DNA from: Tubulanus polymorphus
Lineage: Eukaryota; Animalia; Nemertea
Direction: 5' to 3'
Assembly (NCBI RefSeq): GCF_964204645.1
Contig: NC_134025.1
Span: forward strand, 186,001 to 250,000
DNA length: 64,000 nt
Positions within the stretch are counted from its first letter, which is position 1, and every line of letters begins with the position of its first letter. The notes under the pieces were generated by a model, which saw only the letters and a list, made by a program, of their open reading frames with translations, ran no database searches and was not told the origin of the DNA. This document shows positions 1 through 64,000 of the stretch, one piece after another. A program made the translations under genes and the position numbers.

Positions 1-199
1 GACTTCATCCACTGACCGAGGTTGTCACAAGGACACAATGAAAACTAGCACTCAAACTAGAAATCAAAGAGCGTGACAGTAGAATCATCCCTCAGCCGAC
101 TCAGAATACCAGAAACAAAGAGCGTGACAGTAGAATCATCCCTCATCCGGGCGGTCACAAGGACACAATGAATGCTAGTAGCGTGACAATCCAGTATAA

Positions 200-425
200 C
201 CGCTCCATTTGTATCCCGCGCAATCCCGCAGATATGCCCGTCATTGACATCACTCAGCACACTTTGTAGATAGGTGGGGGCAGTGAGGCCTCGTCATCCT
301 GGTTTTCGTGTTCCGTATGAGGGCGTGTAGAGGGCAGAATTTCCTGACCGACTCTTTGTCTGACATCCTCGACACATGACCGGCGAAGGAGAGCTGACGC
401 TTTCGGACATTAGTTTTGTTCCAGC
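200..425 (-). mobile_element. Degenerate 3' fragment of an RTE-like non-LTR retrotransposon ORF
   Basis: Joining minus-strand frames gives VRKRQLSFAGHVSRMSDKESVRKF / ALYTPSYGTRKPG / RPH. This resembles the 'RxRxLxFAGHxxRM...GxRxxGRP' C-terminal signature of RTE-clade ORFs. It is frameshifted and no RT core is present in the window. Confidence 0.6.
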
Positions 426-1739
426 AAACGTTGAAATTCGACAGAGAAATCGGCCCTGAAAAATAAAACGGGTTAATTGCTGAAAAATAGAACGGATTAA
501 TGAACACATAACAGTACAGGACAGCACAGAGACGAACAGTAACACATAAAACATAAAGACGTCGTTCCTCAGGAAGCAGGAACAGGAGCAGGAGCGGGAG
601 CGCAGCGAAAATCGCCAGGAGGAGAATCCACGGTAGCATGTTCACAGTGTGAGTGTGCAGAGGTGAATGGTCTATGCTTGTGTACACCGTGGTCAGCCGG
701 TTACGTATTCAATAGCGCGTGTCAGAATGATATCAACAACTCTGAATAGCCGCAATCGTGTCTCTATTGTTGAATGGGTTAACATTATGAAAGGTTCCCC
801 CGCCGAGTTGAATACGCGCCAGTAGTCAGCTGAACAATATAGTGGAGGAACTTTAATAAGGCCATGAAATAAATTACTTGATTCCCAACACTAACAGCTA
901 CCTCCGAATTTATTAGCCACCGCCTGTTTTTTTTTTCTTAAATTCTAGAATAATCTATAAATTATACCGACCGATAGCTCTTCAGTTAAAGATTCACACC
1001 AACACAGGTCTTCGATAACATAGAAACCGCGTAAACATTTACTAATGAAATTAGTTTATTTAGTCACATCTACGTAAGGACAGTTCATGCACCCCGAGAT
1101 AGCTATTAACTCACATCATGCACGAGGAAAGCGGTCTATATGAGTCATTGGGGGAAAACCCACTACCATGTATTCGTGCCCATCATCATGCTGTTACCAC
1201 AGGGATCCCGTCAATAGACAGATTTTCATTAAAAAATCCTTGATTCAATTGAGGGGAGACATGTTAGGCTTTTTTAATTACTGGGAGCACCGATCCTCCG
1301 AAATTCTGCCAAAAAACATCATTTTTACCACTAATAATTTGAAAAAAAATGTTTCTTTAATTTTGATACTGGATTAAACGGTTCATCATCGTGTAAATTT
1401 AGGAAAGTCCATATTAGAATTTCGTTTCTTGTTTAATAATAAAGAAACTTTTTTAAGAATCACATTTAGTTTTTGATGGATCTGTATTCCAGACTCAACA
1501 TCTGGACCACTCTGAATTGGTGGTTTCTAACCCAGGACCCCTGTACATCCTCAGCATCAGGACTAGTTAGTTACCTAATCGCTGGTGGTAAGCTTTTTAT
1601 AATCGGATGGGCTTATACCAACTATGGCAAATTACTCGTGAGTCAAATTGACTCACGAAAATTTAATTGAAAAATGACCTTTCCATTCCTGTGGTTTGTG
1701 AAAATATCCGATCGTGAAACTAAACCACAGTCAGGTTAC

Positions 1740-2262
1740 TGACTACATCAGGACCTCTCTGAACCAGTATCAGTAATTACTGGGTTTGAACCCGGGACAC
1801 CCCTGTACATCCTCTATTCAGCATCAGGACCTCTCTGAACCAGTATCATTAATTACTGGGTTTGAACCCGGGACACCCCTGTACATCCTCTATTCAGCAT
1901 CAGGACCACTCTGAATCAGTATCAGTAATTACTGGGTTCGAACCCGGGACACCCCTGTACATCCTCTATTCAGCATCAGGACCACTCTGAAATCGATCAG
2001 TAATGACTGGGTTCGAACCTGGGAAACCCTGTACATCCTCTGTTTGGCATCATGACCACTTTGCATCAGAGTCAGTAATTACTGGGTTCGAACCCAGGAC
2101 CCCCCATGTACATCCTCTATTCGGCATCAGGACCACTTTGTATCAGAGTCAGTTCGAACCCGGGACACGCCATGTACATCCTCTATTTGGCATCAGGACC
2201 GCTCTGAATCAGTATCAGTAATTACTGGGTTCGAACCCGGGACACGCCATGTACATCCTCTT
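1740..2262. repeat. 76-bp tandem satellite containing the Pol III B-box-like palindrome GGGTTCGAACCC (~7 copies)
   Basis: The unit cagcatcaggaccactctgaatcagtatcagtaattactgggttcgaacccgggacacccctgtacatcctctatt recurs at 76-nt spacing (1801, 1877, 1953). A degenerate copy lies at ~1500-1565. It is the reverse complement of the array at 45516-46225. Confidence 0.9.
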
Positions 2263-2644
2263 AGCCAGAGTCACTTGTTTTTTTAGAAGCAGATAAAACA
2301 GCTGGTTGTATACAGCAAAAGACAAGTGTTTATTATTGATTTGTTGTAAAGCTGTTTCACATGAAACACATTCTCTCTCACTCTATTTATATATCATAAT
2401 TAATTATCAGATAACTGCAAATATTGCCTCAAATATAGATATTAATTAGCACGAGTTAATTGAGTAATTAATTACACGTCATTAATTATTCATAATTATG
2501 CTGTTTTAATTGATTCTACAAAGAAACAACGAGAATGAAATTCAATAATTATCTGAATACTTAATTCAGTATAAACAAAATATCAATTTATGGCTCATTC
2601 ATTTGATACGTACGCAGTGTATACTGTAGGAAACATCGCTAAGT

Positions 2645-2760
2645 GGAGGGGCCCAGGGGGGTTGAAGGGGAGGGGCCAGGGGGTTTGAAGGGGAGGGGGC
2701 CCGGAGGGTTGAAGGGGAGGGGGCTGGGAGGGTTGAAGGGGAGGGGTCAGGGGGGTTGAA
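2645..2760. repeat. G-rich short tandem repeat (gggttgaaggggaggggc-like) in the HECTD1 3' UTR
   Basis: About five ~23-nt G-run units are directly visible. Confidence 0.7.
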
Positions 2761-3480
2761 AAATTCAAATTCTACACATACATATTAAATGAATGATCCT
2801 TCAATTCAACCCATTAAAACAACGAAAACCGGTTTAAAATAAATATCATCTACAGATAGAAATAGAAACTCCTATTACTAGACTGGGTTTAAACCTGGGG
2901 TTAACTTACATCACACAGTCACTAGCTCATTTAGACATAGGTTTAATTTAATATCGGTGCTTATTAATGAAACATAAAAATTGTGTCTCGAGTGTTTATA
3001 GTTTCTGAATAGAATATATAAATATTGTTATAGTTAATTCTTTCAGGAAAAAAAACAACATTTTACAAAACGAAATACAGAAATATTGATGAGAGAACCT
3101 TCATTGAAGCAAAAAGAAATTCATACAAACTCATTTTAAATACAATGTTCTCACGATGATCTAAATACATCGTAAACAGGTACGCCGTAACTAGTATTAA
3201 TACAATGTCACAAGTATGAATATATCGTAACTTGCATGAGCACAATGTAATAAGCATAATTATACATTGTAAGTAGTTACATCGTAACTATTACAAATAC
3301 ACAGTAACTAGAAGGTATACATTGTAACTAATTCAAATACGATGTTAACTAGTATGAATACAGCGTAACAGGTAAGAATACAATGTAACTAGTACGAATG
3401 CAATGTCACGAGTAAGATTACAATGTAACATTCTATCACAATTGATGTCACAGTTAAACACAGCAGTTATAAACGGTCGT

Positions 3481-6400
3481 TTAATTCAGATGAAATCCTT
3501 TCTCTTTAGTCGCTGCTAGTAATCTATTACGCATGATTTCTTCATTTGAATATTCAGGTAATTTAAGATAATGAACACATGTATTAACGGAAGGATAACT
3601 TCCATCTTTACCGTCAACCTTACGAACTATAGTTAAACGTGGGTGTAAGTTAGCGAGGCCACCTGGTGGTAACGATGAACAACCGGTAGTGAACTGTAAG
3701 AACGCTTTACGCTCGTCTCCTGACATGTTCACCAGTACATTCACAAACCTCTGGAATCCGGCGCTACAAATAAAATCAATTACAACATCAATATAATTAT
3801 TCTGTTTTGATTTGAATTTGTTATAAACAGTAATCATAGTTACAGTTCTACGGACTCATTACTTACCTTTCTTTAGTGTAACCGAGTTTCGGTTCGGTGT
3901 AGTTGAGAATGTCGTCTCTAGTCCAGGAAGGAGCCTGATCGCCGCAAAGTTTCACTTGTAATTCACTTGGACTGAATGAATACAATTTCTCTAACGGGAA
4001 AACCAAATCAAACCCGGCTACAAAATAATACAATATTTATTTAACTACAATCAGAAGAATGTCGGTAAAAGGGTTGAAACAGCATCACCCAGTTCCACAA
4101 TTCCACATTTAATATTTTATCTCTACAGTAGAACCTCGAACTGGGTCCTCGAGTTGAGATTTGACACGAATGAACAAGTGAACTGTGAATCCGGGATCCG
4201 ACTGATGACTGTATAGATGAAGGGTCACACGTACCTTTGAATGAATCCATTTGTTTACGAATTCCAGAATTCAAACATAAACTCAAAACTAAATCGACAT
4301 ATTCTTCTATATTATCAATAGTTACTTCTTCATCTTCTCCGTTTGGTTTTAATTCGATTGAATCAAATCCATAAATTCTTGATGATGGATTGTATTGAAA
4401 TGTTAACCTATAAATAAATACAACTTATAATTCATATGTGTTCAGTACAATCAGTATCCAGTAACATACGGTCATTATTCCAATCAAAACACAGGTCCTT
4501 ATAGAACTAAAATGAACTTAGACTGGTCTTTAGTTGTTAAATTGGTTATAGAACCAGCAAGAGCTTAGACTGGTTCTACATCTAAGCCTTGACTGTGAAA
4601 CTGAGCTCAATGTTGGCAGATCAATGTACAAATTTGTATTCTAAAGTCAAATATAGTAAGGCAGGAAATAAACGGAGCGTGAAATTCTTACCCGAGATCC
4701 TCTAATTTAACATATCCACCTCCGGATGGACTCTTCAGAGCCAAGTTGTTCAGATTCGCGCGTTTTTCCTGCTCTTTCAACGTTTCATCTTTGAGAATTT
4801 TCTGTTTCCTAGCGACGAGTTGTTTTAATTGACGAATGAACCGAGCGCGATGCGGGTTGATCACTTCGAAATCCTCGATTCCTAAAACTCCGGTAAACCA
4901 CGGTTTAGAGAGATTGTTGGGTAAATCAGAGAGTAGTAGAGTCTCGCACGAATCACGTGGAATATGATCTAATTGATCGGTTATATGACGACCTACTTCA
5001 CCGCGACACATCATCTTTAACATCGGACGTGATAGCGGTATATCGACTAGACGATTATCCTGGATCGATTTCGCTAGGAATATTCCTAACGTGTGGAATA
5101 AACGTTCGGCTGTCTCGATATCCGGAGAATCTTGAGGTAACGGAGCCGGAAATAATCCACCGATACGCTGTACGTAATAACCAGCAGGTTTTACACCGTG
5201 ACCTATATCAACCTAAAACATACAATAAAACATAACCTGATTAAAATGGAAATACTCATTGTGACTCGAAACCGGTGACAACTTCAGTCATGAGACTAGA
5301 ATTCTAAAATGGATCTATATCAACCTACAGCAATATATCGACCTATCATAATATCTAATGTCATTAGTAAATATAGTGAAACTCGCTGCCAGCTGCTGCT
5401 GCTGCCGCCGCTGCTGTCATTGTAGTTGTAAAGATGACTTACCCAAATAACCATTTACACCAAAGAACTTGATTTAGAAATACAAATTGGAACTCAAACA
5501 TAGAGATAACTTTAGTAATATGATGACTAAACCAGTTTCACTGTATCATAGTTTAAACTGTTTGTAAAACAATCTAATGTCTAAATAAAACTGCCTCTGA
5601 TTGGTCTATATGAGTAGTATTTAAGTGAACCGACCAATAAGAATGAAGGATACATACATCACGTTCAGTATCATTATGTTCGTCATCGTCACACAACCAA
5701 ATCGCTAATTGTTTCTTCTGATATTCAGCAGCTAACAATGCATAGAATTCTAATGTAGGACCTAAACCAGTTCCTTCTTCATTTACAAACTCTATCTGTT
5801 ATTGAATATAAATACAAACATCAATCATTGACAGAAAATAGAGAACCTTAATATCAACAGGATCATATAGGGCACTGTGCGTGTCTCTCCTGACTCCTAC
5901 CTCTCTCCTACCTCTCCACACCTCTCCTGACTCCCCCACCTCTCTCTCCTCTCTCCCCCACCTCTCCTGACTCCCCCACCTCTCTCTCCTGACTCCCCCA
6001 CCCCTCTCTCCTTCACCTCTCTCTCCTCTCTCCACACCTCTCTCTCCTCTCTCCCCCACCTCTCCACACCTCTCCTGACTCCCCCACCTCTCTCTCCTCT
6101 CTCCCCCACCTCTCTCTCCTGACTCCCCCACCTCTCTCTCCCCCACCTCTCCTCTCTCCCCCACCTCTCCACACCTCTCCTGACTCCCCCACCTCTCTCT
6201 CCTCTCTCCTTCACCTCTCCCCTCTCTCCTCTCTCCCACCTCTCTCTCCTCTCTCCCCCACCTCTCTCTCCTCTCTCCTCTCTCCACACCTCTCCTGACT
6301 CCCCCACCTCTCTCTCCTCTCTCCCCCACCTCTCTCTCCTCTCTCCCCCACCTCTCTCTCCTCTCTCCCCCACCTCTCTCTCCTCTCTCCCCCACCTCTC

Positions 6401-9202
6401 CACACCTCTCCTGACTCCCCCACCTCTCTCTCCTCTCTCCCCCACCTCTCTCTCCTCTCTCCCCCACCTCTCCACACCTCTCCTGACTCCCCCACCTCTC
6501 TCTCCTCTCTCCCCCACCTCTCTCTCCTCTCTCCCCCACCTCTCTCTCCTCTCTCCCCCACCTCTCCACACCTCTCCTGACTCCCCCACCTCTCTCTCCT
6601 CTCTCCCCCACCTCTCCTGACTCCCCCACCTCTCTCTCCTGACTCCCCCACCTCTCTCTCCTCTCTCCCACCTCTCTCTCCTCTCTCCCCACCTCTCCAC
6701 ACCTCTCCTGACTCCCCCACCTCTCTCTCCTCTCTCCTCTCTCCTTCACCTCTCTCTCCTCTCTCCTCTCTCCCCTCTCTCCTCTCTCCCCCACCTCTCT
6801 CTCCTCTCTCCCCCACCTCTCTCTCCTCTCTCCCCCACCTCTCCTGACTCCCCCACCTCTCTCTCCTCTCTCCTTCACCTCTCCCCTCTCTCCTCTCTCC
6901 CCCACCTCTCTCTCCTCTCTCCCCCACCTCTCCACACCTCTCCTGACTCCCCCACCCTCTCTCCTCTCTCCCCCACCTCTCTCTCCTCTCTCCTCTCTCC
7001 CCTCTCTCCTCACACTTTGTCTCTCTCTCCTCTCTCCTTCACCTCTCTCTCCTCTCTCCTCTCTCCCCTCTCTCCTCTCTCCCCCACCTCTCTCTCCTCT
7101 CTCCCCACCTCTCCACACCTCTCCTGACTCCCCCACCTCTCTCTCCTCTCTCCCCCACCTCTCTCTCCTCTCTCCCCCACCTCTCTCTCCTCTCTCCCCC
7201 ACCTCTCCCCCACCTCTCTCTCCTCTCTCCCCCACCTCTCTCTCCTCTCTCCCCCACCTCTCCACACCTCTCCTGACTCCCCCACCTCTCTCTCCTCTCT
7301 CCTTCACCTCTCTCTCCTCTCTCCTCTCTCCCCTCTCTCCTCTCTCCCCCACCTCTCTCTCCTCTCTCCCCCACCTCTCCACACCTCTCCTGACTCCCCC
7401 CACCTCTCTCTCCTCTCTCCCCCACCTCTCTCTCCTCTCTCCTCTCTCCCCTCTCTCCTCACACTTTGTCTCTCTCTCCTCTCTCCTTCACCTCTCTCTC
7501 CTCTCTCCTCTCTCCCCTCTCTCCTCTCTCCCCCACCTCTCTCTCCTCTCTCCCCACCTCTCCACACCTCTCCTGACTCCCCCACCTCTCTCTCCTCTCT
7601 CCTCTCTCCTTCACCTCTCTCTCCTCTCTCCTCTCTCCCCTCTCTCCTCTCTCCCCCCACCTCTCTCTCCTCTCTCCCCACCTCTCCACACCTCTCCTGA
7701 CTCCCCCACCTCTCCCTTTCCTCCCCCTCTCTCCCCCACCTCTCCCCTACCTCTGCACACCTCCTGTAAGTGAAGTCTTACCTCTAATATAGCTTTACGT
7801 TCAGCATGATGTTTCATTAAATTTACGCTCCAATCCAATAATTTATCACCGCGTGGAATTTTAACGCGTTCATGTTTCAATCGTCCGACTCGGAAATCAT
7901 TAGCGTCGTCACGGTTACGAGAGGTCGGTCCTCTGTTGCGATCTAAAGCGGCGTCTCGTTTATTCTGTAACCAGACGATCGCTCTGTAACCAATGAAATA
8001 CCGTTAATAAAAACATAACTATTAAAGAATAGGGTGAATTGTGACGGAAGCGCGGAGTTACCTGGAAGCTCCGTAAGCCGTTGTGTTGAAATAAAGAGAT
8101 CGAGTTTCAAATGGGAACAACATCGGACACCATTTAGTGAGTTTCTCACACCAATCAGGCAAGGCACCGCTGGCTAATACTAATGGATCCTAAACAATTA
8201 CAATACAAACATTATAGTTCAATAACATCATCACAATCAGTGGCGGCGGCTGCTGCTGCTGCCGCTGATCAATATAGAATATTGTATTTTACAAACCTGA
8301 ATTTGTTGAACGAGTTTGTTTGTGATTTTCTTGCTGGAGAATTCTTCTGATTTTACGTTTGGCTGCGGAACTGATTCTGAATATAGTAATAATATACAAT
8401 TAAAGGGTGTTTATAAAACCCCTTCCTCTGCATGGGTGAGGGGGTGTTTAAGATACCCTCTCCTGATGGGTGAGGGGGTGTTTTAGATACCCTCTCTCCT
8501 GATGGGTGAGGGGGTGTTTTAGATACCCTCTCTCCTGATGGGTGAGGGGGTGTTTTAGATACCCTCTCTCCTGATGGGTGAGGGGGTGTTTTAGATACCC
8601 TCTCTCCTGATGGGTGAGGGGTTGTTTTAGATACCCTCTCTCCTGATGGGTGTGTGTATGAAGCGCGGTAATGAAGTGTAGTTTTTACCTGTAAGTTTAG
8701 AAGGTCCACGTTCCATCGATATTGCATAGAGTAATTGACTTAATTGTAGTACGTCTTCTACACTACAGGCGGCGTCACCGAGGCATAAAGCATCGCTCTC
8801 ACTGACTAACCGTTCTCGACCGGTTTTAACCGCATTCGGCAATGTCTGACATTTCAGGAAAATCCTACAAAACAGCAATAATAACACAAAACATGACACA
8901 AAACTGATTTTAAAACATTTACGATGAAAACAAGGGAGAAAAGTGAAAGAAAGAATAGAGGAGATTTTAGGAAAGTTTTCCAATTTCACACAAATCATAA
9001 CGAACTAAAAGTATCCACAAACGTATTCAAGATTAACATAACACAGTAACAAATAGGGGGAGGAGGGGAGGGAGGGGAGGAGGGGAGGGAGGAGGGGAGG
9101 GAGGGGGGTTAAAAGGGAGCTGCTGCTGGTAAACATGCATTTCAGCTATTAGTGAAATAAAATAAACCTAAAATATAACTGACCACTGGTTTATACCATA
9201 CA

Positions 9203-9293
<91 letters not shown>

Positions 9294-12200
9294 TACACTA
9301 CACTACACTTCACTGCTACACTACACTACACTACACTGTACTATGGTATAGAGGTATACACTGAGTCTGGTATACAAGAGTTTGGTATCCGTTTATATAT
9401 AATACTAATAGATATAGATATATATATATATACATCATAGAGTACACATAATATGAGCTAGTGAACCTGATCTAAAGTTCAACCATCTGCGTAGCTAGGT
9501 TTAAAACTAACTAGGTTTATAGGTCGTAGGTCGTGAGTTGACAGCTCATATTATCAGTATCAGTATATAGAGTAAGGCTAACCTGATAGGCAGCAACAAG
9601 TTGAGAACAATTATGAGTTTTACGGATATTTTTACTGCTTCCAATAAGTTTCCATCGACGTAGGAAAACGTGATCAGCGTTTTGTCGAATGAAATTAATT
9701 ACATCAGATTTAGGCAGCTGTTCGGTGCCCAGGTGATCGTTAATGTAAGATGTCGACCAATATTCCTGTAATATCGCAGAAAAACTATTTCAGGAAATTC
9801 ATCGAGTCAATTGTTTTATTAGTTGAACCAGTTGACAACTAACTTATCTAACCCTTCAGTGACTGACACCCAGCATCCAGTTCCACAACTTGGTTCAGTT
9901 TGAAGTTCATTCATGATATTTGTAACTGTGACACCGTGGAATGGATGCTGGTTTGTGTCTATCAGACATTCTTCATTAAATCTTTCCTTTGTTACCATTC
10001 TTAACTTCAGGGTAAAAGTCAATTTCTAATCAGATTCGTTTTGAAATAATTTCTAATCAGCATTAGACGAGAAAGCAAGCGACGTGGTACTTAAAGCAGA
10101 CACTAGGGGGCGCTCAATACACAATCACAAACAAACATGAGAGACAGACAGTGAGAAAGATTTCTATTCATACAAGCCATGTATTAGTACTGTAGAATAT
10201 ATGCAATGAGGGTTTCATTCCTCACAGGAGAAAACAGGTTTCTCTCCCAGAGGCGGAGGGGTCACAGAGTTCATACTCCGGAGAGAGGGCAGACGGATTC
10301 AAATATGTAGGTCACTCGCTCCACAAACCGTGCCATGCAAAATAGTGAAGCTTTATAGTATTGAAGAGTACTCAAATTACACAACATTTCAGCATTAAAT
10401 ATTACTCAAATTTACTTGATTACTCACCCCTGAATATTCAGCCTCTAAAATCCTCTTTTCTTCGGGTTTCAATTCCTTATAAACAATTCTGAAATAAAGA
10501 CGACAAAATCAATCGAAACGGTTTCTCCATTTTCACAAGCAATTTGAACTAAGAGTTAAGAAGGAGGAGAGAGATGATGAAATATTTACGTGTAAGTTGG
10601 TTCCCAGATCCGTTTCAATCTCTCAGATCGGCTGCTACTCGGTCCTTGTATCATTAACTGTTGCACGTATTTGAATATCGTATCGTGGCTGTCCTTTAGA
10701 TAAATCTCTGAATCTGGCAACTGAAACATTAATTACAATCATTAAACAATGAACACATTAGAACAGATCGGAGGCTGATAAACTATACTTACTCCCGGTA
10801 ATCCGGGTCCCTTCAGGAACAACGCTAGTCGAGGCTGATTAATGTTATCATCTTCAGGAGTACTAGTGGCGCCTTCTATACCTGAAATAATAGCCGTATA
10901 TATTAGAATCACACATCAACGAGAATTGACTCTGGAGTCAGAGTTGCGTAAATCAGGGGCTGCAGTTGCTCAAAAATTGGTTTATGATAACCAGTGGATA
11001 AATACTGCAGTTACGATGAACTTTTAATTGTCGCTATGTCAACTATCCACTGGTTAACTCTAACCAACCATTGAGCGACTGGCCCGAGACTCAGGAGTGA
11101 TTGACTGACCTGGTTGAGGTATTTCGAAGTCCTGCGTCTGCGGTACATTAGTACGTCCTGGTCTCGGGTCGAACGCAGGAATTAAAGCTGAAAATTGACG
11201 TTTTAAAACGAACTCATCGTCCCACGTTCTCCTTCTTCCTCCTTGAACGTCATATTCTTCCTCCTCCTGCATAAAACATAAATTCTAAACATATTTAATA
11301 GAAAACCCTTAAAACGGACTGATTCACTCTAAAACATAGATAATCAACTACAGAAGACCCTGTGTGTCATAGTTCTGAACTGACAGTTCCACAAATCTCA
11401 CGAGAAATTTGAGTTAAAACATTGTATTCACAAATATCTTACAGTTACAAAGACAATATTTCAATATTTTGCAGATTACAATTGATGAATGATATATTTT
11501 CATTTTTCTGTTGTTGAGCTTCAGTTAAAATCTTGATACGTTAGAATTAATTTATCCACCGTCAATTGTGAGATCACATCAGTTGGGCAATTCCAAATGA
11601 GTAACCACGACGATAACTGACACAATTCAAACTTACAATTCCGTCCTCATATTCATCATCATCTTCATTTTCATCGTCGATGTCATCATCGTCATCGTCC
11701 GGGTCGGGTAATTCATCCTCTAATTCAGCGAGTAAACTGGTAGCTCGACACGTTTCTAGGAAGTCGTTATCGCTCTCACTGGACGTCGATGTTAAACTCA
11801 TTGTTAAAGCCTGACTCAATGAAGTCACGTTCCCGACTGCGTTTGATGATGTTAATGTATTCGATGTTCCCGATGAATTACTACACGTCAGGTTCGGGTA
11901 ACTTTGAGCTTGACTTAATAAATTACTTCCTGAAAGACATAACCCGCCTAAAACAACGGTAATATTAAACATGTAGTTTATCTGTCCATCCTGATGAGGT
12001 GGGGGTCCTAGGATCCAGTTTCTATAGTTGTCCCTTCAGTTTAAATCTGTTCATTTGCTTTATTTTGACACAATTGTTTTCCCTGTTTCTCTTCACATCC
12101 TGTTGGGGGAGGGGGAGTCAGAATGTAGCATTGAAACAGAACCCCGTCTAATAGGGTTAGATCATCTTTTGAAGTTTTTAAATCATCAATAAAACATAAT

Positions 12201-15200
12201 CTATCCACGGAATTCTATCATAACTGATTGTATTTCTATTGTGTCAAGAGAATAGAACTATCAGAGTTAAGAGCAAATGTTTGATGATATATTGATATAG
12301 AAATGAAATAATGACTTACTGTTTGAATTAGCTGCTAAAGCTAACCTCGCTAAACTGCTCATATTACTGCTTCTAGTCATATTGTTATTACCACGATTTC
12401 TGCGTAGAACAGCAGAGAACGATTCTAACAAACTGACCGTCTGCTCCGTGCTGCTCGGGAGGTTCGGAACGCTGACGCTCATCGGATTAGTCGGAGAGGT
12501 TCTCGTAGGTCCGTCTGCCGACGCTTTCTTAGCGTCTGCCGCTGTAGCTTTCATCGTTACTTCTTTATTGACAACGTTATTAACCGATTGTTGTACAGGA
12601 GCGCCACCTACAGCTCCTTCCTCAGTACCGTCCTCGCTGCAGTGTACGACGACCGCTTCTAGAAGATTCTCAGAAATATCTTCAGAATCAACGCGTACTT
12701 TAACGGTAGAATTCTCATTGACTAAACTCAATACATTCTCAGCAACACTACGAGCCGCCTGTAATCAGAGAACAACTCAGTGAGTGAGGGAACAGGGGAA
12801 TGGAGAGGTGCAGGGAGTGGAGAGGGAGCAGGGAAATGGAGTGGGAGAGGGGTGTGGAAGGGGAGAAGGGAAATAGAGTGGGAGAGGGGTGTGGAAGGGG
12901 AGCAGGGAGTGGAGGGAGAGGAATGAAAACTTACAGCTTTAACGTGAGCTGTCAGATTCTCAGCAGACGCTGCTTGTTCAGTACTGGATACAGAAACCTT
13001 TGATTCAGAAACATCGCTTAAACTCGGAGTTGAATTACTCTTACGACTTGTCAGAGAACTCGACTAAAATAAACAAATCAATCAAATCAATCGATCAATC
13101 AATCAATCGGTGATCAATTGAGGAGCGAGCGGTCTTTACTACTTACTCGTTTAGCCGGTTCAGCACCAGGTGGCGCGTTATTAGACGATGATTTTTTATT
13201 CACGGTCACCACGGTGATATCTTTAACGACCGATTGTTGAACTAGTTTATCGGGATCGTGAGACGCAGCGAGTTGTAAATCATATTTGCCTTCAGCTCCG
13301 ATACGATACGAGTTTGAACCACCGGAATCCCACGTCACATCAATCCAACCTGATCAACAGCAGACGGATATTAATTTGTGGAGAATAAGAGAAATATTCC
13401 TGGACTCACAGTTCTCAAGTTAGAATACTGAACTAAACTTAACCGACAACCCTGTGGAACTTAGAGTTTAAGACTAAAACCATCTTGGCTCTATAGCTAA
13501 TCTAACAACTAAAGACCAGTCTTAAGGTTTAGGACTTAAGTCACAAATGTACAAATGGGTCCTGGCCTCACTCTTTACTTAGTATAATTTAATTTCCAAT
13601 CGTTTCATTAATTCACAACTGTGGAACTGGGTTCCGAACTGTGGAACTGGGATCTGAAGTTTAATTTTCTCTGAAATCATTTTGATTGAAATAGTTTCAC
13701 ATACCATTGTGTAATTCACCGGTAACTGTACCCTCACCGGGTGGTATACCATCCTGATCGCGCCATTTCCAATCCATACCACGTACAACCCGAGCACCCG
13801 GTACCATCTGTTTTAACACCTGAGTTCTCAACAATCGACGTTGTTTACGCAGATTTGCTTCGGCTTCTTTCGCTGCTTTACCTTAAATACGTGAGAGAGA
13901 GATGAGAGTGAGCAGAGAGTGTGAGCAGAGAGCAGGGGAGAGGAGAGTGAGGGGAGAGAGAGGAGAGTGAGGGGAGCGGAGAGAGGGAGGAGAAAGAGAG
14001 GGGAGAGAGACGGGAGAGAGGGAGAGAGAGGGGGAGGGAGGGAGAGATGAGAGTGAGCAGAGAGAGGGGAGAGGAAGAGTGAGGGGAGCAGAGAGGGGGA
14101 GAGAGGGGAGGGAGACAGCAGGAGGAGAGGAGAGCAGGGGGAGAGAGGAGAGTGGGCAGAGGGAGAGAGGAGAGGGGGGAGAGGGGAGAGAGGAGAGAAA
14201 GGAGGGGTAGGAGAGAGTGAAAGCATAAGGTTGATAAGGGTCGCACGTACCTATATCATCACATACACCAGTAACAGTTCCATAAATCTCAAACCCAGAT
14301 AATGATAAATAATGCGTCTGCCCGCTGGCGTTCTTTCCTGTCTGTTGTAATCTGATATGTCTCCAACCTTGTTTCTCATCAGAGGGCGCTTCAATCGGCC
14401 ACGATGCAGTCGAACTATAAACAGATGAATCAAACATTGAAATCATTCATTAACTAATAACATAACAATATCAATGGGGAGAGGGGGTTGATTCATGGAG
14501 GGGGAGGGGGTTTATTCATACCCAGGTTCATTTAGTGATGTATCATCTACATGATTATATAAACTCAACCACGTCTGTCCATCTTTAGACACTTGAAATT
14601 GCCAATTTCTTAAAGCTGAACGACTGCAAATAAGAGAAATAATGATCGTGTTTATAAAAGCTGAATAAATGATTAATTGTACAAGTTGTCTTGTAGAGGT
14701 GCCGTGGTAGTACTGGTAACCAATCTCTACAAGATTTTCTTCATCGTGAAAACTTAACAGTGCTGCCATTGATTGATTGATATGCAGGGCTGCCAACCTC
14801 TGAAATGTACTATTAGTAACAAATTGAATTATTTTCAGTAACATTTCATTGAAATATGAAAGAAAATGTTCAAATTAATCAGTAATCAACAGTAAGACCC
14901 TCAGTAACATCTCTCATATTCCTGTATGCATCAAACAAATCTAATCAGTATTTTTCATCATAAAAGAGTAACAAATACTGAAAATCAATAACAGTTGGCA
15001 GCTCTGGATGTACGTAATGAGTTAGTGATGCTCACCTGCCATATCCTCGAGCATGTCTGAGAGTATATGACGTGGGTATTACCCATAATCCTAAATCAAT
15101 AGCAAACCACGCTTTCCTAAAATAACATAAAACAAACATACTTCAATCTAACAGCCCTTAAAATCAGATGATATTTTGAAATTTGAATTTGAACTGTTAT

Positions 15201-18200
15201 AACTGACTTACTTGTCGTCGTTAGTATGACAGTTAAGAGCAGACGTCTCGCGACTCAGTATATCATCTAAACGACCGTATGGTAAATTACGACCTTCCGA
15301 TGACGATACGACTACTAAACCATATTGAGCTGGATTCACCCATTCAAACGCACTTCTATAACATATATACATATATACAGTCAGTGAAAGAGAGAGGGGA
15401 GAGGAGAGGGAGCGGGGAGGGAGGAGAGAGGGGAGGGAGGATAGGGGAGAGGAGAGGGAGAGGAGGGAGAATAGGGGAGAGGAGGGAGAGGAGGTAGGAG
15501 AGCCGGGGAGAGAGGAGAGGGGAGGGAGGAGAGAGGGGAGGGGGAGATGGAGAGAATCAAAAAAATATCTACCATCAAAATGAAGATTATCAATCAGAAT
15601 TTATAGTCTGTTCTTGTTGTCTGAATATATTGACTGTTTTAATTTATGGCTAGTCTCAACAGATGAGAATCAAGCAACTAATGTGGAACACACTGGTGGA
15701 ACACACCGTGGAACACACTATAGAGAGGGGACGGATGAGGGCAGGGGTAAAACACGTACCTGGCATTCGTTCCGATCCAATAAATAATTCCATTCTCGTC
15801 GAAGTCTCGTTGATGATTGAATTTCAGATGAATATTTGATTCTTTCAGTCGTTTTACAAAATTAATCGTGTTACGTTCAAAATCATACCATTGCTTAGCA
15901 ACCTATAACAATACAATACGTTATTGATCTCTGAAAGCAGACGGATGCAGCCAGACGGACGCAGCCAGACGGATATTTAATGATTGATTCTTTTACTCAC
16001 CATTTTGAGTAAATATCTCTCGAGAGCTCCGACTGTAGTCAGTGGCTCCATCTTTAGGTTACGACCAGATCTATCGATGAGTGATGTTTCACCGGACGAC
16101 CGTTGCAGACGGAAACGCAATCGACGAGTTAATATCTAACAACAATACAATAAATAACGGTCGTGTATCAGGTGCATAGTCACGGAAATTCAATACTTGT
16201 GTTCATACTATTTACATCAATCTAGTTTTTGTAAAATTTTCATCGAGAGAGATGAAAATTCAACACAGTTTTCATCAAATATTCAATCAGTTTTTTAATT
16301 GTGAGTCAATGGACAACTGATTATGTGAAGAACCAAGACTTTGTAAAAAATCTAAGGAGTTTCAAGGAATTCTAGAGTAGTTTCTCAAGTTTAGGGGAGA
16401 TTAAAGGTCATTGAAAAAAATCCGTCAACCGAAAGGAGTTTTCAAGGAATCAAGGAGTAGATGATCCTAGTATGAACTGGGAATACAGATAAATACAGAC
16501 CTGTAATCCATATCCAGATCCTGACGTATCGTAGGAAAACACAGGCAGTTTCTCAATAGATTCTAAAACTGATATCAGTTTCCTGATAAACGCTACAAAC
16601 GGACTCGTAGATCTAAAAATAGAAATAATACCACGGTTTGAGAGCCTGTAGATAATTACTGTAGCATTCAAACCACGGTTTGAGAGCCTGTAGATAATTA
16701 CTGTAGTTATCAAACCACGGTTTGAGAGCCTGTAGATAATTACTGTAGTATTCAAACCACGGTTTGAGAGCCTGTAGATAATTACTGCAGTATTCAAACC
16801 ACGGTTTGAGAGCCTGTAGATAATTACTGTAGCATTCAAACCATGGTTTGAGAGCCTGTAGATAATTACTGTGGTATTCAAACCACGGTTTGAGAGCCTG
16901 TAGATAATTACTGTGGTATTCAAACCACGGTTTGAGAGCCTGTAGATAATTACTGTAGTATTCAAACCACGGTTTGAGAGCCTGTAGATAATTACTGCGG
17001 TATTCAAACCACGGTTTGAGAGCCTGTAGATAATTACTGTAGTATTCAAACCACGGTTTGAGAGCCTGTAGATAATTACTGCGGTATTCAAACCACGGTT
17101 TGAGAGCCTGTAGATAATTACTGTAGCATTCAAACCACGGTTTGAGAGCCTGTAGATAATTACTGTAGTATTCAAACCACGGTTTGAGAGCCTGTAGATA
17201 ATTACTGTAGCATTCAAACCACGGTTTGAGAGCCTGTAGATAATTACTGCAGTATTCAAACCACGGTTTGAGAGCCTGTAGATAATTACTGTAGTATTCA
17301 AACCACGGTTTGAGAGCCTGTAGATAATTACTGTAGTAATCAAACCACGGTTTGAGAGCCTGTAGATAATTACTGTAGTATTCAAACCACGGTTTGAGAG
17401 CCTGTAGATAATTACTGTAGTATTCAAACCACGGTTTGAGAGCCTGTAGATAATTACTGTAGTATTCAAACCACGGTTTGAGAGCCTGTAGATAATTACT
17501 GTAGTATTCAAACCACGGTTTGAGAGCCTGTAGATAATTACTGTAGTATTCAAACCACGGTTTGAGAGCCTGTAGATAATTACTGTAGTATTCAAACCAC
17601 GGTTTGAGAGCCTGTAGATAATTACTGCAGTATTCAAACCACGGTTTGAGAGCCTGTAGATAATTACTGTAGTATTCAAACCACGGTTTGAGAGCCTGTA
17701 GATAATTACTGCAGTATTCAAACCACGGTTTGAGAGCCTGTAGATAATTACTGTAGTATTCAAACCACGGTTTGAGAGCCTGTAGATAATTACTGTAGTA
17801 TTCAAACCACGGTTTGAGAGCCTGTAGATAATTACTGTAGTATTCAAACCACGGTTTGAGAGCCTGTAGATAATTACTGCAGTATTCAAACCACGGTTTG
17901 AGAGCCTGTAGATAATTACTGTAGTAATCAAACCACGGTTTGAGAGCCTGTAGATAATTACTGTAGTATTCAAACCACGGTTTGAGAGCCTGTAGATAAT
18001 TACTGTAGTATTCAAACCACGGTTTGAGAGCCTGTAGATAATTACTGTAGTATTCAAACCACGGTTTGAGAGCCTGTAGATAATTACTGTAGTATTCAAA
18101 CCACGGTTTGAGAGCCTGTAGATAATTACTGTAGTATTCAAACCACGGTTTGAGAGCCTGTAGATAATTACTGTAGTATTCAAACCACGGTTTGAGAGCC

Positions 18201-21200
18201 TGTAGATAATTACTGCAGTATTCAAACCACGGTTTGAGAGCCTGTAGATAATTACTGCAGTATTCAAACCACGGTTTGAGAGCCTGTAGATAATTACTGT
18301 AGTTATCAAACCACGGTTTGAGAGCCTGTAGATAATTACTGCAGTATTTAAACCACGGTTTGAGAGCCTGTAGATAATTACTGCAGTATTCAAACCACGG
18401 TTTGAGAGCCTGTAGATAATTACTGTAGTAATCAAACCACGGTTTGAGAGCCTGTAGATAATTACTGTAGTAATCAAACCACGGTTTGAGAGCCTGTAGA
18501 TAATTACTGTAGAATTCAAACCATGGTTAAGACTTACTCATCATCGTGCTCGGCGCCGGTAAATGCACATTTAAACACATTGATTCTTTCTTGTACTAAA
18601 CGCGTTGTTTCTGTGTCGTTCATAGCTTCATTATTCTAAATAAACACGAGCAAAATAGTTTACACAAAATATCCACACAAACAGGGAGATATTCCCGCTA
18701 CACAGGTTACTATTCATGTACTCACGTAATCAAGGCAGTTGAGCATAGCTTGTACTAAACCACTACTATGTAACTCATAAGCTGAGATCATCTGTTCGTC
18801 TTTTAATAAATATGTGAATTCATTAAGAGCGTTGTTTAATTCATCTTTCCATTCGGGTTCTTCATCGGTCTACAATATATATAATTATACAGCGTGAATA
18901 CATTGAAGTGTTATCACAGTAGAATGAAAGGGGATTCACCTCAACATCTCAATCACTTATACTTAGTTAATTCAATTAGAAATATAAATATAGAGATGAC
19001 TTCAGTAATATGATAACCCCATTCAACTCCCATCTCTGACCAAATTCTGAGGTATATTTGAAACCAGATTTAAACCATTTGAAATGAACTGATTTCAACT
19101 GCTAGGAGTAAAACTGAACTGAGGGCGAACAGCGTGGCAGAGATTAATAATTACCTGTAGTTCGATAGCTGATTCCATACGTTGCACGATACTACATAGT
19201 TTAGCTACCACCCCTCTCGGAGTGGCCTGTGCCACTTTGAAATGATCATCGTATAATTCACGCGCCAAAACTTTTATCTACAACAGATATATTCAGTACA
19301 GGTTATCAGATATCACAGACAAGCACGGCCGGTTTTATAAAGTGACTTCAATTAAAATGTGTTAGTCACGATAAGACAACGTTAGGCCTCAAGGTTCTAA
19401 AAACCATGATTCAGAATATTCATGTATTTCACCGGTTCAGGGTCAAATCATGAATTCTCTTTCAGATACAGGAAAATGAGTCGACAATTGACTTCACTAA
19501 AACTAGTTTAATATTCTCAATATTATTCTTGTTTGAAGAGTTGAATCAGTTTTAGTATATTTACCTTCTGTCGAACTGCCTCCACTTTAGATCGGTATTT
19601 TTTACTTCGTTTACCCGTCCAGCCGGGAGCGAAATCACTTCCTAGCGACGTCTCTGCCGTAAACGAGTGCTTCGTCCCTCGATTCGATTCAAATATAAAA
19701 CCCGGTAAATCTTCACGTAGTATCGTCGCCTAGCAACAAATAACAATATAGTTATAACATGCACAATAACAATTGACGACTAATTTCAGGATCCAGTTCA
19801 GCAGGGAAATAAAACATTAATGTACTCATCATATTCAATCATTTATTTGAAGATTTGGTCTAAAATGAGAACAGGGTCCGCTGTTGTAAACCAGTGGATA
19901 GTTGACATAGTGACAATTAAAACTTGTTACTATGGTGTTTATCTACCAGTTAACTTAACCAACTTTTAAGCGACTGCAGCTCCAGAAATTTTAGTTAAAT
20001 CATTCTGTTGAACTGGTGGCAGGTGTGATGTAGTGTTGAACTTACTTGTTGTCCATCAGAGTTGTGAATTACGAGTTCTGATGGTTTTTTACAGGATATC
20101 GACCAATTACCGACCGTTATTCTAGACGGACTCATTCCGGATAAAACCGGTTGACTCAACATTCCTGTTCGAACTTGATTTCGAGCTCGCTGTAATTTCT
20201 CCAAGAATTCACCGCGATTTTCTGTAATATTCAATCAACTCTAAATCAACATTTATTCACGATTAATTTTCTGAAATTCACAAGTCACTTTAAGAGGATA
20301 TTATTAATGGGTTGAGGGTGTGTCTCATCTCGAGTAAGGGTCGAGAAACCAGAGAAAACCTTCAACCAAGAAACTAAAACCCTAACCAGGTTTCGAACCC
20401 ATGAAACCTGGATTGGTGAGAGACCAGTCACTGACCAGTGAGGCCAGTATAAAACTGACCAGTGAGGCCAGTATGACACTGACTAGTGAAGCCACTATGA
20501 GCCTCACTCTACTGTAAGTATCTTACCTGAACTATCAGATCCACCTTCAGGACTTCCACTAGAATACATCGTAGCTAGTTTACCGTCTAATATAAAACGG
20601 AACCAACCGTTGGAGCCGTTAGATAATTCTAAAGCAGCCGCGTCACTCCAGATATATAAACAATCTCTTCCTCGGGCTATACACCAATCCTTCCAGTTGT
20701 ACGGTTTACCTTGTAATATCTCTTTAGCATCTTCTACACTCGTCTCTTCATTCTGTTATAACAAAACATTCAATTACTGATTATATACAGTTCATTTAGA
20801 TAAACCCAGTCCTAGTTAAATAACCAGTTCAATGGTTGCTCAATTCACGCACAGATCCAGCAGCCAGATAGGACTTAACACATGAAATCTGGCTGCAAGG
20901 ATAGTTTTATGAATTTGTATATCTGATTAAAGCTACTCTGCAGATACAAATTATCAGAAACAGTTTCCTACATCGTCCAGTTTTCTTTGGAAAAATTTCA
21001 GCAAATCTTTTTTTTTCAAATCTATAAGATTGATCAGTTATTTCTATGTATCAGAAACTTGTTCAACTAAATACCTTATCATCAGATCGCGTAGAGTCAT
21101 CGTCATCTATACCGGGTCCGGCTAAAGCCATCACTTTATCAAATACACCTAACCTCGCAAAGTGTTCCAAAAATACATCGCGAGCTTTTGATATGAGATC

Positions 21201-24200
21201 CTGAATGACCTGTAGAGCCGTTAAATGTCCGTCTTCATCCTCCTTAAATAAACAATAAACTCCAGATACTCCTAGAGTAGAGACAAACAGTTGTAATCGG
21301 AGATTAAAGTACAGCGGGAGTATATTTTACCTCATGATCGAGAACCATAGCGAGAACCTCGGCTAATAACGACGCGTAATTTGGCTGCGAACATAATTCA
21401 ATAAGTACCGAATCACTGGCGTAATGAATCATCTTCTTAATCAATGATAAACTAGCTCTCCTGGAAAATATAAACTCATGGGCTCAATAAACTAGCTCTC
21501 CTGAAAAATATAAACTCATGGGCTGAATAAACTAGCTCTCCTGAAAAATATAAACTCATGGGGCTCGATAAACTAGCTCTCCTAAAAAATATAAACTCAT
21601 GGGCTCAATAAACTAGCTCTCCTGAAAAATATAAACTCATGGGCTCAATAAACTAGCTCTCCTAAAAAATATAAACTCATGGGCTCAATAAACTAGCTCT
21701 CCTAAAAAATATAAACTCATGGGCTCAATAAACTAGCTCTCCTAAAAAATATAAACTCATGGGCTCAATAAACTAGCTCTCCTAAAAAATATAAACTCAT
21801 GGGGCTCGATAAACTAGCTCTCCTGAAAAATATAAACTCATGGGCTCAATAAACTAGCTCTCCTGAAAAATATAAACTCATGGGCTCAATAAACTAGCTC
21901 TCCTAAAAATATAAACTCATGGGCTCAATAAACTAGCTCTCCTAAAAATATAAACTCATGGGGCTCGATAAACTAGCTCTCCTGAAAAATATAAACTCAT
22001 GGGCTCAATAAACTAGCTCTCCTGAAAAATATAAACTCATGGGCTCGATAAACTAGCTCTCCTAAAAAATATAAACTCATGGGCTCAATAAACTAGCTCT
22101 CCTGAAAAATATAAACTCATGGGCTCAATAAAATAGCTCTCCTGAAAAATATAAACTCATGGGCTCAATAAACTAGCTCTCCTAAAAAATATAAACTCAT
22201 GGGCTCGATAAACTAGCTCTCCTAAAAAATATAAACTCATGGGCTCAATAAACTAGCTCTCCTGAAAAATATAAACTCATGGGCTCAATTAACTAGCTCT
22301 CCTGAAAAATATAAACTCATGGGCTCAATAAACTAGCTCTCCTGGAAAATATAAACTCATGGGCTCAATAAACTAGCTCTCCTAAAAATATAAACTCATG
22401 GGCTCAATAAACTAGCTCTCCTAAAAATATAAACTCATGGGCTCAATAAACTAGCTCTCCTGAAAAATATAAACTCATGGGCTCAATAAACTAGCTCTCC
22501 TAAAAAATATAAACTCATGGGGCTCAATAAACTAGCTCTCCTGAAAAATATAAACTCATGGGCTCAATAAACTAGCTCTCCTAAAAAATATAAACTCATG
22601 GGGCTCAATAAACTAGCTCTCCTGAAAAATATAAACTCATGGGGCTCGATAAACTAGCTCTCCTAAAAAATATAAACTCATGGGGCTCAATAAACTAGCT
22701 CTCCTGAAAAATATAAACTCATGGGCTCAATAAACTAGCTCTCCTAAAAAATATAAACTCATGGGGCTCAATAAACTAGCTCTCCTGAAAAATATAAACT
22801 CATGGGCTCAATAAACTAGCTCTCCTAAAAAATATAAACTCATGGGGCTCAATAAACTAGCTCTCCTGAAAAATATACACTCATGGGGCTCGATAAACTA
22901 GCTCTCCTAAAAAATATAAACTCATGGGGCTCAATAAACTAGCTCTCCTGAAAAATATAAACTCATGGGCTCAATAAACTAGCTCTCCTAAAAAATAATA
23001 ACTCATGGGGCTCAATAAACTAGCTCTCCTGAAAAATATAAACTCATGGGGCTCGATAAACTAGCTCTCCTAAAAAATATAAACTCATGGGGCTCAATAA
23101 ACTAGCTCTCCTGAAAAATATAAACTCATGGGGCTCGATAAACTAGCTCTCCTAAAAAATATAAACTCATGGGGCTCAATAAACTAGCTCTCCTGAAAAA
23201 TATAAACTCATGGGGCTCAATAAACTAGCTCTCCTGAAAAATATAAACTCATGGGGCTCGATAAACTAGCTCTCCTGAAAAATATAAACTCATGGGGCTC
23301 GATAAACTAGCTCTCCTGAAAAATATAAACTCATGGAGCTCGATAAACTAGCTCTCCTGAAAAATATAAACTCATGGGGCTCGATAAACTAGCTCTCCTG
23401 AAAAATATAAACTCATGGGGCTCGATAAACTAGCTCTCCTGAAAAATATAAACTCATGGGGCTCGATAAACTAGCTCTCCTGAAAAATATAAACTCATGG
23501 GGCTCGATAAACTAGCTCTCCTGAAAAATATAAACTCATGGGCTCAATAAACTAGCTCTCCTAAAAAATATAAACTCATGGGGCTCAATAAACTAGCTCT
23601 CCTGAAAAATATAAACTCATGGGGCTCGATAAACTAGCTCTCCTAAAAAATATAAACTCATGGGGCTCAATAAACTAGCTCTCCTGAAAAATATAAACTC
23701 ATGGGCTCAATAAACTAGCTCTCCTAAAAAATATAAACTCATGGGGCTCAATAAACTAGCTCTCCTGAAAAATATAAACTCATGGGGCTCGATAAACTAG
23801 CTCTCCTGAAAAATATAAACTCATGGGGCTCGATAAACTAGCTCTCCTGAAAAATATAAACTCATGGAGCTCGATAAACTAGCTCTCCTGAAAAATATAA
23901 ACTCATGGGGCTCAATAAACTAGCTCTCCTGAAAAATATAAACTCATGGGGCTCGATAAACTAGCTCTCCTGAAAAATATAAACTCATGGGGCTCGATAA
24001 ACTAGCTCTCCTGAAAAATATAAACTCATGGGGCTCGATAAACTAGCTCTCCTGAAAAATATAAACTCATGGGCTCAATAAACTAGCTCTCCTAAAAAAT
24101 ATAAACTCATGGGGCTCGATAAACTAGCTCTCCTGAAAAATATAAACTCATGGGGCTCGATAAACTAGCTCTCCTAAAAAATATAAACTCATGGGGCTCA

Positions 24201-27200
24201 ATAAACTAGCTCTCCTGAAAAATATAAACTCATGGGCTCGATAAACTAGCTCTCCTAAAAAATATAAACTCATGGGGCTCAATAAACTAGCTCTCCTGAA
24301 AAATATAAACTCATGGGGCTCGATAAACTAGCTCTCCTAAAAAATATAAACTCATGGGGCTCAATAAACTAGCTCTCCTGAAAAATATAAACTCATGGGG
24401 CTCGATAAACTAGCTCTCCTGAAAAATATAAACTCATGGGGCTCAATAAACTAGCTCTCCTGAAAAATATAAACTCATGGGGCTCGATAAACTAGCTCTC
24501 CTGAAAAATATAAACTCATGGGGCTCAATAAACTAGCTCTCCTGAAAAATATAAACTCATGGGGCTCGATAAACTAGCTCTCCTGAAAAATATAAACTCA
24601 TGGGGCTCGATAAACTAGCTCTCCTGAAAAATATAAACTCATGGGGCTCGATAAACTAGCTCTCCTGAAAAATATAAACTCATGGAGCTCGATAAACTAG
24701 CTCTCCTGAAAAATATAAACTCATGGGGCTCAATAAACTAGCTCTCCTGAAAAATATAAACTCATGGGGCTCGATAAACTAGCTCTCCTGAAAAATATAA
24801 ACTCATGGGGCTCGATAAACTAGCTCTCCTGAAAAATATAAACTCATGGGGCTCGATAAACTAGCTCTCCTGAAAAATATAAACTCATGGGCTCAATAAA
24901 CTAGCTCTCAGACAAGAAATAATCAAATTTGATGATGTTGAGTTTGTGAGTATAAATACTGACCTGACTGAAGGTAACATTGTACTCTGATAAACACTTG
25001 TAAACTGCGGTAGTAAAGTCAATAAATATCGCGGAGCCATTTCTGGGTCTCCTTTAGGTTCGTCCGGTTCTATTTCTATTTCTGGTTGTTGAGGTTTTTT
25101 CTCCTCAGTAGGTGTCGCTACCGTCGCGTTGTTATCACTATTTGTAGGTTCTCTATTCGGGACTGCAACCATCCATTCTCCCGGTGATTGTAGAATCTGA
25201 ATGACCTCTCTGTGACCTTCGTCTCCTCGTTCCCGGGCTTTATCTAACGGAGTCTTACCATCTTCATCTCGTAAATCGGGATTAGCTCCGTATCTTAGCA
25301 ACGTCTATAACAATACATATTACAATTTGAATATTGAGTGTGATTTAGACCAGAAAGCCTGATGGTTCTAGGGGACTGAGGGTTCTAGGCGACTGATGGT
25401 TCAGGGAGGGGACTGAGGGTTCAGGCTACAGTGTAATAAAATCAACGTAGTGCTTATATTTTCAGGTAACCAAAAAACACGTATAGATATAAATATACTG
25501 TACTAAAAATACTATCATCACAGACTGGTTTTAATGATTTATTTATGATGTCGCATTGTGTGTATTACTCATAGTAACAGCAGGAATACACGCGTGTCAT
25601 ATAAACACACACATTCTCAACATCTGTTCTATATTTACTACTTAACTAATCGCAATAGATATCAGACCCTGTACTCGTATCATTGACCTTATCAGCCTGT
25701 AACCTGCAGCCCCCTATATCAGTCATTCAGTATTTCACCCGAGACTTTTTTATCAAAATTGAACTACAAACACCAGACTTATGATATTTTATACCAGACA
25801 TTTTTAACAATACATTAGACTTGATCAGCAAAATTTCAAAAACTGATCGTTCCACATTTGACACAACAACTAAATATGTGAGGTGTGCGGGATGTCTAAC
25901 GTAATTATAAATAGCTGGATTATGAGTCGAAATGAATGCTGATCTTTATTATAGAATGAATATTTTCAGTACCTTTACAATCTGTGGACGACCGAAGCAG
26001 GCTGCGTAGTGTAAAGATGAAGATCTCAAACCTCTGTTTACATCAGCCGAACGCTCGCATAGAAATTCAACCATCTCTTGAGTTCCGAAAGCTGACGCCC
26101 AATTCAACAACGTCTGACCGACATCATCCATAAAATTCACATCAAATCCTTCAATTTATCAAAATAAATACGTAATTTAACAATAATATTTCCATCATCT
26201 GCTTGAGGCATCAATGAAATGAATTCAGTTACACAAATCTTAAGTTAGACATTTCCTAAGCTTCAACTGAGGAGTCAAATATCAATTTTAGAACTGACTC
26301 CCACATAAGGGGTCTTAACTCATTAACTAATTTCATTTTCAATCTTCTCAGTTTTCAATTATTGTGATAATTTCTACAATTTTCTGGCAGGTAGCAGCAT
26401 TTATCATAAATCAATTTGGCTTTATTTTTTGGAAAGAGATAAAGACAATCGCATCAGAACCAAATCCACAGAGCTCAGATTTAACCGTGTAACTGGATGC
26501 TGTATTTACCTGTATCTACTGCATCAATAAGAGCATCGGTATCTTTACTTCTGATACAATCAATAAGTTGTCTATGAGATCGTTCACCAGCGCTGTCCAT
26601 ACGTCTCAAACCCGGTATACGACTGCAGATTCCTGCTGTACCTGATTTAGGTAAAGCTTTACGTCCTTCAAACAGTAAAACTAATAATAAATCTGATAAC
26701 CTCATCGTGTCCAAAACACATCTGAAAAACAGTGAATAAATACAATACACTGACAGTGATATCAATCAGGGGTGGGCTGATAGTCAAACCGTGGTTAGTG
26801 GCTTATCTGTGGTTAGGCTAACCGGCTTACAATAAGAGGCCACGCGAAGACAATGGTCATAGCTAACAGCGTTTTCCTGCGCCCATTTATGCCTAACTGC
26901 GGTCAGCACTAACAGGGTTTTCCAGGTTATGTAACTCATATCTTGATAATCTATTCTTGGAGCCTATTGTAGAAGGGAAGATCAGCGCGGCTGCTTTCAA
27001 ACCATTTACAAATTTCAAAGAGTTTTCTCTGATTTCTCTACGTCACACAAGACCAAATTTCCTGAGTGAATCAGCAGATGAATGGAAAGATCTCTTTGTT
27101 TGAAATGTTACCATTAATTTTTTCATGAATCTTGCCTGAAGAAACGTGTGGTTAATAACATATCAGTATTCCAGGTCAGTGGCGCCACCGTGTGTTCCGA

Positions 27201-30200
27201 TTCGTAACTGATGACTGCACGGATAATTCAACTCACCTTTCATCTCCTTTCAACGCGCATTCAATAGCTTCAGGTAGAGATGATCTCAACATGTTATGAG
27301 TGACTCCCGGTGAACCTCGGCATAACGTAGACAATAAACTAATCACAGTAGATATACTAGGACTACTCTTAGTCTCCGGAGTAGCGGCACTTGCTCCGGG
27401 AGTAGCCGGAGTATTACCGGGTCCTCCGGCGTTGGATAAACGTTGGAGTAGATCATCGACTAGACCGTGTTGAGCGAGAGGAGCTGGATCTACATTCCTC
27501 CGGGTGAATCTATCAGCAAGAGACGCAAAACATCTCAACGCTCCATCAGCAACCTGTAATATATACACACAACTGAGACAGTTAGACACACAGGGTACTG
27601 TATGGGGTGCATGAAGACTGCTGATTGGGTAACACTGAGGGAGGCTGGACAGATTCACTGGGCTACCCATCGGGTATTGCCCTCACCCTCCCCCGCTGTG
27701 GGAGGATGGACAGCATACAGGGCACTGGAGGGGTGCATGAAGACTGCTGATTGGGTAACGCTGAGGGAGGCTGGACAGATTCACAGGGCTACCCATCGGG
27801 TATTGTCCTCACCCTCTCCTGCTGTGGGAGGATGGACAGCATACAGGGCACTGTGTAGGGGTGCATGAAGACTGCTGATTGGGTAACACTGAGGGAGGCT
27901 GGACAGATTCACAGGGCTACCCATCGGGTATTGCCCTCACCCTCCCCCGCTGCGGGAGGATGGACAGCATACAGGGCACTGGAGGGGTGCATGAAGACTG
28001 CTGATTGGGTAACACTGAGGGAGGCTGGACAGATTCACAGGGCTACCCATCGGGTATTGCCCTCACCCTCTCCCGCTGCGGGAGGATGGACAGGATACAG
28101 GGCACGGGAGGGGTGCATGAAGACTGCTGATTGGGTAACACTGAGGGAGGCTGGACAGATTCACAGGGCTACCCATCGGGTATTGCCCTCACCCTCCCCC
28201 GCTGCGGGAGGATGGACAGCATACAGGGCACTGGAGGGGTGCATGAAGACTGCTGATTGGGTAACGCTGAGGGAGGCTGGACAGATTCACAGGGCTACCC
28301 ATCGGGTATTGCCCTCACCCTCTCCTGCTGCGGGAGGATGGACGGCATACAGATTCACAGTTGTTCTGCAGCTTTACTGTTTTTATTACATCTTATTTTG
28401 GATTTATTGTCACTTCTCAAATGAACCATGACTTAAAACAGCAGCATAAAATGATTGTTGGTTGAAATCGTTCCTGAGACCCGTGAAATTCTGTGGGATA
28501 TTTATTCATTTGTGAAATGGTATTAAAACCAGGTAAATGATAGAAATTGACAAACGCTCTTTATTTCATCAATCATTTTATTATGGGAAAAGTTAATTAG
28601 TGATTAGCACATTGAGTTGTTTATTTGCTGCAGCAAATTAGAAATTCTAAAATGCTTTAGGTGCTGAAAGTGTCATGGCATGGCATGGCCTGTAGCCACC
28701 CACAACAATCAACTATGACTTTAATTGAATTCAGTTAAAGTGACCAGTGACATCACAGTCACTCATGACAAGCAGCTAACCCTAAGCCTAGGTCAGGTGA
28801 CCAGTGACATCACAGTCACTCAGGTCAAGCAGCTAACCCTAACCCTAGGTCAGGTGACCAGTGACATCACAGCCACTCAGTACTGGTAGCTAACCCTAAC
28901 CCTAGGTCAGCTGACCAGTGACATCACAGTCACTCAGTACTAACAGCTAACCCTAACCCTAGGTCAGCTGACCAATGACATCACAGTCACTCAGTACTAA
29001 CAGCTAACCCTAACCCTAGGTCAGCTGACCAATGACATCACAGTCACTCAGTACTAGCAGCTAACCCTAACCCTAGGTCAGCTGACCAGTGACATCACAG
29101 CCACTCATGACAAGCAGCTAACCCTAACCCTAGGTCAGCTGACCAATGACATCACAGTCACTCATGACAAGCAGCTAACCCTAACCCTAGGTCAGGTGAC
29201 CAGTGACATCACAGTCCCTCAGTACTAGCAGCTAACCCTAACCCTAGGTCAGCCAGTGACATCACAGTTGAGCAGGCAAATGACCTTTGCTGACACAGAT
29301 TCAGATACAATCATACCTACACTGTGTATAGTGGATATATTATACAGTAGATACAGGATACACAATACAGGATACATTGGATACACAATACAGTGGATAG
29401 AGTGGATACACAATACAGTGGATAGAGTGGATACACAATACAGTGGATAGAGTGTAACTTACAAATTGATCTTCATGTTTCAGTAAAGTAGACAGAGACT
29501 CTACACATGATGCTAATGAAACGTCTTGTGGCTCCATCTTTCCGCAAAGACGAGAAACGACAGACATCGCTGAGTGTAAGGTATCTTTATGAACCTGTGA
29601 TCCGTGTTCTCTGATGAACGTCAGAACGCAGTTTAAACCGGATGATTCAAATACGGCTCCAGATTCTCGTGTACAAATCAATTCTAACACCTATAACACA
29701 ATAAACTCACATCAGTAAAACAGTCTACAGTCACTACAGAGGAACCTCGTTATAACAATATCAGATATATCGATTTTTTGATTATTACAAACATAGAATT
29801 TCATCCCGACTGAGACAATCTTAGATTTTACTACAGTTTATATTACCTTCCCACTGACAATGTGGTGCTAGATTTACTAAACATTAGAGGTGACATGTCA
29901 TATGTTACTGTTCAAATCACCAGAGTTGTTCATGACTTAATTTGCTAGTGAGCCGAGGTTCTACTGTATATAGAGCTCAGTTATAACGAACAGATTTTTG
30001 GGTTCACTGAAGTTCGTTGTAACGAGGTTCCATTAGATTAAAACTTTCCGCATCTATTCCTGGAGTAAATAAATCTCTTACCTTGATACATTGTTCGGCT
30101 AAATCGAGACTAGTACGAGATGAAATCTCCACGACAACCAGACGATTACAGATAGCTTTAATAGCGCCATCTACAGCCACGATACGTCGAGTACATTCAG

Positions 30201-31352
30201 CAGAAACGTCCAGATAATACGTGACAGCACGAGCCGTGACCTCGAGGACATTATCAGGAGCGCATTCATCCAGGAATATACGACATAGAGCTGGCAGGAA
30301 CGTACGTGGAGGACAACTAGAAATATAACATCATTACAGTTACTGTAACTCTCTCTGGTGTATGATGATAGCATTATTAAGCCCTATAAGTAAGGGTTTA
30401 TGGCTAAAGGACCACAGACAATGAGTTTCAAAACCTGCATACGATCGAAAACAGTTATTGGTATCGTATATCATTAAAATAACAAGTAGTATCTACCGAA
30501 GCCGTTATTGTATTATTGCTCAGAGGCGACATTATCTGATATATGGTGCTAGTCATTGTAATAGGTGATAAACGACCACAAACTGCTATATCTACAGAAG
30601 TCTATACTCTGATCCACACTGCAGGAACTAATCAATCACCATTAAATCTTTCAAACCTTATTAAACAATTCTTATTTTGAAGATATTTTCAAATGAAATA
30701 GACGGTAGCGCTAGGGTCTAAATAAATTCAAAGGTAATTTCAAACGTAATTTATTCTTCAATGATTTATTGAATTTATAAGTTGAATCATATCCTAACAG
30801 GTGTTTATTATATAAACTTGGCATCAACCCAACAATAGCTACGTTACACCTAGGTTAGTGGTGTATTAGATCACTTTCCCTTTTATCTCTCTTTGTTTTC
30901 TTAGATATTACTTTTATCAGCCAACACTAACTCCTAGCAGGAAAAACAATCGCAATCTGTTATATTCTGAATATTAGAGATGTAGAGACTAAACTAAAGT
31001 CACTCGTATTGTAATCAAAATCATGAAATTCTGACTCATCAAAACAAGAAATAAATATATATATTTTAGAAAATGATGCAATCAATTGAAATCAACAATA
31101 AAACCTCAGAACCAAATACTGACGTGTATAATATGAACCCTACTGTACCGGGGAGGGGAGGGGGAGTTGGGGGTTTAGGGGAGGAAGACTTTAGGGTGGT
31201 GCGACTATTTACCTTTCGAAACAGCGATCGACATTATCAGACATAAGTAATAACATACAGAGCTGTTCTAACGCTATCAGCTGCATATCTCTCTCATCGC
31301 CCTGACCCATCTGTAACCATTCTAACAGAGTCTCCGGATCTACTTCAGCCAT
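3481..31352 (-). CDS. HECTD1: E3 ubiquitin-protein ligase HECTD1 (ARM-like N-terminus, ankyrin repeats, SUN/galactose-binding-like domain, MIB/HERC2 domain, HECT), about 40 coding exons
   Basis: The first coding exon 31213-31352 reads [46 protein letters not shown] (HECTD1 N-terminus). Further exons include 30082-30316, 29463-29690, 27237-27553 and 26510-26721, ankyrin exons ([23 protein letters not shown]; [21 protein letters not shown]), [31 protein letters not shown] and [29 protein letters not shown]. The HECT end reads [15 protein letters not shown]...[17 protein letters not shown]...KGFHLN-stop (3481). GT-AG junctions checked were phase-compatible. A candidate AATAAA lies at 2334-2329. 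Confidence 0.97.
5880..7760. repeat. Intronic CT-rich (polypyrimidine/polypurine) complex satellite
   Basis: Built from ctctctcccccacctct and cacacctctcctgactccccca units. It is the source of the G/E/R-rich spurious ORFs. Confidence 0.95.
8432..8650. repeat. 36-bp intronic minisatellite (~6 copies)
   Basis: Unit gagggggtgttttagataccctctctcctgatgggt. Confidence 0.9.
9205..9340. repeat. (TA)n microsatellite followed by (CTACA)n
   Basis: Directly visible. Confidence 0.95.
13890..14220. repeat. Intronic AG-rich low-complexity tract
   Basis: Directly visible. Similar tracts occur at 12780-12925, 15385-15555 and 39025-39148. Confidence 0.9.
16631..18528. repeat. 42-bp minisatellite (~45 copies) filling a HECTD1 intron
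   Basis: Unit ccacggtttgagagcctgtagataattactgtagtattcaaa. It lies between the donor at ~18537 (minus GA|gtaagt) and the acceptor at ~16613 (ttttag|ATCTACG). Confidence 0.95.
21449..24908. repeat. 40/41-bp minisatellite (~85 copies), each copy containing the HECTD1 3' splice acceptor and exon start
   Basis: The minus-strand unit cccatgagtttatatttttcag|GAGAGCTAGTTTATtgag matches the true acceptor ...ttttccag|GAGAGCTAGTTTATCATTGATTAAG ([14 protein letters not shown]). Confidence 0.95.
27602..28350. repeat. 126-bp intronic tandem repeat (~6 copies)
   Basis: The ATGAAGACTGCT motif recurs at 27991, 28117 and 28243. Confidence 0.9.
28740..29270. repeat. 57-bp intronic tandem repeat with a (CCCTAA)2 core (~9 copies)
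   Basis: Unit gaccagtgacatcacagtcactcagtactagcagctaaccctaaccctaggtcagct. Confidence 0.9.
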
Positions 31353-31819
31353 CTTTAAATTTATCGTTCAATTACTATCAGACTCTTAAATCAATCCATT
31401 AAACCCTGGCGCACCAGCAGCAGCAGCACTAGCACCAGCAGCAGCAGCAGTCTCTGAAATTAGATAAACATCATGAGAAATCTATATTTCTAGTATAAGA
31501 TATAATTTATTTAATGTCTAAATATCTATATGTCTGTGTAATTTCCAATGTTTCACAAGATGTAAAAATAAAAAGTCCCTGATTATTTTAAGGTACATTA
31601 GATTTGTTTTTCAACTGAATAAGGGTTGATTATTGATTGATTGAATAGCACTGAAGAGACCATAGAAAAGGTGAACAGTGACCACAACTAAAGTGTGTGT
31701 GAAACCCAGACAAAGACTACAGGTAATCAGCCAGTATAGGCAGAACTACAGAACCACTGAACCAAACAAATACTGTGAGCTAACAAACTGTGACCCATCC
31801 ACCCTGTTGTATAAACACT

Positions 31820-32562
31820 TACCCCTACTTTCACTACTGCGACTCCTCACCACTCACTTCCTATTTCACTATTCTCTAGTTCCTGCTGATGTGGTGGAAA
31901 ATTTAGATCAACATTTTAGTCGATTTAGAAAACAAGATTCAATTCAAGGAGTTCTTTTGTTTTAGTCGACGAGAGAGCGCAAACATATTCGACTACCAAC
32001 TTTAGAGTAGACCTGGGGTCTGATGTCGTTAAAACCCTTCGATCTCTTGTTTTTATTTCAGTATTATGTATTTTGTGTAATGTCACCCACAGTGCTGTTC
32101 ACGTGACCCAATAATACAACAGTACTGGGCTGTATCAGCGGATAATATACTATAGATGGCGCTGCAGTAGAAAAATTCATTCCGATTCTAATCATGCACA
32201 TTTTAAGATTAATATCACGCATAAAAACCATTTCATTTAAAGCATTTCTAAATTTTCTCCTTTTGAATTGTGAGCGATCAATGTCAATAAATTTCACTTG
32301 AATTTGTTTATAACTGTTTGAATCGCTACTTAGTATAAGCTACTGCAATTCAATTACATTTTATTGCTCAAAATACATTTTCAATTTATGTAAATTAGAA
32401 ATAAATTAAGACTGATTTTTTATCGATATTTTTTATCATGAGGCTGTTCGCAGATTATACATAGATCTCAAGGTCTACGGTAATTGTTCAATTATTGTTA
32501 GGTGGCAGCACCTACCGGTAACCCGGAAGTGATTTATTGGGAGGAAAATTGGAAAATTAGAA
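31820..32562. promoter_or_regulatory. Bidirectional promoter region shared by HECTD1 and NUP133
   Basis: The divergent ATGs lie at 31352 (-) and 32563 (+). The donor of a non-coding HECTD1 exon 1 is at ~31822 (minus GG|gtaagt) and its acceptor at ~31454. An ETS motif CCGGAAGT is at 32523-32530. CTCF-like motifs are CTATAGATGGCGCTG (~32150) and TTAGGTGGCAGCA (~32498). Confidence 0.7.
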
Positions 32563-35500
32563 ATGTATTCAAATCACCCTAAAACCCCAAAATTTTCAGC
32601 GTTTTCGGCGAGTAAATCAAGCAGAAATGCTAGCACAAATAGATCAAGTATTGGTTTATTTGGCAGTAGCGCTAAAAAGTCTCTACAGCTTTCCAGGTAG
32701 GCTACAAAACGAACCCAGCTCCCATCAATGTAAATGGTACTGACTGGACACCTCTAGTCTATTCCCTATAAAAAAACTAATCAATAACTCTTTCTTTTGA
32801 AATTTTGTAGAAATCAATCATTGAACCGGTCGCTGGGGGCATCAATGATCGTCGAAGAGACAACGCAACATATTGTTAAAAACTACGGAGCTTCAACACC
32901 AGTCCTTATACTAGAGGCTTTATCAGACAGCAGTGAGTACAAACAGTTGTTATACTGGAGGCTTTATCGGACAGCAGTGAGTACAAACAGTTGTTATACT
33001 GGAGGCTTTATCAGACAGCAGTGAGTACAAACAGTTGTTATACTGGAGGCTTTATCAGACAGCAGTGAGTACAAACAGTTGTTATACTGGAGGCTTTATC
33101 AGACAGCAGTGAGTACAAACAGTTGTTATACTAGAGGCTTTATCAGACAGCAGTGAGTACAAACAGTTGTTATACTGGAGGCTTTATCAGACAGCAGTGA
33201 GTACAAACAGTTGTTATACTGGAGGCTTTATCAGACAGTGAGTACAAACAGTTGTTATACTGGAGGCTTTATCAGACAGCAGTGAGTACAAACAGTTGTT
33301 ATACTGGAGGCTTTATCAGACAGTGAGTACAAACAGTTGTTATACTGGAGGCTTTATCAGACAGCAGTGAGTACAAACAGTTGTTATACTGGAGGCTTTA
33401 TCAGACAGTGAGTACAAACAGTTGTTATACTGGAGGCTTTATCAGACAGCAGTGAGTACAAACAGTTGTTATACTGGAGGCTTTATCAGACAGCAGTGAG
33501 TACAAACAGTTGTTATACTGGAGGCTTTATCAGACAGCAGTGAGTACAAACAGTTGTTATACTGGAGGCTTTATCAGACAGCAGTGAGTACAAACAGTTG
33601 TTATACTAGAGGCTTTATCAGACAGCAGTGAGTACAAACAGTTGTTATACTGGAGGCTTTATCAGACAGCAGTGAGTACAAACAGTTGTTATGCTGGAGG
33701 CTTTATCAGACAGCAGTGAGTACAAACAGTTGTTATACTGGAGGCTTTATCAGACAGCAGTGAGTACAAACAGTTGTTATACTGGAGGCTTTATCAGACA
33801 GCAGTGAGTACAAACAGTTGTTATACTGGAGGCTTTATCAGACAGTGAGTACAAACAGTTGTTATACTGGAGGCTTTATCGGACAGTGAGTACAAACAGT
33901 TGTTATACTGGAGGCTTTATCAGACAGCAGTGAGTACATACTGGAGGCTTTATCAGACAGTGAGTACAAACAGTTGTTATACTGGAGGCTTTATCAGACA
34001 GCAGTGAGTACAAACAGTTGTTATACTCGACTCTGGAGGCTCTACTGGATTACTCTGACTGGACTGTATTATATTTTGATAATTGTATTCTTATTTAGGG
34101 TATGGCCACGTAACAGTTAAACTGGATTCATCATCAGAATGGGCGTGGCTAGTATCTAACAGACAGTTATTTGTGTGGAGATATAAAACAACTACATCTG
34201 GAAAGGTAATAAATATTACACTGGATTATCATTCAAATTGATCATTTTGAAATAACATCGAATATTCATTGAAAAATAAAATAGTATTGAACTATCATTG
34301 AAATCACATTTAAATATCAATCATGGAAATCATGTTGAGAAATATTTTTGAATATCACAAGAATCATATTGGAATAATATCGGAATATGATAGAAATATG
34401 ATTGTGTATTATTGATATAAGATGAAATTGTAATGTATATTTGTAGGTGATACAATGTAAAGAATTGACGCTTCCAGCCAGTGATTTAGCTCATACAGCG
34501 TATCTCGTAACTATTCTACCCAATCCAACTGATACACATATAACAGGATGTATCGCGGTATCACCTGAAGGTATCATTCGATACTGGCCGAGTATCGGTC
34601 ATGAAGGTTCATTCGTTGAAATCAGTGCCGATCTTAAAGGTGAAGAATGTGCTTCATTGATTAATATGCAGGTAATGATCGGACGTAGAGACCCAACTCT
34701 CATCTCAAACTAATCTCACATCTCATCTCAAACTCATCTCAAACTCATCTCAAACCCATCTCAAACTCATCTCACATCTCAAACTCATCTCACATCTCAA
34801 ACTCATCTCAAACTCATCTCACATCTCAAACCCATCTCAAACTCATCTCAAACCCATCTCAAACTCATCTCAAACCAATCTCACTTCTCAAACTCATCTC
34901 AAACTCATCTCAAACTCATCTCAAATCTATCATCTCTCTATTTATAGCCGTATGGATGTGTTGTTGCCACGACTACCAGTACATTAATTCAGCTTGACCC
35001 AGTTATTGGACAGGTATGTGTCTCGTATCAAGTATCCCGTTTCCATAGTTACCTGAGTTAAAATCAGTTTGTTTTCATTGAGAGTCAAATTTCTGGTTAA
35101 ATCTAACTATTGGTAAAACATGTTACAGAGTTCAATCACATGTCGAGTATTGAATACAATGCAGAATACTCTCGTTGGAATCGGACGCAGGATGAGTTCA
35201 TTTATATTCGGTTCAAATTCACAACAAACTCCTGGAGCTGTAAGTATCAATCGATCAATATTATTGATTCTCTATCTCCTATATACTATAATACATACCA
35301 CGTTATACATTACAGCCTCTACAACAAATAGTTCCGGGAGAGATAATAGGCGGCGCTAGGCGAGCGTTTTATGTGTTATCGGGGAGTGTTTTGCAGAAAT
35401 GGACGATTTCTGATACGGAACCGGAACGTATGATATATCAATTCGAGATTGAGAATCATTTGAGATCGATAATATCACAAAATACTGCGGTAAATCAAAT

Positions 35501-38180
35501 CATTACATCAGTAATAATTAAAACAAACAGTTTTACAAATTAGATTGTTATAATATTGTGAATGTATTTATTTGTAGAGTTTGAATTGTGGAGAGGTTTG
35601 GTTGTTAGATATTCAAGCTGTAAGGTTTGTATAATCTCTAATTGTTATCAGCAAATACAGTTGACTGCACGTCTCTGATCTACAGTAGACTGTCGGTTGA
35701 CTGATCTACAGTAGACTGTGGGTTGACTGATCTACAGTAGACTGTGGTTTGACTGATCTACAGTAGACTGTCCACTCTTGCCTCTGATCTACAGTAGATC
35801 ATGTATTTCATCACACGGGGCATGTGATAATCTCGAGGCGATTGCAGTTAACTGTGTATATTTTGTTACTAGTTGTAATTATGAATTTATTTGTGATTCT
35901 ACAGAGGAGGAATCGTTCTATTGGCTGCTACTAATTCTATAGAACACAGGTTCATGCATTATATATTGGGTAAGAGAACAATTCATCGTTTTCTAGTGAA
36001 AAATCTGAATCCATGTTGTTCAAGATTATATAAAATACCTGCACATGAAAAGAGTAAAAATGTTTCCTTGATTTAATAGTTTATTCAATGTTTAGATTAA
36101 TGAATATACAATAAATTCGATATTCTCAAATAAGACTATAGCATATAGCAATAAGCATTTAGTCGAAAAATGAACTGTTTTTATTCTTAGTGTGCAGGGA
36201 TTTTATATTGTAGTTTGATCGATTCAATTGAGTTTCAGTGTAAATGATGTTTTTGATTTCAGCTACTGTCTCAACCGATGGACTCGTTCAACCCGATAAA
36301 ATCAAATCACATTTTGAAATAAATCACATCGTTTTATATCCGGTAAAAATAATTCGGCGATATTTATTTCTGATTGAAAACTCCTCGAGATTTAAATCGA
36401 TAATCTCAATCTGTTTTGTTTTATAGGAAGGTCAAGAAACAATGTTTTTGAATTTACGATTATTGATCCCGGAATTAGACAGTAATACGGCTTATCTATA
36501 TAACAGTGAGACAGTAATGATTGTCTCGTGTAAGTTTCATATTACCGCAGCCATTTACAGATCAAAACAGGATTTTGATTTTACCCGAGTGTCGGGTTCC
36601 GTATATTCGTCAAAGAGACGAGAAGATACACAATATCCGTGTATGATCGGAATAATGAGAGAAATCCCACAATTAATTCTGCTAAAAATGAAAAAATGAT
36701 TATATATATTTTAAGCGACGTTTTGGCTAAACACTATTAGCCAACATCAGTTGTAATGAGATACAGGGTTTGTTTGTACAGATTATGTCAAACTTCCTTC
36801 AATGATTCTATTTTTAGTGACGAACCCTTCTCTACGGGTGGATAAAGTGGAATTTCTTCCACCTGGGGATAAATTACTAGGAACAGGTAAAATCGATACA
36901 CACCGATATTCATATACAGAATGATGATGTGTTTATGATGTGTGTTTATTATGTTTGCAGGAAGTAGTGACGGGTTAGCGCTTTTCTTCTCTTGGAAACA
37001 TGGAATCGTAAACATTCGATTCGTATCCGATATGAGGTTAGTACTGTTGATTCACTACAGATGGCAGCAGCAGTCGTTGTTATTGATCATTGATTGGTCG
37101 GTTTGTGCGTTTATTTCAGTGTACTCGAGGAATCAGTTTTAGAAACATCAAAACTTGAAGTAAGTTTCAAATAAACCAATCACATCAGCCGATGAATTTC
37201 AAATAAACCAATCACATCAGCCGATGAATTTCAAATAAACCAATCACATCAGCCGATGTGTTTGAATATTTCCTAGTTGAGCTAAGCTTGTAGTTCGTAG
37301 TAACATATAGATTATATCATGATAGTAAATTGAATGTTTGAATTACAAGTTATAACAAAATGTGGTATTTGAATGAATATTGTATTTCAGACATCGATGT
37401 TAAATGTATCTAGTTACATGGAAGAGATGACTGGAAGTAATAACGATCCTAGTAAAGTTTCATGTTTAAAATCTGCCATTTTACTCACGTTACAAGGAAA
37501 GAAGGTACAGTTCGTAACGAAGTATGAAAGTTCAGATTATTTATGTGTTAATGAGAATGTATTTCAATATATAGTATTTTGTGATTTCAGGCAGAAGCTC
37601 AAGCGATTGTAGCGAATTTATTTCCACTGTCAGATTCAGCTGATACGAATTCACCCTTAGCTTCAACTATAGTTAAACTCAGTCAGGAGATGATTGATGA
37701 TTTTCCTGCTACTGATCCGAGATGGGCTGAGGCTATACCTGAAGGTACGTCCCTCACCTCTCTCTCTCTACCTCACCTCTACCCCTCTACCTCTCCCTCT
37801 CTCCATCTCCTCTCACTCCCTTTCCTCTCTCCCTCTCCCTCTCTCCCTCTACCTCTTTCCCCTCTCTCTAACTGTTTCTCTCCCTCTTCCTCTACCCTTT
37901 CCCTCTTTCTAACTCCCCCTCTTTCCTCTCCCTCCGCCTGACTTTCCCTCTCCCTGATCTGTCTCTCCCTCTCTCTCCCCCTCTCCTCTCTCCCTCTTCT
38001 CTCCTCTCACTTTGTCTCTCTCCCTCTCCTCCCTCCTCTCTCCTCTCTCTCTCTCTCTCTCTTCTCCCTCCTCTCTCCTCTCACTTTGTCTCTCTCCCTC
38101 TTCTCCCTCCTCTCTCCTCACACTTTGTCTCTCTCCCTCTTCTCCCTCCTCTCTCCTCACACTTTGTCTCTCTCTCCTCC

Positions 38181-38272
<92 letters not shown>

Positions 38273-38343
38273 CTCTCTCCTCACACTTTGTCTCTCTCCC
38301 TCTTCTCCCTCCTCTCTCCTCACACTTTGTCTCTCTCTCCTCC

Positions 38344-38429
<86 letters not shown>

Positions 38430-41400
38430 CCCCTCTCCCCTCTCCTCTCTCCCCTCTCCCTCTCTCTCTCTCTCACTCTCATATTTCTAGTATATATCAA
38501 TGTCTATGATGTTTACTTACAGATTCCACATCCAGTACAAACTCATTGATAATTCTCAATCAACTGCAGGATAAATTCAAGGCTCATCATCACATGTTAA
38601 CATTTCTACACGACATGAATTTATGGAACAGAGTAAGAATTCAAACGCACACTAATCGATCATGTCATTTTGTTTATGTAAATCAGTAAATTAATATTAA
38701 TGTTTATGTTAATTAGTTAGGTTGTGTTATAAGCAGAGATTGTACGATGAGGACTCATCATTTATTGAGTGAACACGCTGAAAAAATAGCAGCTACAATA
38801 GCATTACGTAACATGCACGCAACGTAAGTATCCAGTACTCTGTTTTATTGTACCGCACTGTATTTATACCGGTAGCTGTAGTTATGCACTATACTGTACT
38901 CTGTATATTGAAGGTATCCGAGATTGGTCGATGTAGCGATCAAACGAGTTCTATCAAAACGAGGAGAAACCTCACTTCCCAGTGGCCTACTCGCTCAGGA
39001 TATTCTATACAGAGAGGTAAGCAGTGAGGGGTAGAGAGGGAGAGGGAGAAGGAGAAGGAGAGGGAGAGGGAGAAGGAGAGGGAGAGGGAGGAGGGAGAGG
39101 GAGAGGGAGAGGGAGAGGGAGGAGGGAGAGGGAGATGAGGGGGATGAGTGGTATTCAGTGTCTGTATGGTGTTATTACAGGTCTCACGAATTGAAGAGAT
39201 ATTTGAAGCATTGTTTGATTATGAAGATGAGATTTTGTGTTCATCCGATGCTATTTTACAAGATCAAGTAATTGCAATAACAGCCATCAATTCGATCATT
39301 ATTGTAAGTATATTCAAAGTGCATACAAACCGTGAATCCACCAGTGCATACAAACCGGTGTATCCACCAGTGCATACAAACCGGTGAATCCACCAGTGCA
39401 TACAAACCGGTGTATCCACCAGTGCATACAAACCGTGAATCCACCAGTGCATACAAACCGGTGTATCCACCAGTGCATACAAACCGGTGTATCCACCAGT
39501 GCATACAAACCGGTGTATCCACCAGTGCATACAAACCGGTGAATCCACCAGTGCATACAAACCGGTGAATCCACCAGTGCATACAAACCGGTGTATCCAC
39601 CAGTGCATACAAACCGGTGTATCCACCAGTGCATACAAACCGGTGTATCCACCAGTGCATACAAACCGGTGTATCCACCAGTGCATACAAACCGGTGTAT
39701 CCACCAGTGCATACAAACCGGTGAATCCACCAGTGCATACAAACCGTGAATCCACCAGTGCATACAAACCGTGAATCCACCAGTGCATACAAACCGGTGT
39801 ATCCACCAGTGCATACAAACCGGTGTATCCACCAGTGCATACAAACCGTGAATCCACCAGTGCATACAAACCGGTGAATCCACCAGTGCATACAAACCGG
39901 TGAATCCACCAGTGCATACAAACCGGTGAATCCACCAGTGCATACAAACCGGTGAATCCACCAGTGCATACAAACCGTGTATCCACCAGTGCATACAAAC
40001 CGGTGAATCCACCAGTGCATACAAACCGGTGTATCCACCAGTGCATACAAACCGGTGTATCCACCAGTGCATACAAACCGGTGTATCCACCAGTGCATAC
40101 AAACCGTGTATCCACCAGTGCATACAAACCGGTGTATCCACCAGTGCATACAAACCGGTGAATCCACCAGTGCATACAAACCCGTGAATCCACCAGTGCA
40201 TACAAACCGGTGAATCCACCAGTGCATACAAACCGGTGAATCCACCAGTGCATACAAACCCGTGAATCCACCAGTGCATACAAACCGGTGAATCCACCAG
40301 TGCATACAAACCGTGAATCCACCAGTGCATACAAACCGGTGTATCCACCAGTGCATACAAACCGTGTATCCACCAGTGCATACAAACCGGTGAATCCACC
40401 AGTGCATACAAACCGTGTATCCACCAGTGCATACAAACCGGTGAATCCACCAGTGCATACAAAACGTGAATCCACCAGTGCATACAAACCCGTGAATCCA
40501 CCAGTGCATACAAACCCGTGAATCCACCAGTGCATACAAACCGGTGAATCCACCAGTGCATACAAACCGTGTATCCACCAGTGCATACAAACCGTGTATC
40601 CACCAGTGCATACAAACCGTGAATCCACCAGTGCATACAAACCGTGTATCCACCAGTGCATACAAACCGGTGAATCCACCAGTGCATACAAACCGGTGAA
40701 TCCACCAGTGCATACAAACCGTGAATCCACCAGTGCATACAAACCGTGTATCCACCAGTGCATACAAACCGTGTATCCACCAGTGCATACAAACCGTGAA
40801 TCCACCAGTGCATACAAACCGTGAATCCACCAGTGCATACAAACCGGTGAATCCACCAGTGCATACAAACCGGTGAATCCACCAGTGCATACAAAACGTG
40901 AATCCACCAGTGCATACAAACCGGTGTATCCACCAGTGCATACAAACCGTGTATCCACCAGTGCATACAAACCGTGAATCCACCAGTGCATACAAACCGT
41001 GAATCCACCAGTGCATACAAACCGTGAATCCACCAGTGCATACAAACCGGTGAATCCACCAGTGCATACAAACCGGTGAATCCACCAGTGCATACAAAAC
41101 GTGAATCCACCAGTGCATACAAACCCGTGAATCCACCAGTGCATACAAACCCGTGAATCCACCAGTGCATACAAACCGTGAATCCACCAGTGCATACAAA
41201 CCCGTGAATCCACCAGTGCATACAAACCGGTGAATCCACCAGTGCATACAAACCGTGTATCCACCAGTGCATACAAACCGGTGTATCCACCAGTGCATAC
41301 AAACGGTGTATCCACCAGTGCATACAAACCGGTGAATCCACCAGTGCATACAAACCGGTGAATCCACCAGTGCATACAAACCCGTGAATCCACCAGTGCA

Positions 41401-44400
41401 TACAAACCGGTGAATCCACCAGTGCATACAAACCGTGTATCCACCAGTGCATACAAACCGGTGTATCCACCAGTGCATACAAACGGTGTATCCACCAGTG
41501 CATACAAACCCGTGAATCCACCAGTGCATACAAACCGGTGAATCCACCAGTGCATACAAACCGTGTATCCACCAGTGCATACAAACCGGTGTATCCACCA
41601 GTGCATACAAACCGGTGAATCCACCAGTGCATACAAACCCGTGAATCCACCAGTGCATACAAACCCGTGAATCCACCAGTGCATACAAACCGTGAATCCA
41701 CCAGTGCATACAAACCCGTGAATCCACCAGTGCATACAAACCGGTGAATCCACCAGTGCATACAAACCGTGAATCCACCAGTGCATACAAACCGGTGTAT
41801 CCACCAGTGCATACAAACGGTGTATCCACCAGTGCATACAAACCGGTGAATCCACCAGTGCATACAAACCGGTGAATCGACCAGTGCATACAAACCGGTG
41901 AATCCACCAGTGCATACAAACCGGTGAATCCACCAGTGCATACAAACCGGTGAATCCACCAGTGCATACAAACCCGTGAATCCACCAGTGCATACAAACC
42001 GTGAATCCACCAGTGCATACAAACCGGTGTATCCACCAGTGCATACAAAACGTGTATCCACCAGTGCATACAAACCGTGAATCCACCAGTGCATACAAAC
42101 CGGTGAATCCACCAGTGCATACAAACCGTGAATCCACTTTACACAAACACAGTGAACTTTCAATAACTCTGAGTGAAGATGAAGTATATTGTATTATTTC
42201 AGTCAATGTTACACGAAGCGATTGATTATAGAGAAAGTAAATCTACGTGTTATCAGTGCACATTCCTGGAGAATCCACCTGAATACATCGCGTGGACCGC
42301 TACTACTGGTTCTACCGGTCTACGAACGCTTCTACGTAAACAGGTACCTGTCACCAGGGGGAGCTGATTGTCTCATCACATGCCCCCACACTCTGCTTAC
42401 CTCAGTTACCAATGTTGCTTAGAGTGGCCTGGAATTCACTTGCTGTCCCGATGAGATGATTTATTAGTCCAGTGAGATCGGAGCCAAGCGCGCTATGGAT
42501 TCTACTTACCGGAGCCGTAGACTGTTCGTAACCGGTAGCAATAATGTGTATATTTCACTGTTTCAGTATGATGTAATATTTGAACGAGGATTCATTGAAA
42601 CTCACGACGTCTCGAGCAGACGGACCCTGCTACAACAGGTTCTAGATATCGCTGATATCATTCTCAACGGTTACAAACAACAATTAGAATCGTTAAAACC
42701 GACGAACAAACAACTCGAAATTCAAAATCTCGAAAACACCTACGAACGAGAGAGGAAGAAATTGATTTTACCTTTGCGTAAGTTGTGTTAATTTTTGAAT
42801 CGAGATTTTATTGAGAATTTTGTTGATAATTTTTGGTTAAATTGTAGTTGAAATGAAGGAGTACGAGAGAGCTGTGAGTCTAGCGGAGAAATATCACGAG
42901 TTTGAAGTTTTGATTCGTGTTTGTGAAGAAACTGATCGTCAAGATCGGTTACAGCTATACATGGAACAATATGAATCACAGGTCAGTGAACTTACAGCTC
43001 TACAGGGAGGGGGAGGGGAGTGAGGGGCTGGAGGGGAGGAGGGATATGGAGGGAGGAGGGAGCTGGAGGGAGTGTCACGGTCACACGATGGTGGATCCTC
43101 ACTTGATATATAACTATTAATTGATTAAAAACTTGTCCCAAATTTGAGACAATTTGATGAAATTTATACTGGATAAAATGAGACCCAACGAATAGATTTT
43201 CTGGTCTGTAACAGTCAATTGTAACCGTGTTACAATGAAGTCTGTTACACAAATTAAGGCTTTTTCTATTTTAAGGATTTTGCTGAATTTGCGATGAAAT
43301 GGTTTGTGGAAGCAGGTATTGTATCAGTTACACACTTTAATCAGTAGCGTTCGTATCTTGGACGTTCAAATTGAATAAGATTCTATTGTGAATTTTCAGG
43401 TAAATGTAGTAAAGTGTTGAAGTTACCGATCAGTCAGAGAGCGGCTTTAGGAAGATTCTTCGATCAAGAGGAAAATAAATCAATCAGTTGGTTATACGAT
43501 ATTGACGCCGGAAATTTCTCACAGGTGAATTAAAAATCTGCAGTCTTTCACTTATCACAAATTTCACCTCAATTAAACTTGATGTTTGTTTCTATTTAGG
43601 CGCAAACAACTTTAAAAGATTTGGCTTTAAATGAATCGAGATCCGTCGCTAAAAAGAAGGTAAACTTTATTTTCAAATTGAAGTTTTATTGAGACGTGTA
43701 TCGTATTTATATTGATAGTAATTTAGACAGACTATTTTATTTCATGTTGTTTCAGACATTGTTAAGTCTCAGTAAACTAGCAGCTTTAGCTGCTGATGAT
43801 ATTCCTGATATTCATGAACAAATTAAAGGTAAAGATGTGACCAAATTCTGACAACTATTTTCAAATATTTTCGTGAAAACTTTTTTGAAGAAAATGTAAT
43901 GATTTCTATCTCATTTTCAGTTATAAACGATGAACATGATTTATTGCTGCACCAGGAGGCTTTGCCTGAAGATGTAGTTGTGGTATGTATCACCAGGGGG
44001 CGTATTATTGATGATGTATTGAGTAACTCTGTATACTCTGTATATGCTAGAGATAGTCTGTATTTTCTAATAGTTATTGATTTGTATTTTATGTTGTTTC
44101 AGGCTCTTGGTTTGAATCCTGATAATATGGGAGTTCTCAACGCTAAACAATTAATCGAGGTTTGTATTGAAAATGTTACATTAGAGTTTCACTAGTATAA
44201 AACACTGGTAATTTGTTTACTGAGAACCTTAGTGTCAGTGGTATATATCGCTATCGTGACCTCACGTGAGCTCTTAGTACATGCAGTATACGGAGCTCCG
44301 CGAAACCGGACACTCTCAGGACCGGGTGAACACGCGAACCGGACACTCAGGACCGGGTGAACACGCGAACCGGACACTCTCAGGACCGGGTGAACACGCG

Positions 44401-45428
44401 AACCAGACACTCTCAGGACCGGGTGAACACGCAAAACCGGACACTCTCAGGACCGGGTGAACACGCGAAACTGGACACTCTCAGGACCGGGTGAAGTAAT
44501 TTGTTTCTTTTTGTTCTATTTCAGTTGTATATCAGTGAAAATAATGAAAATGCAAGTGAATATCATTTTAAAGTGGCGTTGGATCTTCTCAGTTTTCTAG
44601 AAGTGGTAAGGAACAAAGCTGTAATTAACTAATTATTACAAATGGGATGGATTTACTCACTCGCCCTGGGGTGGGAGTGAGCACAGGAGAATCATCACAG
44701 ATGAGAGCAGCAAGCTGAAGGACAGGACAAGGGCTAGGGCTGCAGACTGGAGGACAGGACAAGGGCTAGAGCAGTAGGCTGGAGGACAGGACAAGGGCTA
44801 GGGCTGCAGACTGGAGGACAGGACAAGGGCTAGAGCAGCAGGCTAGAGGACAGGACAAGGGCTAGAGCAGCAGGCTGAAGGAGAGGACAGCAGGCTAGAG
44901 GAGAGGGCAGCAAGCTGAAGGCAGTCAGGGATCCCTATTTTGATCAGTGTTGTTTGTTTTATAGGATGATGATGAATATAATAGTTTAAAGTTACATATT
45001 TGGTGTCAGTCAATTCTCAGAGATGAGTAAGTATTCAGTTATTCTACAAGGGGGGGGGGGGGTTAGGGGGATGTCAATGTCCCTGTTTAATGTATTACTA
45101 TTTCAGATGGAGTAATGTTGCTATCGATAATCCACTAGAGAACAACAGACACACAATATTCTTTAAAACAATAGAAATGGCATTTGAGGAAGGTAAACAA
45201 TTTGTCATCTTTCTGTATTTACTATTGTTTACACGTAGTACAAATAAGTATAGAGTGTAATTAGATGTAACTGATGTTATTGTTGTTTTAGGTATGGATC
45301 TAAAGGAAATGTTACCCGATGTTAGTGAACTATTAGAAACAGAAGAACTCGGTGATTTAAGATTCAATAAAAACTTTCAGTATTTGGTTAAAGCCGGATA
45401 TGAACACATTTCATCTGTTATCAATTAA
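32563..45428 (+). CDS. NUP133: Nuclear pore complex protein Nup133, multi-exon
   Basis: Exons 32563-32696, 32811-32932 (QHIVKNYGASTPVLILEALSDS) and 34099-34205 (SEWAWLVSNRQLFVW). Later motifs are CKELTLPASD...IAVSPEGIIRYWP, IDDFPATDPRWAEAIP, NSLIILNQLQDK, LLSEHAEKIAA, QDILYREVSRIEEIF, SLAEKYHEFEVLIRVCE, KKKTLLSLSKLAALA and IWCQSILRD, and the C-terminus is FQYLVKAGYEHISSVIN-stop (45426-45428). AATAAA at 45437. Confidence 0.93.
32908..34027. repeat. 44-bp (variant 41-bp) minisatellite (~26 copies), each copy containing the NUP133 exon-2 end and 5' splice donor
   Basis: The unit TATACTGGAGGCTTTATCAGACAGCA|gtgagtacaaacagttgt copies the true junction ATACTAGAGGCTTTATCAGACAGCA|gtgagt at 32932/32933. 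Confidence 0.95.
34695..34925. repeat. (CTCATCTCAAA)n intronic repeat
   Basis: The 11-bp unit is directly visible. Confidence 0.9.
37750..38480. repeat. CT-rich intronic tract with (CT)n runs
   Basis: Directly visible. It shares the motif cctcacactttgtctctct with the 5880-7760 tract. Confidence 0.95.
39319..42137. repeat. 25/26-bp minisatellite (~110 copies) filling a NUP133 intron
   Basis: Unit gtgcatacaaacc(g)gtg(a/t)atccacca, lying between the donor at 39304 (ATT|gtaagt) and the acceptor at 42202 (tttcag|TCAATG). Confidence 0.95.
44300..44495. repeat. 33-bp intronic minisatellite (~6 copies)
   Basis: Unit ccggacactctcaggaccgggtgaacacgcgaa. A different purine-rich ~33-bp repeat lies at 44715-44920. 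Confidence 0.85.
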
Positions 45429-45515
45429 ACATGAAAAATAAAGACGTGCATTTTGTATAAAGTTTCATTTCGTAGTTTGTTCTTCATTTTGAGATTAACC
45501 AGAGAATCGTAAAGG

Positions 45516-46225
45516 ATCTACAGGGGTGTCCCGGGTTCGAACCCGGTAATTACTGATTCAGTGTGGTACTGATGCTGAATAGAGGATGGACAGGGGTGTC
45601 CCGCGTTCGAACCTAGTAATTACTGATACTGATTCAGAGTGGTCCTGATGCTGAATAGAGGATGTACAGGGGTGTCATGGGTAGAATCCAGTAATTACTG
45701 ATACTGATTCAGAGTGGTCCTGATGCTGAATAGAGGATGTACAGGGGTGTCCCGGGTACAAACCCATGAGTGGTCCAAGTTGTCCTGATGCTGAATAAAG
45801 GATGTACAGGGGTGTCCTGACCGTACGGTGCTGCCGCTATGCTCATCGTTAGCGGTATTTTCATACACTAACGTTAGTCAACTCTGGCAATCGACGTGCT
45901 GTCCAGTTGTACTCCGTGACTTTAGCTTGCCAGAGTTGACTAACGTTAGTGTATGAAAATACCGCTAACGATGAGCATAGAGGCAGCACCGCACGGTAAA
46001 ATGTTGATATCTTAACAAAAGTAATTACTGATAATTGATTCAGAGCGGCCGTACTGATGCTGAATAGAGTATGTATGGGGATGTCCCGGGTTCGAACCCA
46101 GTAATTACTGATACTGATTCAGAGTGGTCCTGAATGCTGAATTGAGGATGTACAGGGATGTCCTGGGTAGAACCCAGCAATTACTGATACTGATTCAGAG
46201 TGGTCCTGATGCTGAATAGAGGATG
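45516..46225. repeat. 76-bp B-box-containing satellite, same family as 1740-2262 in inverted orientation
   Basis: Unit gatgctgaatagaggatgtacaggggtgtcccgggttcgaacccagtaattactgatactgattcagagtggtcct. It is interrupted by the hairpin element at 45820-45997, and a partial copy lies at ~46470-46525. Confidence 0.9.
45820..45997. mobile_element. Fold-back / MITE-like element: 71-bp inverted arms and a 36-nt loop
   Basis: 45820-45890 is the reverse complement of 45927-45997 with 2 mismatches. No target-site duplication is evident. Confidence 0.7.
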
Positions 46226-46268
46226 AACAGGGTGCCAAGCGAGGAGAGGATATCGAGATTTCTTACGT

Positions 46269-46448
46269 GATCGCCATCTATTGGATTTTGGATGAACTCA
46301 CTAGATAGCTCTTATTTGTCTCACTGACTCTTCTTCAGTGGGTTGAAATCACACTCGCCATCTGGTGGATTTCTATGCTACTACAGTCTTATGATAGCTT
46401 TATCCACCAATCTAGTCAGTTCAGGCAAATTCCAATAGATGGCGATCA
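46269..46448. promoter_or_regulatory. Cluster of three CTCF-like motifs (reverse, reverse, forward)
   Basis: CCAATAGATGGCGA (-, 46271-46284), CCACCAGATGGCGAG (-, 46354-46368) and CCAATAGATGGCGA (+, 46432-46445), compared with the CTCF core CCASYAGRKGGCR. Confidence 0.55.
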
Positions 46449-46891
46449 TAGCTTCATTTTTAAATTAAGCGGATGTCCCGAACCCAGTAATTACTGATAC
46501 TGATGCCGAGTGGTCCTGATGCTGAGTGGCGGCTAACAGGATACTTGGAAAACTGTCTACTTTTCTTTCAATCACTGACTCAGAATGCGCTCCGGTGCAT
46601 GGGGGAGTGGGTTACTGATTAACTGAACCAATCTCATTGGCAGAGAAATTGACAGAGATTGTGACGAATCATAAACAGTTCAGGATCATTAACGATCATT
46701 GATTTATTTACTCGCAGTTTTATTGAATCTAATTATAACACGAGATTGAGTTGGAAATATAAATCAATTCGAGTTAATTCTTTTTATGGTCAGGTAGTAA
46801 CCTGACTGTCGTTCGGCAGTTCCATAATCGGATATTTCTCAAAGCACCACAAAACTATCCGATTATAAAAGCTTAATCACCAACGCTAAAC

Positions 46892-47629
46892 TTACGAATG
46901 TGTATCGCACTTCAAACTTCTATAGCTACACAATAAACTGCCGCAACAATCATTTCCCTTCGAGCATGTACCGCCTTTTTGTTGGCAGCCTATATGAATA
47001 AACAAGTATGATATTTAAAAATGGAATTTCGAACATGAAAAACTATCTAATATTACCATTAACTAGAAAAGCATAAGATTAGATGATTGATGTTGCTTCT
47101 TTAATTAAAAGTGTTCATCGTTATTTTCATGGTGAAACCGCGCTATCACTGTGACGTCACGATTCGCCGCTGTTAACCCGGATACCAGCTAGTATTAGAT
47201 GAAGCTTGGAGTAATCAGACTGATTACTCCGAGGATGAAGCTCGGAGTAATCAGTCTGATTACTCCGAGGATGAAGCTCGGAGTAATCGGACTGATTACT
47301 CCGAGGATGAAGCTCGGAGTAATCGGACTGATTACTCCGAGGATGAAGCTCGGAGTAATCAGTCTGATTACTCCGAGGATGAAGCTCGGAGTAATCGGAC
47401 TGAGCTATTGTTTTGCTATATGAAATAATGTCCGAAATTCGTTCAATTGATCACTTACAATTACGTATTACTAGGCCTACTGCAGTATTCTTTTCTATGA
47501 AAAAAAAATCGATGAAATTGTGTATGACTTTTTAATTTCCCTGTCGCTTTACTTACCATGTGCAACTGACGCAGCACTGACCACAATCATAACAACAGCA
47601 CATACACGATATATTAAATCTGCAAGCAT
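46892..47629 (-). CDS. Secreted inhibitor-cystine-knot (knottin, toxin-like) peptide precursor, 56 aa
   Basis: Coding exon 47629-47557 (MLADLIYRVCAVVMIVVSAASVAH+G|gtaagt) splices in phase 1 to 46989-46892 (catatag|GC TGC..., giving GCQQKGGTCSKGNDCCGSLLCSYRSLKCDTHS-stop). The Cys framework is C-x6-C-x5-CC-x4-C-x6-C. There is an upstream acceptor (ttctag|) at 47640, a non-coding exon with a donor at 47935, a TATA box at ~47995-48003 and AATAAA at ~46708-46703. Confidence 0.85.
47197..47402. repeat. 36-bp tandem repeat of near-perfect palindromes (~5.5 copies) in the knottin intron
   Basis: The unit gatgaagCTCGGAGTAATCAG-T-CTGATTACTCCGAG contains 14-bp inverted arms. Confidence 0.9.
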
Positions 47630-47935
47630 TTTTTATCGCCTAGAATTTCAATTTCAAACAAGTATTTGAAGCAATCTATTAGCCGAATCAAAACGAATTG
47701 GAATTAATTGACATCTCAGAGAAAAATAATTTCGATCAAATTCAAAAATTCGTCGATTTTTCGAGATGTCAGAATCTGAAAGAATTTATCCTGAAAATAT
47801 TTTTTTTGTCTCATATCCACAGGACGCTTCAGAACATGAATAGGAGAAGTTTATTAGCATTAATCAGCATTATGTATCACGAGATACGAAACGAGAAACA
47901 ATAAAACTAGAAATAATCATGATTCGTTAACTTAC

Positions 47936-48003
47936 GTGTGGTTTACGGTAGAACTAACTGAATTCAGCTGTGAATCTCGTTCTGCTGGTGTCCATTATAT
48001 ATA
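47936..48003 (-). promoter_or_regulatory. TATA box and short non-coding first exon of the knottin gene
   Basis: On the minus strand TATATATAA is followed ~30 nt later by TCACA/TCAGTT initiator-like sequence and then CAC|gtaagt. Confidence 0.6.
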
Positions 48004-49234
48004 AAAACACCATCCACTCAAGTGTTTTCACAGCGGTCTGGTAATTCAATATTACAACATTCAATTAACAGCTTTTTGAGTTTTGGTAAATGATAGTAAT
48101 TTGAAACCATTTAAAATGAGTTGGAAATTTCAGCAAATTCAGCTGCGCTATTTTCGTGGATTTTTTTCCTTTTAAAATGAATATCGTCCATATGTCTTAA
48201 CTATGAGTCACTACTAAATATGTGTATGAACCCAATAGTTTTGAGAATAAATTTGAATTATTTTGAATTATTGGGAAATATATTTCTAGAAAAGCTATTA
48301 GAAAAGCTATTTCTTTAAGATCTTCATCTTTCTGATTATTTTTTGAATACAATGTGCTAGCGACATTTTATAAAGATAGCCGTTCACACCATAATTCTAC
48401 CAATTTCGTATCAATTTCCGGTCATCTGCCGTGCTGAAGGTTTGGTTTACGTTTTGAACTACTTGAATTTGAAAGTTTATGACTAATTGCTAATGACGCT
48501 AACTAGCGGTGATAATTTGTACTATGTATATGCGGTCTCTCATTGGCTGGAACCCCTGCGCTCAGTTCCGTCGCGTCGAAGATGAGCTTATGTCGGCTGC
48601 GATCGAAAACAACTGTCCGCCTACCGTAGGCCGGAGTAGAACATGGGCAACTAGCCGGATACGGCTTGCGACGAGTCGGTAGAGGCATCGGGTTGCCGTC
48701 GCAAGCCGGCTTAGGTCGAACCGATAGAGCAGCAACTGGCGGCCTCTCGTAGGCCGCTAGTTGCCGCTAATCGGCGATAAATCCAGTTGCGTCGGTAGGC
48801 GTCGCGTTGCTTGTCGACATAAGCCAGTCTTAATAGGTTGTTTCATAGAACCTCAACCAAAGAAGCTCATCACCAATAACACAAACCTCGATCCTTTTCA
48901 TGATTTCACACACTTGGATGTATCATGTCACATTTCTGTAGAGTTATCAACCGCATCCTCGCTTGCCAGGGTTTGATTGCTAACACAAACACTGGCCGCA
49001 GACCCTTCATGGTCTATTACATTGCCCGTGCTTTTTCTTAGCTGACATGTTGCCATTGAGTGGCCACCAGTCATTATCTAACCAATCAGATGCTCGACAG
49101 AGCGAAAAACGACGCATCTGATTGGCTTACATAGATCTAGTGGGCCGCCAGTATAGTAACTTGAACCATGGGCTCTAAATCGTTTAAGGCTCCATGGTTC
49201 AAATAACTCTCGATAAAGTTTCCAGGGATTCAAA

Positions 49235-49280
49235 GCATTGAACCCGGGACCTCCGGTATGCCAGCGTGCATGCTAACAAC
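49235..49280 (-). mobile_element. tRNA-derived SINE head fragment
   Basis: The minus strand reads gttagcatgcacgctggcataccggaggtcccgggttcaa, which aligns with the 60495-60560 element. Confidence 0.5.
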
Positions 49281-49333
49281 AAGAATAACTGACGATCGGT
49301 TTGTCCACTACAACAAGGTTTAATTTTCACACA

Positions 49334-49364
<31 letters not shown>

Positions 49365-49617
49365 CTATTAGTTTAATTGTGTACATGTTATCTGTGTATA
49401 GTCATATAAATAATAATATATATAAACCAATGATATGCTTTGTGATTATATTAAGGTGTTATAAAGTTATTTTGAATTGAATTGATTTGTGTATATAAAA
49501 ATGTTTTAATATTTAACGACAGCAGAGAATTTCACTTTTATATATTGTATTATATGTAATTAACGATATATCGCAGTATAAGATACGATTAGTACGATAT
49601 AGATGACGATACGATCA

Positions 49618-52600
49618 TCATTCATTGACTTCCGGTAGGAATCGTCGCGCCACTGTCGGGTTATCAGAATATCGAAAATCAAAAGTCACTAAATCTCCTG
49701 AAAATATACACTTTCAATTTAATCCTTATGAACGACACAAAATTATGATGAAACACGATTTTTATACCTTGAGCAGCCTCGGGATGATGGAACCGAACAG
49801 TCTCTACTTTCTTAACAAAATCACCTCCTCTCACAAACGGAGTGTCCAAACGTTGTCTGAAAGAAAAGTAAATAGTTGCAACTTCATTTCGATGCTTCTT
49901 CAAACATTAGATTGATGTGTTGCGGTCCGTGCTGAATTCAAGTATTGAACTTGTAAGATTTACCCGTGTCGTTCATGTGTAGGGAAGAAGTATAAACCAA
50001 TAGCTACTATCAACCCTAACCACACGGTCAATGCTACCGATAGTAAAAATCCCATCGCTAACTGGCCAAATACTGAACACAACAGTCCGCTACAATCTGC
50101 TGACACATCGACTGAGACAGGACACGTATTAGTGACATTACTGATCTCATACGGCGTCAAATCAGTCGGTAATAATGAGTTTAATACGGTATCATTAGTA
50201 AGAAACTCTTTCGGTCTTCCGATATTTCCCAGAACTTCCGTAGATCCATCTTTCAGGAAATATATAATCAGAACCGCTTTCCTGAAAATCAGATATCATT
50301 CATTTATCGGCGATTAGACCAGAAAATATCGAATAATGCGATAAAACAGATCGCCGCACCCGTTAATCTCAGATATATTGTGTAGTCGTGGTAAACACGG
50401 GTTACAAAGTGGTTGTAAACTCATTAGAAACGACTGAATTCTGGCATAATTGAAATGTAGAAGGTTTTGTTTCGAATACCAGCTAGTGAGAACCTCGCAT
50501 TCCACGTATGTGTCAATTCTTATCGTAGATACTCTGAAATTAATTAGATAAATATTCGAGAGATCAATAATTCTAGTTTTATATCTGGTTTTATAGATGA
50601 AAACTTACAGCGATTTGAGCGGATTTTTCGGGTCGTTATCAGAAGCGACTGTATACAATACGTATTTATGGTAAGGTAACATCGGAGTGAGTAAAGTATC
50701 AACCATTCCTGAACTGGAGTTCATAGAAAACATCTCAGCGTGATACAGTTTATTATACGTGATCGAAGTTACAGCTAGAAATATAGAGAAATTAATAGAA
50801 AAACATTATATTTCAATTCTAACCTTTGATAGAAGAGAGAAGGACGATTGAATAGATTACCGTTATCAGCATCAGTAGCGGAGACGTGTCCCAGGAATGT
50901 TCCGATCGCTGCTGTTGTCGATACCTCCCAGTTATAAAGTGTTTGGTTAAAAACCGGAGCATTATCATTGACATTTAAAACGGTCACTTTCACCGTGCCA
51001 GTCCTTATTTTGTTACAATAGTCAATAATTCTAACTGGAACGTTGATGAATGTTGTGTAGAGTTCAGAATCTATGGGAGATTTCACCAGTAGAGCGGCGC
51101 GTGTTCGGGATATTCTTCGAGTTTCGAAATATTTGGAAGCATTATTTGTAGGATCAACAGTGAACCAGAATTCACCGTATAACCACAGATCTGCATCTGT
51201 ACCAACTACCTCAGCTACTGTTGTACCGACTGGTGTATTTTCAGGTATTGATACTTGTGGTAGTGCAGTAGTAAAATATGGCGTTTCACATATATTTTGC
51301 ACGTAAACTTTCAGTTGATAAACGGCTGATAAAGGTACAATACCCTTCTTGTCACCTTCATGTTGGAATCCAGAATCAGTGACAACTATATCTGAAATAT
51401 TCAATATTAAACAACTCAATACTTGCGGGTTATAGCGCGCACGGCTGGAATGCTGTGAGGCCCTGCTAGATTAAGGGTTGCAGATTAGCACCATACAATA
51501 TGTCACGATCTGCTTTTGCCTAATAATGACTTTCTGGTGGAAGAGTTCTTTTAGTTCCATCTTAGTTTTATTCCTTTTTAATTAATATTGATTTAACTAA
51601 CCTCTATCTCTAAACCTAACCCTAACCCTTACCCTTATTCCTTTTTACACGACCCTTTAGTTGTTTTACTATAGTAACATATAATTTTACCTATATAGAA
51701 TATACGCGGTAATGTAGTGCTTTCATAGTCAATCACCGAGTCGCCTTCACAAATAGTCATTCGGCCTTCAACTATGTGCAGTTTATAAAACTCATTCACA
51801 TATTTCTTATCGTATAAACTATATGATAATGGATCTCTAGGAGGTGAAGATGGGATAAATGAATCAACATCTCCTGCCGTCCGGATTTCAAATATTTTTC
51901 CTCTTCGGGCCGGACATGGTGCAGCATACTGCAATAAATTCACCCGATTTAAATACAGATGTTTTGATATGAATCGTTCAGCGAAAGAGTTTTTGATCTA
52001 AAACTTACAGTGGCTGGTTCTTTAATTTTGAAGTGATTAGATTTATTTGGTGAATAAAATGGAGGTTCATTAACATCTAGTATTGAAACATTCAGAAATG
52101 CTGCTGTACATCCTGTATTATCACAAGCTGTTATATTCAGTTTATAAGACGGAGCCGGGATGTAATTATCCCATAAATATTCATAATCTATTCCTGCATT
52201 ATCCTTCACATAAACCACACCTAAATCTGAAAATATAATCATATCAGATAATATAATTTTGTCATCTTCAAATGTTGAACTATAACTAGCTCTCGGGGAA
52301 ACAAAGGAATATTTTTTTCATTCTTATTGTGAGATCATTAAAACACGGACTCTCAGAGAGTGTTTCTGTCAGATATTTCTATGTTCCGCGCACTTACTGC
52401 GATCCACAGTGAATTTGTTAACACCATCTTTAGGTTGAGACGATGTGATATTAAACGCAATGGGATCATTGTCTTCATCCGTTACATTTAACTGTAAACA
52501 TTAGACAAAAACACACGTCAATTATAACTTGTAATAAAACACTTCATAATTCAGATAGAATGAGAAAAAGAGTTTATTATGATCTATACCTGAAATATTG

Positions 52601-55600
52601 AAGCTTGATGAAGTTGATTTTCAGGAACAGTTACAGTCGCCGGTAAATTGTGGAATTTCGGTAAATCATTTGAATCTTTGATACAGATATTCAAAGTTCC
52701 AGTAACGCCTTTGTTTTTACTATCCGTAACCATTACGTGAAGTTTGTATTCCTTTATTTTCTCGTAATTTATTTTATGTTTGGCTCTATACTTGATGATT
52801 CCACCTGTTAAACAAATAGAATTCATTATCCGAGACTCCCGCAGTATTTAGGGTAGAAATATCGGGACTCACTGTTTGCTGGGTCCATATAGAAACTATC
52901 ATCCATTGGAGACGCGAAATAATGCCAGGTTAATAAATCGTCATCAGGATCTGAAGCTTCTATAGTAAATAACCAATTATCACCAGTAACATTCTCATAG
53001 ATACAAGTTGTATTCGGTAGATTTCCAATAGCTGTAAATTAAAAACATTCCTCCCTCAAATATATTTTCTCAGGGAGTGGGCCAGGCTTAGGGTAAAATA
53101 CTTACACGGACCACAGTCCTGTTTTATCACTTTACAATCGAAATTATTCGTCATATTGAAGTCAGTCCAACCAGCAGCCGGGTCCGGTTCAACGCATATA
53201 CATACATACTTAGGTAATAGACAATCTTCAGGAGTTAGTCTGATATTAGTTAGTTCTTTATTAGTCAGTATAGCGGGACCGTCGCTAGCTGCGGGTATCG
53301 GAGCTCGAAGAATAGTAGTCGAGTCTATAGTAGTTAAAACAGTAGCGTTCAGAGCGCTGTTTGTAATTACCGATGAACACGTGATCGCGCTCGCAGATTT
53401 AGTTAAATCTTTGTTAATGATTAACGCGGTGAATTTATAATTATTATAAGCTCCACACGGCGCAATAACATTGTTTCCTGAAGCGATGTCTGGATTTGTG
53501 GCCACGTTTTTGAATGAGAAATCAATTTCTAAATCGACCGGGTAACCATCACTTATTGGAACATCAACTCCTTGTAGTTTCGGTTGTATTTTCGAAATAG
53601 TCAGTGATAGATCTACAAAATACACACAAAAATTAATGATTTAAATTCTGTGCATGGCTACTAAATATAAGAACGAAGCATTTCTTACCAGGATCACAGA
53701 TTTTCTTGTCATTAAACAGAGTGTCGTCTGTTGTACAAGTGTGGTTATTGTTGAGGTCGAAGTCGACCGCGTAGGTCGGTTTAGTTCCAGGTTTTAACAA
53801 AAAACAAACATATTTTACATCTTTACATTTATCAGTTATTACAACATTACTCGCTTTAGCATTGACTGGTGTAATCTTGTTTGTGGTATCTAATTTCTGA
53901 GCCATAGATTGTGTAGTTGTAAGATTGTACGCGTAAAGAGTAGTCGCCGATGTTGGAGGGATCGTCGCCGCTGATGTTAACATGGCGACTATAGCGAAAT
54001 TCGTGCCTCCAGTCGATGCTGGAATATTAGTAAATGTATCAGTCGCGATATCAGTTCGTTTATTATTTGTTATATCGAATATGAAATCCAACGAAACTGC
54101 TTTCCCTTTTATCAGACAGGGGGCGCTGGCAACTGGAGTATCAATCATCGGATCTGAAAGTGAAAACAGAATGATTCAGTTATAACAGACAGACTTGATT
54201 AAGACAGGTTTCGATTGGTCACTACCGATTCCGGAATTCTCTTCTGGTGCAATTGTTTTCCGGATTCCGGATTTGCATTTTATCGGTAAACCCGATAGAA
54301 GCGGCCGGTAGAGAGTTTGTAATCTGTAAACCTGATAGAAGCGGCCGGTAGAGAGTTTGTAATCTGTAAACCTGATAGAAGCGGCCGGTAGAAAGTTTGT
54401 AATCTGTAAACCTGATAGCAGCGGCCGGTAGAGAGTTTGTAATCTGTAAACCCGATAGAAGCGCCCGGTAGAGAGTTTGTAATCTGTAAACCCGATAGAA
54501 GCGCCCGGTAGAGAGTTTGTAATCTGTAAACCTGATAGAAGCGGCCGGTAGAGAGTTTGTAATCTGTAAACCTGATAGAAGCGGCCCCGGTAGAGAGTTT
54601 GTAATCTGTAAACCTGTCTAATTGTAATGAATATCTCTATTCTCACTTACCTGGAGTACAGAATCTATCATTTACAGGACGACACTGGATATTATTGTTC
54701 ATTTTTGTGATCATTTCTCCCCAAGTAGAATCAGTAGAGTTTGAGATGACTGTACAGACATGGAGCGTCGCAACACCGCATATCGCTGCCGGAAGTGCAG
54801 GGAAATTTACCGTGCCAGATAATGTCACTGTTTTACCTCCGGTTAAACCTTGTTTTAAATTTGAAGTCATAGTTGTAGTGATATTCGGGGCTCCGGCTAG
54901 AGGTGTACAACTATACGGTACCATTTTTGTTGTGTATTCGCAACTCGCTGTTGTTTTATCGGAGAAAAATGTAGTTAATACAAAATTATCAGTTGAAGTT
55001 GTAGCAGTAAATGATTTATCAGATTTCACGTCGACGTAGTAAGGAGTTTGCACAGATTTCCATTCGTAAAGTGTCGGTACTGACGACATCGATGTTAAAC
55101 TCACGTCTGTAAATGAGTAAAAGTTAGAAATTAACTGTAGAAACTGTTTTGATCGAAGAAATACTATCAAACTGTGATGGATAAACTGATATGGTCTCTA
55201 CATTGATAATATTTTTGATGATAAGTTTATAAATCTGACAGTTTTATCTAAATCCAACATTCAGAGAAACGGAAATGATTTCACAAAATAGCCTCCATTA
55301 ATGTTTCTGTGAAGATGGAATTCAGATAGATCTCGAAGCTGTCAGATAAATAAACTTTGAAATATCAGCAGTTGTGTGATAATTCATTGATTATCAATGA
55401 AATATATATCATTAGTAAACCTACCCGTATCACATGATAAAGAAGTCGTTTGACAAGCCCAGTTATTGTCTTTCTCATTCGCTTGTTCATTAGCGTGCGG
55501 AGCATCACTGTTTATACACAGATATATACAGGCTTCACATTTATCTTTAGGTGACGGTACTGTAAATGTAATTTGTATAGATCGTGTTGAAGTTCGTCCT

Positions 55601-56491
55601 CCGAGTATTCCCCAGTTCGCTCCACCACTCGGTCTGAATGTTACTGGAATAGCTGGAGTTGGAAGCGGACTCGGTGGAGCTCCGTTCGTCACATCGTACT
55701 CCATGCAGTAGACTTTGGATGGAAAGTTACCTCCGGCTGAAATCAAATGAAATCACTGTGCAACTGTCTGAACTCAATTCAATAGGTAACCATTGATGAA
55801 ACACTTTGAGTCAGTGTTGTAGTAAAAGATCATATTCAATCTTACGATAAGAATATAAGTCTGAAATGTTTCGACCTCTAGATAATGGTTTATTTAACGT
55901 TTTGACGATATCCCAAAAGCCATCTTCAGGAATTCTAATGTTAATGATAAAGTATGAGATCTAAAGAATATGCATATCGATCTTTGCATCTTTGTTTCTT
56001 TGTATATCTATGTTCTGGATTGATTCCAGAAGACAAAAAAAACTATTCGCAATTTATTTTCCATTCGTCTTATTTTGGGATATCTATATTCTAGTTGTTG
56101 GCGAAGTTAGACACATTTCAAACATTGAACCCACAACTGAATGTTTGTGACTGATACAAATGAACTCATTTAACATTCACATCATTATTCCAAATAATGA
56201 AATAAGATGAATACGTACTTGTAGGTATATACACGTTACTACGTAGACCAGCGCGACCGTACAGAGTGTATGTACGACTAATAGTCATTCCAGACGGCAT
56301 CGAGAATGACAGAGAAGTGAACGAGAAATCTGACAAAACAAATAACACTATATATTGTAAATCATTGCGTCCATCAATTTGAAGGATTTCTCAAGTTGTA
56401 CAGTTTGAATGATAGGCTTACCTGCTGCGTAAACATTGGTCGAAAAACTGATCGTCAAATATAAAACAGAAACTATCCATTTCAGCGCCAT
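49618..56491 (-). CDS. Non-classical cadherin: signal peptide, four Cys-bearing beta-rich modules, five cadherin repeats, membrane-proximal domain, TM and short tail
   Basis: Exon 56491-56422 reads MALKWIVSVLYLTISFSTNVYAA. Module exons lie at ~56329-56220 + 55736-55425, 55106-54651, 54152-53689 and 53611-53106. EC motifs include YEN..ASDPD..INYE..DSNDLP, PEN..TDED..DYE..DVNEPP and PEN..TDAD..NVNDNAP. The TM segment is LAMGFLLSVALTVWLGLIVAIGLYFF. Phase-compatible tail exons (QRLDTPF...; GDLVTFDF...PEVNE-stop at 49618) follow. Confidence 0.85.
54288..54615. repeat. 40-bp intronic minisatellite (~8 copies)
   Basis: Unit aaacctgatagaagcggccggtagagagtttgtaatctgt. Confidence 0.9.
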
Positions 56492-57239
56492 GATCGGCGT
56501 CGAACCCGGGACCTCCCGATTCTTCAGTTGTAAATAAAGTGTATCGAAAAGTTTATTTTATACTGAACGAACGACAACACGTTCGATGTTTAAACCCGTC
56601 TCGAACTGTCTGATTACATTATTCCAATCAACTTTCATTTCAAACATGTAAAACATTGACTGACAAGTATAAATTACCAGTTCGTCCAATGACAGCACTG
56701 ACGTATAAGTGATATAGTGTGTTCTGAATTTATCTACATCGTTATTTAACAATGATTCTGTAAATCTTTGTAATTCGAAATTACCTCGAATTGCGTAAAC
56801 ATCTCGACAGAATCTAAAACAGTTTTCAGCCGTTTTAATTTATAGATTATTTTCTTTTTAATGATGCAAATTTTCTCACATATAAAAGCAGGAATTTTCT
56901 CACGGTTATTGTCGTTAGATATTTGAATTTTCAAAACTCGTCTCATGATGTCTGATTTGTGGGGAAATTTTTATTTTCTAAATCCGGTTACGAAACAAAA
57001 TATCGAAATAAATAAATTGAAATTCAAAAGAACGAAGACAGTCGCGGAATCCAGGAAGTATTTAACTGTATTACACATTAATACAGTCTGGTTCATTCTA
57101 ATGCTCTAAAAATCAGACCAAATCTTCCAACCAAATAAAATAACAGGCACAATCCCTATAATAAAATCAAAATAGTCCTGTAATTGTTGAATGTTTCGCT
57201 AGGATACTGGCGTTCGTTCTAGCAAGTAATCGAGTCCCT

Positions 57240-57565
57240 CGGGCACGAGGCGTTCTAACACGAACCGGGGGTCTGGGGGCACGAGGCGTTCTAACACGAG
57301 CACCCCGCGGGGGGGTCTGGGGGTACGAGGTGTTCTAACACGAACCGGGGGTCTGGGGGCACGAGGCGTTCTAACACGAGTCGGGGGTCTGGGGGCACGA
57401 GGCGTTCTAACACGAGCACCCCGCGGGGGGGGTCTGGGGGTACGAGGTGTTCTAACACGAGCACCCCGCGGGGGTCTGGGGGCACGAGGCGTTCTAACAC
57501 GAGCCGGGGTCTGGGGGCACGAGGCGTTCTAACACGAGCACCCCGCGGGGGGGTCTGGGGGCACG
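57240..57565. repeat. GC-rich ~36-45-bp tandem repeat between the cadherin and globin genes
   Basis: Unit ggggtctgggggcacgaggcgttctaacacgag(caccccgcgg). Confidence 0.85.
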
Positions 57566-59237
57566 ATTTGGTGCATTCTAGGACATCTTCAGACCACTTT
57601 AATCGACGAACAAACTCATAACAGACCGTAAAACATTTTAGACCGTAGATTGGGAAAAGGAGATTTAAGCTTTAGTTTCGGCTAACCGGTTCCTACTACG
57701 GGTCAAATAGTTCGTGCAGCCGGGTGAAACGCGCGTAAGACATCCCCTTCAATCTTGCACTCTTTCGCCATCTACAGTTCAAAATACGAACAATAGTTAA
57801 CAATGTGAATCAATCTAACAGAACGATGATAGAAACAATTACTACTTGTATTAGGAAAAAAAATCTTTAAAAATTCTTTAAAAAAACAATGTTCATCCTT
57901 TGTTTCTAGGGCACTTTCTTAATATTTGCATATGAAATGTATAGACTTTGATCGGATGAGGTTCAGTTAGCCGTTACTGACAGTGAGACTTACTGCGGTA
58001 AGTGAATGTCGCGCGTTAATCATTGAGAAAAAACACAAGTGACAACTAGTAATTATCTGTTAGATCAAAGCCAAGCAACAACGTGAACGATTTAGAGATA
58101 CTGAGATACTGAGATACTGAGAAACCGAGATATCGAGATACTGAGATTCTGTGATATCGAGATACTGAGATACTGAGATACCGGGCTACTGAGAAACTGA
58201 AGTACTAGCACACCCTCACGCTCATCAGAGGTAAGTAATAAAAGTTTTAGAGAACATATTTATTTAGTAACATTGTTCAGAAATTGTAATAAATCTATAA
58301 GTTGTTTCTATGCCTGATCGAAACATTTTCTTTTTTCATTTTCTCAGTAATTTCAAAATCAAATCAAATCTGATATTTTGTTTACTTCTTTAAATATGTC
58401 TTGTATGTAATCATGGTGATTGTATTTTTTGTTGTACTTTTTAGTAAAGAAATAAATATCATATATTAATATTAATATTAATAATATCAATAAAATCGCC
58501 ATTAAATGGATTAGTCTTCTACATAATGATAAAGTTTCACTGTATTTCGAGCTTCACGATTTATTTTCAGTAAGACTAGGTTTAACCGCTGCATTATTGT
58601 AATCTCAAATCGTTAAGTTTCAATCTGTTTATCGGGGATTCATTCAGTAAAAACTGAGATGATATTCTACATGAAATCTTATTGATATATCGTGAAAGAG
58701 GGATATATGATAATCATATAATTATCATTTTTATTGATGAGTTGTTTTTCGGGTGATTGAGTATTTCCTCTGCAGTAATGAACTATTAACAGTTGATTAG
58801 ATACTGATTAACAGTACATCACCTTGGTTACCGAAATAAAATGTCTGCTTAGATGTAATAAAGGATGTATTTTAGCAGACAGTGTATGTAATCTGTTTAA
58901 CTGATCGAGACACGTCCCGACTCACATATACTGGATCCAGTTACACAGTTGTGACTCTATAACCGGGTACTGGTTACTTACACTTTTTCTAAGATCTTTT
59001 TCAATTAAAAGTCGTTTATTAATCGATTTAAAAGTCGTTAATTAATCGATTTTGACCATTGAATATTCTATCAATCCATCATTTTTGTCTTTACTTCCTC
59101 CTAATAAATTTTCAAACGCTGAAATAATTGAATTTCTAAATCGCTTGAAACTGAAAATTTTATTGTTAAACATTTATAAATCCTTCAAAAAATTTTTCCA
59201 ACTCAATAGTTGATCGGTTTTGTGTTCCAGGTATATC

Positions 59238-60136
59238 ATGGGTTGTGAAGCCAGTCATAGCGTTCACGCAGATTGGTATGCGCAGAAAAATGCTAAATTT
59301 GAAGATGTCGTAACTGATGAACAAATTGAAGTTATCAAACAAACATGGCCGCAATTGACCAATCATAAAGTGACGAATGGATGTAAGATATTCATGCATA
59401 TGTTTGCGAATGCACCAGTGGTGAAAACATCATTTTCATTCAGGTAAATTCATATTTTTGTCTCTCAGTTAGCGACTGATACACGTTAACTATCGGTGAT
59501 ACATAAATAGTCCCAAAATTTTCAGAATGACGCCGCATTAATATGAGGATTTTAGGAAACTTTCAGGATTTGAGTGTTACATATATGGCTTTAGAAGGGG
59601 CGCCCATAGATAATATCCTCCAGCAATATTCCCCGTTGGATCACACTAATAAGACACACAGACAGATAGTGTTTCCGCCCTATCACTTATAGTTGGCCTC
59701 ATCAATATGCGATGCTATTCGAGAATTAATCTCTATTTGCAGAGATTTAGAAGGCGAAGAACTGTTTAAGAATACCGTGTTTCGAGGTCATGGCGAGAAT
59801 TTTATGAAATTACTGGACGACGTTATACTAAAGATAGATTGTTTGGATCAAGCCGCATTAAAGCGTTTGATACCATTGGGTCATAAACACGGTTTAATCA
59901 ACGCTTTCGACCCGAGTTTCCTAAAGGTTTATAAACAGAGCGTCCTCTATACGTGGGAGAACGTACTAGGACACGCGTACACCGCTCATGTTCACGAGGC
60001 CTGGACCGACCTGTTAGAGTTTGTAATTGTGAATGTTGCCGATGGATATCGCGCGTTTGAGATTGAAGACGCCGAGAAGAGGAGAGACGGTTCTGGGATT
60101 CCATCACGAGAAATGATTGAAGTTTATACAGCTTAA
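59238..60136 (+). CDS. N-terminally acylated (globin X-like / neuroglobin-like) globin, 199 aa, two coding exons
   Basis: Exons 59238-59443 and 59743-60136 total 600 nt and join in phase 2. The protein starts MGCEAS. Fold landmarks are A-helix IKQTW, C2 Pro and CD1 Phe (APVVKTSF), distal His (FRGHG), proximal His (LGHKH) and H-helix HEAW. The 5' UTR has an acceptor at 59230 and candidate upstream donors at ~57998 and ~58231. Confidence 0.9.
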
Positions 60137-60494
60137 TCTAACCCCCCCCCCCTCCCCCTAAATGTCAACAAGTGGAAATATACCAGATTAATCAGACTTT
60201 GTGTTCTATTCAATGTGAATTAGTGACATATTGAAATCGTCATAGATTCTACTAATTATGTGTTGATCTCGAGAATATAATACTGAACTATTGTATATAC
60301 CTATAGGTTCAGTTCAGGAACGTGTAGAAATCTCACTAAACATTTCAGTTTCAATCTGATTACTCCAGAAGATCTCTTTTATTGGCTTTTTGCAATCAGT
60401 GATTTGAAGATACTATGGTCACCTGTCTCGACCTGACTGGTCACCAGTCACCATACTGAACAGTCTGACTTCCAAACATGGTCAATCACTACCG

Positions 60495-60600
60495 GTCTAT
60501 GGTCAAGTGGTTAGCGTGCACGGCTGACATACTCGGTGTAGCAGGTTCGAGTCTAGCTAGGGTTAGGGTACCTGACCAATTAGGGTTAGGGTTAGGCTCG
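60495..60600 (+). mobile_element. tRNA-derived SINE head / tRNA pseudogene followed by TTAGGG units
   Basis: A-box TGGTCAAGTGG and B-box GGTTCGAGTC occur at tRNA-like spacing. There is no intact acceptor stem. Confidence 0.55.
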
Positions 60601-62997
60601 TGTCTTTTCTTGTACCTTTTCATTCTGTATTTTTTGAAATATTTGCATTCAATTTAAACTCATAAATAGATGTTAAACAGTTTCATTAAATAAATGTTTT
60701 TCCTCAAAACCTAAGAAGATTTGTTGTCGATCTGAAAGTAAATCAGCTTCATCAGCGCTGTAGATACCTTGAGTCTGCTAATGTATTCCCAATATGAAAC
60801 CTCAATGTTCCTAGACCCCTAGCTACCAGACGCTTCTATTACTTTTTTGAAAGAATCCACACTCCAAGCACTTTCTCTACCTGTCGCGGCCACTAATTTA
60901 AAAGAGCTCAGGGCGATCCCCCGGGGGTCTATAAGGAATATACCCATCTCTAATGAGTAGTGAATGAACAATGACAGTGAACCTCGTTAAAAATGGCGGC
61001 CTTTTCATTAATTAGTTAATGATTGTTCATTTCTAACAGAGAAATATTGTAACCATGCACCTCTAAACTGTCTATTTATCTCGTTAATTAATTAGTTTTG
61101 ATTAATTAGAGCAATTTATTAATTAGTAGAATAATGAATAACGTTGTTAATTTCACGTACACAAATCTTACTATGTACAAATTTAGAATTGAAGAAAAAA
61201 ATAAAAATGATTTTAAGATTGAAAATTCGACGTTTCGTTCTGTCATCTATAGAAAAGGTCATCGTTAGTCCCAAGGACAGAGCAGTGCAGACGAGTTGAA
61301 TGGGTTAACTGGGTAACTGGTGATACTCAATGATTTAGGTTAAGACACAAAATCATCGCCGCTGAAGTTGACATTGTGTCGATCTCATCATGTTGATAAC
61401 TTGTACAAATGACGACTCACACCTAATACATTGAAATTTGAACAAGTATACAGAAACATGAAATATGACGACTTATCCAAATTACGACTTAGCCTACACT
61501 AAATCGAATAGGAAATACAAATTGGACTGGAAAATATACAGATGACTTCAGTCTGAAGTGATGACTTATCGAAATGATGACTTTGAGATCGAGTTTGACT
61601 TTGTTGAGAAAGAAGGGACAGAAAAGCAGAGTTGTAGATTCTGTAGCGATGCTGTGAAATGTGTTTCCAAAGTTTTGAAACTGATCTCGAATATGTTGCA
61701 AGATGTGTAAAATGATACGCGGATGGTGGTCGTGATGAAGAGGATGAAAGTGATGAGAGATAGTGTGATTTCACTGTCTGCAGTTTCTGGGTGATGAATT
61801 CTGTTGCATCCAATTGAAGGAAGTAATTCAAAACAAGTATAATTTATAAAAGCGGGTGATATTGAGATATAGAAGAGCACTTGACTATCATTACTCTACC
61901 TGTGTGTACATAGAGCATCACTCTCTCTCTCACTCTCTCCTCTCTCACTCACTCTCTCTCTCACTCTCTCTCACTCTCTCTCACTCTCTCCACTCTCTCT
62001 CACTCTCTCCACTCTCCCATACTTGAGTGAAATGTCGCACCCAAAACTGAAGAGTTTGAGATGTTTCAAGTATGTACTAGTGGGATACTGGTGATGAGGT
62101 CTGACGCCTATATATCAAATAAAAAATGAAATTCCTTCCCGCCGATAGGGGCTTTATTGTCTTATTTCCATAACGTGAAATATATTTCTATATTTGAGAG
62201 GCATCATTCGAAGAAATGAGAATTTCAATAAAGTTTAAAAAGCCCTGGGCGGGGTAGGGGTATGCTGCACCGAATTATATAGATTTGTTATCTTAAAACA
62301 CTTAAAATTACAGAATTCTCTCCTTATGGGAAATACCCAACCGGAATAGTATCCCACATTTATATAAATGCTATCAATATCTGATGATTTATTTGACAAA
62401 ACGTTGAATGGTCCATTTTTTCTTATCGGCCATAAAGATTTTTTGTAGGGCAGAGTTGTCTAACCTGTCTGAGGAGTGCCTAGGCGGGAATGTGGTCAGG
62501 GTAGAAATATAGAAAATCCTGCGCTGAATAATTCTATAAGATTGATGCAGGCGTCACATCAGCGGCCGACACAGCATGGTTTAGCTTTAAGACCATCTTC
62601 GTTCTCAAGTGACGACCACGAGGCCCTGGTTTATAGTATCACAGCTGTGGATGTATGACACAGCTGATTGTAGACGTCACCCAGTGATGAAACACTCTGC
62701 GTCTGGTTTGATATAAAAACCCTGCACACTAAGAATGAAAATATAGTCCGAAATGTTTCCTTTAGTTAGTAATAAGCATTTTATTCAACGTTTCTACTTC
62801 ATTTTGCGGAACAAATAATTTACTCCAGTCAGTTTCCGACGAGGAGTTGAATGAATGTTATTTTCAGATTCGATTCTAACATTTTGATCACTTGTTGAAA
62901 TCGATGTTGAGTAAGATGATGAAATTGGGTCGACGGGTTATTTTCTATGAGACATGCTTTGGTTTATGGAGAGTCAGTGTCCTGGGTAGATGTGTGT

Positions 62998-63105
62998 GGC
63001 ACGCGAGACTCGCGCGAGTTGGAAGGCGTGGTCTGGGCTCCTCTTCTGTCAACCATTGTGTGATGAACCCGCGAAATTTGGTCACCTCGAGAGGGGTATA
63101 AAAAC
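62998..63105 (+). promoter_or_regulatory. achaete-scute promoter: Hairy/E(spl) class C site and TATA box
   Basis: GGCACGCGAG at 62998-63007 and TATAAAA at ~63097. CAGCTG E-boxes lie further upstream at 62642 and 62661. Confidence 0.65.
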
Positions 63106-63174
63106 GTCTTTACATCACGGCATCAATACAGAGTGTTGTATAGACGGGTAGACACACACACAGACACACAAGTC

Positions 63175-63909
63175 ATGGATGAACACAATCTGGATTTAGA
63201 AACAACTGAAATTAAACTGGAACATTTCGAGGACGATTCGGACGTTAAAGATTTCGATGAAATAGATTTGTTGAATTCCACGTCGAAAAAAGAGAACAAT
63301 AATAAATCGTTAAAGAAATTGAGTCAGAAATCTAGCGGTATCGCCGTAGCGCGGCGAAATGAGCGAGAGCGAAACCGCGTTAAACATATAAACAGGACAT
63401 TCGGAATTCTCAGGCAACATATTCCGAATATGAAACCGACTAAAAAACTGAGTAAAGTTGATACATTGAGGTGCGCGTCGCAGTATATCCGTAGTTTACA
63501 ACAGTTAATATCTGAGCACGATCGACTGGCGCTGAGAATGCATCAACCGAATCAATGTTATCATCGTTCAGGCCTTCATCATCATCATCATCAACAACAG
63601 CAGCAGCAGCAATCTAATCTATTCATGTACAATACTGATACTCGTCAGTCTCATCATTTATATCATCCTCATCATCCTCATCATCATCATCAGCAGCAGC
63701 AGCAGCACCGTCCTCATTTACGGATACCTATCCAGCCTCCTGTTCACATGGTTACCTCATCATCTCCATCCTCACCGAACACGTCAGTTATGAGTGCAGC
63801 ATCTCCCGGTTACAGCTCCGACTCGTCGTGGGACGGTTTATCAGTAGCAGAGAGAGAGGAAACAGAGTTTATACCTAGAATATCCCCGACTGAATCTGTC
63901 TGGTCCTGA
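63175..63909 (+). CDS. ASCL: Achaete-scute family proneural bHLH transcription factor, 244 aa, single coding exon
   Basis: The bHLH reads [28 protein letters not shown]...[22 protein letters not shown]. It is followed by His/Gln tracts and the [11 protein letters not shown] motif. ATG 63175 is the first ATG after the TATA box. Confidence 0.93.
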
Positions 63910-64000
63910 ATCGATCCTGGTAAGTTTTAATTGTTTTATTGCACAGTTCTTCTTCATTGGAAATGAATTGATTCTAACTCAAATAGAGAATGATAGAAGA

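Follow-up and report, generated by a model that had tools for sequence, protein, structure and literature searches.

How can splicing settle on one acceptor when 85 near-identical candidates stand in a row? The question is raised by an intron of the HECTD1 gene of the nemertean Tubulanus polymorphus, which lies in the 64,000-nucleotide stretch of DNA analysed here (the window). A sequence-only reading had described about 85 tandem copies of an acceptor inside this gene and had supposed that the upstream copies are skipped in favor of the last, either through exon definition or enhancers or as part of a leak into decay that is tuned by copy number. The account we consider probable is that repeat slippage produced the array and the gene tolerates it, and that the assembled transcript uses only its last copy, likely via pairing across the downstream exon. 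The features on which the argument turns are as follows, in the order in which they are transcribed after the gene itself.

~3484..31352, minus strand: HECTD1 gene, with the start codon taken from an open reading frame and the 3' end from the last homology hit
24964..25304, minus strand: upstream exon, 341 nt, phase 2 at its end, from the spliced X2 contig and translation
21461..24963, minus strand: intron of 3,503 nt, GT at 24963 to AG at 21461, 98% filled by the array
24910..24963, minus strand: donor GT (24963-24962) and 54 unique intron bases; the donor scores 8.8 bits against a local median of 7.8 (n = 37)
21447..24909, minus strand: minisatellite of 85.3 units of 39-41 nt, from TRF, the unit catalogue and variant polarity
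24869..24871, minus strand: decoy acceptor 1, nearest the donor, the use of which would remove a 94-nt intron
21500..21502, minus strand: decoy acceptor 84, nearest the real site, the use of which would add 40 nt, with a stop at the ninth codon
21460..21462, minus strand: real acceptor, AG at 21462-21461 and first exon base at 21460, from the X2 contig joint and homologue alignment
21331..21460, minus strand: focal exon, 130 nt, purine-rich, with exon-like sequence only after base 14
21243..21330, minus strand: next intron, 88 nt, donor 8.6 bits, its joint present in X2 and X5 contigs

Homology bears out the naming of the gene as HECTD1. Its exons were chained by tblastn from ~29690 down to 3484 on the minus strand, and the upstream exon, used as a query, matched 258 proteins among 371 candidates, several of which are named HECTD1 at their source. 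In a Pfam scan of 12 open reading frames, which for HECTD1 covered parts of the gene outside the HECT domain, the ankyrin, MIB_HERC2 and BTHB families were found in three HECTD1 frames, all in other exons, and Nucleoporin_N in one frame; 8 of the 12 gave no match. Similarity to named HECTD1 proteins extends along the gene, and the ankyrin, MIB_HERC2 and BTHB hits fall in the order expected. The BTHB exon, as a query, found no homologues in one protein library and 61 in a second. Joining 24964 to 21460 yields an open reading frame, and the junction is covered by 88 among 120 listed homologues, of which 77 cross it gap-free; in the 11 rows with a gap, divergence sets in three to five residues past the junction, and these rows appear to be read-through introns. 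The extent proposed earlier, 21332 to 24963, keeps its donor end, and the focal exon is here corrected to 21460-21331.

The anatomy of the array is regular. TRF reports a period of 41, 85.3 copies and 96% matches at 21447-24909. Read on the minus strand, the unit comprises 26 intronic bases, the AG boundary and the first 14 bases of the exon (14 + 26 nt), which agrees with the earlier description of a 40/41-bp unit straddling the intron/exon boundary. Those 14 bases stand at both the start and the end of the array, and they encode residues conserved in the homologues. A 10-nt junction motif, made up of the AG and the first exon bases, recurs on the minus strand far beyond chance: there are 85 copies, from 24869 to 21460, separated by 84 intervals of 41 nt (52 cases), 40 nt (29) or 39 nt (3), and the units fall into 17 variants. 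The intron therefore holds 84 decoys and one real acceptor, where about 85 upstream acceptors had been supposed, and its unique sequence, put at ~55 nt, is 54 nt. Each of the 84 decoys has CAG or TAG at its end. The earlier likening of every copy to the real acceptor needs a small correction, in that the real site ends in CCAG, an ending that it has in common with only one decoy (copy 63).

Which acceptor is used can be read from short-read contigs of five runs on this stretch (X1 to X5), four of which were compared on each flank of the array. No run is recorded as RNA, and X2 and X5 were taken as RNA-like from their spliced contigs. A 4,717-nt contig of X2, with joints at known introns, joins 24964 to 21460. 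In it the pieces 24963-25304 and 21330-21463 stand side by side, each with a loose end that has the sequence of the other exon, and therefore the message uses the last acceptor; all 84 decoys are passed, as the sequence-only reading had anticipated. Neither a donor-to-decoy joint nor a donor-to-repeat loose end is among those listed for X2, whose one contig across the intron, from a single sample, cannot show absence, since contigs drop rare forms. In X2 there is also a repeat-only contig of 71 nt carrying the commonest 41-nt variant; its depth is 5, where the message has 67, and unspliced RNA, DNA and decoy products are all conceivable sources. X5 belongs to a second study and ends at 21411, before the junction is reached; X3 and X4, the contigs of which run through introns, are without cover at 24936-25026, so none of these three runs bears on the choice of acceptor.

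The same runs bear on the array as DNA. X1, which is DNA-like and supports the array as a genuine DNA feature, bridges its acceptor-side edge, as does X4. Where the sequence-only reading had asked for raw long reads, the short-read contigs uphold the existence of the repeat, but those listed for X1 give at least ~35 units and leave 85 unconfirmed: 85 is the assembly's count, and short reads provide a lower bound only. It might be argued that the array exists and that its length is an assembly error, either collapsed or inflated. The listed runs include no long reads; the at least ~35 units come from the 7 repeat contigs listed for X1, carry no allele lengths, and fail to match the assembly graph one-to-one in length or depth; and on the donor side X1 reaches just 21 array bases, below the 31-base rule for a bridge. 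We nevertheless hold such an error to be very improbable, given the bridged acceptor-side edge in both X1 and X4, the depth of the listed X1 repeat contigs (157-722, where the flank has 30.8) and the ordered gradient of the 17 unit variants, which is unlike an assembly loop. In addition, X1 differs from the window at ~40 positions and so may be another allele.

Use of a decoy would be expected to end the reading frame prematurely. Translation of each predicted product places an early stop after every decoy (84/84), within 30 codons for 82 of them, at ~36 codons for copy 82 and, for the remaining one, where the open reading frame 24148-24327 ends. Although 29 decoys add a length divisible by three, their stops still fall inside the array. 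The nearest decoys do add the 40 and 80 nt calculated earlier, and copy 84 gives the premature stop named then. A coding role for the array was rejected, with 79-88 stops in each of the three minus-strand frames and a longest open run of 59 codons.

What, then, picks the last copy? A splice-site matrix was built from 37 local introns. On it the real acceptor reaches 6.6 bits and the decoys range from 6.4 to 11.4 (median 8.8), and because 80 of the 84 outscore the real site, acceptor strength was rejected as the selector. Moreover, 16 of the 37 local introns measure 100 nt or less, so that the 94-nt intron made by decoy 1 would be of ordinary size at this locus; the choice is therefore explained neither by strength nor by nearness to the upstream donor. 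RNA structure was likewise rejected as the main selector: over the final 8 bases of the intron the real site has a predicted openness of 0.15, within the decoy range of 0.014-0.27 (median 0.083). What sets the last copy apart lies on its exon side. It is the acceptor nearest the donor at 21330, which is 130 nt away and scores 8.6 bits, and the decoys lack a donor partner of their own, since GT sites inside the array reach at most 2.9 bits against the local donor median of 7.8. Bases +15 to +40 after the real site are exon-like (0.14 with 3-mers, 0.16 with 4-mers), whereas the same bases score below zero after 84 of 84 decoys in the same composition model, which was derived from 4 kb of exonic and 5.7 kb of intronic sequence and has in-sample reference values.

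These properties make recognition from the exon side the best inference, in keeping with the exon definition or enhancers suggested earlier. A study of human splicing reports cross-exon pairing for sites that have long introns beside them, describes the class with a long upstream and a short downstream intron as mimicking exon definition, and finds in short introns a strong preference for the upstream acceptor (PMC9225289). Under a cross-exon rule of this kind, derived from human data, splicing would recognise the focal exon as a unit, with the donor at 21330 pairing with the nearest acceptor that precedes true exon sequence; enhancer-like exon sequence from base 15 on would help such pairing, and nonsense-mediated decay would remove any rare decoy products. 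The arrangement resembles the exon-centric proximity rule, in which the acceptor nearest the downstream donor wins when a long upstream intron is combined with a short downstream one, although the rule concerns human pairs of two competing sites, while HECTD1 presents 85, the first few of them within the range of the short-intron upstream preference (PMC9225289). Cross-exon recognition is thus likely to select the last copy, and the case for it is weakest for the first few decoys. Intron definition, for its part, predicts decoy 1, which combines a 94-nt intron and a better acceptor with the upstream preference of human short introns.

How much the decoys leak is a separate matter. Some leak is likely by analogy with the human genes 6-16 and CBS, in which the two nearest pseudo-sites are used. 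A stronger version holds that decoys are often used, chiefly the first few, with introns of 94-217 nt, or the final pair, and that their products are removed by nonsense-mediated decay or fail in downstream splicing, a cost by which nothing is regulated. Decoy 1 would indeed give an intron of ordinary length from an acceptor stronger than the real one, the early stop that follows each of the 84 decoys has many later junctions far downstream of it, and the low-depth repeat-only contig of X2 could be read in the same way; the human studies add the upstream preference in short introns (PMC9225289) and the active nearest pseudo-sites of 6-16 and CBS (PMC1557585). Against this, no donor-to-decoy joint or loose end is among those listed for X2, and the array has reached 3.5 kb in a conserved gene, where a large leak would presumably be costly. 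We judge frequent, masked use of this kind unlikely.

Further still goes the regulatory proposal of the sequence-only reading, that copy number tunes a leak into nonsense-mediated decay and with it the dose of HECTD1. In its full form, an array varying in length between alleles would set the share of message that is decoy-spliced and decayed, under selection for dose. The anatomy would permit it, with 84 strong acceptors all leading to stops, and lancelet mirages are unstable in length (PMC3087553). However, no decoy use appears among the listed X2 joints, the near-identical units (96% matches) point to recent turnover, and the window is full of similar arrays without a link to junctions. Neither a decoy joint nor length variation nor conservation was seen, and the proposal is not borne out. 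A rheostat maintained by selection is very improbable, and hardly better odds attach to a length-variable one in which, in step with copy number, the 84 strong acceptors send part of the HECTD1 message into decay. In poison-exon AS-NMD autoregulation, an alternative splice choice leads to an early stop. The alternative acceptors of HECTD1 would do likewise, but the locus differs in having no conserved cassette, detected isoform or sign of regulation. If the rheostat were true, it would be a case of an acceptor-type repeat tuning the dose of a conserved ubiquitin ligase. Were decoy use to follow allele length, the array would act as a mutable dose control, although nothing here shows so. Short of this, the array would be a natural experiment in which a spiralian whose introns are often 70-100 nt long skips a perfect 94-nt intron for cross-exon pairing 3.4 kb away.

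By contrast with these readings, a tolerated by-product of slippage asks little of the locus. Because the unit carries host codons, it must have arisen at the HECTD1 junction itself; an origin as a transposon-internal satellite was rejected, the unit holding host codons and the array being continuous with the exon. The unit variants occur in local runs and along a gradient, with 41-nt units on the donor side and 40-nt units on the exon side, as expected from local duplication and ordinary minisatellite turnover. The array would thus originate by tandem duplication at the junction, followed by local turnover, without function. The 5' flank of the intron was considered as a decayed unit and rejected, as its likeness to the unit is not significant (734 of 2000 shuffles score as high). 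As a candidate for a dead ancestral acceptor it reaches 2.3 bits, more than all except 131 of 4,912 positions in intron interiors and less than 29 of 37 true acceptors. A single scan of metagenomes returned 0 matches, which says little for an animal.

The surroundings are rich in repeats, with 90 TRF rows in the whole window. Among 13 high-identity arrays counted in HECTD1 and its neighbour Nup133, 2 cross a junction, where each array had a rough 28-41% chance of doing so; arrays are thus not enriched at junctions in these two genes, and junction-spanning arrays need no special cause here. In this count the scripted list of HECTD1 junctions was incomplete, two of its arrays being checked by eye, and the arrays at 20429-20500 and 28741-29268 were judged intronic from the tblastn exon chain only. 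The simplest reading is that the array is a by-product tolerated in a region rich in minisatellites.

Comparable repeats are known as mirages in lancelets, where tandem copies of an intron/exon boundary, with units of 10-160 nt, keep their splice signals and vary in length while splicing is undisturbed; examples are the amphioxus genes Adh3, troponin C, the globins BflGb6 and BflGb9, and PGBD5 (PMC3087553, PMC3902484). The HECTD1 array is a mirage, a junction-spanning minisatellite, and shows three of the five features that define the class: its unit spans the host boundary (26 intron and 14 exon bases), the splice signals are kept in the units (CAG or TAG in 84/84), and splicing at the authentic site is maintained in the X2 contig. 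The other two are length instability between haplotypes or in soma, on which the short-read contigs give a lower bound of ~35 units and no allele lengths, and concerted evolution with divergent edge units, to which the runs and gradient of variants and a 5' flank without significant likeness to the unit are relevant. The array shares with the amphioxus cases minisatellite-like boundary copies with the AG kept, a unit length in the same range and persisting regular splicing, and with the globin BflGb6 the acceptor type. It differs from the globin and PGBD5 mirages described there, which have 2-7 units, in its 85 units, its nemertean host and its occupation of 98% of the intron. The sequence-only reading passed over this class (PMC3087553, PMC3902484, PMC1557585), as it did the puzzle of the 94-nt intron at the donor-nearest decoy.

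In humans, the corresponding VNTRs are of donor type: F7 intron 7 (37 bp), 6-16, CBS intron 13, LMNB2 and PDGF intron 4 carry 5-25 donor copies, and the choice among them has been explained by 5'-to-3' scanning, with splicing normal in F7, LMNB2 and PDGF and the two nearest pseudo-sites used in 6-16 and CBS (PMC1557585). As in those genes, the splice site in HECTD1 is repeated with every unit and the exon-adjacent copy is used, with leakage there confined to at most the two nearest. In contrast to them, HECTD1 repeats acceptors, and first-come scanning cannot explain its choice because the acceptor that is used is transcribed after all the others. The class of boundary repeats has thus been described already in lancelets and humans, and HECTD1 likely adds a nemertean case; a search by title or abstract opening, in a literature lacking most subscription journals, found no nemertean mirage. 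Its 85 acceptors, almost alike in the sequence before them but set apart by position and by the sequence after base 14, make the locus a potential test bed: in a phylum that has been little studied, junction counts would weigh cross-exon pairing and exon sequence against acceptor strength and short-intron proximity. A second mirage, of donor type and nearer to the human VNTRs than the HECTD1 array is, lies in the same window in the neighbouring gene Nup133, the exons of which were placed by 33 exact blocks to the Tubulanus polymorphus protein P0121, joined by 32 GT/GC-AG introns.

A second mirage, that is, a minisatellite built of tandem copies of its host gene's intron/exon boundary with the splice signals kept, lies in Nup133, and it is of the donor type. 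It and the other arrays and segments considered here occupy the following positions in the window.

32906-34027, forward strand: donor-type mirage, within Nup133 intron 32930-34098
39318-42137, forward strand: 26-nt array of 110 units, in the Nup133 intron of 2,899 nt
16630-18528, reverse strand: 42-nt array of 45 units, within HECTD1 intron 18537-16613
24910-24963, reverse strand: unique part (54 nt) of the HECTD1 intron that holds the main array
1746-2261 and 45513-46232, opposite strands: 75/76-nt repeat family

The 44-nt unit of the Nup133 mirage comprises approximately the last 27 bases of the exon together with the start of the intron, and the GT donor motif occurs in 26 copies across the array. 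A GC donor at 32930 fits the NCBI-named isoform P0121, and the first GT lies 3 nt further on, at 32933. Use as donor of any of the next three copies would lead to stops.

The 42-nt unit in HECTD1 is not junction-derived. Every unit carries an acceptor-like site, stop-free and in the frame of the exon; if used, these sites would add from 11 to ~630 residues without a stop. Homologues agree with use of the distal acceptor, at 16612, and show no insertion there.

In the main HECTD1 intron, the unique part contains no stops in the frame of the exon. It closes with a pyrimidine-rich run that lacks the AG, and the 14 bases with which the exon begins follow immediately, copied perfectly. This segment may be a dead older acceptor, for which its score is suggestive only.

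The 26-nt array fills its Nup133 intron, beginning 14 nt past the donor. Because the 75/76-nt family occurs at two places on opposite strands, it is likely dispersed.

HECTD1 (reverse strand) and Nup133 (forward strand) form a head-to-head pair, with ~1.2 kb between their start codons, at 31352 and 32563, whether annotated or read from the ORF. By inspection, we take the exons at 49960-56557 (reverse strand) to resemble a cadherin-repeat gene, those at 59214-60136 (forward strand) a globin-like gene, and the sequence at 63067-63909 (forward strand) an achaete-scute-like bHLH ORF.
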